Origin: Centroscyllium fabricii
Lineage: Eukaryota
Length of the DNA: 64,000 bases
NCBI GenBank assembly: GCA_051313645.2
Contig: JBNRSN020000002.1
Location: forward strand, 222,704,001-222,768,000
Reading direction: 5' to 3'
This document shows, one piece after another, positions 1 through 64,000 of the stretch. Numbering within the stretch: position 1 is the stretch's first letter; every line of letters begins with the position of its first letter. Under the pieces are notes generated by a model. It saw only the letters and a list, made by a program, of their open reading frames with translations. It was not told where the DNA came from and ran no database searches. Made by a program: the position numbers and the translations under genes.

Positions 1-796
1 TAGGAAACATGTCCGCGGCCATAAGACCGACCCCCTGGGTGAAAAGGTGCAGCTGCTGCACGCCAACCCGCAGTACGCCTACGTGTAGTTCCTGGACGGG
101 CGCGAGGACACAGTTTCCATCAGGATCCTAGCGCCCGCCTGGTGCACCACAGCAGAGCCCCTGGTCGAGCCTCAGCCCGACCAGCCACCGCCTACCGACC
201 ACTGGCCTACACACCAACCACAACCTACCGGATACTGGCCTAGGCACACACACACACCGGGGCCCCCGACACTACCAGCTGAGCACCCAGAACCAGACGC
301 CACACCGCAGGCACAGCTACCGGAGGACCCGGCTCCGCCGCCACAACCGGCACCAGCGCCGCTACCAGAACCCCGGCGGTCCTCAAGGCAGACACGACCA
401 CCGGAGAGACTCATCGTGAACTGTTGAGCTGGACTCATACAAAAAAATATTTTTTGCACTAACCGCTTCTGTCCATTCACCCCGCCGGACTCAATTTTCA
501 AAGAAGGGGTGAATGTGGTAATCATGATTACCGCTGTATATAGTTGAGTTACACTATAGACCAGCATGTATAGTGGCTGGGTGCTTTGTATATAGTTTTG
601 TATAATGACACTGTCGCGAGGTGAGGTCAGCCACACCTCTAACTCCTCCCCTCAGGTGAGAGCCTTATAGGTGAGGTCTGACCTGCCCCCATTCATTCTG
701 TACTGAATGTTCGACTGGAGACTAGCTCCATTTTAAAGTGATTAAAAGCCTCTAGTTAAGGTAACTACTCGTCTTTGTCTTATTGACGATACGTCA
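1..796 (+). mobile_element. 3' end of Mag-like Ty3/Gypsy retrotransposon (integrase C-terminus, PPT 501-513, 3' LTR 514-796)
   Basis: Translates RKHVRGHKTDP..VQLLHANPQYAYV*, as in the integrases at 29024-29980 and 35317-36312; aagaaggggtgaa precedes TGTGG...ACGTCA LTR. Confidence 0.9.
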
Positions 797-1439
797 ACCC
801 CTGCCTCGTAGGCAGGAGGGCTTGAAACTTGGGGCTTGGGAGTTTGCCGCAGCTCAAGTGCGGTAATGTGGGGGTTTTATTTTCTTTTGTGAATGTTTTA
901 AGTAATGGTGTTTTTGTAATTGGTTTTAAATAAAAGAATTCTGTGAGTTTCTATACTTATCGCATTGATCCCCACATCCTGAAATAACACATTTCTGAGC
1001 AATTCTTACCAATTTAAAAAAAAATCACAGGCCAGAATTAGAAAAAAATCACAGGCCAGAATTTATTAAAAGAAATCTCATGCCACAATAATTATTAGTA
1101 ATTTTTAAACCATCTGATCAAAATTTATAACTTTAAAACATTTTTGTAAAATATATTATCACGTGGAAGGGTTTTCTATACAATACACTAAGGCTATCTG
1201 GAATTCAAAAGAAGTGTCAGTAGGTTTACTTGGGTAACCAGCTTCCATGTTCCAGCATTAATTGCAAAAAACAGCCACACATCTGCTCCTTGCAGCATTT
1301 TAATGTAATTTCCTGTAGAACACTGCTGCATGGAAGTGCTGTGTCAATGTTTTGTGGGCTAGACACCACACAATTTAATGGGGTGTCACCGCCTTACTGG
1401 GGAGTGTTCAGGCTGTCTTGACTCTTAGAACAGACACAG

Positions 1440-3030
1440 ACTACAGCAACAACAACTTGCATTTAAGTAATGCCTGTGAGGTGGTAAAACATCCCAAGAT
1501 GCATCACAGGAGCGTTATCAAACAAAATTTGATACTGAGCCACATAAGGAACTATATGGGCAGAGACTTGGTCAAAGAGATAAGTTTTAAGGAATGTCTT
1601 AAAGGTGGAAAGAGAGGTTTAGGGAGGGAATTTCAGAGCTTAGGGTCTCGCCAGCTGAAGACACAGCTGTCAATGGAGAAGTGAATAAAATCGGGATGTG
1701 CAAGAGGCCAGAAATGGAGGAGTGCAGATATCTCAGAGGTTTGGGGTGGGTGGGGGGCTGGAGGAGGTTACAGAGATAGGGAGGGGTGAGGCCATGGAGG
1801 GTTTTGAAAACAAGGATGAGAGTTTTAAAATTGAGGCATTGCTGAACCAGGAGCCAATGTAGGTCAGTGAGCACAGGGCTGATGAGTGAACGCTACTTGG
1901 TGCAAGTCAAGACACAGGTGGCAAAAAATAATGAGCTTAAGTTTATGGAGGGTGAAGATGGGAGGCCAGCCAGGAGTGTGTTAGAGTAATCAAGTCTGGA
2001 GGTAACAAAGGCATGGATGAAGGTTTCAACAGCAGATGAGCTGAGGCAGGAGTGGAGTCGAGCGATGCTATGGAGGTGGAAATAGGCGGTCTTAGTGATG
2101 ACGTGGATGTGTGGTCAGAAGCTCATCTCATGGTCAAATACGATACCAAGGTTGCGAACAGTCATGTTCAGCCTCAGACAGTTGCCAGGGAGAGGGATGG
2201 AGTTGTGACTCGGGAACGGAGTTTGTGGCGGGAACTGAAGATAGTGGCCCAGAAATTCGGGTCGGAGGCTTCCCGCGGGTACAAGCCTCCGACCTGCACT
2301 TAGCTAGCGTGCTGGCTGTTGAGCTGGGGGCCCGTGTGGGATTCCGATCCTGGGCCTCCTCCAATTGCCGGCGCGCAGTGCTTGCGTATCCCAGGGGCGC
2401 AGTTAGATTGATGCGTCCCCTGGGATCACATGGGCCACGGAGAGCCAATGGTAGCAGGGAATGCCCATTCATAAAATTGACAAGAGCTGTCAAAACTATA
2501 AATACTGTAAGCCCCAAAACATAACTAAAACTTCAAATACATTTTTTTTTAAATCACATTTTAAAAATAACTAAATTACATAAAATAACTTTTAAACAAT
2601 AATTTAAAATTTTGAAAAAATTTATTACATTTTCTAATGGGGCTAAAAATAAACTTACCCTTTTTTAAAAGTATTTAAAAATAATAAACCTGTGGAAAAA
2701 ATGTTTTAATTTTAATTAATTCACCACTTACCTTGTTAAAAGCAGGCCTTGCGCCTGCTTTTTAAAAATGTAACTCCTGGAGACTTACCCTGCAAAAAAC
2801 CGGAAGTTCCAAGCGAATGTGCTGCCTCTCCGGCGCACGCGTTCGACCTCTGAACCCCTTCCTTTAAGGGAACGGAGGTTCCGGATTCCCACGCATGCGC
2901 AGTGCATGCATGAAACCGGCACTTGCGTTGGGCCTACGCGTGAGTACCCAGTGCGTACTCACCCATGGAGACCTGAATTTCTGGGCCAATGGCTTTGGTC
3001 TTCCCAATATTTAGTTGGAGGAAATTAATC
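1440..3030 (-). mobile_element. L2-clade LINE 3' fragment, interrupted by a MITE
   Basis: ORF 1599-1874 LTDLHWL..FKTLILVFKTLHGLTPPYL is the typical L2 ORF2 C-terminus; (GTT)n-type tail near 1447; similar copy at 61966-62440. Confidence 0.8.
2246..2987. mobile_element. Non-autonomous TIR element (Harbinger-like MITE)
   Basis: TIR ggcccagaaattc / gaatttctgggcc; 3-bp flanks agt/aat; splits the L2 sequence. Confidence 0.75.
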
Positions 3031-3485
3031 CAAAAGTTATTATTAAATGCTTGCAAGTTGCTGCCATTTTAAATTTCTTGTGACAACAAATAGTTTATTT
3101 ACTTCAGTGGGGACTTTTTCAATTAGATTTTAGTTGAAGCTTTTCAATGTCACCATGTCATTGACCATGACAGATTTTTCTGTTACAAACCTGCCTGGTT
3201 CAGTACCTTGCCAGGCACAACCAGAAGACCTTTTGAGGATACAGTCAACTTTTTTGACCTATACTTGCTGGTTTAGGAAACAGCTTAAAAAACATCAAAT
3301 TTACACAACACATTCTGCACAAAGGCTTAAAGATCCGAAGCAAGATGCTGTTACAGCACAAAATTATTTTTAAAACATTGAATTTCTTTTACAATATAAA
3401 ATTAGACCTCAAGTGATCCATATATTCATGGATACAGTTTTAAAGATTCCAATTGAAGTTCTTCCTTGTCGATTATATTTGGAGA

Positions 3486-4270
3486 AATGTGAGGTCATCC
3501 ACTTTGGATCCAAGAAAGAGAATTGGAATATTTTCTAAACAGCAAGAGACTAGGAACTGTGGAGAAGGACAGGGATTTGGGTGTCCATCTACACAAATCA
3601 CTAAAAGCTAGTGTACAGGTGAAAATGCAATCAAAAAAGCTAATGAAATGTTGGTCTTTATCTGCAGGGGGCTGGAATACAAAAGTGAGGAAGTGATGCT
3701 TCAGTTGTGCAGAGCCTTGGTCAGACCACATCTGCAGTACTGCATTCAGTTCTGGGCACCAGACCTCAGGAAACATATATTGGCCTTGGAGAAGGTGCAG
3801 TGCAGATTCACCAGAATAACATTGGAGCTTAAAGGGTTAAATTATGAGACCTGATTGCATAACCTTGAGTCTAGAAGGTTGAGGGGTGATCTAATTGAAG
3901 TGTTTAAAATAATAAAGAGATTCCATAGGATGGATATAGTAAATCTATTTCTGCTGGTGGGCGGCAGTGGGAAAGGGGGCTCCAGAACATGGGGCCTCAA
4001 GCTTATAATTGGAGACAGGTAATTTAGGAGTGAAATCAGAAAGCACTTTTTCATACAAAGGGCAGTGGAAATCTGGAACTTTCTGCCTCAAAAAGCTGTG
4101 AATGCCGGATCAATTGAAATTTTCAAGACTGAGTTTGATAGATATTTGTTAGGTAAGCGTATCAAGGGATCTGGAACAAAGGTGAGTAAATGATGTTGAG
4201 GTACAGATTAGCCATGATCTGGTTGAATGGCAGAATAGGCTTGAGGGGCTGAATGGCTTGTTTGTATTCC
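3486..4270 (+). mobile_element. Degenerate CR1 (HER1-like) LINE 3' fragment
   Basis: KCEVIHFG, ALVRPHLQYCIQFWAP motifs; CR1 3' UTR. Confidence 0.9.
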
Positions 4271-4559
4271 TGTGTACTTGTGTTAATGTCAGTTTGGTTA
4301 TTGGAGCATCATCATTAGTCAACCTTTGAAATTCCTCCTTGAGCAAGCTTTTTAATTCCAACAGATATTTTCTTGAGTGGACTGGTTTTATCTCAGGATT
4401 TAAATTCAGGTAATTTTCCCTCTAATCAACCTGTTGCTTGAGAGACATCTGGGTCTCTTTGCTAAGTTGATTCAGGGCTTCCTGGATCTTTCTTCTGGCT
4501 CTAATGTGACCTCAGTCGTGGTGAAAAGTATGCTTTCATAGTGAACCTTGACTAATTCT

Positions 4560-5650
4560 ATTTCTTTCACTGTCTTACTCCCAACAAAGATGTAGAACCC
4601 TTTTTCCTGCCTCTGCATTTGCTTAAAGTTCTAGCATCTTCCAGTTCTCATGACAGGTCATCAACCATAAACGTTGGCCAGAATTTTGCCAGCACTCAGA
4701 GGGCGGGTTTGGAGGCGGGACATCCTACAAAAACGCAAAGATTGACAATGGGTCAGAAACCCGCTGTCAAGCAACCTCCAAACAATCGTGCCAGGTGTCG
4801 GGTCCCCGATCTTGTGCATGGACCCGACACCTAGCAGTGGGAAGACTATTATAGGCACTTAACTGTTTGTTACCAGGTTGTTAACAGACAGTTAAGAGGA
4901 TTTTTGCAATTTTGACAGGTCTGTTGGGGCTTCCCGACGTCTGTACACCACGCTAGGTAATTGTGGCATGCTGTGGGTCTACTGTAATGTTTGTGCATTG
5001 ATGACAGCTGCAGAAGTGGTGTGAAGGATCCAATGGTACACTGGTGAGTTTCCGAGGTAAGAAAATGTTGGGAAATCATTTTTAATGTATTTAGACTTTT
5101 CTGTAAGTGACAAGTTTTGAATTGTTTGTGTAGTCCCACCTCATTGGGAGAACCTCTCTCACCAGTGACAGATCGCTTCTGTAACCTCACCTGTAGCTGC
5201 CATCTGTTCTAGCCTAAGGAGGGAGTCACTGGAGAGCCTGGGTGCAAAGGCTCACCTTTGTACAGTGATTGTCAGTGTTGCAGCACCTTAATGCTGTCAA
5301 ACACTGAAAAACCAGCTGTCAAAAAAAATTATGCGTGGCCACATTAAGAAAACCGGCAGATGACGCGTCATCAACTGACGTCATCTGACACAGGTTGTCT
5401 CTTAATTAGCTGCCAAGCCCGCAGGAGGGCTTAACAAGGCTAATTGACGCAAAATCACATCTGTGCGTTGGACGTCATTTTGGGCGGGATTGGAACCCGG
5501 CAGGCAGCTGTCCCAGTCCCAAGCCGCATCGAGGGGAAACATCGCAGCCGTTAACTCTGTTTCTCTCTCCACAGAATGCTGCCTGAGCTGCTGAGTGTTT
5601 CCAGCATTCTCTGTTTTTATTTCAGATTTCCAGCATCCGCAGTATTTTAT
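4560..5650 (+). mobile_element. Penelope-related short repeat with degenerate hammerhead-ribozyme core, split by a MITE
   Basis: ttctcatgacaggtcatcaaccataaacgtt (4645-4675) rejoins aactctgtttctctctccacag...ttccagcatccgcagtatttt (5553-5649); related reverse copy at ~49005-49070. Confidence 0.5.
4676..5549. mobile_element. Non-autonomous DNA transposon (Harbinger-like)
   Basis: GGC...GCC termini with degenerate TIR; 3-bp TSD GTT (4673-4675 / 5550-5552). Confidence 0.6.
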
Positions 5651-5769
5651 ATAGTTGCTGTTTCTGGCGCCTAAATTATTTGTCGTATTTCTAACCAGTC
5701 TTTGGATTCCCTTTGCGGCTTCACAGAAGCTTTAATGTAATCTTATTATATCTGGTTTGTTTGTTCAAT

Positions 5770-6700
5770 GTTAACCTTTCTCAGATCTGCCTGCTGCCTG
5801 GCTGTGATCATATTGCAGGTTGTACCATAACCAAACTGGAACATAATTAGCCTGCTGTTAATATATATACAGGTAGTAGCACTACTGGTTGGGGTAGTGG
5901 CTACCACTAACAGCTTGACCTGCTCTGCTTCTGCAGGCAGGCTTGATGATTTAATGATTTCTCGTTCTCCATGTCTGCTATTGTATGACATTTGATCTTC
6001 CTCTGGTTCATGGCATAACATTGAGAGACACAATTAGTACATTTTCTGCAATTCTTACACAACAAACTCTACGTGGGATATCTTTCTTTTCATGGTTCAT
6101 CCTTCCACCTATAACACTTACGCATTGATACCGGCAGCTGCTGTTGCTCTGTCCTCTTGCTGGGCTGCAGTCGCACCTTCTTATTTAGAGTGTGGGCTGC
6201 GTCTAAGTTCGCTACACCTCTAATGCATTCTTTAGCGAGCCCTGCAGCTCTTCAGTATTTCAACATTTAACTAAATCTAAATCTGTTTCACTAAGGAGCC
6301 TCTCCTTTAAATGTGACTCTCGAGTTTCACACATGACCCTATCTCTCATCAAAGCTTCATGCAATTTCCCCAAATTGCAGGTAGCTTCTCACAATTTCAG
6401 TTAACTGACATACTTCTCCAGTTGCTCCTCTAGCTCTTGATTACAATTAGTGCTCAAAGGTTTAATTTTTGGGGGTCACCGTGCTCTCATTAAATGCTTG
6501 CACTAGCTCTGCAAAGGTAGGTTCTTCTGATGCTCTAGAAAACTGCACAGCGTTGTATAGCTTGCTGTCCCAAGTGCCTATTAACTACAAAAACATTTTA
6601 ACTATCATTGCAGGTTCCATATACAACAGTAGTTGTTCTTTCCAGCATTTCAGACGTTTGAGAGAGCCCATTGCCTTAAATTCTAACAGTTTTCCTGTTT
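5770..6700 (-). pseudogene. Old degenerate Gypsy gag-protease relic
   Basis: Minus strand reads LMRDRVMCETRESHLKERLLSETDLDL (gag RD....L...LL.E.DL.L motif) and decayed protease-like FQFGYGTTCNMI. Confidence 0.6.
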
Positions 6701-6983
6701 TTTAGCAGTGTTCTGTAGCTACATGCAGGCTTCTGGCACTTCCATTATGCATATCTCAAACTTTAAAAGAAATATATTCTACAGAACTTCTGTGGCATTT
6801 AGTCGGTCAAAAAATTATTTCTAACTTATTTTTTCATTTTTCAAGCTTCAAGTAAAACATTCTTTTTACTTCAGCTATCCTGCAGTGACGTGCAATTTTA
6901 CCTCTTTCAATCTTTTCTTTTCTCTCACTTCATTACTGACATATCTTGCTTGGCTGGTTCATTATATCATTAAGAAGTCATAG

Positions 6984-7255
6984 GCCCTGAAATTCCATGG
7001 AGATTTTACTCCTGCCAGAGTTATGGCGGGAGGCCGGTAGAGCTCCCTCAGTGCTAGAGTATTTATTTGCAAATAAGAATATTCACCAGTAATGTCCACA
7101 GGGTGCAATCCTGATCTCCTGCCGTGACGTTGGAAGATTGGCAGAAACCCCCGAGAAACGGCAGGAAGAGCTGTACATGGAGCTTCTCTGGGGGTTTCGA
7201 TGATCTTCCACCAAAGTTACTGCAGGGTATCGGAGAACTCCTGTGCAAATTCTAC
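6984..7255. mobile_element. Short Harbinger-like MITE
   Basis: ggccctgaaattcc start with degenerate inverted end; GC-rich insert in AT-rich DNA. Confidence 0.35.
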
Positions 7256-7325
7256 CACATTTTGTTTTACAAGAGCCTTCACTACCTAAGGCACTGCACC
7301 TCAGCCCTCATATAAGTTCAATGTA

Positions 7326-7775
7326 AAAAAACTTGCATTTATATCACGCCTTTCATGACCTCAGGACATCCCAAAGTACTTTACAGCCAATGAAGTACTT
7401 TTGAAGTGTAGTCACTATTGTAACGTAGGAAACATGGCAGCCAATTTGCGCACAGCAAGCTCCCACAAGCTGTAATGTGACAATGACCAGATAATCTGTT
7501 TTAGTGATGTTGATTGAGGGATAAATATTGGCCAGGACACCGGGTAGAACTTCCATGCACTTCTTCGAAATAGTGCCATGGGATCTTTTACATCCACCTA
7601 AGAGAGCAGATGGGGCCTCAGTTTAATGTCTCATCTGAAAGACGGCTCCTCCGACTGTGCAGCACTTCCTCAGCACTGCACTGAAGTGCCAGTCTCGACT
7701 TTGCTCAAGTCTCTGGAGTGGGACATGAACCCAAAACCTTCTGACTCAGAGGCACAAATGCTACCAGCTGACATC
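7326..7775 (-). mobile_element. DeuSINE (SacSINE1-like) tRNA-derived SINE
   Basis: Minus-strand tRNA-like head (ctgagtcagaagg..gggttca..cccactcc), Deu-type core, L2-like 3' tail ending aaatgcaagtt. Confidence 0.75.
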
Positions 7776-8366
7776 GCCACATGTAAACAAAGACAGGTCA
7801 TTGTTCAGCTTGTACACCAACTAATGCTATTCTGGGTGTCTACAAGGAAGCTAACTGCTAGTTGTTGCAATGTAGCAATTCACCTTTTTGCACTTAATGC
7901 TAAATCACATCTTTTTTATAAAGGTTCAAATTTAAAAAAGTAAGTTAAATAAAAAAACAGATTGTAAAGGGTTAGGGTGGGGCAGCCTCAGCCCAATTTT
8001 TGTGTTTGCTTCTGTGCTGTATCCAAATTAGGCACAGTAAAATAGTGAGCATCGGACACAGTGAGCCTGTAAGGTGTGTCTTTGCACTATGCGCTGCCTT
8101 TGGGAAAAGCCATACCATAGGAGGCTGAAACTGGGCAACCAGAGTTCCCTCAGTCCACCCACATCGCAAGTGGTGCTCCTGACAGAGCCGAGGGAGCACT
8201 TCTCTCATTTTCTGGCAGACTGTTGGTTGATGAATTATAGTGTGAGCAAATCATATGTACTACATACGGCTCCTTTATTTATAAACCTCTGCTGTGTTTC
8301 ATATCAACATTAATGTCACTTAAACCTTTTGTCTAAGGCAGACCAGGAAACCCTGCCATCCTAATA

Positions 8367-8716
8367 CAGGAAACTCTTGTTTAACCGACACCCAAATATC
8401 CGGAATTCTCTATTAACCGGCAAAATTCTCATCTGGAAACAACGCCTCAATAACCAGCAATGTTGCTGAGTCCGAGTCTCCTGTGGTGGCTGAGTTAATC
8501 AGTGGGGGTAGTTCTCCAAACTGCCACAATCCACATCCATTTAACACAACATTCTGTAGGTGAGTACCCAATTACTGTATACCGCACATTTCTTGATTTT
8601 TAAAATTTTCTTTGTTAAAAATAGCCTCGGTAGATAACTCTCTCCGTTATCCGGACATTTTGATAAACCGGCAATACGCCGGTCCCGTCGGTGCCGGATA
8701 TCAGAGAGTTTCCGTG
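8367..8716. mobile_element. pogo/Tigger-like MITE
   Basis: TA-caggaaactct ... agagtttccgtg imperfect TIR; internal aaccgg/atccgg subterminal motifs. Confidence 0.6.
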
Positions 8717-9457
8717 CAACACCATGCCAAACAATATACTTCATAGTCAGTCTATCATTTCAAGGGGAGGGGAGAGAATATTTTAAATAAAAAAAGCAAA
8801 CAATTACATGTTACAAAATACATAAAGTAAGTATTGCATTAAAAGGATGCTTGGATTTACTGTCATTGCCTCTGCACTAAAAAGATTCAGCATCAGATTA
8901 AAATATCAAGAAACTGTTCTGCTAGATATTGGCATTATTACTGTCTTGTGATTAACTGTAAACTATTGCTTGGCAAACCTGACTGACTACATCACAGCCA
9001 TTAATCCTTCAGTTGTGGATGTTGTATGCATTAACAACATGTCATGGGCACGGCAGGTGGTAGCCAAATAAAGGACAGCTTACAGGAACAAAACAAACCA
9101 AATCACCTCTGAACTTTCTGCATATATAAAATTGTTGCATCTGGTGTGCTGTTCCATTGTCCATAAGGTGTATGTAAGATCTGGAAAGGTTCTTCATGTG
9201 CCCATAGCTACAAAGCACTCTGCTTAGTTTAAATTTCCCAGGAAATGGTTCTTAACACTTCGGGGGAGGAATTGGTCATCTTTGTGGAAAACAGGACAAA
9301 AGGTACCAATTTCAGAGCCCCTGAAATATGTCTGACTGCATAATGGTGCCCACCTAAAACAGGCGTTAGGATCCTTGAATAGGTTAATGGGAAACCTCCG
9401 GGCACTGAGGTTGCTTCTGCTGTTCAGCTGGGGGGGAAAAGGCATGAGAGAGCAATA

Positions 9458-9958
9458 GTGGTAGGGGACTCTATCGTAAGGAGAGCAGATAGGCGTTTCT
9501 GTGGCCGTAGACGTGACTCCAGGATGGTCTGTTGCCTCCCTGGTGCCAGGGTCAAGGATGTCACGGAACGGCTGCAGGACATCCTGAAATGGGAGGGAAA
9601 CCAGCCAGAGGTCGTTGTACACATAGGAATCAACGACACACGTAAAAAGAGGGATGAGGTCCTGCAACAAGAATTCAGGGAGCTAGGCAGAAAGTTAAAG
9701 TGCAGGACCTCAAAGGTTGTAATCTCTGGATTACTCCCTGTGCCACGATTTAGTGAGTATAGGAATAGAAGGATAGAGCAGCTTAATACGTGGCTCAAGA
9801 GTTGGTGCAGGAGGGAGGGCTTTAGTTTCCTGGATAACTGGCCCTGTTTCTGGGAAAGGTGGGACTTGTATGGGGACGACGGTCTCCACCTTAACCGGAA
9901 GGGGACCAATATCCTGGCGGGGAGGTTTGCTAGCATGGTTGGGGAGGGTTTAAACTAA
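9458..9958 (+). CDS. CR1 ORF1 C-terminal SGNH/GDSL esterase-like domain (partial)
   Basis: VGDSIVR, CLPGARVKDV, HIGIND, DGLHLN blocks. Confidence 0.9.
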   Translation: MVGDSIVRRADRRFCGRRRDSRMVCCLPGARVKDVTERLQDILKWEGNQPEVVVHIGINDTRKKRDEVLQQEFRELGRKLKCRTSKVVISGLLPVPRFSEYRNRRIEQLNTWLKSWCRREGFSFLDNWPCFWERWDLYGDDGLHLNRKGTNILAGRFASMVGEGLN

Positions 9959-10029
9959 CTTGGCAGGGGGATGGGATAGGTAGTGGAAAAGAGGGAGGTC
10001 ATAGGAAGCCAGAAACAAATGGTAGGAAG

Positions 10030-12899
10030 GTGAGAAACAATAAGCAAGGGAGAGAAACACAAAGGGCCAAACAAATTCATAATAATGTGATCAAAACAAG
10101 CCTAAAGGCTTTGTATCTTAATGCAAGAAGCATTAGGAACAAGGTGGATGAACTAGCTGTGGAAATAGAGGTAAGCAAATATGAGCTGATTGGAATTACG
10201 GAAACATGGCTGCAGGGGGCGCAAGGCTGGGAACTCAACATCCCGGGGTATACAACATTCAGAAAGGATCGGCACAAAAGAAAGGGAGGTGGGGTGGCAT
10301 TGCTGGTGAAAGAGGGGATAAATGCAATTGAAAGGAAGGATATTAACTCAGATGATATGGAATCTATATGGGTAGAACTAAGAAATAGTAAAGGGCGGAA
10401 AACATTAGTGGGAGTTATATACAGGCCTCCAAATAGTAATATGGAGGTGGGGGACGGCATAAAAAGGGAAATTAGAGAAGCTTGCGATAAGGGCACAGCT
10501 GTCGTCATGGGCGACTTTAATCTACATATTGATTGGACTAGCCAAGTTAGTAAAAATAGTGAGGAGGAGGAATTCCTAGAATGTCTATGGGATGGGTATC
10601 TGGACCAATATGTCGAGGAACCAACTCGGGATCAGGCCATCTTAGACTGGGTATTGTGCAATGAGAAGGGACTAATTAACAATCTCGTTGTACGAGGCCC
10701 CTTGGGGCGGAGCGATCATAATATGATCGAATTCTCAGTTGAGATGGAAAGTGAAAAGATCAACTCAGAGACTAAGGTCCTGAATTTAAATAAAGGGAAT
10801 TATGAAGGTATGAGAAGGGAATTAAGCAAGATAGATTGGGCAGTGTTCCTGGGGGGATTGAATGTGGATAGACAATGGCAAGCATTCAAGTATAGGATGG
10901 AAGAAATACAGAACTCGTGCATATCGGTTTGGCATAAGAATAAACCTAGAAAGGTGACTCAACCGTGGATAACAAGGGAAATAAGGGACAACATTAAATC
11001 CAAAAAATGGGCATATCAATTGGCCAAAAAAAGTACTAGGCCGGAAGATTGGGAGCAGTTCAGGATACAGCAAAGGGATTAATCAGGAGGGGGAAGATAG
11101 ATTATGAATGTAAGCTTGCGGCAAACATAAAAACTGACTGCAAAAGCTTTTATAGGTACATCAAGAGGAAAAGATTGGTAAAATCACAAGTCGTTCCCTT
11201 GCAGTCCGATTCAGGGGAATATATAATGGGGAATAAAGAAATGGCAGACCAACTAAACTCATATTTTGGTTCTGTCTTCACAAAGGAGGACACAAGCAAC
11301 CTCCCAGGGATAGCAGCGAACATAGGGTCCAAGGCAAGGGAGGAGCTGACAGATATCATTATTTCTAGGGAGATGGTTTTGGGGAAGTTGAAGGGATTGA
11401 AGGCCGACAAATCCCCAGGTCCTGATAATCTACATCCTAGGGTACTTAAAGAGGTAGCCCCGGAAATAGAGGGTGCATTAAGGATCATTTTCCAGAACTC
11501 AATAGACTCTGGATCAGTACCCACGGATTGGAGGGTGGCTAATGTTACCCCACTCTTTAAAAAGGAGGGCAGAGAGAAAGCAGGGAATTATAGACCAGTA
11601 AGCCTTACATCAGTAGTGGGCAAAATGCTCGAGTCCATCATCAAGGATGTAATCTCGGAACATTTGACAAGTAGGGATGAGATCGGACAGAGTCAACACG
11701 GGTTTACAAAAGGTAAATCATGTTTAACTAATCTATTGGAATTCTTTGAGGAAGTAACTCGGAAAATAGATGGCGGAGAGCCAGTAGATGTGGTGTACCT
11801 TGACTTCCAGAAAGCTTTTGATAAGGTTCCACATAAAAGATTAGCATGTAAAATTAAGGCTCATGGGATTGGGGGCAAAGTTTTGATGTGGATAGAGAAC
11901 TGGTTGGCAGACAGAAAACAGAGAGTTGGAATTAACGGCTCATTTTCTGAGTGGCAGTCGGTGACTAGTGGAGTACCGCAGGGGTCTGTCCTGGGACCTC
12001 AGCTGTTTACAATATATATTAATGATCTGGATCAGGGAATTGAATGTAATATCTCCAAATTTGCGGACAACACCAAACTAGGAGGGGGGGCAGGCTCTGA
12101 AGAAGGTGTCAGGAAGCTACAGGGCGATTTGGATAAGTTGGGGGACTGGGCAGATAGATGGCAGATGCACTATAATGTGGATAAATGTGAGGTTATACAC
12201 TTTGGGGGCAAAAACAGGAGGGCAGATTACTACTTAAATGGCAATAGATTGGGAGATGGGGAGGTGCAGAGAGACCTAGGTGTTCTTGTACACCAGTCGC
12301 TGAAGGCGAGCACGCAGGTGCAGCAGGCGGTTGGGAAGGCAAATGGTATGTTGGCCTTCATATCAAGAGGGTTCGAGTATCGGAATAAGGATACCTTACT
12401 GCAGCTGTACAAGGCACTGGTGAGACCACACCTCGAGTATTGTGTACAGTTCTGGTCGCCTCGCCTGAGGAAGGATGTTCTTGCCATGGAAGGAGTGCAG
12501 CGGCGTTTCACCAGGCTGATTCCTGGAATGGCAGGAATGACCTACGAGGAGAGATTGTGTAGTCTGGGCTTGTACTCGTTGGAGTTTAGAAGATTGAAAG
12601 GCGATCTCATTGAGACGTATAAAATTCTGAAAGGTCTGGACAGGCTAGATTCAGAGAGAATGTTTCCAATGACAGGGGAGTCCAGAACCAGGGGCCACAG
12701 TCTAAGGATAAGGGGTAAACCATTTAGGACAGACATGAGGAAGAATTTCTTCACTCAGAGAGTGGTGGGCCTGTGGAATTCCCTGCCACAGAGGGCAGTG
12801 GAGGCCAGTTCATTAAACATATTCAAGAGGGAATTGGATATATTTCTTCAAGCTAAAGGGATTAAAGGTTATGGAGAAAAGGCGGGGACGGGGTACTAG
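10030..12899 (+). pseudogene. CR1 ORF2 (APE endonuclease + reverse transcriptase), one frameshift near 11075
   Basis: YLNARS, ITETWL, GDFN, SDH endonuclease motifs; [10 protein letters not shown] and FADN (for FADD) RT motifs. Confidence 0.95.
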
Positions 12900-13174
12900 C
12901 TTGCTAAAGATCAGCCATGATCTCATTGAATGGCGGAGCAGGCTCGAAGGGCTGAATGGCCTACTCCTGCTCCTATCTTCTATGATTCTATGATTCTATG
13001 AAACCTACTGCCTGCAGAGGGACATTCCCATAAAACTCATCAGAACTGGCGCCGTGCCTGCTCTGCGCTGCTCAGTGTTTTGGACTGTACTGGGGCCTAA
13101 CCAGAATTCCTTATAGAGACCACTGGAGGCTGCCACCAAAAAGGTAAGTACATTTAAAAAAAGTAAATAAATAA

Positions 13175-13650
13175 GTACAGTGGATGTAGTATATTTGGAT
13201 TTACAAAAGGCATTCGATAAGGTGTCACATTAAAGTTTGACACACAAAATAAGGGCTCATGGGGTTGGGGGCAATATATTAGCATAGATAGAGGATTGGT
13301 TAACGGACAGAAAATAGAGAACAGGGATAAACGGGTCATTTTCAGGTTGACAGGCTGTAACTAGTGGGGTGCCACAAGGATCAGTGTTGGAGCCTCAGCT
13401 ATTTACAATCTATATTAATGACTTAGATGAAGGGACCAAGTGTAATGTATCCAAGTTTGCTGATGATACAAAGCTAGGTGGGAAAGTAAGCTGTGAGGAG
13501 GAGAAAGGAGCCTGCAAAGGGATATAAACAAGTTAAGTGAGTGGGCAATAAGGTGGCAGATGGAGGAAACTGTGGGGAAATGTGAGGTTATCAACTTTGG
13601 TAGGAAGAATAGAAAAACAGAATACTTTTTAAATGGTGAGAAACTATTAA
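13175..13650 (+). mobile_element. Degenerate CR1 RT fragment
   Basis: [25 protein letters not shown] readable across frameshifts. Confidence 0.85.
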
Positions 13651-14196
13651 TAACTTGCATCTGCACCGACATCCCTTCTCTCGGGCACTTTGGACTTGCC
13701 TTTCATTACCTTCCTGGTATTTGTTTTTGATTTCCAGCTAGCATGACCTTCCTGTGTCACATCCATTACTGACTCCTTAGAAATATTGCAAACATTTACA
13801 GGACAAATAAATTAAAGGGTAAGACAGTTGAAATGCAGTGGCAGACATTTAAGGAGATATTTCATAACTCTCAACAAAAAAATATTCCAGTGAGAAAGAA
13901 AGATATTAGAAGAAGGGAGCACCATCCATGGATAACTAAGAAAGTAAAGGATGGTATCAAATTGAAAACAAAGGCATATAATGTTGCCAAGATTGGTGGG
14001 AGACCAGAGGATTGGGACATTTTTAAAAACCAGCAAAGGATGACTAACAAAATAATAAAGAGAGAAGATGATTTATGAGAGTAAACTGGCAAGAAATATT
14101 AAAACAGATAGTAAGAGCTTCTACAGGTATATAAAAAGGAAGAGAGTAGCTAAAGTAAATGTTGGTCCCTCAGAGGATGAGACTGGGGAATTAATA

Positions 14197-14588
14197 CAGG
14201 TTGAGCACCGGTAATCCGGCACGGGCGCGACCAGGCCCGTGCCGGGAAAGTGAAAATAATGGCAGAATGAAGTCGGTCAGTGCGCATGCGCGCACCATTC
14301 AAAATGGCCACGCGCATGCGCACAACATTGGAAATGGCCGCCGAACGTCCTTGCTGAGTCTCAGCTGCGGTTTGTGCCTCCTGATGACGGCCTGCAGGCT
14401 GCTCCGGGGAACCGCGCGCTTCACCATGGCGGGCGCTCAGGACTCGCATATTCAAAACGCGGCACGAGCCGCCGCGCCCTGACGCCATGGAAGGCCCGGC
14501 TCATCCGGTGGCCATTTTGAATGATATGCGCATGCGCTCGCCATCCGGTGGCGCATGTGCAGATCATTCAAAACATCCGGCAGCCAGG
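14197..14588. mobile_element. pogo/Tigger-like MITE, right end lost
   Basis: TA + caggttgagcaccg, the same TIR as 16704 and 20202. Confidence 0.75.
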
Positions 14589-15005
14589 AAATAGTACTTG
14601 GTAAAATAATGGGACTAAAAGCCGACAAGTTCCCTGGACCAGATGGCCTGCATCCCAGGGTCTAAAAAGAAGTGGCTGCAGAGATAGTGGATGCATTGGT
14701 TGCAATATACCAAAATTCCCTGGACTCTGGAGAGGTCGCAGCGGATTGGAAAACCGCAAATGTAATTCGCCTACTTAAGAAAGGAGGGAGACAGAAAGCA
14801 GGAAACTATAGACCAGTTAGCCCAACATCTGTCGTTGGGAAAATGCTGGAGTCCTTCATTAAGGAAGCAGTAGCAGGGCATTTGGCATATCATAATGCAG
14901 TCAAGCAGAGTCAGCATGACTTTATGAAAGGGAAATCATGTTTAACAAATTTGCTGGAGTTCTTTGAGGATGTAATGAGCAGGGTGGATAAAGGTGAGCC
15001 AGTGA

Positions 15006-15257
15006 ATAGAAACATAGAAACATAGAAACTAGAAGCAGGAGTAGGCCATTCGGCCCTTCGAGCCTGCTCCGCCATTCAATGAGATCATGGCTGATCATCC
15101 AAACGCAGCACCCCGCCCCTGCCTTCTCCCCATATCCCCATCGAGCCTGCACCGACACATACCCTATCCTATCCCCGTAACCCCACATATTCAATCACCC
15201 TAACACTAAGGGTCAATTGATCCTGGCCAATCAACCTAACCCGCACATCTTTGGACT
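15006..15257 (-). mobile_element. 5'-truncated HE1-type V-SINE
   Basis: Reverse complement of the 3' half of the SINEs at 37708 and 56477, including the (TTTCTATG)n tail. Confidence 0.9.
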
Positions 15258-16703
15258 TGGTGTATTTGGATTTCCAGAAGGCATTCGATAAGGTGCCACA
15301 TAAAAGTTTACTGCATACAATAAGCACTCGCGGAGCTGGGGGTAATATATTAGCATGGATAGAGAATTGGCTAACTAACAGAAAGCAGAGAGTCAGGATA
15401 AATGGATCATTTTCCGGTTGGCAAACGGTAACTAGTGGGGTGCCACAGGGATCGTAGCTGGGGACTCAACTATTTACAATCTACATTAATGACTTGGATG
15501 AAGGGACCGAGTGTAATGTAGCCAAGTTTGCGGATGATACAAAGATGGGTGGGAAAGCAAGTTGTGCAGAGGACTCAAAGAATCTGCAAAGGGATGTGGA
15601 CAGGTTAAGTGAGTGGGCAAACATTTGGCAGATGGAGTATAATGTGGGAAAGTGCGAGGTGATCCACTTTGGCAGGAAAAATAAAAAAACAAATTATTAT
15701 TTAAATGGAGAGAGATTACAAAATGCTACAATTCAGTGGGACCTGGAGGTCCTTGTGCATGAAACACGAAAAGTTAGCATGCAGATACAACAAGTAATCA
15801 AAAAGGCGAATGCAATATTGGCCTTTATTTCAAGGGGGTTGGAGTATAAAAGCAGGGAAGTCCTGCTACAAATGTACAGGATATTGGTGAGACCACACCT
15901 TGAGTACTGCGTACAACTTTAGTCTCATTTAAGGAAGGATATATAATTCACTAGGTTAATTCCAGAGATGAGGGGGTTGACTTATGAGGAAAGGTTGAGC
16001 AGGTTGGGCCTATACTCATTGGAATTTAGAAGAATGAGAGGTGATCTTATTGAAACATATAAGATACTGAGGGGGCTCGATAAGGTAGATGCAGAGAGGA
16101 TGTTTCCCTACGTGGGGAAATCTAGAACTCGGGGGCACAGTCTCAGAATAAAGGGTCGCCCTTTTAGAACTGAGATAAGGAGGAATCTCTTCTCTCAGAG
16201 GGTCGTAAATCTGTGGAATCTCTGCCCCAGAGAGCTGTGGAGGCTGGGTCATTAAATATATTTAAGGTGGAGATAGACACATTTTTGCAAGATAAGGGAG
16301 TGAAGGGTTATGGCGAGCGGGCGGTGAAGTGGCTTTGAGCCCAAGATCAGCCATAATCTTATTGAATTGCGGAGCAGGCTCGAGGGGCCAAGTGGCCTAT
16401 TCCTGCTCCTATTTCTTATGTTCTTTGAACATATCAGCCCTTCCAATTCCACATATAGTGGGGAGGCAACTGGGCACCATAGAAAATAGAGCAGGTGCTT
16501 CACACAAACTCCACTCCACATACTAGCTCAGATTTTTCAGTTGGTATTAACTTACTGCTGATCAGAAAATCTCAGATATTGATTATAACCATTTTCATTA
16601 AAAAAATCTTTTATCATACATAATTCTTCTATATTGCACTCAAACATATACCAATCAATCAGAACACTTTACAGATCACTAAATATTTTGCACAGTACAG
16701 GTA

Positions 16704-17233
16704 CAGGTTGTGCACCGAAAATCCGTGTCCCGAATAGCCGGCAGCTTCAGTCTGCCGGCACAAATTGCCCCGACTGCACTGCGCATGCGCAAGATGGCCG
16801 CCGCCATCATGGCTTCAGCGAATGATCTGCGCATGCGCCCAGCGCATGCGCAGATCATTCAAAACAGCGACCGGGTGTTTTGAATGATCTGCGCATGCGT
16901 CGCCGGACGGTTAGCGCATGTGCAGATAATTCAATACGGCCGCCGGTTATTTTCGACAGCTGAGCCCCGTGACTGAGGCGGACAGTCACTAGGCAACAGC
17001 TGTCAGCCTGAGTCTGGCTCGGCGGCAGCAGCAACCCGAAAGGCGATGGAGAGGGACGGCGGACCCGGGCCCGATCTGCGCATGCGCGCGCCAGCCAATC
17101 CCAATGTTGCGCGCATGCACGCGGCCATTTTGAATGGTGCGCATGCGCAGTGTCCAACCTCGATCTCCCGGTTTTTTCCATTTCCCGGCACGGGCCTGGT
17201 CCCGCCCGTGGCGGATTAATGGTGCACAACCTG
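16704..17233. mobile_element. pogo/Tigger-like MITE
   Basis: TIR caggttgtgcacc / ggtgcacaacctg; TA TSD on both sides. Confidence 0.9.
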
Positions 17234-17385
17234 TATTACACTAATACTACCTCACATCACAACTGTTAAAACTTCAAAGTATATTTCTACTTGTGATAGC
17301 AATATTTTAATATTCAGCATATTAAAATATTTTCTCTTTATCAGCGAGAACATGAAAGACCTACAAAATGATATAAGACACTGTA

Positions 17386-17553
17386 GGGGTCATTTTCGTG
17401 GATCTAGTGGAGAAGACCACATAACCACCTGTTGAAGAATTTGCCCACTTTTCGTCCCATTGATTTCAATCGGATGATAATCGGGTGGATTCTACACCAG
17501 ATGGACAATCCGCTCTGCCAGGTTTCCACCCAGCTGGTGAAGATGAAAATGAC
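17386..17553. mobile_element. Short Harbinger-like MITE
   Basis: gtcattttc ... gaaaatgac inverted termini. Confidence 0.45.
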
Positions 17554-20201
17554 TGTGTGTTGCACGGTATAACACACCTGTCATAAACTTGCTTATCCTC
17601 CTACTCATTAAGCAGCACCACACAAAATCTCTAGATTTATTAATAATAATTATATAATGTTTCTGAGCTACCTCCTTATACCGCTATCATTACAAAACAG
17701 CACATCCTCTGATTCACCACGAACATTGCCACTAAAGATCCGCTAGTATATGATTAATAAAAAGATAAAATAGACCCTTAGAGTGATTTCAAGCCTGTAG
17801 TAGCATCTCAGGCTTGAGACAATCATGGTTAAAAAGTGGTCAATCTTCATCTCATGTTTTATAATGTCACCCAAACCCCTTATTATAAAAACACTCTCGG
17901 TGATCTGTATATAATCATAGCAGCTCTTTGCTAAGAGCAAAAGTTCACTAACTAGCACCGAATAAAACCTACTTTAACTTATGGAGGTAGTTGTTAGGTA
18001 TGAAAAATGTCCAAAGTCTGGGAAATGACCATGCAGATTATCCATTGTACTTCCCAGAGTGGGTTTTCTGAAACAAACCTACTCATTAACTTACTGTTCT
18101 CATTAGGGTGTGGCCCCAACACAAACCATATGTTTGTTTGTTCTTGATAAATCCTATTACTTGTATGTACCAGGATGTGCAGTTAAAGTCACTCAGTAAA
18201 AGTGCGTGAATGTTACTAGCACAACATTAGAATCCACTGTCTCCTTATAATGCTCCTCTTTATGACTCCAACACCAGCAGGAACTTGTTTAAATACTGAA
18301 CAGTAAAATAGGACAAATTCAAAACACAGTTACACAGCATATTTTACATTCAAACACATTCCTTGTACAGTCATGCACTGCTTCTTACAAAAATGGATGT
18401 TTGTCTAAAGTCCACAACACAACATAAAAAGCACAATTAGTTTGTGACAAATACCCCGATTCTCAGTTGTTATCCTAACTCTTATGTTGAACTAACCTTG
18501 CCCATTAAACAGCTTAAGGTGCTACTCACAGGTACTGGAAGCGAAAGGTGTGTACTCGCTCAGAACAGGTCAGTGAAGCAGATCCATTACAAGGGAAGAA
18601 TGTTCCAAATACAGAGTCAAATGGAGCTGATCATTTGCTCAGTATTTCAGAAGGCAACGACAGCACCATTCATCAGGCAGCTTGTAGTAGTAGGTGTGTC
18701 ACCTTGTTCTAATAATCTATTTGTTTAATTGTAATGAAACAAAGGAGCATTTCATCCACCAGAAAAGGTGCTGTATCACGCATTAATTATTAAACCAGCT
18801 GAAATTTCTCACTTGATGACCCAAGTTAAAGGAAGAGAATAGTTTCTTAGTGTTGTTTAGTCAAGGAAACGCTGCTCTGATTATAATCTCCCATGGTTCG
18901 GTTTCGTACGCACCATCTGCATTTGAATTTAAAATATATGTTTGAGGCTGTTTAGCTCTGGATTTGCATGACCTTTCGTAGTGCTACATTTGGCTGAAGT
19001 CATTGGTTATTAAAGCACCATGTGACTGGAAATCAAAATAAATGCCTGTATTTGCATACCCACCAACCAGCAAGCCCTTTAACCCCTTACTAGTCTCTTT
19101 CGCTGGGGAACTTTTTGACAAAAACAAAAAAATAGTTTAGCAAATGATTTGTTATTATGTTTAGTTCTGAGTCAGTGTTATAATTCAGGCTTCCTCCCAA
19201 CACTTAACTTGAGTTTACAACAAAAAGAAAGTTTCCATAAACAGACCTGCATTATCTAGTAACTGAAATTTGCAACCTTCTGTGTGACGTGAATGGGGAT
19301 AATGTGCCACAAGACTAACATTTCACTTTTATCAGGGCAATTTGCCTTTGTAGACAACATAGACTGTCCTCTATGTTCTCCTGTTTACTTCATAAGGTGG
19401 CACATAACATAATGTCAGACCATATAATTCAGACTAAAATTAATATTGGAATTTATTTACAAATAAGATAACTACATGGAAACAGCAGGCACATAGCAAA
19501 TGATGAACACAATGTTTAATTTACACAAATCTCTTAACAGGCCTAAATTCAATAAGGTCCGAAAACGGGCACGGGGATCGCGATGCATGATCTGCTGTGC
19601 TCATTGAAAGTAATACAGGCAGCACGTGAAATTCATGCTGCCTGTTACTTAACATGATTGAAGTGCTGAGCCCATTGCTGAATGCCCTGCTGGTTGGCTT
19701 AGCACTCAGCAGGAGGCCCAATATCATGGGAAGTCTGATTGGTATTTAAAGGTTGCCTGCAGAGTGAAACGCTGTCTGCACATCTTAAAGCGGAGGTGCT
19801 TTCAGAAAGAAGCATCTCATTCTTAGTGGAGCTAAGGAAAGGGGAAGTTACCAATGTTGCAACAAGGCAGAGAAAGGGCACCATGGTTCTCAGACTCAGC
19901 ACTGGAGGCCTTAGTGCAGGGGGTTGATAGGAGGAGACAGGTCCTCTACCTGCAGGGGTCCTGGAGGCCTTCCAGGCAGACTGTACGAAGGCAACAGGAG
20001 CAAATTGCTGAAGGGGACAGTGCCACCAGTCTTACCCCAGGACCTGGATCCAGTGCTGGAAGAAGTTTAATGACACCAAGGTCAGTGAATGCATCTTCAA
20101 ATGCCATATCCCACCAACTGCACCACTAGCCTCACACACTGCTCAATGCACTAGATCCCCATCACTCACCTACCAACAATCTTCATCGATCATGACTAAT
20201 A

Positions 20202-20922
20202 CAGGTTGAGCACCGTTAATCCGGCACGGGCGGGACCAGGCCAGTGCCATGAAAGTGAAAATCCCGAACGATTGAAGCTTCGGAGAGCGCATGCACAGAC
20301 CATTCAAAATGGCCGCCGCGAAAGGCCGGCGGCCAGTTAGAGTGGTCTGCGCATGAGCTTCTCATTCGGTGAGTCCCGACCCACGATCGGGGAGTCCCGG
20401 CCCAGCACCGTTCGGATGGTCCTGGCCCGCGTTCGGGGAATCCCGGCCCATCATCGTTCGGATGGTCCCAGCCCGCGTTCAGGGAATCCTGGCCCAGCCC
20501 GCATTTGGGAATCCTGGCCCAGCCCGCATTTGGGAATCCCGGCCCAGCCCGCGTTCGGGGAATCGCGGCCCAGCATCGTTCGGATAGTCCCGGCCCGCGT
20601 TCGGGAAATCCTGGCCCAGCCCGCATTTGGGAATCCTGGCCCAGCCCGTGTTCAGGGAATCCCGGCCCAGCCCGCGTTCGGGAATCCCGGCCCAGCCCGC
20701 ATTAGGGAAATCCCATCCCAGCCCATGTTCGGGAATCCCGGCCCAGCCTGCGTTCGGGCAATCCCGGCCCAGCCCGCGTTCGGGTAGTCCTGGGCCAGCC
20801 CGCTATCGGCTCAGAGAGACCATTGTAAATGATCTGCGCATGCGTGGCGCAGTCGGAGAAATTATTGCCGGTCGTTCGAAGCTGCCGGTTTTTCGGGTAA
20901 CGGATTAACGGTGCTCAACCTG
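20202..20922. mobile_element. pogo/Tigger-like MITE with internal minisatellite
   Basis: Perfect 22-bp TIR caggttgagcaccgttaatccg; TA TSD. Confidence 0.9.
20375..20805. repeat. GC-rich minisatellite, ~25-bp unit (gggaatcccggcccagcccgcgttc)
   Basis: More than 12 visible tandem units with variants. Confidence 0.9.
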
Positions 20923-21248
20923 TACCTCACAATCATAGCTTAATCTCATCCTCACACACTTACCACTGTTGCAAGCCTTACACTCATATCTCACAGCTTA
21001 CACACAATGCCAGCTATTCAACCATGATAGGCCAAACACATTGCCCCATACTCACTGACACACTTCCCTTTCTCTTGCAGGCCAAGATGGCACATAACCG
21101 GCACCAGCAGGAGCTAACAGGCAGGGGGCAAGTACTGCTGCAGAACCTGACCAAGCTGGAGGAGACTGTGCTGGAGATCATTGGAGGGGCCATCACTGAG
21201 GCCGTGGCAATCGGCGAGACTGAAAGCATTGATGATGACGGTATGCTC

Positions 21249-22467
21249 TGTAGGTTTCTCAAAATTCCCACACCTCTCGCAGTTATTAAATGATAAAACC
21301 GTACAAAAGCAAAGAACTTCCAGCATAAGGCTGCAAGTTTAAACAGACAACAGGCCAAGGTCAAAGGGCATGGAATGACCTACTTGAAAGCCAGGGAGCC
21401 GGTTTCACATACCAGACAGACAACAGGGAGCTAAAACACATTTCCAAGCAGACAGGATCTGGCGATGAATCGAGCTTGTAAACTTGATAACGATTAAAGG
21501 TGGTGCATAAATAAAAACCTCTTGTTAACTTGGTCATTAAGGCAGAAACTAGCAACTCGAACTTTTTGCGTAACTGAAACTTTCAACTTGAGAACAATTA
21601 AACGTCAATACTGGATAGTTGACACCTCCCAGAACAAAGCACCTCATGACAGGGCCATCGAGGGAGGGGGACCACCATCCCGAAACGCATTAAAAGTAAT
21701 GGCCGTAATCGTTTCTACAAGCCCACCAAAACTGGGACAATAGTTTACGCTTGATTTGGCGGGCAGATAACGAATGTACAACGGGTATAATTATCTGGAC
21801 CAAATGCAGGCAAAGACAGGAGATTTGGAAGATCAGAAGAAGGAAGGCCACGAGAAGTCGGCGAAGCATTTTGGGCAGGAGGTCGTGGAGTCAGAAAACG
21901 GAACCCGAAGTCCCTGAACGCAATTTGAAGGGCTGGGTAAAGACAGTACTTTTCGCTGAGCAGAATCGCAAAGGAGACTCGATCAGCACAGGTATCGCAC
22001 AGTTCCAAAGGGAGAGCGACCACGTGACAGCGGCAGACCGTCAGGGACAAGAAGCAACAAACTCCAAAACTCACAACTGCAGTGAAAGCAATTTGGCTTG
22101 GTAAGCATGGATCCTGAGTTCTCATAGTCAAAATCTAGCTAGATAATAGGGGTGGGACCAGGTAAAAGGGGAGTAAGTTTAATTGTGATTTTTCCCTCGA
22201 TGTGCCGTATATTTCCCCATTCCCAGTTATTATATTTGTTTTATAAACTTAGTAATTTAATTCAATATGATTTTCTCTCTGTTATAAAGTTTGATTGTAG
22301 TGTTTTTTAATAAAAGTTTTCTTGCACCGAACCTGTTGTCCATTCCGTTTTGTGTATCGCAAACCTGCGCCTAAATCCAGTGTCTGGAACCTCAGCGGCG
22401 TGGGAGCGATTCGAACCGCTCAAGGAAGTCAGAGGCAAAGCTGACCCCCACAAGGCCACCCCCTACA
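21249..22467 (+). mobile_element. Solo LTR (1.2 kb) related to the LTR of the env-bearing element
   Basis: TGTAGG...CCCCCTACA ends; TSD gctc/gccc; AATAAA at ~22309; termini and U5 resemble 43236-44654. Confidence 0.85.
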
Positions 22468-23916
22468 GCCCATACCTAATCCTTCTTCTCACATCGCACT
22501 TCCCCCTTATCCCACAATCTCTTCTCACTTTCAAGCTGCTGATGGTATAAGCATGCACACCTTGCTTTCCCCCTCCCCTCATCACAACCCTACCCTTGTC
22601 CCTTTCTCCTTTCAGATACGAAAGAATTCCAACCAGCCCAGCCTGTGCATGAAGAAGTAGAGGGCGAGAGTGATAGAAAAGAGACACCGTCACTTGATCT
22701 GACACTCCCAGCTCAGAAAATGACACTGTATGAACTTGAGTGTAGTATAGAGGCGGGATCTGCATATGGTGAGTCACTGGGCATGAGTGGAATGCAGCCA
22801 GGCCAGGGCAAAAGGGTAGCGCAGGTGCCAACTGCCCAGAGGGCGAGGTTGCACATGAGTTCTGCTGCAGAGAACTTAGATGAGAGCTTCAAAGGGGCGG
22901 CCGTCAGAAGAAGGGTGATGGGCATTCATAGAAATGCTTAGTGCAATGACAGGCCTGCCAGAGAGCCTCTTGTCACTGTCAAGGAGCATGGAGTAGTCCA
23001 GGTCCAACCTTACAATGGGCTTGCGGGGAGCTTGGAGCTGATGATTTCCAGGATGGAAGCGATGGGCAGCTCCATCAGAGCACCTGTGGACCCAACCATG
23101 GTGCTGGGTGTGATGGGCTATGTCGTAGCTTCCATTGCAACTCAAGCAGAAGTGACCCAACATCTGAGTGCTGCCACGCAAGCTAAGACTGCTGCCATCA
23201 TGGCTGGGTTTATGCGTGTGGAAAGGGACTTGCAGGGTGCCACAGCAGTCCAGCAATCTGTGCTAGGAATGCTGAGGCGCCGCCCCGGACGAGTGGCAGT
23301 GGTTCTGTGGCGCTCGAACTTGGTGCCCTCTCGCAGGATGAGAGCCTTCGTACTTCCACCACTGCCACTCTGCCATTGCAGTTGCCTGTCAGCCAGCCCA
23401 GACTGCTGCTGCCCATGCCGAATTGGTGCAAATTACAACCGGGCTTTCTAGGCCCATAGCTGCTCGAGGTCGTCCTGCAAGTCCATCTGCAGTCTCCCCC
23501 ACTGAAGGCCAGCGGCGATTCAGCAGCCATGCTGCAGCCGCTGTGGGAGCACGTTGTCGGCGCACTAGAACAGGCAAACGCATATGAAAGACAGACACTA
23601 AGGGAATGCACAAGGGTGATTAATTGACTCTGTTATGTAATATTGGAATTTATCATTTATAAATTATGTTTGGAATGTTTGTTTCGTGGTGGCTTTCATT
23701 TCAGTATTGTGGCCAAGGGGACGCTGTGATGTTCTGTGACAGATGGATGGCAAGGTGGGGAAGTGTTGAACTACGGGGATCTGGGGTTTCATTCAAGGGA
23801 ACTGGAGTCTGATGATGCACTTTGGACAGCCCATCCAGAACGGGGATTTGCAGGCTGCCTCCTCCCTTACTCCTCCTCCTTCGCTTCTTTCTCCTCCTCC
23901 TCCTCCTGAGGCAGTC

Positions 23917-24041
23917 ATAGACATAGATAGAAGATAGGATAGGAGCAGGAGTAGGCCATTTGGCCCCTCGAGCCTGCTCTGCTATTCAATGAGATCATGG
24001 CTGGTCATCCAAACTCAGTACCCTGTCCCTGCCTTCTCCCC
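23917..24041 (-). mobile_element. Short CR1/HE1 3' tail insertion
   Basis: Reverse complement of the HER1-type tail (aggagcaggagtaggccatt...). Confidence 0.8.
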
Positions 24042-24044
24042 TGG

Positions 24045-24249
24045 AGTCATGGAGCCTGTGGTGGCAAGGGCTGCACCCTCATGATGGCCAAGTTGTGAAG
24101 CATGCAGCAGGCCACCACAAAATGAGACACCCACTCCACCGAGTACTGGAGGGCTCCTCCTGAGTGGTCAAGGCAGCGGAACCGCTACTTCAGCACCCCG
24201 ATGGTCTGCTCGATGATGTTCCTCATGGCAGCATGGCTGTCATTATATG
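24045..24249 (-). pseudogene. Harbinger (HARBI1-like) DDE transposase C-terminal fragment
   Basis: YNDSHAAMRNIIEQTIGVLK*RFRCLDHSGGALQYS..FVVACCMLHNLAI. Confidence 0.9.
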
Positions 24250-24257
24250 TGACGTAT

Positions 24258-27200
24258 TGTAGCGCCAGCAAGGCCTAGGAACCACACGTGAGCCAGAGCG
24301 AGAGGAAACACAACTTTAATACGCTAGAGCTAAACAAGAAAGAGAGTGAACCACTCGCAACAAGCATATTTAAACAGTCCCGCGGTTGGTGACGTCATCG
24401 CGTCGGCAGACATGGTGACGTCGTTGCGTCACCCGGATGAGCGGGGCTCTGCTCCGCGGAGTTCCCGTGGCGGATTCGGTGTCCCAGTGGGCGTGCCGCC
24501 ACACAGCTCCCCCAGAATCCGTCCGGGGGAAATAGTAAAAGAGTCTATGTGAGCCGTTGTGGTGGCCGGATAATGCGGCCGGACCGTGTTGCCTGTTGCT
24601 TCTGGTTCTGCGGTGGAGAGTGGGTGGGTTTTGTTGCGGGAGGGCGACCGCATTGCGGTGGTAGTGCGGGGACAGTCGTCTCGCCCGCTATCACGTGCGC
24701 CGGCTTTAGCCGGTCTATTGTCACAGTTTCAGTTCTGTTGCCCAACTGCAGTTCGAAAGCTTTAGCTCCCGCCCGAAGCACTCTGTAGGGGCCATCGTAT
24801 GGTGGCTGTAGTGGGGATCGGTGTCCGTCGCGCCGGACGAACACGAATTTAGCGTTTTTGATGCCGTCCGGCACCCGAGCTGCCGGTTCTCCGTGCCGGG
24901 TCACTGGTAGTGGCTGGAAAGCTCGTGCCGGGTTGGCGAAGTCTTTTAAATACTGGTCGGCTGACCAGGGAGCGTTGGGCTCAGCTAGGAACTCGCCCGG
25001 CACTGTTAATGTTTGGCCGTAGACGAGTTCTGCTGCCGAGGCGTTTAGGTCTTCCTTGACTGCCGAGCGCAGCCCGAGGAGAACCCATGGAAGGCGGTCG
25101 GTCCACGACGCGTCCTTGAGTGTGGCTCGTAGTGATGCCTTCATTGAGCGGTGGAACCGTTCGCATAGCCCGTTCGCTTGTGGGTGGTATGCGGTGGTTC
25201 GATGTAGTGTTACCCCGAGGTCACGGGCGATGGCCGCCCATAATGCCGACGTAAACTGGGGTCCTCTGTCGGAGGTGATGTCTGTGGGCACGCCGAAGCG
25301 GGCGACCCAGGTGGCGATGAACGCCCTGGCCAAGTCCGTGGTGCCGGTGGCGGTGAGGGGGACTGCTTCTGGCCAGCGAGTGTTGCGGTCGACCATGGTC
25401 ATCACGTGCGTGTGGCCCCGGGATGGCGGTAGTGGCCCGACGAGGTCGATATGGACGTGGTCAAAGCGTCTGGCCGGCACTTTAAAAGTTTCCAGCGGTG
25501 CCCTGATGTGCTTATGCACTTTGGAGCGCTGGCAGGCAATGCAGGAGCTGGCCCAGGCGTGAACGTCCTTGCGCAGGCCGCGCCATACGAACCGGGCCGA
25601 GATTAATTTAATGGACGCGCGGGTGCCGGGGTGGGACAGGTCATGGAGGGTCCTAAATATGTGTCGCCTCCAAGCGTGGGGGACGACGGGCCTGGGCTGC
25701 GGCAGGGATACGTCGCAGCAGACGACGGTGGCGGCGGGGCCGTGCGCGATATTGGCCAAGTGGAGGCCAGGGAGATTTGCTGCTGCGTTGAGCAGGTCAG
25801 GGTCGGCCAGCTGGTCTGCGGCCAGCTGGGCGTAATCGACCGCCATTTGGGCGGCGTTAATGGTGGGGCGTGAGAGGCAGTCAGCGACCATGTTGTCGTG
25901 GCCGGAAATATGTTGGATGTCGGTCGTAAATTCCGACACGGCCACGAGTTGGCGCTGCTGCCTGGCCGACCAGGGTTCGGCGACCTTAGCCATCGCAAAC
26001 GTGAGCGGCTTATGGTCGACGAAGGCTGTGAAGTGGCGGCCCTCCAGGAGGAAGCGAAAATGTCGCACTGCCAGATGGAGAGCGAGGAGCTCCCTATCGA
26101 AGGCGCTGTACTTAACCTCCGGGGGCCGGAGTTGCCGGCTGAAAAAGGCCAGGGGCTGCCACGAGTTGCCGGTCCACTGCTCAAATACGGCCCCGACCGC
26201 GTGGTCGGAGGCGTCGGTGGTGAGGGCTACTCTGGCGTTGGGCCTAGGGTGGGCTAGGAGGGTGGCGTTTGCCAGGGCGGTTTTAGTTGCGGTGAAGGCG
26301 GTGGCGGCGTCGGCCGTCCACTCGACCGCAGCCTTGTTGGACTGCCCGCGGGTGGCCTGGTATAAGGGGGCCATGAGAGCGGCTGCTCCCGGGATAAAGC
26401 GGTTATAAAAATTTACCATCCCCAGAAATTCCTGCAGCCCTTTAATGGAGTGCGGGCGGGGAAATTCCTGCACCGCCTGCACCTTGGAGGGCAGGGGTAT
26501 GGCCCCTGTTTGGGAAATACGGTGGCCGAGGAAGTCAATGGTATCGAGGCCGAATTTGCACTTGGTCGGACTTAATATGAGGCCGTGTTCGGCCAGGCGC
26601 TGGAACAGGGTCCTGAGGTGCAGGAGGTGTTCCTGGGGGGAGGTGCTGGCCACGAGGATGTCGTCTAAATAGACGAAAATGAACTTCAAGTCCCGCAGGA
26701 CCGAGTCCATGAGGCGCTGGAAGGCCTGGGCCGCGTTTTTAAGGCCGAAGGGCATCCTGAGGAACTCGAAGAGCCCGAAGGGGGTGATGACGGCCGTTTT
26801 AGGAATGTCCGCCGGGTGCACCGGAACCTGATGGTAGCCACGCACCAGGTCGATCTTAGAAAAGATCGTACAGCCCGCTAATCTGGCGGAAAAATCCTGG
26901 ATGTGGGGTACGGGGTACCTATCCGGGGTGGTGGCGTTGTTAAGGCGGCGGTAGTCGCCGCAGGGGCGCCAACCCCCGTCTGGCTTGGGGGCTATGTGGA
27001 GAGGAGAGGCCCAGGGGCTGTTGGAGCGGCGGATAATGCCGAGTTGCTCCATGGTGCGGAACTCGGTGCGCGCGATCTCCTGTTTGGCCGGGTCGAGCCT
27101 ACGGGCGTGGGCATGGACGGGAGGGCCTGTGGTCGTGATAAAGTGTTCCACCCCGTGTTTGGCCTGGCGGGCGGTGAATGTGGGGTTGGTTAGGGCGGGG

Positions 27201-28708
27201 AACTCTGCAAGAAGTGTGCCGTAGGCATCTGAGTTCCGTGAGCGGCATTGGGCTGCCGCGTGGGCCAGGAGTGCGGGCCCTGTGGAGCATGGGATGGTCG
27301 TCATGTTATTCATGTTGACCAAGCGGCGCCAGGTTACATCGACCAGTAGGCCGTAGGCGCAGAGGAAATCTGCCCCGAGGAGGGGCGATGTGACCTGGGC
27401 CGTAACGAAGTCCCAGGTGTACGTGTGGCTTGCAAGTGTAATAGTAAGCTTGCGGGTGCCGTACGTTTTGATACTGGAGCCGTTGGCCGCTGCTAATGGC
27501 GGGCCCCGGGTGCCTTGTTTGGTTTCTGCAGGGGAGGCTGGCACGATGCTGTGCTGCGCGCCTGTGTCGCAGAGGAACCTAAGGCCTGTGCCTCTGTCTG
27601 TTACAAAGAGCAGTGCTCCTGTGTGGCCTACAGACATGGTGGGGGCTGAGTTGGGCCGTGGCTTGAACGCGCATGGCTGGACGCAGTGGTGCGCTTTGTG
27701 ATCGAACCGCGTGTGGTAGTAGCACCAGCCGGTGCTAGAGGGGCGCAGTTGCCTAGGTGGGCGCGGGGCCCTAGGTTCAGGCGTAAAGTTAGGCCTGGGG
27801 GGTGTTTGGCTGCGCTCCACCGATGCAGAGTTAGGGTCGCACGTGGTTGAGCGGGTGCGCTGCACCTCCATGAGCCTGTCGGCTTCCTCCGCGAGCTCGT
27901 CATCGCTCCGTTGGCCAAGGGCCGCCAAGGCCGGTCTGATGGAGCAGGGCAGTTTAAGGAGGAAGACGGTGCGGAACAGGGAGGCCGGATTGGGTGTAAG
28001 CGCTTGCATCTGACCTAAGAGGTCCGATGGGTCTGCGTCCCCGAGTTCGGGGAGGTCGAGGAGCTGGCAGTCGCGCTCGAATTGGGAGGGGGTAAAAAAT
28101 TTTATAAGCGCGGCCTTAAGGGATTCATACCTGCCTGTAGTGGGCACACGCTGTATTTTTGACCACATCCGATCGATCGTCGATTGCGGTAGGGCTGAGA
28201 ACACCAGGTTGTAGCGGTCGTCCCCCTGGATGCCATGTGTGTGGCAGCTGGTCTCAATGCACATAAACCAGGCCGCTGGCCGTTGCTCCCAGAACTCGGA
28301 TAGAGTTAGACCACGCCCGAGGTTCTGGCCAAGTCCTTGCATTTGTGGAGCTTGGTTCCTTGCTCTTGCCATGTTTTCTGTTTAAAATGTTCTTTGGCTG
28401 GTGGTCCCAGATCCTGCGGCAGCTTTTCTTCTTTGGAAGTCGTTCCAATTCGGGGTCACCACTGTAGCGCCAGCAAGGCCTAGGAACCACACGTGAGCCA
28501 GAGCTAGAGGAAACACAACTTTAATACGCTAGAGCTAAACAAGAAAGAGAGTGAACCACTCGCAACAAGCATATTTAAACAGTCACGCGGTTGGTGACGT
28601 CATCGCATCGGCAGACGTGGTGACGTCATCGCGTCACCCGGATGAGCGGGGCTCTGCTCCGCGGAGTTCCCGTGGCGGATTCGGTGTCCCAGTGGGCGTG
28701 CCGCCACG
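24258..28708 (-). mobile_element. Full-length CsRn1-clade Ty3/Gypsy retrotransposon
   Basis: 246-bp LTRs 24258-24503 and 28463-28708 (~7 differences by eye); TSD GTAT; PBS tggtgaccccg (tRNA-Trp-like) at 28451-28461; PPT ~24504-24514. Confidence 0.95.
24545..28372 (-). CDS. gag-pol: Intact Gag-Pol polyprotein (1275 aa)
   Basis: CHCC motif CYYH-x9-C-x3-C, protease CDTGA, RT YLDD, RNase H TDAS, integrase HHCC and D-D-35-E, GPY motif; no internal stops. Confidence 0.95.
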
Positions 28709-29023
28709 GTATCGTCAATAGTCTAATAAAACTAAAGACGCGTAGTTACCTTAACTATAGGCTTTTATTAGCTTACAACGGAGCTATGCTCCGATCGAAC
28801 ATCAGGTACCGAATGAATGGGGGCCGGTCAGTCCCCACCTATAAGGCACTCACCTGAGGGGAGGAGTTAGAGGTGTAGCTGACCTGGCCCCGCGACAGTG
28901 TCGCAATACAGGACAGTTACATCATGCACCCGACCGCTATACATACATGTAATATTGGTAACAATATTAGGGTGGTAATAAGAGTACATATAACGGTTAC
29001 CACATTCACCCCTTCTTTGAAAA

Positions 29024-32000
29024 TCAAGTCCGGCGGGGTGAATGGACAGAGCAGTTCATTATTAGCTTATCCGGCGGACGCGTCTGTCTGGAGGACCGCC
29101 GGGTGTCTGTCAAATGTTCTGGTTCCTGTAGCATCGGCGGCGCTGGAGCCGGTGGTGGTGGCGGCGGCGCTGGTGCCGGTACTGTAGGTGCTGTTGGTGG
29201 CGGTGGGTCCGAGCCCTGCGGTTGCTGCTGTGCCTGCAGCTGGTCATCCGAGTCTTGGTCCTCAGCTGGCAATGGCGGGGGCTCCGAACCATACGGTAGT
29301 GGCGGCCAGCCTCCGGTGGGTTGTGGGTCGTGTATCGGCCAGTGGTCGATATGTAGTGGCTGGAGGTGGCCGAAATATAGTGGCTGGGCAGGCTGCTGCC
29401 CGACCAGGGGCTCTGCTGTGGTGCCCCCGGTGGGCGCTAGGTCCCTGTTGGAGACGGTGTCCTCGCGCCCGTCCGGGAACTGTACGTACGCATACTGTGG
29501 GTTGGCGTGCAGCAGCTGCACCTTGTCTACCAGGGGGTCGGTCTTATGGCCGCGGACGTGCTTCCTAAGCAAGACCGGCCCCGGCATTGTGAGCCACGGT
29601 GGAAGGGCTGTCCCCGAAGTCGACTTCCTGGGGAAGGAAAAGATTAAATTGTGAGGTGTGGCATTGGTGGCCGTACACAACAGAGAGCGTATCGAGTGCA
29701 GCGCATCAGGGAGGACTGCCTGCCAACGGGACACTGGAAGGCCTGTGAACTTCAGGGCCAGGGTGACCGCCTTCCAGATGATCCCGTTCTCCCTTTCTAC
29801 CTGGCCGTTCCCAAGGGGGTTGTAACTGGTCGTTCTGCTCGAGGCAACCCCTTTCTGGAGCAGAAACTGACGCAGTTCGTCGCTCATGAACGACGCCCCC
29901 CGGTCGCTATGGATGCAGCTGGGGAGACCGAAAATAGCGAACAGCGTGGTGAAGTGTTTGATCACCGTTGCGCTCGTCATATCTGGGCAGGGGAAGGCGA
30001 AGGGGAAGCGGGAGAACTCGTCTACGACCGTGAGGAAGTACGAGTTGTGGTTGGGAGGGGGCCTTTGCAGTCCACGCTTAGACGTTCAAAGGGGCGGGTG
30101 GCCTTAATGAGATGCGCCATGTCTGGCCTGAAAAATTGGGGTTTGCACTCGGCGCAAACAGGGCACTCTCGGGTCATAGCCTTGATCTCCGTGATGGAGT
30201 AGGGGAGGCTACGGGATTTTACGAAGTGGGCAAGTCTGGTGTCACCCGGGTGGCAGAGGCGATCGTGGAGTTCCTTCAGCCGGTCTACCTGGGCACTGGC
30301 GCACGTTCCCCTGGACAGTGCATCCGGGGGTTCATTGAGTTTGCCTGGTCGGTAAAGAATGTCGTACTCGTAAGTCGAGAGCTCGATCCGCCACCGCAGG
30401 ATCTTATCATTCTTGATTTTACCCTTTTGTTTATTATTAAACATAAACGCGACCGACCGTTGGTCGGTGAGTAGGGTAAAACGCTTACCGGCCAGGTAAT
30501 GACGCCAGTAGCGTACGGCCTCCACGATGGCCTGGGCCTTCTTTTCCACTGCAGAGTGGCGAAACTCGGGTCCCTGTAATGTGCGGCAGAAAAACGCTAT
30601 GGGCCTGCCTGCCTGATTCAGGGTGGCGGCAAGGGCAAAGTCCGAAGTGTCACTCTCCACCTGGAAAGGGATGGATTCATCAACGGCGTGCATGGTCGCC
30701 TTGATAATGTCTTCCTTGATCCGGGCGAATGTCGTTTGGGCTTCTACCGACAGGGGGAAGGCGGCAGCCTTAAGGAGTGGTCTGGCCTTATACGCGAACT
30801 GGGGAACCCATTGCGCGTAATAAGAGAAAAATCCCAGACATCTCTTCAGGGCTTTGGGGTTGTGAGGAAGGGGCAGTTCCTGTAAGGGGCGCATACGCTG
30901 TGTGTCGGGGCCGAGGACCCCGTTTTCCACCACGTATCCGAGGATGGCGAGCCGATCTGTACTAAAGACACATTTGTCTTTGTTGTATGTGAGATCTAGC
31001 CGTTTCGCTTTGTCGAGGAATTTGGCCAGATTGGCATCGTGGTCCTGCTGGTCATGGCCGCAGATGGTCACGTTGTCCAGGTAGAGGAAGGTGGCCTGCA
31101 GCCCGTTCTGGTCAACCATGCGGTCCATCTCCCTCTGGAATACCGACACCCCGTTGGTCACGCCGAAGGGGACCCGGAGGAAGTGGTAGAGCCGACCGTT
31201 CGCCTCGAAGGCGGTGTACGGGCGGTCGGCTTTCCGGATCGGGAGTTGGTGATACGCCGACTTAAGGTCGATTGTGGAGAACACCTTGTATTGGGCGATC
31301 TGGTTAACCATTTCCAAGATGCGGGGGAGGGGGTAGGCATCGAGCCCGGTGTAGCGGTTAATGGTCTGGCTGTAATCGATAACCATCCGATGTTTCTCGC
31401 CTGTCTTAACTGGGCCCGCCAGGGGCTGGTGCTGGCTTCAATAATTCCCTCCTTCAGCATACGCCCGACCTCCGACCTGATAAACGTCCGATCCCCTGCA
31501 CTGTACCACCGACTCTTAGTAGCAATGGGCTTGCAGTTGGGGTCGAGGTTGGCGAACAGTGAGGGGGGGTCGACTTTCAGGGTGGAGAGGCCGCAGGCCG
31601 GGCTCCGCTTTGGGAAGAGATTTTCCCGGCTACTGACGGTGAGTGGGGGCAGGGTCCCGCCGAACTCCATTGTCAAACTCTTAAGGTGGCACTGGAAATC
31701 CAGTCCCAGTAAGACTGGGGCGCACAACTGCTTGAGTGTGTATAATTTAAAATTACTGTACACGCAGCCCTTAACTGTGAGCGTGACGGAGCAGTAGCCG
31801 GTGACGTCCGCGGTGTGGGACTGTGAAGCAAGGGAGACCTGGTGGCGCGTGGGCAGGGTCTGCAGTCCGTAGCGCTGCGCTGTATCGGGGTGAATGAAGC
31901 TCTCTGTGCTTCCGGTGTCGAACAGGCAGTTAGTGGCATGGCCGTTGACTTTAATCCCCATCATGGAATTTGATAGGGTGTGCGGCCTAGCCTGATCGAC

Positions 32001-32192
32001 TTTCGGGATGGCTGAGGCCGAAGTGTGTGTGTGTGTGTGTGTGTGGGAGCCCTCCGCTGGTTGGGGCCATACACAAGATGGCGGCGCCTGTTGTTCGCAC
32101 ATGGCCGGCCTCTGGGGACAAAATGGCGGCGCCGGAGAGTTGCACATGGCTGGCCGCTGAAGACAAGATGGCGGCGCCGGGGGGTCGCACAT
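29024..32192 (-). pseudogene. pol: Frameshifted Gypsy pol (PR-RT-RH-IN)
   Basis: FDTGS, YLDN, PFGVTNG, HSDRG, GNGQVER in ORFs 31158-32192, 30022-31386, 29024-29980. Confidence 0.9.
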
Positions 32193-33167
32193 GGCTGGCC
32201 GCTGAAGACAAGATGGCGGCGCCCGTGATTCGCACGCGGCAGGCCACTGTAGACGCGATGGCGGTGCCCGTGGTTCTCACGCAGCGGGCCGTGGCGGCTG
32301 GGTTGGCGCTGCCCGTGATTCGGGTGTCGGGGGGTCCCTCGTGCAGCTGAACGCACGTTCAGTTGTTCATGTTTAGGAGAGGGCGTTGATTGGAACGGCG
32401 ATATCCAAAATAACAGGTCAAATCAGCGTTACACGCTGACTGATGTCCTGACCTACCTACTCTGCATACTGCCGATGCACGCACATCCCGCCCATACTAT
32501 CGCTCTCACCAAGATGGCGAACAGCACGTGCCACGCCAGAAGTGGGCAGAAGTGAGGTGGCGACCATTTTTTTCTCCAAACCGTCCTTAATTGCCATGCT
32601 AAGGTGTCAACTTTCATGGCCTGACTGTTCCCAAAAAACAAGGGCCCAAATCTTTGTAGATCTTTTTAGAATCTCGAAACAGTCTCTGTTGAAATGATTC
32701 AATAATGATAACCACCTACAGAGCTCCCCTCTCTTCACACCTTCAATATTGAATTGTGCCAGTGCAGCCAGTGTGCCAGTGCAGCCTGTAGGGTTCGCAA
32801 AATTTCCTGCTTTCCCAGCCCTTGTAAAGAAAACTTACAGTAAAATGGACACATTTTACAGTGGACAAAATGGAGTCTGGGATCATATGACCACAGATGA
32901 AAGCTGGTCATTTTCTCCCCAGTAACAGGGGCCAGATGCAGTCTGTTATTTCAAAATTAGATGTACTCATAGCTCCAGAAAAGAGCATTGAATATGTATG
33001 GAGGGCCAGCCAGTAGGCCGGCTGAAATAAAGGACACTTAATTGGATAATGATCAATGTTTATTTTGGGTAAAACAGGAGGGGGAGTGGGAGCGCTTCAA
33101 AACCGCTCACGGGCAGGTACGGGCCAAACCGACCTTGCACACCACCCAGCCAAACCCCCAACAGAAA

Positions 33168-33185
33168 TAGCGACCACGGCAGGAC
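33168..33185 (+). promoter_or_regulatory. Primer binding site, tRNA-Arg(UCG)-like
   Basis: tagcgaccacggcaggac 4 nt after the LTR; resembles TGGCGACCGCGGCAGGAC, the complement of a vertebrate tRNA-Arg 3' end as recalled. Confidence 0.65.
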
Positions 33186-33238
33186 ACTGGCCACAGGCCT
33201 CTGGTGTGGTAGGCAATGGCTCAGGGGAGTCAAATGTT

Positions 33239-34974
33239 ATGGAAGAGAGGATTTCAGATTATGTGTTCAGTAAGGTGAATCTGACTAAGAAGTGGATCAC
33301 CGCTCTGTTAAAGGCTGAGTGCCCGGTGGACGCAGCAGCTAAGTGGACAGGGGGGACGGAGCCGAAGAAATCTCTCAAAGACCGTGTGGCCGTGTTGTTA
33401 TAAGAAGCAGGTACAGCTTCTAGATGGGCTCTTCGCAGCCCAAGCAGCTAGGTTAAAGAAGCTAGACCTGGAGGTTCAGGAGAAAGCTCTAGTGGAGTAA
33501 AGTTATTGGTAGCGCTACAGGCCCTCAATCAGGAGAGGGAACAGTTAATAGGGGAGTATGAGGCACAGTTGGAGTACCTGCAGTGCCAAGTCACAGAAGT
33601 CAAAGGGCATGAGTTTAGGTTACGGGATAGAAGTGCCCGCCTGACCAAGGAAGTCAGGGAACACGAGGAGAAAGTAAGGGAAGTGCAGGCCGCCTACAGG
33701 GTGGCACGCGAGCAGGGGTTTGAGGATGCAGATCACAGCTCCTGTTTGGAAGAGATACAGAAACTGAGCTGTGCCCTCCAGAAGGCAAAAGACATGGTAT
33801 GTCTCCTAAGCCCAAAGGCAGGCCAGGCAGATTTCTTGGGGAACGAGGGTAGGGCCCTTCCAACAGCCTCAGTAGTGTCGAGGGACGAACCGGTAGTGAG
33901 GAAGGAATCCCTACATCCATCACCCACCACGCCAAGCTTCGGCGAATTGTGGCACCAAGGAGAGGTGGAAGTGGTGGTGGTGCGAGCCCCGGAGAGGTCG
34001 GGAGCAGGGCCCATGTGCCCGGCCTGGCAGCAGAGGCTGGGACCACCCGTTCATGGTGAACCAGAGGGACCCCTCCAAAACCAGTTCATTGTGCCCTTCA
34101 ACACTCAGCAGCTGAGGAGTATGGTTAGCCATATCCTGAAGCTATCCCAAAAGGGAGACCCCCCGGTCCACCTCAGAGAGGTAGAGCAGGCAGCCAGCGT
34201 CAACGACTGCGATGACGCCGAACAGGCAAAAATGCTGCTATTCTCTCTGGAGAGCAGCCTCCTCCAGTCCCTCTCTGATGAGAATAAAAGGGGGCAGAGC
34301 GGGTACGAGGAGCTGAAGGAAGCCGTGTTAGAAGCCCTGGGGATGGATGAGGGAAGTCCCTTCTTCTGTGGGGAGAAGACGGTCCAGCTAGCAGGGGAAA
34401 CTCCGCAGGCTTTCGTGGACCGGCTATGGCCTGTGTACTGGAGAGCTTGTCCAGGAATGACCAACTGGGCACTCCTGCGTGGGGCACCCTGGCTCACTGG
34501 CTCCATTGCTTGGTGGCGAACAGCCTGCCGCAAGTCCGAGCAAAAGCGGAGGCATGGTTCGACCCCAAGGACCCCGGCACCACCGAGGCCGGGGTGATCA
34601 GGCAGCTAACTCTGGCCTATAAAAACAGTCGGGGAGCTGAGGCGCCCCCAGCCAAAGGGAAGGTGCACGAGGCAAGGCCCGGACCGGGTAGGAAAGAGTG
34701 GCGCCAGGAAAGGACTAATTCCCCCCTCTCACAGTTGAACTGCTATGGGTGTGGGAAGGATGGCCACTGGCGAAATGAGTGCAGGAATCTGTGGAAGGAT
34801 TCAAAGGGAAAGACTCCCACAGCCCCAGCCCAGCCGGAGGGGGCCGGAGACCGGCCCACCCAGGTCGAGATGCTTTTGGATGCCATGAGGTCATTATTGT
34901 CTGGCCAAGGGAAGGTAGCAACGGCTACCGGCGCTCTACCCTGTCAGCCCCCGCCAACCCCCAGCCCTGACTAG
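33239..34974 (+). pseudogene. gag: Gag-like gene (coiled coil, capsid-like region, CCHC knuckle), frameshifted
   Basis: Heptad-rich 33506-33800; MHR-like QLAGETPQAFVDRLW; CYGCGKDGHWRNEC at ~34741-34782. Confidence 0.8.
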
Positions 34975-36569
34975 AGCAGGCACAGCCGGTTTGACGTATC
35001 GTCAATTAATAAACAAAGACGAGTAGTTCCCTAAACGACAGGCTTTTATTAATTAAGAATGGAGCTGGTCTCCTGATGAGGTCAAGGTGAAGAATGAGCG
35101 GGGGCAGGGCAGCACTCACCTATATACTCCGACCTGAGGGGAGGAGTTAGGGGTGTGGCTGACCTGGCCTGCAATACAATACAGGTGAACCAGCAACTAT
35201 TTACAGTGGTTATTACACAATTACCACATTCACACCTGCTTTAAAAACAAGTCCGGCGGGGTGAATGTGCCTTCGGGTGAAAGAAAAGATCTATATGTAC
35301 AGGTACGCATAATCAATTAGCATTTCGTTATCAGTCTCTCCGGCGGTCGCGTCTGCCTGAGGGACCGCCGGGGTGCCAGCGATGGTGGTGCTGGTTGCAG
35401 GGCCAGGGACGAGCTCGCCGCCAACGGTGCCAGCGGTGCGGCGTCCGATCCCGGGTCGACGAACGGTGGTGTTGAGGGCCCCGGTGTGTGTATATATGGG
35501 GGCCAGTATTCGGTGGGTGGTGGCTGGTCGAGCAGAGGCTCGACCGGGGGTTCTGCCCTAGTGCTCCTGGCGGGCTCCAGGTCCCTGATCGAGACCGTAT
35601 CCTCGTGCCCGTCCGGGTATGCCACGTAAGCATATTGTGGGTTGGCATGGAGCAGGTGCACCCGTTCCACCAGGGGGTCGGTCTTGTGGCCGCGGACGTG
35701 CTTCCTAAGCAACACTGGCCCCTGCGCTGTCAGCCACAGCGGGAGTGCTGTCCCCGAAGTCGACTTCCTGGGGAAGGAAAACAACAGGTCATGAGTGGCG
35801 GTACACAACAGAGAGCGGATGGCATGGAACGCGTCTGGGAGGACATCCTGCCAACGGGAGACTGGAAGGCCTCTGGACTTCAGGCCCAGGTTGACCGCCT
35901 TCCAGATGGTCCCGTTCTCCCTTTCTACCTGGCCCTTTCCCCGGGGGTTGTAACTGGTCGTTCTGCTTGAGGCAACCCATTTCTGAAGCAGGAACTGATG
36001 CAGTTTGTCGCTCATGAACGACGACCCCCGGTCCCTATGGATGTAGCTGGGGAGACCGAAAATGGCGAACAGCGTGGGGAAGTGTATGATTACCATTGCG
36101 CTCGTCATATCTGGGCAGTGGAAGGCAAAGGGGAAGCGTGAGAACTCGTCTTTGACCGTAAGGAAATACGAGTTGCGGTCAGTGGAGGGGAGGGGGCCTT
36201 TGAAGTCCACGCTCAGGTGTTCAAAGGGATGGGTGGCCTTGATGACGTGCGCCGTGTCTGGCCTGTAGAATTGGGGTTTGCACTCGGCACAGACAGGGCA
36301 CTCTTTGGTCATAGCCTTTATCTCCGTGATGGAGTAGGGGAGGCTAGGGGCTTTGACGAAGTGGGCGAGTCTGGTGACACCCGGGTGGCAGAGGCGATCA
36401 TGGAGGGCCTTCAGCCAGTCAAGCTGGGCGCTGGCGCATGTTCCCCTGGACAGTGCGTCCAGGGGTTCGTTGAGCTTGCCTGGATGGTAAAGAATGTCAT
36501 ACTCGTAAGTCGAGAGTTCGATCCACCACCGAAGGATCTTATCATTCTTGATTTTACCCCGTTATTATT

Positions 36570-38140
36570 TTTTTTAATTCATTGATGGGATATGGGCATC
36601 GCTGGCTGGCTAGGCCTGCATTTAGTGCCCATCCCTAATTGCCCTTGAGAAGATGGTGGTGAGCCACCTTCTTGAACCGCTGCAGTCCATATGGTGTAGG
36701 TACACCCACAATGTTGTTACGAAGGGAGTTCCAGGATTTTGGCCCAGCGACAGTGAAGGAGCGGCGATACAGGTCCAAGTCAGGATGGTGTGTGGCTTGG
36801 AGGGGAACTTGTAGGTGGTGCTGTTCCCATGCGTCTGCTGCCCTTGTCCTTCAAAGTGGTAGAGGTCGCGGGTTTGGAAGGTGCTGTTGAAGGAGCTTTG
36901 GCGAGTTGCTGCAGTGCATCTTGTAGATGGTACACACTGCAGCCACAGTGCACCGGTGGTGGAGGGAGTGAATGTTGAAGGTGGTGGATGGAGTGCCAAT
37001 CAGGCGGCCTGCTTTATCCTGAATAGTGTCGAGCTTCTTGAGTGTTGTTGGAGCTGCACTCATCCAGGCAAGTGGAGAGTATTCCATCACACTCCTGACT
37101 TGTGCCTTGTAGATGGTGGAAAGGCTTTGGGGAGTCAGGAGGTGAGACACTCGCCACAGAATTCCCAGCCTCTGGCTTGCTCTTGTAGCCACAGTATTTA
37201 TATGGCTGGTCCAGTTCAGTTTCCGATCAATGGTAACCCCCAGGATGTTGATAGTGGGGGATTCAGCACTGATAATGCCATTGAATGTCAAGGGGAGATG
37301 GTTGGAGTCTTGCTTGTTGGAGATGGTCATTGCCTGGCACTTGTGTGGTGCGAATGTTACTTGCCACTTGTCAGCCAAAGTCTGAATGTTGTCCAGGTCT
37401 TGCTGCATATGGACACGGACTGCGTCAGTATCTGCCGAGTTTCGAATGGTGCTGAACAGTGTGCAATCATCAGCGAACATCCCCACTTCTGACCTTGTGA
37501 TGGAGGGAAGGTCATTGATGAAACAGCTGAAGATGGTTGGGCCCAGGACACTGCCCTGAGGAACTCCTGCTGTGATGTCCTGTGGTTGAGATGAATGACC
37601 TCCAACAACCACAGCCATATTCCTTTGTGCTAGTTATGATTCCGACCAATGGAGAGTTTTCCCCTTGATTCCCATTGACTTCAGCTTTGCCAGGGCTCCT
37701 TGATGCCTGGGGCGGCACGGTGGCAAAGCAGTTAGCACTGTTGTCTCACAGCACTGGAGACCCGGGTTCAAATCCAGCCTTGGGAACTATCTGTGTGGAG
37801 TTTGCACATTCTCCCCGTGTCTGCGTGGGTTTCCTCCGGGTGCTCCGGTTTCCTCCCACAGTCCAAAGATGTGCGGGTTAGGTTCATTGGCCATGATAAA
37901 TTGACCCTTAGTGTTAGGGGGATTGAATATGTGGGGTCACGGGGATAGGGTGGGATATGTGTCGATGTAGGCTCGATAGGGATATGGGGAGAGGGCAGGG
38001 GCGGGGTACTGGGTTTGGATGATCAGCCATGATCTCATTGAATGGCGGAGCAGGCTCGAAGGGCCGAATGGCCTACTCCTGCTCCTAGTTTCTATGTTTC
38101 TATGTTTCTATGATGCCACACTCGATCAAATGCTGCCTTG
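36570..38140 (-). mobile_element. 5'-truncated CR1/L2-group LINE inserted in Gypsy RNase H
   Basis: [34 protein letters not shown]; A-rich tail at ~36570; Gypsy sequence resumes either side. Confidence 0.9.
37708..38110 (+). mobile_element. Full-length HE1-type V-SINE
   Basis: tRNA-like A/B boxes, V-domain (gtggagtttgcacattctccccgtgtctgcgtgggtttcc), CR1-derived tail; 7-bp TSD tgatgcc. Confidence 0.95.
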
Positions 38141-39786
38141 AACATAAACGCCACCGACCGTTGGTCGGTGAGCAGGGTAACACGCTTACCGGCCAGGTAA
38201 TGACGCCAGTAGCGCACTGCCTCCACGATGACCTGGGCCTCCTTTTCCACTGCTGAGTGGCGAGTTTCGGGTCCCTGTAGGGTCCGGGAGAAGAATGCTA
38301 TGGGGCTGCCTGCCTGGTTCAGGGTGGCGGCAAGGGCAAAGTCCAAAGCGTCACTCTCCACCTGGAAGGGAATGGACTCATCAACGGCGTGCATGGTCGC
38401 CTTGATGATGTCTTCCTTAATCCGGGCGAATGCCGTTTGGGCTTCTGCTGAGAGGGGGAAGACGTCGGCCTTGAGGAGAGGTCTGGCCTTATCCACGTAC
38501 TGGAGGACCTAATGCGCGTATTAAGAAAAGAACCCTAGGCATCTCCTCAGGGCTTTGGGGTTGTGAGGTAAGGGCAGCTCTTGCAAGGGGCGCATACGCT
38601 ATGGGTCGGGGCCGAGGACCCCATTTACCACCACATATCCGAGGATAGCGAGCCGATCTGTACTAAAGACACACTTGTCTTTATTGTACGTTAGGTCCAG
38701 CCGTTTCGCCGTGTGTAGGAATTTGGCGAGGTTGGCATCGTGGTCCTGCTGGTCATGGCCGCAGATGGTCACATTGTCCAAGTAGGGGAAGGTGGCCTGC
38801 AACCCGTTCTGGTCAACGATGCAGTCCATCTCCCTCTGGAACACCGACACACCATTGGTCACACCGAAGGGGACCCGGAGGAAGTGGTAGAGCTGGCCGT
38901 TCGCCTCGAAGGCGGTGTACTGGCGGTCAGATTTCCCGATAGGGGAGTTGCTGATATGCCGACTTGAGGTCGATTGTGGAAAAGACCTTGCACTGGGCGA
39001 TCTGGTTTACCATATCCGAGATGCGGGGGAGCGGGTAGGCGTCGAGCCCGGTGTAGCGGTTAATTGTCTGGCTATAGTCGATGACCATGCGCAGTTTTCC
39101 GCCCGTCTTAACCACCACGACCTGGGCCTGCCAGGGGCTGGTGCTGGCCTCAATAATCCCTTCTTTCAGCATGCGCTCGACCTCCGACCTGATGAATGCC
39201 CAGTCCCCTGCACTGTAACGCCGACTTTTGGTAGCAATGGGCTTGCATTTAGGGTCGAGATTGGCGAACAGTGAGGGGGGGTCGACTTTTAATGTGGATA
39301 GGCCGCAAGTTGAGCTCCGCGTTAAGTTGGGATTGTCCCGGCTACTGACTGTGAGGGGGGCCAGGGTTCCACCGAAATCCATCGTCACGTTCTTCAGGTG
39401 ACACTGGAAATCCAGTCCCAGTAATACTGGGGCGCACAGCTGCTGGAGTACGTACAACTTAAAGTTGTGGTAAATGCGGTCCCTGATCGTGAGCATGACG
39501 TTGCAGTAGCCGGTGATGTCCGCCGTGTGGGACTTTGAGGCAAGGGAGATTTGGTAGCGCGTGGGCTGGGTCTGCAGTGTGTAGCACCGCACTGTGTCGG
39601 GATGTATAAAGCTCTCTGTGCTGCTGGTGTCGAACAGGCAGTTAGTGGCGTGCCCGTCCACCTTTATCCCCATCATGGAGTTGGACAAGGTGTGCGGCCT
39701 AGCCTGATCGACAGTGGCTGAGGCCGAAGTGTATGTGTGTGAGTGGGGGCCCTCCGCTAGCTGGGGCCCCGGCCGGGGCGGATGGC

Positions 39787-40131
39787 AAAATGGCCGCTCA
39801 GAAGATGGCGGCGCTGGCGATTCGCATGTGTCCGGCTGCTGTGGACAAGATGGCGGTGCCCATGGTTCGCACGCGGTCGACCGCTGTGGACAAGATGGTG
39901 GCGCCCGTGATTTGCACGCGGCCGACCGCTGTGGACAAGATGGCGGCACCCGTGGTTCACACGCGGCCGACCGCTGTTGACAAGATGGCGGCGCCCGTGG
40001 TTCACACGCGGCCGACCACTGTGGATAAGATGGCGGCACCCATGGTTTGCACGCGGCCGACCGCGGTGGACAAGATGGCGGCGCCGGGGGGGTCGCACAG
40101 GGCCGGTCGCAGTCGCGTTTGAAATGGCGGC
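39787..40131. repeat. 45-bp tandem repeat inside gag-pro, each unit carrying AAGATGGCGGC
   Basis: Motif recurs every 45 bp from ~39801 to 40071; shorter array at ~32073-32265. Confidence 0.9.
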
Positions 40132-41049
40132 ACCTGTGCCGCGTATGCAGCCGGCCTCCGCCGCACAGTTAAAGGAGATTGAGGCGCCCGCGATTTACCC
40201 CCGGCTGACCGCTGCTGGGTCGCGCTGGAACACCGTACCTGGAGCCACGGAGTGGCATCGCTGTTCTCGCAGGCCGTGCTGTTGGGTCTGGAGGTGGAGG
40301 CTGGGCTGGATTTGCACACCTTCGCGTAGTGCCCATTCTTCGCGCACCGCGCACAGGTCACATTCTTCGCGGGGCACTGCGCCCGTGGGTGCTTTCCTTG
40401 GCCGCAGAAATAGCATCTGTGCCCCGCCGGTGTCTTCGCACTCGCCGCTGCCATCGTGGGGGCCTCGGCCCGTCGCCGTGTCGCCCAGGTGTCGGGTACA
40501 GTGGGAGCCGTGATCCCCGTACGCATCCATCTTTTGAAGCACTCTGTCCACCGCGTTAGAAAGCCTTATCGCGGACTCGAGCGACAGTGTCTCCTGCTCC
40601 AGCAGCCGCTGGCGGGCCTGGTTGGACCTGAGTCCGGCCACATAGGCATCACTGATTAGGAGGTTCGCCTCTTCCTCCGCTGTCCTTGCCTTGCAGTCGC
40701 AGGCCCGTGCAAGGGCTTGGAGCGCTACTAGAAATTGTTCATTTGACTCCCAGATTCGTTGTCTTCTGCTCGCCAGAGCATGCCTGGCATAGACCGAGTG
40801 GGACGGGTGCATGTAGCAGTCCTTTAATTTCTTGACCGCTTCCTTGTAAGTCTTGAGGCCGTGGATAAAGGAGTACACCCGGCTGCTGATCCGTGATGAG
40901 AGTACCTGGAGTTTGTACTCATCACTCGTAGACTTTACGGCCTTCATGTAGGCCTCAACCAGGCCAAACCAGTGTTCAAAGTCGTTAGCAGCATCGGGTG
41001 CCTGAGGATTTATATCGAGGCGATCCGGTTTCACTGCGTTGTTCTCCAT
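40002..41049 (-). pseudogene. gag: Mag-like Gag with one frameshift
   Basis: ATG at 41049; CYFCGQGKHPRAQC and CARCAKNGHYAKVC knuckles. Confidence 0.9.
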
Positions 41050-41311
41050 GTTTTAAAAATTTAGTTAATAAAATTGACGTATCGTCAATTAATACACAAA
41101 GACGAGTAGTTACCTAAACTACAGGCTTTTATTAACTAAGAATGGAGCTGGTCTCCTGATGAGGTCAAGGTGAAGAATGAGCGGGGGCAGGGCAGCACTC
41201 ACCTAAATACTCTGACCTGAGGGGAGGAGTTAGGGGTATGGCTGACCTGGCCTGCAATACAGTACAGGTGAACCAGCAACTATTTACGGTGGTTATTACA
41301 CGATTACCACA

Positions 41312-42881
41312 GTGGCCTCGGTGATCCTTAATTTAACCGAGGTGCAGTTGCCAAAGTGATGCCCCAGGGAGACAGAGAAGTTATATCAGGCCCTCTTAAA
41401 GGACATGTTCAGATGTTTCTATGAGTTTTATATCTCCAGCGGGAATCGGGATGCGCTTTACACCACACCACACAAAGTTTTGGGTGGGACAGGGAGACAA
41501 AGAAGGGGTATTTTGGGTGATGCATTCACCGCGTTTAATACTGGGACCTCTGTAGTCAATTCGTTAGATGATGTAGAGCTGCAGACCCAGATTAATGGTT
41601 TAAAAACACAGTTTAAGGGGATTCTCATGGATGAGAATAAAGCAGTGAGTTCGGCGTTGCATGAGGACCAGGCAATGACGGTCCATTTAAAGGAAATCAT
41701 AGCGGAGTTGGAGAAGCATGCCAACACGGTAAATGCTCTCATATGGGAGGACAGGAATGCATCTGACCAAGCGGCACAGAATGAGGCATGTGTGCTGTAC
41801 GGGGTATGGTTACTGGGCGAGGGCCGTAGTAATCTGGAGGACCTGAAACAGGGTTTGGTTCCCCTCCTGGATCAGTAACAAACGCCTCGCCGCCCTCCAC
41901 CTGTATGAGAATGCATTGAGCCCGTGCCAACTCGGAATAGCCTCCGAAGCTTATCCAGTTCCCGTGGACGCTGGTCGGTCAAACCACACAGTCATGGGGG
42001 TGGTGGTTAGGATGCCGGTTATGGGAAAGGCAGCCTGATCTGCACCAGTGTACAGGGTGGAGAACATTGGAGTGATCCAAGGGGGTGCGCACATTCGTTT
42101 CGCAGCGGTCCCGCCTTACGTCATCAAGTGGGAACACGAAATGACAGGCACGGACCTTTCAGGGTACCAGAGCTGGGTAGCACACGTAATCCTGTGTCCC
42201 CAGCACTTGAATGCCTTTTTAAGACTGCAGTGTGGGTTCAGAGCTGCAGGCGCGAAGCCTATAAATTGCACCATGGAGGCGATGGCAGACAGCCATGTTC
42301 CGCCGCAGGTGGCATATATACCGGATGGGACCTATTGTGTCACCACCGGCGCGTCCCAGTACCGGCACGGACAGCATAGCTGGTGCACGGTGAGTCACAG
42401 CAGCTTCTGTTCTAAACCCCAGGCTGAGGTTCAAGTGGCCCAGGAGCGAATTGTCCCCATCCCGGAGCCCTCCACTGTCCACCTCACACTGTCCACCTCA
42501 CTGTCTGAGAGAATGTAATGGATTTGTTAGTTTGTAGCCCATTTTGGCTACGAGATTCCCCCTCTCCCTGAACATGTCACAAAACTCCTTAAAGCTGTTG
42601 TTGTTTTGCAGAAACACTTCTATACCTTTGAGCAAAAGACGACAGATATAGGGTCCAAAATATTGGACATAGTAGTTCCACCATGCTGGGACCTCTTCGA
42701 TAGCATCAAAGTCCCAACATGAATCTGGCTGGCTTTTCACATCCTGGTGTTATGCCAGCTCGGCATCGTGCTGTGCTTAGTCTGTGTGCAGTGTAGGGGG
42801 AAGGGTCGGTTCTCAAAGTTCCGAGACCACGTGACCTGGCAGGGGCACTATGAGGACGTAGAAGCATATACACCCGTGTAA
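41312..42881 (+). pseudogene. env: Envelope / class I fusion glycoprotein, N-terminally truncated, with stops and frameshifts
   Basis: Furin site RQRR (41495-41506), fusion peptide GILGDAFTAFNTGTSVVNS, HR1, Cys-rich beta region (42048-42518), HR2, TM IWLAFHILVLCQLGIVLCLVCV (~42723-42788), tail ending YEDVEAYTPV*. Confidence 0.85.
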
Positions 42882-43235
42882 ACCCTCCCCATTTTGGAAC
42901 ATTTTGTATTATAGTTTTGATTGTGTGTTTGTTATTTTTAATAAAGAATTTTTGCATGGTTGTTAATAAAGATTGCAATGTGCCAAGTGATACAGGGGTG
43001 TTGGACCCCCTCCATGCTTGGATGTATGTGAATTGATTTTTCCTTTTTAAATATGCGTGTGTGCACTACGCTCTCGCGCATTTGGGGAAGTACGTGTTTC
43101 ACGGGATATATTTGAGATAGAATTAATCACAGGGGAAGGTCGACTAGGAGGGGCCAGAAATTATTCCTCACCAGAAACAACAGGAATGATACTTAATTAT
43201 CATCAGAATGGATTATTAATTATCACAGGGGGGAC

Positions 43236-44654
43236 TGTAGGATTCACAAAATGTCCTGCTTTCCCAGTCCTTGTAAAGAAAACTTACAGTAAAATGGACA
43301 CATTTTACAGTGGACAAAATGGAGTCTGGGATCACATGACCACAGCTGAAAGCTGGTCATTTTCTCCCCAGCAATAGGGGCCTGACACAGTCTGTTATTT
43401 CAAAAGTAGATGTACTCATAGCTCCAGACAAGTGCATTGAATATGTATGGAGGGCCAGCTAGCAGGCCGACAGATACAAAGAACACTTAATTGGATAACG
43501 ATCAATGTTTATTTTGGGCAAAACATCAAAACAAGCCACTTCTATTCAACCACAGAAGTTCAGTGTTCAGGTACAAATTACACAAAGGGAGGCCGTAGAT
43601 AAGGCCATCAGAAGGAAATCGACAGTTTTACAGTCGTTTTACATTAAGTACCAGCTTTTGTTACACAGTAAGCCCGCCAAATTAAATAAAGACTAACCTG
43701 ATTTGGCGCAAGATAAGGCACTGTTCAAATTAGTATAACAGTAATGACAAGGAATGAAGCCAAACAGCAGAAACAGCAAGGACACAGGCCGAGATGCAGG
43801 CAGGCAACCATGAAGGCCAGTGCTCCGGTCCATGTGCAGACATGACCCCCGGTCCGTACTGGAAGTCTGCTCTTTTCCCTGGCCATTGCCCGTACCATAC
43901 CACAAGGCCGGGACCGAACTGGGGCCAGGTACCAAGTGGGACAGTGAGACACCTCAGTACGGACTGGAGCAAGACTAGGCCTTGCCCAGAAAATAGTGTC
44001 GGACATGACATTTTTAAAGTTAAAGAGCCGGTGACTGGGGTGGGGTTCGAATAAACGGGCCCCCAGCATTCATTCGCCAGAAGAAGTTCCATTCAGCTCG
44101 GAAGGAGGACAAGAAATTCCATTGTTTCAGTAGTCGTGAGACCATGAGGCGCCAGCCCTGAAGGATGAGAAGTTTGTGTGACACGTACGCGCTGCAGCCC
44201 TGTTGACCACGTGAGAACGGAACGCCTGAAAGACCAGAGCCAAAACTCAAAACCTTGTTTTCATTAATCCTAGGCTGGTGAGCATGAAATCTGACCCTTG
44301 GTAGTTGAACTAGGTTAGGTATAGGTACAGCGGGGTGGGAATTAAGGTTGAGGGATAGCTAAAATTGTCATTCATATCCCTCGATGTGTCATGTGCTTCT
44401 CAAACCTGTACCAATGTATAGCGATTGAATTGTTTTTACCTGTAGTGTGCTATCAATAATTTTCTTCTCATTAAAACCTTTAAGTTTGTTTGACTCACTC
44501 AAGTCGTTTGTCTACCCGTGCTTTTGCACCACCAGTGGTCTGACAATAAGCCCAGTGTCCAGAATCAGGAGAGGGAGTGGGAGCGCTTCAAAACCGCTCA
44601 CGGGCAGGTACGGGCCAAACCGACCTCGCACACCACCCAGCCAAACCCCCTACA
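43236..44654 (+). repeat. Complete 3' LTR (1419 bp) of the env-bearing element
   Basis: First ~290 bp and last ~88 bp match 32787-33163. Confidence 0.9.
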
Positions 44655-46147
44655 AGCCTTCGGTCGCCTGAGGAAGAGAGTGCTTGAAGACCAGGACCTC
44701 AAACCCGGCACTAGGCTCATGGTCTACAGAGCAGCAGTGATATCCGCCCTGCTGCATGCCTCAGAGACATGGACCATGTACAGCAGGCACCTCAAAGCAC
44801 TGGATAGGTACCACCAACACTGCCTCCGCAAGATCCTGCAAATACATTGGCAGAATATGCGCACCAATGTCAGTGTTCTTGCTCAGGCCAACATCCCCAG
44901 CATCGACGCTTTGACCACATCCAGTCAGCTCCGATAGACGGGTCACACTGTCCACATATCTGATACGAGACTCCCAAAACAAGCGCTCTACTCGGAGCTC
45001 CGGCACGGCAAGGGAGCCCCAGGTGGGCAGAGGAAACTCTTCAAGGACACCCTCAAAGCCTCCTTGAAAAATTGTAACATCCCCATCGACACCTGGGAAT
45101 CCCTGGCCCAAGACCACACAAAGTGGAGGAGAAGCATCCGGGAAGGCGCTGAACACCTCGAATCTCTTCGCTGGGAGCAAGCAGAAGCCAATCAACCCAA
45201 GCATCAAACCCAACCACCCCTTCAACCACTGTCTGCCCCACCTGTGACAAAGACTATAGTTCCCGCATTGGACTCATCAGTCACCTGCGAACTCATTTTT
45301 AATGTGGAAGCAAGTCATCCTCGGTTCCGAGGGACTGCCTAAGAAGAAGAAGAAGAATATTGAATTAGGTAGTCAAGACACAAAAATCTAAGCTCTGAAG
45401 TTAGTCTTTGGGACTTCCAAAAACACATTTCAACACCAAAAGAACTTAATATCAAGCACATACTAATGAGCATTCTGGTACACGTTGTTGGAGTCCCACA
45501 CCTTATAAGGCCTAAAATAATGCATACTGGAATTTTGAATAGAGCGAAACATCCTTGGTGGTGCAGCCATTAGTGATAATTGGTCTGAAAACTTACAATT
45601 CGGTTCTACTACTATAACAATGGTGAAACAGGACTTCAGATGCATCAGAGATTTATGTGCCTGATCCTACTGGAATTCATGGGAGCAGGCAATTAGCATA
45701 TTATTGGCAGGTTCCCACATCAGTATCGGTGCAGCTGGGGGAATCCACTAGGTGCGGGGGCAGGAATATTGAAGTGGCAAAACCAAGCGCTCAGAGCCAA
45801 CCAATCAGTCCTACCTCCATTCCTGACATCAGGATCCAAGGGATGGATGCCTAAACCACGCATCCACATGTAAAACCTCCTTGCAACAGGAAAAGGGATG
45901 GAGACCTGGTGTAACCGGGTCCTACCCCCAGTAGACGTCCCCGTCCACTCCGATAACCCCACCTGTTCATCCATATTATTGTGGAGGTTTGAGCCGAATA
46001 TTTTTGTCTTCTTTCCCTCACAGTCTACATGCAGACATTAATATTTCAAAAACATGATTATTTCTGATGCAATTAACTTATGACTAAAGGTAATGGCATC
46101 ATTCTGAGGAACTGGCTAGGCTAGATGCGCACCCACACCCCCCAATC

Positions 46148-46500
46148 GGAGGTGCCGTCTTTCGGATGAGATTTTAAATCGAGGCCCCATCTGCCCACTC
46201 ATGTAGACGTAAAAAATCCCATGGTATTTTTTGAAGAAATGCAGGGGAGTTATCCTGGTGTTCTGGCCAATATTTATCCCCTAACCAATATCACTAAAGC
46301 AGATTATCTTGTCAGTTACCTCATTGGTGTTTGTGGGACTTTGCTGTACACAACTTGGCTGCCACATTTTGCTATATTACATCAGTGACTACACTTCAAA
46401 GGTACTTAATTGGCTGTAAAACACTTTGCGATGTCCTGAGGTCATGAAAGGTGATCCTGGGGTCGTGAAAGGTGCTACATAAATGCAAGTTCTTTCATTT
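46148..46500 (+). mobile_element. 5'-truncated DeuSINE (SacSINE1-like)
   Basis: Reverse-complement similarity to 7326-7650. Confidence 0.75.
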
Positions 46501-46599
46501 CTTTCAATGCAACTATTGCTTTCTTTATATGTCCTACATGATGCCATTGACTTTCTGTGTTCACAGAAAAACAGCAAGTGCTATAGAATGTGATCCCAA

Positions 46600-48905
46600 A
46601 AATGAAGGGATCTGCTGTTGAATTAACCTTGGTGTGTTGCTGCAGTAGATGCTGTAGATCATTTGTAGTGGTCCAGGGTGGATATTGAGTCCAGTGGCAA
46701 GGACACCAATTAAGCAAACTGCTTTGTCCTGGATGATGTTGAGCTTCTTGAGTGTTGTTTCGACTTCACCCACCCAGGTAAGTGCTAAGTATTTCAGCAC
46801 AGTCCTAACTTGAGCCCTGTAGATGGTGGGAGGTACTGAGGGGTCAGGAGGTGATCCACTTGTCGCAGAATACATAGAAACATAGAAGATAGGAGCAGGA
46901 GTAGGCCATTCGGCCCTTCGAGCCTGCTCCGCCATTCAATGAGATCATGACTGATCTTTCAGATTCAGTACCGTACCCTGTCCCTGCCTTCTCCCCATAT
47001 CCCTTGATCCCTTCAGCCTGAAGAAATATATCCAATTCCTTCTTGAATATATTTAATGAACCGGCCTCCACCGCCCTTTGTGGCAGAGAATTCCACAGGT
47101 TTACCACTCTCTGAGTGAAGAAATTCCTCCTTATTTCAGTCCTAAATGGCTTTCCCCTTATCCTTAGACTGTGATCCCTGGTTCTGGACTCCCCGACCAT
47201 CGGGAACATCATTCCTGCATCCAGTCTGTCCAGGCCTGACAGAATTTTATAGGTTTCGATGAGATCCCCTCTCAATCGTCTGAACTCCAGTGAGTATAAG
47301 CCCAATCGACTCAATCTCTCCCCATACGTCATTCCTGCCATCCCGGGTATCAGCTTGGTGAATCTTCGCTGCACTCCTTCAATGGCAAGAACGTCCTTCC
47401 TCAGATGAGGCAACCAAAACTGCACACAATACTCGAGGTGTGGTCTCACCAAGGTCCTGTGGAGCTGCAGCAAGACATCCTCGTTCTTATATTCGAACCC
47501 TCTTGCTACGAAGGCCAACATACCATTTGCCTTCTTAACCGCCTGTTGCACCTGCATGCTTACCTTCAGTGACTGGTGCACAAGAACACCCAGGTCTCTT
47601 TGCATTTCCCCATCTCCCAATCTATTGCCATTCAAATAATAATCTGCCCTCCTGTTTTTGCCACCAAAGTGGATAACCTCACATTTATCCACATTATAGT
47701 GCATTTGCCATGTATCTGCCCAATCCTCCAACCTGTCCAAATCGCATTGGAGTTTCTCGACATCCACCTCACAGCATACCCTCCCACCCAGCTTTGTGTC
47801 GTCTGCAAATTTGGAGATATTACATCCAATTCCCTCGTCCAGATCCTTAATATATATTGTGAACAGCTGGAGTCCTGGGACCGATCCTTGCCGTACCCCA
47901 CTAGTCACTGCCTGCCACTCGGAAAATGACCCGTTTATTCCAACTCTCTGTTTTCTATCTGACAACCAGTTCTCTATCCAAGTCGATACCTTGCCCCCAA
48001 TCCCATGAGCCTTAATTTTGCATGCTAATCTCTTATGAGGGACCTTATCGAAAGCTTTCTGAAAGTCCAAATACACCACGTCTACTGGTTCTCCCCTATC
48101 TATTTTACCAGTTACATCCTCAAAAAATTCCAGTAGATTAGTCAAGCACGATTTACCTTTTGTAAATCCATGTTGACTCTGTCCGATCCTGTCACTGTTT
48201 TTCAAGTGTACTGCTATTACATCTTTAATAATGGACTCTAGCATTTTCCCCACTACCAATGTCAGGCTTACTGGTCTATAATTCCCCGCTTTTTCTCTAC
48301 CCCCTTTTTTGAATAGTGGGGTAACGTTAGCTACCCTCCAATCCATGGGTACTGTTCCAGAGTCTATCGAGTTCTGGAAGGTGATCAGCAATGCATCTGC
48401 TATCTCCAGGGCCACTTCCTTAAGTACCCTAGGATGTAGATTATCAGGCCCTTGGAATTTGTCGGCCTTTAATCCCTTCAACTTCCCCAACACTATATCC
48501 CTGCAAATACTGATTTCTATCAGTTCCTCCCTCTCATTCGTCCCTATGTTTCCTGACATCTCTGGGAGGTTATTTGTGTCCTCCTTTGTGAAGACAGAAC
48601 CAAAATACCCAGCCTCTGTCTTGCTTTTGTAGACATCTTGTTGATGTGGCTGGTCCAGTTCAACTTCTAGTGACTGGTGATGCCCAATATGTTGATGGTG
48701 GGGGACTAGTTAATTGTTGTGCAGTTGAAGGTCAAAGGGAGATGGCTATGCTTTGTTTTGTTCAAAGTTGTTATCCCCTGGCACTATATGGTGCGAATAT
48801 TACCTGACACTTGCCAGTCCAAGTCTGGATGTTGTCCAAGTCCTACTCTAGGTTGACATGGGCTGCTTCATTATCAGAGGAGTTGTGAATGGAACTGAAC
48901 ATTGT
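46600..48905 (-). mobile_element. Old CR1/L2-group LINE fragment (~46600-46873 + 48604-48905), split by a younger CR1
   Basis: Similar to 36900-37460; IYRAQVRTVLKY..TLKKLNIIQDKA. Confidence 0.75.
46874..48603 (-). mobile_element. 5'-truncated young CR1 (HER1-like) LINE with uninterrupted RT reading frame
   Basis: ORF 46844-48559 closely similar to 11049-12899; FADD intact; (TTTCTATG) tail; candidate TSD aatac. Confidence 0.95.
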
Positions 48906-49411
48906 TGAATGGTTAGGACCAGCTGCTTTTATATTATAGCCAATGGCCATCTTTCCTGGTGCAAGACTACCTCTTTCAGGTAATTGCTAACAGGTATACA
49001 AAAGGCAAAATACTCTGGAAGCTGGAAATCCGAAATTTAAACAGGAAATGCTGGAAATACTCAGCAGGCCTGTAGGTACTAGGAGGTACAACTCAGGTAT
49101 GTGCTCCTTTATTTGTTCCCCATGGGCCGTATCCCTCCTGTGGCTGATAGGACACAGTGGTTGGCCTACTTCCATGCTGCTGACAGCACTACTACAAGAT
49201 GTTTGAGAGCAGCCCGATGAAGACTCCCTGTTCAGTTTCCCTTCTTTCTGCTGATAGGCAGTTGGCCCAAATTGGGCCGCCGTCCCAAAAAGGTTGGGGA
49301 CCACTGCCCTAGTGGCTCTGCTACACTGCCACTCCCTGCTGTTGTGCACTTCACAGCAGTGCAAAGGAAGTCAAACATTGAGTGGCATGGACGATCAAAC
49401 CTGCATCCTGC

Positions 49412-50258
49412 TGTAGGGAACCTTCAAAAGTGATAATAACGTTGAGGGATGCGGAGCAAACGTAAACAGGTCTTTATTGGTTTCGATCCAGAAACGACTG
49501 AGTTACAAAAGGCACGAAAACACAAAGCATGATGGGGCTTTTGACGGACAGCCCGCAGGACAAATCAGGGACCAGAACTGTTGATCCAACTAACCAATAG
49601 GGAAACAGGGGCGGGACCAACTCCGGAATGTGGATTCTGACTCTTAGGGGAGATCGGGATGTTTCCCCCTAGTGCAGCGTTCCCCAACCGCCGGTCCGCG
49701 ACCCGGTGCCGGTCCGTGGGACATTCTTACCAGGCCGCGGACGGGTCTGTGAATCGTCGCATGCGCAGATCAATTGCCGACGGGCCGCGGCAGGGTCTGT
49801 GAATCGGCGCATGCGCCGATCATTCGCCGACGGGCCGCGGCAGGGTCTGTGAATCAGCGCATGCGCCAATCATTCGCCGACGGTTCGCGGCAGGGTCTGT
49901 GAATCTGCGCATGCGCAGATCAATTGCCGACGGGCCGCGGCAGGGTCTGTGAATCGCCGACCTAACCCGCCTCCCCTCTGCCTTTGTCAGTCACCATCGG
50001 ACAAGGAGGCGCCCCCGCTCCCGGGCTCAAATTACCGACGCACGCGTCTGTGAACGCAACCCCGAGCTCACCTGCGCCTCCCGGGAACGGAGCTGCGAAC
50101 AGCAGCCAGACGCACCTCTCCCTCGCGCCAGCACCCCCCCCCCGGTCAGTCAAAAAATCTCCGCCAGCACCCCCCTGCCCCGCGAAAAAATTGACAAGCC
50201 CAAATTGGGCCGCCGTCCCAAAAAGGTTGGGGACCACTGCCCTAGTGGCTCTGCTACA
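49412..50258 (-). mobile_element. Small solo LTR (~274 bp net) interrupted by a hAT MITE
   Basis: TGTAG...CTACA ends; TSD CTGC (49408-49411 / 50259-50262); minus-strand AATAAA at ~49474. Confidence 0.7.
49675..50239. mobile_element. hAT (Charlie-like) MITE with internal ~49-bp tandem repeat (49735-49960)
   Basis: TIR cagcgttccccaacc / ggttggggaccactg; 8-bp TSD CCCTAGTG. Confidence 0.9.
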
Positions 50259-50432
50259 CTGCCACTCCCTGCTGTTGTGCAATGATACTATGACATACTC
50301 TGTGTGAAGGTGCCTTTCCTATTATAGATCAATAATCAACTTAATCTACTTTTAGAAAAAGAACTTTGTACTCATCAAGATGAAGGATGTTAACGCTGTG
50401 GATTACAACATTTTCCATTTCAGGCACCCAAG

Positions 50433-51232
50433 CCGGAATTTTAATCATGAGGCGGGTTGGAAGCAGTGCGGGAGGCGGGGGGGTGGCGGGGGGCCGGGGG
50501 CAGAAAGTGGTCGGGAAACCCGGGAGAATGGCTTTCCTGCAGGCCCAGCCAAATTTAACGGCAGGACTTGATTAGCATTTAGAAAACTCTGTTTCCTGCC
50601 AGGCTGGCTGGCTGTTGAGCGGGTAGGCCTGCAGCACCAGGCTGCAGAGAGGTGGGAGGGAGGGTTCGGTGGGGGGGAGATGGATGGGGGCCAGAGGAGC
50701 ATCAGGGCTGGACGATAGAGGCCGGAGGAGCATCGGGACGGGTGAGGATCGGTGTTGGGGAGCATCGGGGTGGGAATGTGTGTTGGGGGGAGCGGAGGAA
50801 GATTGCGGCCCTGGAGCATCGGGGGTGGAGTGGTGGGGGCCAGAGGATCGGGGGCCGGAGGGGCGATTGGAGGCATTGGGAGGGAGGTCTGGGGGAGATT
50901 GAAAGGGTCGTGATTTGTCCGATCGCGGGGGGTAGGTGAGGCAGGGACACTGGATCCAGCAGGTAGGTGTAAAGGCACTTACCTCCTGGATCCAGCAGTC
51001 CTCACCTCCCTTTAGCTGGTGAGTACCCTGAGGCTTCGGAAACCCGGCCAGCCAGAGTTAAATTTGAAATAGTGGATCACCACGAGGCACGTCAGCCTCA
51101 GTATGATATTTAAATGGGGACACACCTGCTGGGAGCAGGTTGGAGGTGGGATGGGGTCAGGATTTAATTTTTTAACTCGATAACCTTCCACCCGACCCCA
51201 AGCCACCCGTTTTTGGAGTTAAAATTCCAACC
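50433..51232. mobile_element. Harbinger-like MITE
   Basis: ggaattttaa ... ttaaaattcc inverted termini around a GC-rich interior. Confidence 0.55.
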
Positions 51233-51644
51233 CCTCCGTGTCAGCACCAAACACTCCCAGATCAGGTATAGCACAGCCAAATGTTGAGTAAAGCACCCTC
51301 TACTCTGCTCTAACAGCACGTTTTAACCCCAACCTTAAAAGAGCATCCTTTTTTGTACCAGTGTAGCAATTTTTCCATTTCCCACATCGGCCATCCTTAG
51401 GCCTGATTAATGTATGCCTAATATGGGGCAGTTTTGTGCTAATGGCCCATATCCACAAGGAATTAGATTCAGTCTGCCCAAACTCAGCTAATAAAGGATC
51501 CTTACAGCCAGCAGAGACTTTCATCCCATTAGTCTGGGCTGGAGTGGAACTAGAGATATAAAAGCCAGTGTCTAGCCCATTGTGCCACCCAGTTCTATAT
51601 ACTGCTAGATACGTGCCAAAAGTCTGCTATTTGTTAGAATTTTT

Positions 51645-52075
51645 TAGAGGCCATAAATATAAGATAGTCGTCAATAGATCCAATAGGGAATCTAAGAGAA
51701 ACTGCTTTACCCAGAGTGGTAAGATGTGGAACTCACTACCACAAGAAGTAGTTTTTTTTTAATTTTGTTCCCGGGATGTGGGTGTCACTGGCAAGGCCAG
51801 CATTTATTGCCTATCCCTAATTGCCCTTGAGAAGGTGGTGGTGAGCCATCTTCTTGAACCGCTGCAGTTCGTGTGGTGAAGATACTCCCACAGATTTGTT
51901 GAGGTGAATTGCAGAGATACATTTAAGGGGAATCTTGATAAGCACAGAAAGGAGAAAGGAATAGAAGGATCTGGTGATCGGGTGAGATGAAGAGGGGTGG
52001 GAGGAGGATCGTGTGGAGCATAAAGCTGACATAGACCAATGGCCTGTTTCTGTGCTGTAATTTCTGTGTAATTCT
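51645..52075 (+). mobile_element. Old CR1 3' fragment containing a minus-strand LINE tail (51752-51890)
   Basis: FTQ..VKMWNSLPQ motif; insert matches the 3' end of the LINE at 36570-36715. Confidence 0.7.
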
Positions 52076-53936
52076 AAGCAATTCATTTTAATTTGACCTG
52101 CTGTGATAAGTATGATGGAAGGTGTGAGTGTGGTTTTATGTGTTATTTTATAGCACATTCAGCAGTATCCTTCGGTTTCTTCTGTCGAAGATTAACTTGT
52201 TAACTCAATAACATAAGAACGCAGCACCAGATTTTCATTAAAGCTTCTGGACTGGCCTCCTTTTATTGAACAGTAGTTTCCTTTTTAGACCTGGTATGCT
52301 GCAAACTGTCCTTGTGTCTCATTTATCTGTCTGTGAGAAGTCATGTGTAACATTAATAACTTAAAAACACATGGCAAGACTTTACCCAAACTGTGTAAGA
52401 GGCATTTTCTCATTAGAACCTGCATTCCTTTCAAAGATAGGCAGGTTTCGAAATGTTCACGTTTCACTGGTGATGCATCTGCTCAAGACGCCGCAGTATA
52501 ATTTGAGTGTTCTCACCAAGCTTTTAAAGTGATGTATTTTTATCCTCTTCTTGGTTTCATCCCAAAAGCACATATTATATTGTATGCTGGGCCATCTATC
52601 CGCAGATTTTCTTTACTTAAACAGTAACCTGTTACTTAAAAAAAATTGCATTTTGCTAAACTTGATGAGAAGCCTTTGTATCCTGAGACTCTTGATACCT
52701 TTTGACATTCCTCCTGTCAACAATTTAAGTGAAAAAGTTATTTTCAGTGCAAAGTGAACGATAATGGTTTTTGCAAGTACATTTTATACCAATGTTGTGG
52801 TGTATGTACATTGTGAAATGCTTGGTTACCATTGGGCACTACTTTGTGCTGCATCAGTACTCTGCAGTACTGCGGTTCACCACTACTGTATATATGTAAG
52901 TGCGAGGAGCGCTACGAGTTAGTTCCAGACTTTACTATGCCTAGTAAACATCACCTTGAGTTGTACCTTTCACGTCGAGTCTGTCGTTATTAATCCTTGA
53001 TAGCGCGGACTAAATAATGGCGACGAGGTCGGTCGAAACCATAGCTATGTAATCGGCTACGTCGAAAAATGACAAATGTTGTTTTTTGAACCACTCCATC
53101 GACCATCAAGGCACACCCTGCATCCCTGACCAGGGAGAGGCAGCAATTCTCCAGCAGAAGGAACTCAGTCAGCCTGCACTCCAACAATGGGAGTGGAGAG
53201 GCATCTTCACTCCAGCCAACAGAAATCGGCAGCAGGAGTCAGCAGAATTCGGCAGCAGCAGCCAGCAGAAATCGGCAGCAGGCGCCAACAGAATTCGTCA
53301 GCAGCAGTCAGCAGAAATCGGCAGCAGGAGCCAGCAGGAATCGGCAGCAGCAGCCAGCAGAAATCGGGTGCCCAGCTCAACAGCGGCAGGAAGGCCACAG
53401 AGCAGGACCCAGCCCAGCAGAAGCAGTCGGACAGCGGACATCGACTCGAGGTGGGGCCAGGACAACGGCAGAGAAAGTCGTTCAGCAGGGTCGAACGAGA
53501 AGATCCACGGCGACAAAGCCAGTCACCAGAAGTGGTTGTCGAGGATCAGGGGTGGTCCTCCGGCCAGAAGAAAACATCAGCTTGCAGGTAGCGCGCAATC
53601 CTTACTAAGACCGCAGGGGGAAATCAGAGGCCCAGTGGGCGAGAGACGCGCAGAGGCGGGGAGACGCCATTTTTGGGCGGGAAGATGCCGGAAGAGATGC
53701 GCAGGGGCGGGAAAAGACGCCGGAAGAGATGTGCAAGGGTGGGAAGACACCAGAAAAGACACGCAAGGGCGGGGAAAGTCACCATCTTAGCGCGGGAAGA
53801 AATCCGCAAGGGCGGGAAGAAACCGGAAAAGAAGCAGGAAGGCGGGACAAACGTCATCTTTAGGCGGGAAAATGCCAGAAGAGACGCAGGGAGGCGGGAA
53901 AAGACGCCATCTTGACCGCAATAACAGACAGTAAAT

Positions 53937-56900
53937 ATGGATAACCCGGGGCCAATCATAGATCCAGTGGGGCAAGCACAGCCAGATGCAAATGGAGCCA
54001 GACAGAATAGGGCTATACAGAACAGTTTGGGGGCTTTCCAGTCAGAGAAAGAGGACTGGGAAGCATACCTGGAACGCTTTGATATCTACTGCAATGTACA
54101 AATTAAATGTTTTATTAAACGCCTTACAAGTTGCTACGAACTCTAGTGTCCCCAGATAGACCAGCGAATAAAACACTTCAACAAGTAAAAGATATTCTAA
54201 AGGAAAATCTGAACCCAAGACCCCCTTTCATAGCGGAATGCTTCAAATTTTTAAAAAGAGAACAGCAAAAAGGGGAGTCACAGTCTGAGTATATGACAGA
54301 ACTCAGATGCTTATCGAAGCATTGTGCGTTTGGGGACAAACTGGTTAATTATTTAAGAGACAGATTTGTCTGTGGTATCTTAGACGATGCCACTCAGAAG
54401 AAATTATTGGCCAAAAAGACGCTCACATTAGAGCAAGCTCTAGAAATGGCTGCCGCCCATGAGGCAGCTGCAGCAGGGGCAGCACAGATTAGAAACAGTG
54501 GGGGTTGCCTCGAAACCCACTAAATCACGACTTGCATGAAAATGTGCTACCGCTGTGGCAAGTCCACACACGATCAAAACAGGTGTTGGGCCAAAGATAA
54601 AGACTGTAGACAGTGTGGCAAGTTAGGCCACATAGCGGCGTTTTGTAGATCAGGGAAACAAACCAAGGGTTCACAAAGACAACCACAGAAACAGATCAAC
54701 CCCAGAAAAGTCCATAAAATAACAGAAGACGGTTCGGGAAGCGAATCAGATGACCAGGGCAGAGACCAGTGGGGGCTGGAAAGCTTAAAGGTCCACAACA
54801 TGGGCGCTCACACTGACCGGGAGGTAATATGGATTCCCCTAAAAGTGGTGGGGGTAGAGCTATCCATGGAGCTAGACACAGGATTGGCTCTATCAGTCAT
54901 AAATGAACAATTTTATAGAAGAACATTCAGAGGGATACCCCTAGAACAGTCCCCCGTGATACTAAAAACCTACACGGGACAAAAATTCGGGACTTTGGGG
55001 AGGTTGCCCGTCACAGTCAGATATCAAGGTCATCAGACAAAAGGTCTTTACCTATACGTTTTAAAGGATGGTGGAGCACCACTCCTAGAGAGGGAATGGA
55101 TCCGGAGGATCAACCTCGACTGGGGCACAATACACAATGTTGACACCTCAGATAAGACAAACGAGGACCCATTGGTCATCAAACGATTAGATAGAATATT
55201 GGAAAAGAACCCAGAGGTTTTCCAATCCGGCCTGGGAAAGTTGAGAAACTTAAACGCCAAGGTAATGCTCACACAAGGGGCAACCTCGATTTTCGCTAAG
55301 TCACGTCCAGTACCCTATGCCATCAGACCAGCAGTGGAGACAGAACTTGATAATTTGGAAGCAGAAGGAGTTCTGTCCAAGGTGGAATGGAGTGAATGGG
55401 CCACACCCATTGTTCCCATCATAAAAAAAGACACAAAATAAGGATGGGGAAAAGACAAAAGTGCGCATTTGCAGGGACATTAAAATGACCATTAACCCAG
55501 TTTTAAAAATTGTGCAGTACCCATTGCCCAGAATTGAGGATATATTTGCTTCCTTAGCAGGTGGGAAACGGTTCAGCAAGATAGACCTCTCACAAGCGTA
55601 CCTACAGATGGAGGTGGAGCAGGATTCCAGGAAACTCCTGACTATCAACATGCATAAAGGGCTGTACCAATATAACCGAATGGTTTTTGGCATTGCATCG
55701 GCGCCAGCCATATGGCAGAGGGCCATGGACCAGGTACTGCAGGGCATTCCAGGGACACAATGCTACCTGGATGACATTTTGGTGATGGGTAAAACAGATG
55801 TGGAACACTTATCAAATTTGGCAACAGTCTTAGAAAGACTCAAGGAGTGTGGGCTAAGGGCCAATAAACAAAAATGCGAATTTTTTAAAGATCACATTTC
55901 GTACTGTGGCCACGAAATTGATAGCGAAGGGTTACACAAATCACCTGACAAGATAGCAGCGGTAGTGAATGCCCCAAGACCACAAAATGTCAACCAACTA
56001 AGGTCATTTTTGGGGCTCATCAACTATTACCACAAGTTCTTACCCAACCTATCTACGGTCTTGTACCCTTTAAACACACTACTACTGGCGGGAACACCCT
56101 GGAAGTGGGAAAAAGCCTGCGAGACTGCTTTCTTAAGAAGCAAACGGATGATCACCTCTAAGGAGGTGCTAATGCATTTTGACCTCAGCCTGCCTATTAA
56201 GTTGGCATGTGATGCTTCCCCTTATGGTATTGGCGCTGTTCTGTCCCATAAATGCCCAGACGGGTCGGAAAGACCAATAGCTTTTGCCTCCAAGTCCCTC
56301 ACTGTGGCGGAGAAAAACTACGCCCAAATGGACCGTGAAGCACTCAGCCTAGTGTGGGGGGTGAAAAGGTTTCACCATTACCTACACGGTCAAGACTTCA
56401 TGCTCCTCACAGACCATCAACCACTGATTTCTATCTTCCACCCAGAAAAAGGGGTACCCCAGATGACTGCACAAAGGGCGGCACGGTGGCTCAGTGGTTA
56501 GCACTGTTGTCTTACAGCACTGGAGACCCGGGTTCAAATCCAGCCTCGGGTACTATCTGTGTGGAGTTTGCACATTCTCCCCGTGTCTGCGTGGGTTTCC
56601 TCCGGGTGCTCTGGTTTCCTCCCACAGTCCAAAGATGTGCGGGTTAGGTTGATTGGCCAGGATAAATTGACCCTCAGTGTTAGGGGGATTGAATATGTGG
56701 GGTTACGGGGTTACGGCGATAGGGTGGGATATGTGTTGATATAGGGTGAGAGCAGGGGCGGGGTGCTGTGTTTGAATGATCAGCCATGATCTCATTGAAT
56801 GGCGGAGCAGGCTCGAAGGGCCGAATGGCCTACTCCTGCTTCTAGTTTCTATGTTTCTATGTTTCTAAAGATGGGCGCTGTTCTTGGGTGCACACAAATA

Positions 56901-58231
56901 CACCATAGAACACAAAGGGACCAAGAGGCATGGTAATGCGGACGGACTGTCTCGCTTACCCTTACCAGAAACAGGGGAGGGGGGACAACAGGATCCCCTG
57001 TAACTATACCACACAGCAGTGGTTGAGCAAATACCAGTCACTAACCAGCAAATTGAGAGGGAAACGAGAAATTATCCCTGCTTGGCAAAAATTTTCAACG
57101 TAGTAGTCAAAGGATGGTCAAGAGATCCCCATGAAACTATGTAAACAAATTCTTGCAGACCTACATGAGGGGCATCTGGGCGGGGTTAAAATGAAATCAC
57201 TGGCTCGGGCATACAAGATTGGTGGCCCAAGATTGATAAAGATATTGAGCAGTCGGCCAGCGATTGCACAGGGTGCAAAATGGTCCAAAACTCACCACCC
57301 CAGGCTCCCTTACACCCTTGGGAGTGGCCATCATCACCATGGCAATGAATCCATATCGACTTTGCCGGACCCTTTATGGACGCAATGTTCCTCATTGTCG
57401 CTGACGCCCATTCAAAATGGCCAGAGGTGATAAGAATGTCCTCCACTACAGCTGAGAAGACAATCTCAGTCCTCCGAACAATTTTTGCCCAAAATGGTAC
57501 ACCGGAGCAGATCTGTTCCGACAATGGACCCCAGTTCATCTCGGAGGAGTTTAGTGCGTTTCTCAAACTAAACGGTATCCGACATTACAAGTTGGCACCA
57601 TACCACCCAGCCACAAATGGATTGGCAGAAAGGTTTGTGCAAACCTTCAAAAAGGCCATCAAAGCCATGGAGGGAGGAGAGTTAGATTTGCAACACAAAA
57701 TTGACAACTTTCTCTTTGCATATAGAAATGTGACACATGCAATGACTAATCATTCTCCGTCAGTGTTGTTCTTCAACAGGAGATTACGGAACCGGTTGGA
57801 CCTGTTGCAGCCGAACATCCGACGAGATGTCGAGGGAAAAATTTTCCGAAAGACTTCAGACAGAAAATCCAGGAACTTTGACGTAGGCCAGGAGGTACTC
57901 GTGAGAGACTACCGGCAGGACAAGTGGCAGGCTGGAATAATCAGCCAGCGGCAAGGGCTGCTGACATACACTGTGGACACACCTGAGGGACAAATCAGGA
58001 GGCATACTGATCAGATCGTGAAGGACACAGTGGTCAGTAATGAGGTGCCACAACCAAAGATCATGCTAAGACAAGCAATCCCCAAAGACAATCTCCCAGA
58101 CGAAGCAGCACCTGATGAAGGCTCTTCGGAGGCCGAATTAGATGGCGAGTCTACAGAGACTACTTCCTCATCGGGCGTCGTAAGGTGATACCCAGCAAGA
58201 GACCACCGGCCTCCACAGAAACGGAATTTGT
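53937..58231 (+). pseudogene. gag-pol: Mag-like gag-pol with stops, frameshifts and a SINE insertion
   Basis: LRDRFVCGI, twin CCHC, LDTG protease, YLDD RT, CDAS RNase H, SDNGPQF / YHPATNGLAER integrase. Confidence 0.92.
56477..56866 (+). mobile_element. Full-length HE1-type V-SINE inserted in Gypsy RNase H
   Basis: Closely similar to 37708-38110; TSD aaag. Confidence 0.95.
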
Positions 58232-58387
58232 AATTGTAAATATTATCTTTGTGTATATAGTTTTGCTTGTCCTCCCCCTACACTGACTATTGTACCGTAA
58301 AGGTTAATTAAGTGTGGAGGAATGTGGTGTATGTACATTGTGAAATGCTTGGTTACCATTGGGTACTACTTTGTGCTGCGTCAGTAC

Positions 58388-61144
58388 TTTGTGCTGTGTC
58401 CTCCCTGGGGAGTAAAATCGAAGAAATTAAACTTGGCCTCTCCACACAGACCAGGATCAAGGAATGCTGCGCCATGATCTTCACGGAGACCTGGCTGAAC
58501 GACTGCATTCCTGACTCCGCCATCCAGCTGGCGGGTCACACGGTCTTCCGCGCCGACAGAACCGCCGACTCCGGTAAGAGCAAGGGAGGCGGCCTGTGCA
58601 TCTACACAAACAACGCCTGGGGCACGAACGCGGAACTGATCGAAAGTTCCTGCTCCGCCGATCTGGAATTCCTCACTGTAAAGTGCAGACCCTTCTACCT
58701 GCCTCGGGAATTTACGTCCGTCATCTTCACTGCGGTCTACATCCCTCCACACGCAAATGCCGAACTGGCACTCAAAGATCTCCACAGGGCCATCAGCGAG
58801 CAGCAGACCGCGCATCCGGAGGGAGCCTTTATCGTGGCGGGGGACTTCAACCACGCTAACCTCAAATCGGTGCTACCAAAATTTTACAAGAATGTCTCCT
58901 GCCCCACGAGGGGAGAGAACACGCTGGACCAGGTCTACACCAACATTGCAGAGACTTACAAAGCCATCCCGTGCCCCCACCTCGGGAATTCCGACCACCT
59001 TTCACTGTTCCTCGCCCCAGCATACAAACCACTCATCAAAAGGGTGAAAGCTTCAACCAAAACAGTCAGAGTATGGCCAGAAGGGGCAGTCTCGGAGCTA
59101 CAAGACTGCTTCGAACGCACTGAATGGAGCATGTTCGCTCACACGGACATCGAGGAATACGCATCCACAGTGCTTTTTTACATCAACAGCTGTGTCGAGG
59201 TGGTCACTACCCAAAAAAACATCAAGACATTCCCCAACCAGAAACCCTGGATGAACGGGGAGGTCCGCTCGCTGCTGAAGGCGCGTGACACAGCTTTCAA
59301 ATCTGGGGATGTGGCGGCTTACACCACAGCCAGGGCCAACCTAAAGAGGGGTATCAGGTATGCCAAACAAAACCAGACACTGAAGATAGAGGAACACTTT
59401 CTCAACAACTCGGACCCTCGACGTATGTGGCAAGGCATACAGTCCATCACGGACTACAAGTGCAGAAACACCAGCCCCCCGACCGGCGATGCCTCCCTAC
59501 CGGAGGAACTCAACAACTTCTACGCTCGCTTTGACAGGGACAACAAGGAGCCAGCCACCAAAGTCCTGCAATCCCCGGAAGACCAGCCATTAACACTGTC
59601 CTGTTCCGACGTTAGAGGTGCTCTACGTAGAGTGAACGCACGGAAGGCCGCGGGTCCTGATGGCATCCCCGGCCGGGCACTCAAAGAATGTGCCGACCAA
59701 CTGGCTGAAGTCTTCACCGACATCTTCAACCTGTCACTGGCGAAGGCAGCTGTCCCTACCTGCTTCAAAACCGCCACCATCATCCCTGTGCCCAAGAAAA
59801 CGGCCGTGACGTGCCTGAACGACTACCGCCCTGTTGCACTTACACCCATTATCATGAAGTGTTTCGAGCGGCTGGTCCTGGCCCACATCAAAGCCAGCAT
59901 CCCCGACACCCTGGACCAATACCAGTTCGCCTACCGTGGGAATAGATCTACAGAGGATGCTATCACTACGGCTCTTCACTCTGCACTAAACCACCTGGAT
60001 AGCAAAGATACATATATCAGAATGCTGTTTATTGACTACAGCTCAGCATTCAACACCATCGTCCCCAGCAAACTGTCTACCAAACTCCTCACCATCGGCC
60101 TGACCACCTCCCTCTGCAACTGGACCCTGGACTTCCTAACCAACAGACCACAGTCTGTGAAGTTAGGCAACCTCACCTCCCCCCCCTTACCCTGAACACG
60201 GGGGCCCCACAAGGTTGTGTGCTCAGCCCCCTCCTCTACTCCCTCTTCACTCACGACTGTGCGGCTGTCCATGGCTCCAACACGATCATCAAGTTCGCGG
60301 ATGACACCACGGTGGTTGGCCAGATCACCAACAACGACGAGTCAGCCTACAGGGATGAGATCCAGCGCCTTGTGGGTTGGTGTGCCGACAACAACCTGGC
60401 ACTGAACACCAAGAAAACCAAGGAGATCATAGTAGACTTCCGGAGGACTGGAAGCAGAAGACACACCCCCATCTTCATCCAAGGGGCTGAGGTGGAAAGG
60501 GTGTCCAGCTTCAAGTTCCTCGGGGTCCACATCTCGGAAGATCTCTCCTGGTCACTAAACACCTCCTCTCTGGTTAAGAAGGCCCAACAGCGCCTGTACT
60601 TCCTTAGGAAGCTGAGGAAAGCCAGGCTGTCATCCGGCATCCTCTCCAACTTCTACCGCTGCACAATAGAAAGCATACTGACAAGCTGCATCACTGTCTG
60701 GTATGGTAATTGCACTATCTCGGACCGGAAAACCCTGCAGCGGGTAGTCAAAACTGCCCAACGAATTACCGGTACACAGCTACCGTCAATGGAAAGCATC
60801 TACCTCAAACGCTGCTTACGGAGGTCTATGAACATTATTAAAGACCCCACACACCCCAGCCACAGTCTGTTCGCCCCTCTGCCCTCCGGGAGACGCTACA
60901 GAGCAATTCGCACCCGCACGACTAGATTTCAGAACAGCTTCTTCCCCAGGGCTGTCAGCCTCCTGAACTCTAAAAAGAAACTCCTGTACCTGCACGCCTG
61001 ACAATGAACTTTACTGTATGCAATTTGCATGTAATTTATTTATTTTGTTTGCACTACTCTCGGGAGAGTCGAGTCTTCGTCTCGTTGTATTGTACTAGTA
61101 CTCTGCAATGACAATAAAACTTGAATTGAATTGAATTGAATTGA
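58388..61144 (+). mobile_element. Rex1/Babar-clade LINE inserted in the Gypsy 3' LTR
   Basis: AATAAA plus (TTGAA)n tail; TSD agtac (58383-58387 / 61145-61149). Confidence 0.92.
58401..61001 (+). pseudogene. Rex1 APE endonuclease-RT ORF with one frameshift in a C-run (~60180)
   Basis: FTETWL, CRPFYLPREF, GDFN, SDH, DYRPVALT, KFADDTT, KKAQQRLYFLRKL. Confidence 0.92.
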
Positions 61145-61965
61145 AGTACACTGCAGTACTGCGGTTCACCACTACTGTATATATGTTAGCGCGAGGAGCG
61201 CTATGAGTTAGTTCCAGACTTTACTATGCCTAGTAAACATCACCTTGAGTTGTACCTTTAACGTCGAGTCTGTCGTTATTAATCCTTGATAGCGCGGACT
61301 TAATAAATGTACATATAGAGTATGTTTAACTTTATTATTGTGATAATAGAGCCAGGTGAAATGTAGGCCAGTCAATCAACTGCAAGCTAAAATCATTCTG
61401 ATGAATAGGAAATGCGCATTTGAACTTTTTACATTGGAGTCTTCCACTGTTCCTGTCTTTACTAAACTATTTACAATAATGAGGAAGTATCAGTCAAGCA
61501 TTCGCAGGCCTCATTTAAGGAAAGCAGCACTGGATCATCTTCAATGAAGTGTTAAAAAGGAGCGAGGCCACCCATTGGTCTGAAACAATGCCCAAATTAT
61601 ATAGGAGACTACCTTTTGAGCTAAAGTTACCTCAAAAATGAGTGCCATCTGAAACATGAAGAGGGATGCTGAAGATTACTGCCAGCCTCCGAGCATGCAT
61701 TAAAATGGAAACAGTCTCCCTCAATAAGAAGATTTGCAAAACAGAGCACTTAGACATGAAGAGGAAGATAGGTAGCAGCTAAGATAAATGTATGTTTCCT
61801 GTAAATAATATTTGATAAGGGATGGAGCACTTTTCCTGTTTGGTCACCCAATGTTAGGTCAGGTATTGTGGAGCCAGATGCAGCTTAAAACTCCATCTAT
61901 TCTGCTCAACAATATGCATAACCCCAATTTAAGAAGAACTTTCTCCTCCTGGAATATAATAACAG

Positions 61966-62440
61966 GAACAACAACTTGCATTAACATAGCACCTTTAATG
62001 TAGTAAAACGCCCCATGGTGCTTCACAGGAGCATTATCAAACAAAATCTGACACTGAGCCACATAAGGAGATACTGGGAAAAGTGACCAAAATGCCTGGT
62101 CAAAGAGGAAGATGTTAAGGAGTGTCTTAAAGGAGGAGAGACAGGTAGAGAGGTGTAGAGCGATTCCAGGGCTTGGGACCTAGACAGCTGTAGACATGAC
62201 TGCCAATGGGGATGCGAAGGAAAGCGGGAATGCACAAGAGATCAGAATTAATCTCGGAGGGTTCTGGGCTGGATGAGATTACAGAGATCGGAAGGGGTGA
62301 GGCCATGGGGGGATTTGAACACAAGGATGAGAATTTTAAATCTGAGGCATTGCTAGACTGGGACCCAATGTAGGTCAGTGAGCACAGAGATGATGGATGA
62401 ACGAGACCTTGTGCGAGCCAAGGTATGTGCAGCAATACTT
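61966..62440 (-). mobile_element. L2 LINE 3' fragment
   Basis: Similar to 1445-1920. Confidence 0.8.
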
Positions 62441-62627
62441 CCAATTTGTCTACTTCCTGAAACAGGAAATCCTCCGAGTGAGACTGACAAAGAATAGGCA
62501 GGTTTTCTAAGGATCTGCACTTATTTGGAATTCATTTGAGATGGCCCAAACTAATTTCAGACAAGACCGTTAGTTCTGGCAGAGAGAAGTGCCTGAGTTG
62601 GAGTAATATCCAGAGATGAAAGGATAA

Positions 62628-62926
62628 GGACAACAAGGCAGCATTTAACCGATTGTGGCATCAAGGAGCCCTAGTTAATGGGAACGGGGGGGAAACTCTT
62701 CACTGGCTGGAGTCATACCTAGCACAAAGGAAGATGGTTGTGGTTGTTGGAGGTCCTTCATCTCAGCCCAGGATATTGCTGCAGGAGTTCCTCAGGGCAG
62801 TGCCCTAGGCTCAACCATCTTCAGCTGCTTCATCAATGAGCCTCCCTGCATCATAAGGTCCGAAGTGGGGCTATTCGCTGATGATTGCACAGTGTTCAGT
62901 GCCATTTGCAACTTCTCAGATAATGA
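62628..62926 (+). mobile_element. CR1/L2-group LINE RT fragment (same family as 36570-38140)
   Basis: KAAF.RLWHQG, AGVPQGSALG, FADD. Confidence 0.8.
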
Positions 62927-64000
62927 GTAAGTAAGTAAGTAAGTAAATACATTTTATTGTCACATGAACTGAACAGAAAAAAACTCAGACAGTGAAATGC
63001 TTACTGCTGTTTCACACGCGCCATACATCAAACCGCGCAACACAGAACATTGAGATACACAGCGCGCGCGGAACCCGCAAGACGTCAAGCCATTCTCCGG
63101 CACCATCAATTGTGGGTCCGCTGATGCTCCGGCTCTTTAGTTCGATGTTGTTTTCCTTCCTCCATACCATCCACTGCAATACGCTGCTGAATTCGGGTTT
63201 CCGATGGTTACGGGACTACCTCACGGAGCGGTGACCTCCAAGATCTTCCAACTCCACATTTCCGGAATGGGTGTATGATGACTGGGGGGACCGACCTCGA
63301 CGCTACATCGGATTGTCAAAACCGCGGAACTCCCGCCGAAATCTTGCACCTCGGGAGGGGAGAACAAAGGCCCTTGGTCAATTCTCGGCCCAATGAAGAA
63401 CAGTCCTCCAAAAACCACCCCAAACGGCCGCAGAGCTTCCGCACCTCGGGAGTGAAGATCCGGGGCTGGTGCTCGACCCGCGGCCCCACCGATGACACCC
63501 CGAAATGGCCGCAGAGCTCCCGCGCCTCGGGAGTGAAGATCGGAAGATTGGGGTCCGGTGCTCAACCCACGGCCCACTGATGACACCCCAAAAACGGCAC
63601 AGAGCTCCCGTGCCTCGGGAGTGAAGATCAGAAGATCGGGGGCTGGGCCTCGACCCATGGCCCACCGATAACACCCCAAAAACGGCCACAGAGCTCCCGC
63701 ACTTTGGGAGTGAACATCGGAAGATTGGGGGCCGGTGCTCGACCCACGGCCCCACCGACGACACCTCGAAACGGTCGCAAAGCTCCCGCGCCTCGGGAGT
63801 GAAGATCAGGGGCCCGGGGCCTACCCTTCTGCCAGGCCTCCCGAAACTATCGAAATCCGTCAATTTATAAATTTAAAAAACAATTCAAATTTAAACTTAA
63901 ACCATCAGCCAGACTCTCTACTGACTTCCCTAAAAGGCCGATGTTTTAAATTCGAAATAGTGAGGTGAAATTCAATTTACAAGTGAATTTCAGAGCAGTG
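62927..64000 (-). mobile_element. Unclassified non-LTR insertion with (TTAC)n tail and ~81-91-bp tandem repeats (63410-63830); runs off the window
   Basis: Minus strand ends tttcactg...gtgacaataaaa..(ttac)n; five repeat units; no recognisable coding motif. Confidence 0.55.

Follow-up and report, generated by a model that had tools for sequence, protein, structure and literature searches.

A decayed, pol-deleted provirus of a high-copy shark endogenous retrovirus family whose envelope is predicted to be paramyxo/pneumovirus-F-like

Organization of the provirus and of its family

The element in the window (the whole 64,000-nucleotide stretch of Centroscyllium fabricii DNA analysed) is probably a dead provirus that has lost pol and belongs to a high-copy endogenous retrovirus (ERV) family with a Pol in a basal Retroviridae group common to frogs and the coelacanth and an Env predicted to adopt the paramyxo/pneumovirus F fold. 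Its parts are as follows.

32783..32786, no strand: left target-site duplication (TSD) AGCC, repeated on the right side
32787..33163, plus strand: 5' LTR of 377 nt, two blocks matching the start and the end of the 3' LTR
33168..33185, plus strand: primer-binding site (PBS), tRNA-Arg(TCG), complementary to the 3' end of the host tRNA
33240..34974 (start approximate), plus strand: gag, broken, with a coiled coil, a capsid-like region and one CCHC near 34741
34968..34974, plus strand: TGA-CTAG at the gag-pol junction, a motif found in sister stretches
34992..41311, minus strand: nested insert of a Ty3/Gypsy element not related to the provirus, with its own 237-nt LTRs (96% identical)
36560..38137, minus strand: LINE RT fragment (RVT_1 E 1e-15) and SINE-like repeat inside the nested Gypsy, a gap relative to a sibling Gypsy
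37710-38110: the repeat inside the nested Gypsy, presumably SINE-like
41312..42881, plus strand: env, 3' two-thirds, broken, with a predicted F-like ectodomain, RQRR site, heptads and TM
43227..43234, plus strand: polypurine tract (PPT), a purine run just 5' of the 3' LTR
43236..44654, plus strand: 3' LTR of 1,419 nt, matching the 5' LTR and sister LTRs
44655..44658, no strand: right TSD AGCC, matching the left one

The two LTRs, with ends TG..CA, are 92% identical over one block (291 nt) and 96% over the other (92 nt), with a K2P distance of 0.073 over 377 sites, and the 5' LTR is short because about 1,040 internal nucleotides are absent. Sixteen of the 18 bases of the PBS pair with the host tRNA-Arg(TCG), as called by ARAGORN, 15-17 of 18 match it in four sister copies, and the sister LTRs are likewise flanked by 4-nt TSDs. 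The LTR, PBS and TSD checks bear out the order LTR, tRNA-Arg-like PBS, gag, env, PPT and LTR between AGCC repeats that a sequence-only reading had proposed, and its description of a decayed provirus in a probable cartilaginous fish also holds. In most sister copies a G-run similar to this PPT stands before the 3' LTR. Judged from its reading frame, the sequence at the insertion site appears to be LINE-like, and Pfam gave no match for it.

Whole sister copies, about 12 kb in length, begin with an LTR, a tRNA-Arg PBS and gag, which an in-frame TGA separates from pol, and end with env (about 780 codons), PPT and LTR; the order within pol is PR, RT (YVDD), tether, RNase H, IN and acidic tail. The Retroviridae features, viz., LTRs, PBS, PPT, gag-pol-env order and a short TSD, are all present, pol being taken from the sister copies. 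A first look at the genome returned 3,713 family candidates with the env query and 2,946 with the LTR query, the latter being a search that the sequence-only reading had suggested; the 40 candidates scored per query are 86-91% identical, the element itself and one short piece excepted. No RNA set carrying the family was listed, an outcome that is neutral as to its expression.

The gag with a coiled coil, a capsid-like region and one CCHC, as read from the letters, is upheld by a Pfam zf-CCHC match (E 0.0024, short of the curated cut-off) and by the resemblance of a sister-copy capsid region to Retrotrans_gag clusters (score 0.94). In two sister copies the TGA-CTAG motif shares its frame with gag as well as pol, and it is found in 6 of 20 sister stretches, many of which stop short of the junction. 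The TGA is likely a read-through stop, through which Gag-Pol would be produced.

The nested Gypsy element and the missing pol

In the described copy, about 5.3 kb of the provirus (pol and the 5' part of env) is replaced by the nested Gypsy element. At that place the sister copies have about 5.3 kb that encodes PR-RT-tether-RNase H-IN and the first third of env, and gag and env are not adjacent in them. All 20 sister copies carry, directly 5' of the env piece, sequence that is absent from the described copy; over the 7.9 kb examined, 13 of them retain half or more of one pol domain and 8 retain RT. Pfam matches on sister frames include RVT_1 (E 8e-36) and rve (E 6e-13), and the RT_RNaseH and RNase_H domains within one sister frame correspond to the tether and a second RNase H. 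The absence of pol is therefore a lesion of the described copy and not a trait of the family, and the expectation that RT-based screens would miss the element does not hold: since sister copies keep pol, such screens would detect the family. The nested Gypsy shows no target duplication (its flanks are GGTT and GTGG), and pol with the 5' env was most likely lost when two Gypsy insertions recombined, or else through a deletion where the Gypsy inserted.

Position of Pol in the retrovirus tree

The best matches of the family RT are frog and coelacanth Pols (47-51% identity), followed by SnRV (44.7%, 214 bits) and a lokiretrovirus proxy (37.5%, 185 bits), with lower identities to gamma (34-36%), epsilon (32-36%) and foamy (32.7%) RTs. 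RT trees with loki, foamy, epsilon and Gypsy rows, which had been proposed together with the initial reading, place the family inside Retroviridae. The Retroviridae clade that holds the family RT and leaves the loki proxy outside has support values of 100/98, 99/97 and 100/98 in three trees, sampled with a single motif-identified loki proxy and a single foamy row and without ERV-L, alpha/beta/lenti, FLERV and Odin, and the RT trees split the family from the Gypsy rows at 100/100. In the RT+tether tree, where a relative with 81% RT identity stands in for the element, a strict clade of the family with SnRV is rejected (p-AU 0.011, under sparse sampling), and RT alone gives no resolution on this point. 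The RT-RNase H frame, used as the query in a third homolog search, gave 5 matches only, and when viral contigs were scanned with a foamy RT, the only match was to itself. By these sequence comparisons, the family RT is placed inside Retroviridae, probably near the base of the retrovirus tree.

Predicted fold, relatives and selection of Env

The Env fold was predicted from the natural frame of a sister copy, relative to which the env of the described copy has 6 stops and 1 frameshift. A first AF2 model built from 5 sequences was unusable (pLDDT 29.7); the model used here has a pLDDT of 70.5 and a pTM of 0.51, and its superpositions have large rmsd values. It matches paramyxo/pneumovirus F (Foldseek E 6e-11; Z up to 13.6), and all the Foldseek PDB matches listed are paramyxo or pneumo F. 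In a wide VIA search, F proteins and foamy Env fill the first 16 rows (Z 6.3-12.4), after which the scores drop to coiled coils at Z of about 5. The F similarity is undetected by Pfam Fusion_gly (PF00523) and by a sequence-profile search of the PDB. The predicted fold agrees with the paramyxo/pneumovirus-F-like Env that had been claimed. Env has an RQRR site, and the gamma-type hallmarks ISD and CX6CC were found in none of three sister-copy frames scanned, matching their reported absence from the described copy. Env would likely be cleaved at RQRR by furin, and cell entry would likely proceed by class I fusion. The N-terminal region may form an Ig-like domain that could serve as an attachment module, a call drawn from sub-threshold Pfam matches (best E 0.0027); the N-terminal profile found no match in the PDB and matched SnRV Env over 30 columns only, and ESM Atlas scores of at most 0.80 give no more than a lead.

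Among named Env homologs, those of a sawshark and a skate are closest (64-71% identity), and the hosts of the named homologs as a whole are sharks, a skate, three frogs and the coelacanth. The family Env profile aligns with the Env of SnRV (hhalign E 6e-6) and of WDSV (E 4e-9), scoring 10.5 and 9.7 bits, respectively, where 300 shuffles reach 4.9 at most, which suggests a homology that is weak, yet exceeds shuffles; the Env frames of the described copy had no tblastn match to either at E <= 1. The pN/pS values of the F part of env (0.19-0.33) are similar to those of RT (0.27-0.29) and IN (0.25-0.39), the pairs not being independent as they share one reference picked for its open frame. These values indicate purifying selection on env comparable to that on RT, and because of this resemblance the family likely spread through germ-line reinfection. 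The spread likely took place about 60-200 Myr ago.

Relationship to known retroviruses

Among described ERVs, CmiERV lineage I of the elephant shark, termed 'SnRV-like' (Han 2015, PMC4422223) and grouped with SnRV in published trees (clade Huo, PMC6001957), resembles the family in its RT (about 77 of 132 residues identical, compared by eye from the supplement) and, also by eye, in a coiled-coil Gag with one CCHC, an in-frame gag-pol TGA and a cartilaginous host. It differs in its gamma-type env with ISD and CX6CC (by eye), another PBS, a shorter LTR and a length of 9.6 kb (PMC4422223). SnRV, for which locus L037 (10,688 nt) served as the reference after matching on size and RT text, has the top RT identity among named viruses and shares with the family an in-frame gag-pol stop, a homologous Env module and a coiled-coil Gag with one CCHC. 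Its PBS, which we take to be tRNA-Arg, has 13 of 18 bases in common with that of the family. In contrast to the family, its stop is TAG rather than TGA, its LTR is 518 nt, its Gag gave no sequence match by tblastn, and it has accessory ORFs on its 3' side and a long tail to its Env, both of which the family apparently lacks. The walleye epsilonretroviruses WDSV and WEHV also have an in-frame gag-pol stop, and Foldseek lists the structures predicted for their Env as neighbours of the family Env model, in line with the profile alignment to WDSV; however, their RTs form a separate clade and their Env is much longer.

A lokiretroviral identity, which would bring cartilaginous fish into the host range of that group, is very unlikely for the element, though it shares with lokiretroviruses an F-like Env (RxxR, fusion peptide, heptads and TM), a tether with RNase H (a dual RNase H), a coiled-coil Gag and gag-pol-env between LTRs. 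The loki Env text in the supplement of PMC7947760 has, by eye, a similar motif order, and an AU test on RT only leaves the grouping standing (p 0.06), whereas RT+tether rejects it (p-AU 0.0003, with the one motif-identified proxy). The closest whole Pol has 320 aa between PR and YxDD, as opposed to 712 in a loki-type Pol, so the long PR-RT insertion, which is seen in the consensus Pols of PMC7947760 and is not a stated loki criterion, is absent, and the family RT motif is LPQGFHNSP as against PFGYxNSPAEF in a loki RT. Lokiretroviruses, placed as sister to Retroviridae (Wang and Han 2021, PMC7947760), are also unreported from the three chondrichthyan genomes in the table of that paper. An IN close to CGIN1 counts among the lokiretrovirus traits; the 'NYNRIN-like' names seen in databases are automatic labels. 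The 'loki-like' label of the sequence-only reading is therefore not sustained. Our own initial lokiretrovirus and later FLERV readings were both dropped after the RT comparisons.

A basal foamy-like ERV, such as one of the shark/frog CmiFLERV-XtrFLERV group or a cartilaginous-fish EFV (Wang, Chen and Cui 2023), is an unlikely identity for the element. The best PDB match of the RT is a foamy RT (E 3e-48), among PDB matches that include no SnRV or loki RT, and the shark-plus-frog hosts fit the CmiFLERV-XtrFLERV clade, known from pol only. Foamy viruses and FLERVs (PMC11468914, PMC5512871) further resemble the family in YVDD, basal position, a 4-nt TSD with a long LTR, and an F-fold Env (Z 7.8-8.2), and the best RT+tether tree unites the group with foamy, at an unsupported 34/0 and with a single long-branch foamy row. 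However, Gag_spuma and Foamy_ENV have no Pfam match in the family while a foamy control scores strongly, Gag carries a CCHC and shares its frame with pol, the PBS is Arg, the Env profile fails to match foamy Env (E 0.083), and RT identity to foamy is among the lowest. The family may already be described, for instance as CmiFLERV, XtrFLERV or CFEFV. An errantivirus-like Ty3/Gypsy element, or a non-autonomous one built of gag and env alone, would account for a copy that has no pol of its own and Gypsy pol inside it, and F-type Env is common among invertebrate errantiviruses. This is extremely unlikely: the Gypsy stands apart as a minus-strand insert bounded by LTRs of its own, the family RT lies outside Metaviridae in the trees, and the reading is refuted because sister copies hold a retroviral pol with tether and RNase H between gag and env, colinear in many.

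Implications for the origin of retroviral Env

The suggestion of an undescribed enveloped lineage stands in part: the Pol type looks known, whereas the combination of this Pol with an F-like Env was not found in the literature searched. Within that search, which lay outside subscription journals and Repbase/Dfam, no shark ERV with an F-like Env was described, and there was no statement that SnRV or walleye Env is F-like. With a little less than even confidence, we propose that the family represents an early-branching lineage of retroviruses, as yet unnamed, with an Ig-plus-F Env and with sharks, rays, frogs and the coelacanth as hosts, and that, alongside the Env of loki, foamy, SnRV and walleye viruses, it would show the F fold to be ancestral and gamma-type Env to have come later by swaps, even within the same Pol group (CmiERV-I).

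Wang and Han left open four scenarios, in which an F-like Env is either ancestral or was acquired by lokiretroviruses (PMC7947760). A third F-like group inside Retroviridae, ranging from sharks to frogs, with weak links to SnRV and walleye viruses, favours an ancestral F-like Env; the family is useful evidence for this possibility. Foamy Env has since been shown to be F-like. Screens of fish Env with gamma- and beta-type queries would miss this F-like Env family. As the family has many copies, its selection and age are measurable, and an ancestral F-like Env is now testable with structure-based trees.

Anatomy of the provirus and its family

The element is real and lies where the sequence-only reading had placed it, bounded by an LTR pair and a target duplication. 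Its features in the window are as follows.

32787-33163: 5′ LTR, 377 nt, matching the first 291 nt and the last 92 nt of the 3′ LTR at 92% and 96%
33168-33185: primer-binding site, 16 of 18 bases pairing with host tRNA-Arg(TCG)
34992-41311, minus strand: Gypsy element between gag and env, carrying LTRs, a protease, an RT and an integrase of its own
43236-44654: 3′ LTR, 1,419 nt
Both element ends: target duplication AGCC

The tRNA-Arg-like primer site proposed earlier is thus confirmed; in four sister copies (other copies of the family in the same genome, G000) 15-17 of the 18 bases pair with tRNA-Arg(TCG), which would prime reverse transcription. Arrays of the tRNA-Arg(TCG) 3′-end motif occur at G000:C811:22.7-24.7 Mb, with a spacing of ~1.9 kb, and at C922:4.0-7.9 Mb. 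The Gag frames contain a coiled-coil region and one CCHC, and the capsid region of one sister copy has Retrotrans_gag clusters as its nearest match (0.94), in agreement with the gag organization first described. The nested insert between gag and env is the Gypsy element, into which a LINE fragment and a SINE-like repeat have inserted in turn; it is flanked by GGTT and GTGG, which do not form a target duplication. A second, partial copy of this Gypsy family, 83-85% identical, lies on the minus strand just upstream of the provirus (29380-32285). Relative to a sister frame, the env piece of the window carries one frameshift and six stops.

Searches of the 7.2-Gb genome yielded 3,713 first-look candidates with env and 2,946 with the LTR, with identities of 86-91% among the 40 scored per search, excepting the self match and one short piece. 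Among the sister copies, taken as 10 kb around each of the best 20 non-self env matches, all 20 have, directly 5′ of the env piece, sequence that is missing from the window. The two junctions are 5,315 nt apart in one of them, and this segment encodes PR, RT (YVDD), tether, RNase H, IN and an acidic tail, followed by the 5′ third of env, which opens with a signal-peptide-like stretch. Over the 7.9 kb examined, at least half of RT is kept in 8/20 sister copies, IN in 9/20 and some pol domain in 13/20 (the PR score of 0 is solely an effect of the 60% identity filter), and the window copy keeps none. The absence of pol is therefore a lesion of the window copy, which may have arisen when two Gypsy insertions recombined with each other or through a deletion as the Gypsy inserted, and the expectation that RT-based screens would miss the element does not hold, given the RT of these eight copies. 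In two sister copies the CCHC, a TGA-CTAG and pol share one frame; UGA-CUAG is a read-through context, and we infer stop read-through at the gag-pol TGA, by which Gag-Pol would be made.

Among the fetched sister stretches (L013-L031), the integrase is followed by a ~200-aa tail, long acidic and Ser-rich and then basic, with no Pfam match. One stretch (L028:594-3002) has an LTR fragment, a 3′ env piece and a full LTR ahead of gag, a tandem-like arrangement within one target duplication. Two LTR loci 9 kb apart on G000:C2 (L064 and L065) have flanks identical over 1,874 nt, reflecting a recent duplication or an assembly artefact.

Predicted fold and homologs of the envelope

Env was not recognized by the sequence libraries searched (Pfam and PDB sequence profiles). 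A profile search found 39 homologs, and hosts named for 19 of the 20 looked up were sawshark, bamboo shark, smooth-hound, catshark, horn shark, X. tropicalis, X. laevis, Pelodytes and coelacanth; a separate homolog search added skate. The Env model (pLDDT 70.5, pTM 0.51) was built from an alignment of three natural frames, 31 of the 39 homologs (eight chimeric or short rows being excluded) and three further proteins. All its listed Foldseek matches in the PDB are paramyxo- or pneumovirus F (best E 6e-11), and using VIA the model could be superimposed on hPIV3 F with a Z of 13.6 and an rmsd of 13.6 over 347 aligned residues, and on Nipah post-fusion F with a Z of 12.6 and an rmsd of 4.8 over 294. 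A wide VIA search ranked unrelated coiled coils below 14 F chains and two foamy Env chains. Thus, the F-like Env recognized at the outset is well supported by its predicted fold. Furin would cut it at RQRR, and cell entry would proceed by class I fusion.

Sub-threshold Pfam Ig-like matches at the Env N terminus in four related frames (best E 0.0027) suggest, but do not establish, an Ig-like domain, which could serve attachment. One frog Pol record ends in a similar Ig-like start, which connects its Pol group with the Env type seen here.

Predicted viral structures close to the model include lispi-, baculo- and filovirus glycoproteins and the Env of the walleye epsilonretroviruses WEHV-1 and WDSV. 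Env of snakehead retrovirus (SnRV; L037:6131-9535) and of WDSV (L041:5962-9648) align to the shark-frog Env profile (E 6e-6 and 4e-9, respectively), and foamy Env gave no match to it (E 0.083). HMMER bits were 10.5, 9.7 and 4.7 for SnRV, WDSV and foamy Env, with a shuffle maximum of 4.9 (n=300); the element's own Env frames did not directly match SnRV or WDSV.

Long contigs hold two env-like proteins of full length, P0083 (bamboo shark, 739 aa) and P0092 (frog, 723 aa), which are possibly young copies or co-opted genes. In P0004, P0082 and P0100, env-family pieces are fused into host gene models (Niban1-like, cadherin-related and fbxo15), by exonisation or mis-annotation.

Placement of the polymerase

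Ranking by RT placed one close relative first (79-81%), followed by frog and coelacanth Pols (47-51%). A scan of viral contigs identified a 10,688-nt genome agreeing with SnRV in length and RT text, along with epsilon and foamy records. The RT tree of 47 rows comprised 33 of the 72 RT matches, one from another homolog search, 10 viral loci and three element frames. In this tree and in a 23-row subset the element falls inside Retroviridae and the loki proxy, one database Pol picked by motifs seen in lokiretrovirus consensus Pols, falls outside. Grouping the element with this proxy gave an AU p of 0.06 on RT and 0.0003 on RT+tether (20 rows, the close relative being used in place of the element); the loki-like affinity suggested earlier is thus rejected on RT+tether, though not on RT alone. 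In the RT+tether tree SnRV lies on the gamma-epsilon side (98/99); grouping it with the element group is rejected (p 0.011), and a foamy grouping is without support. Manual counts by eye over 132 RT columns gave identities of ~58% to elephant-shark CmiERV lineage I, 52% to SnRV, 40% to PFV and 34% to Loki-Aro. The element is fairly labelled a basal retrovirus, within the grade called SnRV-like or Huo in the literature, and neither loki nor shown to be foamy; it may overlap with the pol-only CmiFLERV/XtrFLERV group or with CFEFV.

CmiERV-I, grouped with SnRV by Han 2015 (PMC4422223), resembles the family by eye in Gag plan and TGA junction, whereas its env is by eye gamma-type rather than F-like. 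With the same Pol type by eye (CmiERV scaffold 2 in the supplement of PMC4422223), this difference in env implies that env was exchanged inside a single Pol group.

Age, selection and emergence of the family

Among ten LTRs with host DNA at either end, the four-nucleotide duplication is exact in 5, has one mismatch in 3 and is lacking in 2 (an identical pair); among four paired sister copies it matches in two, does not in one, and one is without an end. The two LTRs of the window copy diverge by a K2P of 0.073 and those of four sister copies by 0.062-0.091 (one pair having only 202 sites), corresponding to ~60-90 Myr at 0.5e-9, the rate assumed in PMC10699275, or 140-205 Myr at 2.2e-10, assumed in PMC4422223. 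The nested Gypsy, with an LTR divergence of 0.044, is younger than the provirus.

Between copies, in pairs sharing one reference and hence not independent, the F part of env has a pN/pS of 0.25-0.33, or 0.19-0.29 when CpG codons are excluded, and the N-terminal part of env one of 0.39-0.43; the values are 0.27-0.29 in RT, 0.25-0.39 in IN and 0.35-0.37 in gag. Env constraint is about equal to that on RT, which suggests that the family spread by reinfection, the route by which it would have reached the germ line.

F-like Env and SnRV-like shark ERVs were already known separately; the combination of such a Pol with an F-like Env was not found described in the literature searched. What is new is this pairing, together with the weak connection to the Env of SnRV and of the walleye viruses. 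Given the profile alignments of SnRV and WDSV and the walleye Env models among the Foldseek neighbors, SnRV and the epsilonretroviruses may also have an F-like Env.

Follow-up and report, generated by a model that had tools for sequence, protein, structure and literature searches.

F-type (class Ib) envelope proteins have been published for foamy viruses (PMC11468914), for lokiretroviruses (PMC7947760), since renamed lokiortervirus (PMC9040795), and for Gypsy elements (PMC13524379). Orthoretroviral Env is assigned to class Ia in the foamy virus work (PMC11468914). In the loki papers, an F-like Env is regarded as foreign to canonical retroviruses (PMC7947760, PMC9040795), and the text of the second of them finds no detectable similarity between the canonical retroviral Env and that of Loki. 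PMC9967133 describes the Env of the walleye viruses as being without gamma-type features. SnRV-like ERVs are known from elephant shark (PMC4422223) and across vertebrates (PMC6001957, PMC4977317). No published statement that the Env of the SnRV clade is F-like was found in the papers searched, which were main texts with few subscription papers among them. The word "snakehead" occurs in the main text of neither the Viro3D paper (PMC12583693) nor PMC13709493, and "walleye" is likewise absent from the former; no such statement was found in the available portions of bioRxiv 2024.03.17.585361 (one figure label only) and PMC11521997.

The window analyzed here is a 64,000-nucleotide stretch of a contig of the shark Centroscyllium fabricii. 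Positions 41312–42881 are the rear two-thirds of a decayed env within an LTR provirus at 32787–44654. The segment very probably derives from an ERV of the SnRV-like (class III / "clade Huo") grade, which is basal within Retroviridae. With SnRV and the SnRV-like ERVs of clade Huo, including CmiERV of lineage I (PMC4422223, PMC6001957, PMC12193657), the shark family shares RT motifs, a dual RNase H, an in-frame gag-stop-pol arrangement, a coiled-coil Gag with one CCHC knuckle, and an Env that aligns co-linearly from where the F2-like part begins to within the Cys-rich core. It differs from SnRV in having an Env of 783 aa, compared with a 1,134-aa stop-to-stop frame in SnRV, and an Env tail of about 30 aa, compared with 136 (PMC12193657). 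In addition, the N-terminal halves of the two Envs are not alignable, the LTR is 1.4 kb here, and the copy in the window is dead and has no pol. The accessory ORFs and complex splicing of SnRV belong to that virus itself and are not known to be defining for the clade. The locus is in itself an ordinary dead provirus; its value lies in comparison.

Anatomy of the locus and its open relatives

The order LTR-PBS-gag-pol-env-PPT-LTR was recovered together with a target duplication, pol being missing at this locus and present in sister copies (Table 1). The LTR pair diverges by K2P 0.073 over 377 nt. This corresponds to a poorly bounded age of about 17 My at a mammalian rate or about 165 My if, as PMC4422223 assumes, the shark rate is ten times lower. 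The PBS is complementary to host tRNA-like loci. When four of these were scanned, one was called as tRNA-Arg(TCG), one was returned as undetermined and two gave no call. A 21-mer spanning the gag stop and the pol start has 113 exact matches in the genome, compared with none for the control. Outside the provirus, ARAGORN called a tRNA-Tyr at 32376–32462 on the reverse strand, which is atypical in sequence and probably spurious or repeat-derived.

Table 1. Features of the provirus and its env remnant, in window coordinates
Feature	Position	Strand	Basis
Target-site duplication, left copy, 4 bp	32783..32786		Identical 4 bases outside both LTRs; right copy 44655–44658
5' LTR, ~1 kb internal deletion relative to 3' LTR	32787..33163	+	Two blocks aligning to 43236–43523 and 44566–44654
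Primer-binding site, probably tRNA-Arg	33168..33185	+	Exact matches to LTR end plus PBS genome-wide: 71; control 0
gag: coiled coil, capsid-like region, CCHC zinc knuckle; stops and frameshift	33239..34970	+	56% and 44% identity to gag of the pol-bearing sister subfamily
pol start codons, in frame after the gag stop; remainder of pol missing	34971..34990	+	Same flank in copy L033
Ty3/Gypsy insertion	34991..41311	-	238-nt LTRs, K2P 0.043; interrupted by LINE pieces
F2-like segment (strand, Cys, helix), stop at 41357	41312..41494	+	Model, motif positions, match to open copy
Furin-type cleavage site RQRR	41495..41506	+	Sole R-x-[KR]-R in open copy
Putative fusion peptide	41507..41566	+	Place behind the cleavage site; low-confidence model region
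HR1 and following helices	41570..41848	+	Model helices 118–135, 152–176 and 182–210 mapped onto the window
Beta/Cys-rich core (F domains I–III), frameshift near 41860, stop 42036	41865..42480	+	Model strands 243–411, mostly pLDDT 64–91
HR2	42570..42674	+	Model helix 447–481
Trp-containing membrane-proximal stretch and TM helix, stop at 42720	42678..42788	+	Hydropathy 2.54 in open copy
Short cytoplasmic tail, terminal YxxPhi, env stop	42789..42881	+	Motif positions and tail comparison
Polypurine tract	43227..43235	+	LTR/provirus anatomy
3' LTR, 1,419 nt, TG...CA	43236..44654	+	LTR comparison

The Ty3/Gypsy insertion that adjoins the env segment has no clean target duplication, and 1.9–2.3 kb of the host provirus is gone beside it, as judged against three copies of the same subfamily. 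The front third of env was lost via this insertion with its adjoining deletion. The window env accordingly has no signal peptide and is without about 265 N-terminal residues.

A first-pass annotation of the window had read a class I fusion protein across several lesions, and all of the motifs that it quoted are present in the order given, in two forward frames from 41321 to 42881. The first frame carries VILNLTEVQLPK at 41321, YQALLKDMF at 41384, RQRR and, at 41843, LKQGLVP. SWISNK (41865), VVVRMPVM (42000), VYRVENIGV (42048), HR2 (42573–42662) and the TM (42723–42788) follow in the second, which ends with YEDV at 42849, YTPV at 42867 and a stop codon at 42879–42881. Apart from the stops and the frameshift listed in Table 1, there is a disturbed patch at about 42470–42530. 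Compared with one natural open frame elsewhere in the genome, the three main pieces are 79%, 78% and 73% identical and follow the same order, so the read-through across the lesions is real. With the signal peptide missing and several breaks in the frame, the locus cannot make a fusogen, and it is dead.

Relatives were sought by searching one env piece against the 7.2-Gb genome. The first look gave 5,148 candidates, a figure that is not a copy number, and 150 of these were scored; the window itself excepted, they are 77–90% identical to the query. Twenty loci were fetched, 15 of which belong to a subfamily A (85–92% DNA identity to the window env) and five to a subfamily B (about 75%). Single open frames spanning all of the pieces were found in both, with lengths of 589 aa in A and 788–789 aa in B, the latter giving 783 aa from the first Met. 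The frames that are separate in the window therefore do occur as one ORF in other copies, and the protein is longer than the roughly 520 aa first proposed. Open B copies also have a signal-peptide-like start and, before the F2-like part, some 230 further residues.

Both tail motifs named at first, YEDV and YTPV, are present in the window. Only the second belongs to a conserved feature: among the 20 best copies, 14 tails were readable, and 12 of these keep the second tyrosine, nine with a full YxxPhi. YEDV is exact in one of the 14 and was rejected as a conserved motif.

Predicted fold of the Env

Residues 235–760 of an open copy were modeled from 35 aligned sequences. The model has a pLDDT of 62 and a pTM of 0.43, with residues 72–176, the region of the fusion peptide and HR1, below 50. 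It runs from strands and a helix through the cleavage site to three long helices; a beta core, about 237 residues in length, follows, and then HR2 and the TM. Cleavage site, fusion peptide, HR1, HR2 and TM are present in that order, and the spacer between HR1 and HR2 is formed by the beta structure. In the class Ia orthoretroviral TM subunit, the heptad repeats are joined by a short loop.

Foldseek returned 244 matches in the PDB at E<=0.001, the best being hPIV3 F (3.3e-11), with TMq <=0.43. In a VIA search of 48,161 chains, ranks 1–16 were all paramyxo/pneumovirus F or foamy Env (Z 11.4–6.0), and the first unrelated row had a Z of 5.2. RSV F was aligned over 296 residues with a Z of 11.3 and an rmsd of 6.0, and the foamy prefusion Env over 274 residues with a Z of 8.0 and an rmsd of 5.1. 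Identity in the top structural alignments is 8–16%. The alignments with F and foamy Env extend over model residues 11–417 and span the cleavage site; at moderate model confidence, both the N- and the C-subunit contribute to the F-type core. A viral structure library also gave matches to lispivirus glycoproteins, baculovirus F and feline foamy Env, and the top ESM Atlas cluster was Fusion glycoprotein F0 (0.94, 207 shared features). Class Ia TM is absent among the fold matches listed; such lists do not test absence.

None of the PDB sequence searches, run with a window piece, an open copy and two profiles, returned a significant match; measles F0 appeared only at E 1.3. No Pfam fusion family was matched by the env pieces, by the 35-member alignment (no Fusion_gly) or by SnRV Env. 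As an exception, one C-terminal relative outside the 35-sequence alignment matches Baculo_F (E 0.0011).

The structural matches support a class I Env with the paramyxo/pneumovirus-F-type (class Ib) layout, as modeled. The layout with a long beta/Cys spacer proposed in the first-pass annotation is supported by Foldseek, VIA and ESM Atlas, and the predicted fold is related to known class I fusogens, matching both F and foamy Env. The fusion peptide has the position expected behind RQRR; as to its character, it is only moderately hydrophobic and lies outside the six top hydropathy windows. The F layout had been set against a retroviral one, and that contrast proved misleading: the Env is retroviral, with a homolog of SnRV Env lying in an LTR provirus.

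The shark-family Env shares with F of hPIV3, PIV5, RSV, HMPV and measles the succession of F2, cleavage site, fusion peptide, HR1, a beta-Cys core of about 240 aa, HR2 and TM. It differs in its extra N-terminal domain of about 230 aa and in being encoded by an LTR provirus, where a separate attachment gene is absent. Foamy Env is likewise a retroviral Env on the F scaffold; there, however, a receptor-binding domain lies between the subunits and the N terminus carries a membrane anchor (PMC11468914). The extra domain of the shark family is N-terminal, after the signal-peptide-like start, a placement that resembles that of the coronavirus spike.

Among the predicted Envs of BFVD, those of the walleye epsilonretroviruses WEHV-1 (E 3.2e-10) and WDSV (3.7e-6) match the model, although at 1,159–1,317 aa they are much longer than the shark-family Env. 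Their Pol is of epsilon type. By these model-to-model matches, exogenous epsilonretroviruses may also have a class Ib Env.

The N-terminal domain, which is missing from the window, is rich in Cys and Trp (copy L025, 6438–7070). It had no match in the PDB. An Ig-like signal was given by the Atlas at 0.80, a value reached by a third of shuffled proteins, and by a V-set match at E 0.045 in two of 35 relatives (P0139, P0147). An Ig-like fold is a weak lead from these sequence signals.

The Env of the active virus was a type I membrane protein of 783 aa, in which the signal peptide and the N-terminal domain, probably serving attachment, preceded the F-protein scaffold. A furin-type cut at RQRR is predicted to yield an N-subunit that forms part of the F core, together with a C-subunit beginning with the fusion peptide. 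By analogy with F and foamy Env (PMC11468914), the protein would probably have formed a trimer, inserted the peptide and zipped HR2 onto HR1 to fuse the membranes. Intact relatives are likely to be fusogens. An SnRV env frameshift mutant fails to spread in cells (PMC12193657), which indicates that the Env homolog is needed for the spread of SnRV.

Position among retroviruses and rival origins of the env

The evidence from RT and Pol comes from the sister subfamily B and not from the copy in the window. Pol of a B copy comprises protease, RT, a Ty3-type tether, a second RNase H and integrase, and the dual RNase H was recovered in copy L026 as RT_RNaseH (2.5e-15) and RNase_H (1.8e-10). RT trees were quick searches without bootstrap in which Loki and foamy rows were not included. 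The split between retroviruses and Gypsy has an SH-aLRT of 100, and the B RT falls on its retroviral side (109 rows; 38 of them with a longer region). The B RT forms a group with Pol of coelacanth and frogs (SH-aLRT 83), while SnRV is placed on a neighboring basal branch (support 82–94); no joint clade was recovered. Rows that are presumably ERV-L-like also lie near the B RT. In the PDB, the RT matched those of gammaretroviruses and foamy viruses best, with Ty3 ranking lower. All four pol-bearing copies examined have pol in the reading frame of gag beyond a stop, as SnRV does.

An alignment of the env profile with the C-terminal half of SnRV Env (hhalign) gave 274 co-linear columns with E 4.9e-5, a probability of 68% and 20% identity. 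Its score was 44.9. By comparison, 40 shuffles reached at most 19.3, the reversed sequence 18.5, SnRV Gag 20.3 and the N-terminal half of SnRV Env 15.2. On this alignment, the F-type fold might be extended to SnRV's own Env.

The values of 20% and 68% are low enough to leave some room for the alternative that the F-type env is not the SnRV grade's own but was acquired independently, either from a mononegavirus or through recombination. Retroviruses often swap their Env (PMC9967133), and the best structural matches are mononegaviral F, ahead of foamy Env. Nevertheless, homologous Envs are present in sharks, skate and frogs, SnRV has a co-linear homolog, and no mononegaviral protein was identified among 39 sequence matches, 15 of which were checked by name. 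Capture is therefore considered unlikely.

The family also resembles lokiretroviruses in its gag-pol-env order, dual RNase H, F-like Env and occurrence in aquatic vertebrates, and a lokiretrovirus env, which would carry that lineage into cartilaginous fish, is a rival reading of the segment. The F-like Env of Loki bears an RxKR site, and a dual RNase H is present in its Pol (PMC7947760); both features are found here, and the top Pol matches come from frogs, coelacanth and turtle, which are Loki host groups. This reading was rejected on comparison of the RT. The Loki rows in Dataset S3 of PMC7947760 have a W-P-M/V and (C/L/M/T)PFG(Y/L) pattern, whereas the B RT is of SnRV type, its LPQGF...QYVDD agreeing with the SnRV row and differing from the 24 Loki rows (motifs compared by eye). 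It is 45% identical to SnRV RT. The SnRV row of that dataset equals row P0021 of our tree, again by eye. Moreover, Loki was positive in none of six chondrichthyan genomes in the supplement (Fig. S1) of PMC7947760, and the family Env aligns with SnRV Env. A Loki origin is thus very unlikely.

The family lies on the canonical-retrovirus side, and its Env, homologous to that of SnRV (an unclassified orthoretrovirus), has an F fold as modeled. A tentative and doubtful extension is that the F-type (class Ib) Env might be the ancestral retroviral Env, surviving in foamy viruses, loki, the SnRV grade with the present family, which is abundant and was recently active in an elasmobranch, and the walleye epsilonretroviruses. 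The class Ia (HIV/MLV-type) Env would then be a later replacement in some orthoretroviral lineages, and the SnRV grade would have added a spike-like, possibly Ig-like, attachment module before the F core. Against this extension stands PMC9967133, in which the walleye Env is described as distinct and as having developed more recently. Given an F fold in an SnRV-grade family and the matches to walleye Env, which type of Env came first is testable with existing sequences.

Spread and selection of the family, and neighboring repeats

Between subfamilies, dN/dS of Env is 0.10–0.13, although dS of 1.4–1.8 is near saturation there. Within B it is 0.12–0.19 and within A 0.25–0.39, and the window pieces give 0.30–0.44 against A copies. 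The copies were chosen for open frames, CpG decay can inflate dS, and pairwise values take in the viral phase before integration. Read with these limits, the ratios indicate that purifying selection acted on env during the spread of the family. The pattern is consistent with spread by reinfection followed by decay; the copy in the window is pol-less, lost the front of its env next to the later Gypsy insertion and decayed thereafter.

The values below 1 for the window pieces could also be taken as a sign of a co-opted, syncytin-like host gene, a possibility raised in the first-pass annotation, and the full-length open relatives P0115 and P0119 are annotated as genes in other species. At this locus, however, the signal peptide is missing, the frame is broken by three stops, a frameshift and the disturbed patch, the setting is a provirus, and there are thousands of candidate copies. 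Co-option of the window locus is highly improbable, and a co-opted protein here is refuted by an open frame that is truncated and broken instead of preserved. An errantivirus-type Ty3/Gypsy env, or a part of the adjoining Gypsy insertion, is hardly credible: Gypsy elements do widely carry an F-type env (PMC13524379) and a Gypsy LTR adjoins the segment at 41311, but that element is on the opposite strand with the env outside its LTRs, and the RT linked to the family env is retroviral with a second RNase H, not a Gypsy-clade RT with a single one.

Subfamily B is the younger, all 150 best-scoring RT matches being 95–100% identical, and 15 of 20 loci picked by RT carry the family env within 9.9 kb, 14 of them co-oriented. 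Many of these B copies have an open pol frame exceeding 1,300 aa, and several loci have open env frames. A whole RT was found within the 9.9 kb fetched at none of the 15 A loci, a count limited by nested insertions. In three A copies (L021 4863–5384, L024 5027–5479 and L033, reverse, 5343–5700), pol is reduced to remnants and gag and env are kept. At least two different internal deletions lie behind these remnants, and such pol-less copies with gag and env suggest non-autonomous spread. On contigs C69, C856 and C1411, equal-scoring env matches recur at regular spacing, which suggests amplification inside larger duplicated blocks.

The closest named relatives of the Env are skate, sawshark and catshark proteins with 61–83% identity, and more distant ones, at 20–38%, come from other sharks and frogs. 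The family represents a large, partly young lineage of enveloped retroviruses in a cartilaginous fish. Long open Env relatives, including those from bamboo shark and frogs (P0115, P0119, P0139, P0146), are candidate young ERVs or co-opted genes. Three shark gene models (P0002, P0003, P0134) fuse env pieces to Niban1-like, CDHR5-like or FBXO15 sequence, as annotation chimeras or through exonization. In a skate Env model (P0001), HR1 is joined directly to the HR2 region and the whole beta core is missing, reflecting a deletion or a spliced gene model.

The rest of the window holds further repeats. A young Gypsy element on the reverse strand (24258–28707) has an open gag-pol frame of 1,278 aa and LTRs that are 97.6% identical, and is apparently nested in another Gypsy LTR. 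Gypsy copies related to the insertion beside env lie at 28709–32300 on the reverse strand, with 83–85% identity over pol, and at 1–800. On the forward strand, an LTR pair (162 nt, 96%) at 52856–61306 flanks a Gypsy gag-pol with LINE interruptions near 56500–56870 and 58312–61000. LINE copies with endonuclease and RT and a shared 3' tail are found at 9934–12997, 13178–16430, 36996–38120 and 46867–48905; we assume these to be of CR1/L2 type. Tandem arrays with units of about 25, 50, 23 and 88 nt occupy 20380–20810, 49683–49982, 53215–53398 and 63405–63826, respectively, and an exact duplicate of 84 nt is present at 49265 and 50198.
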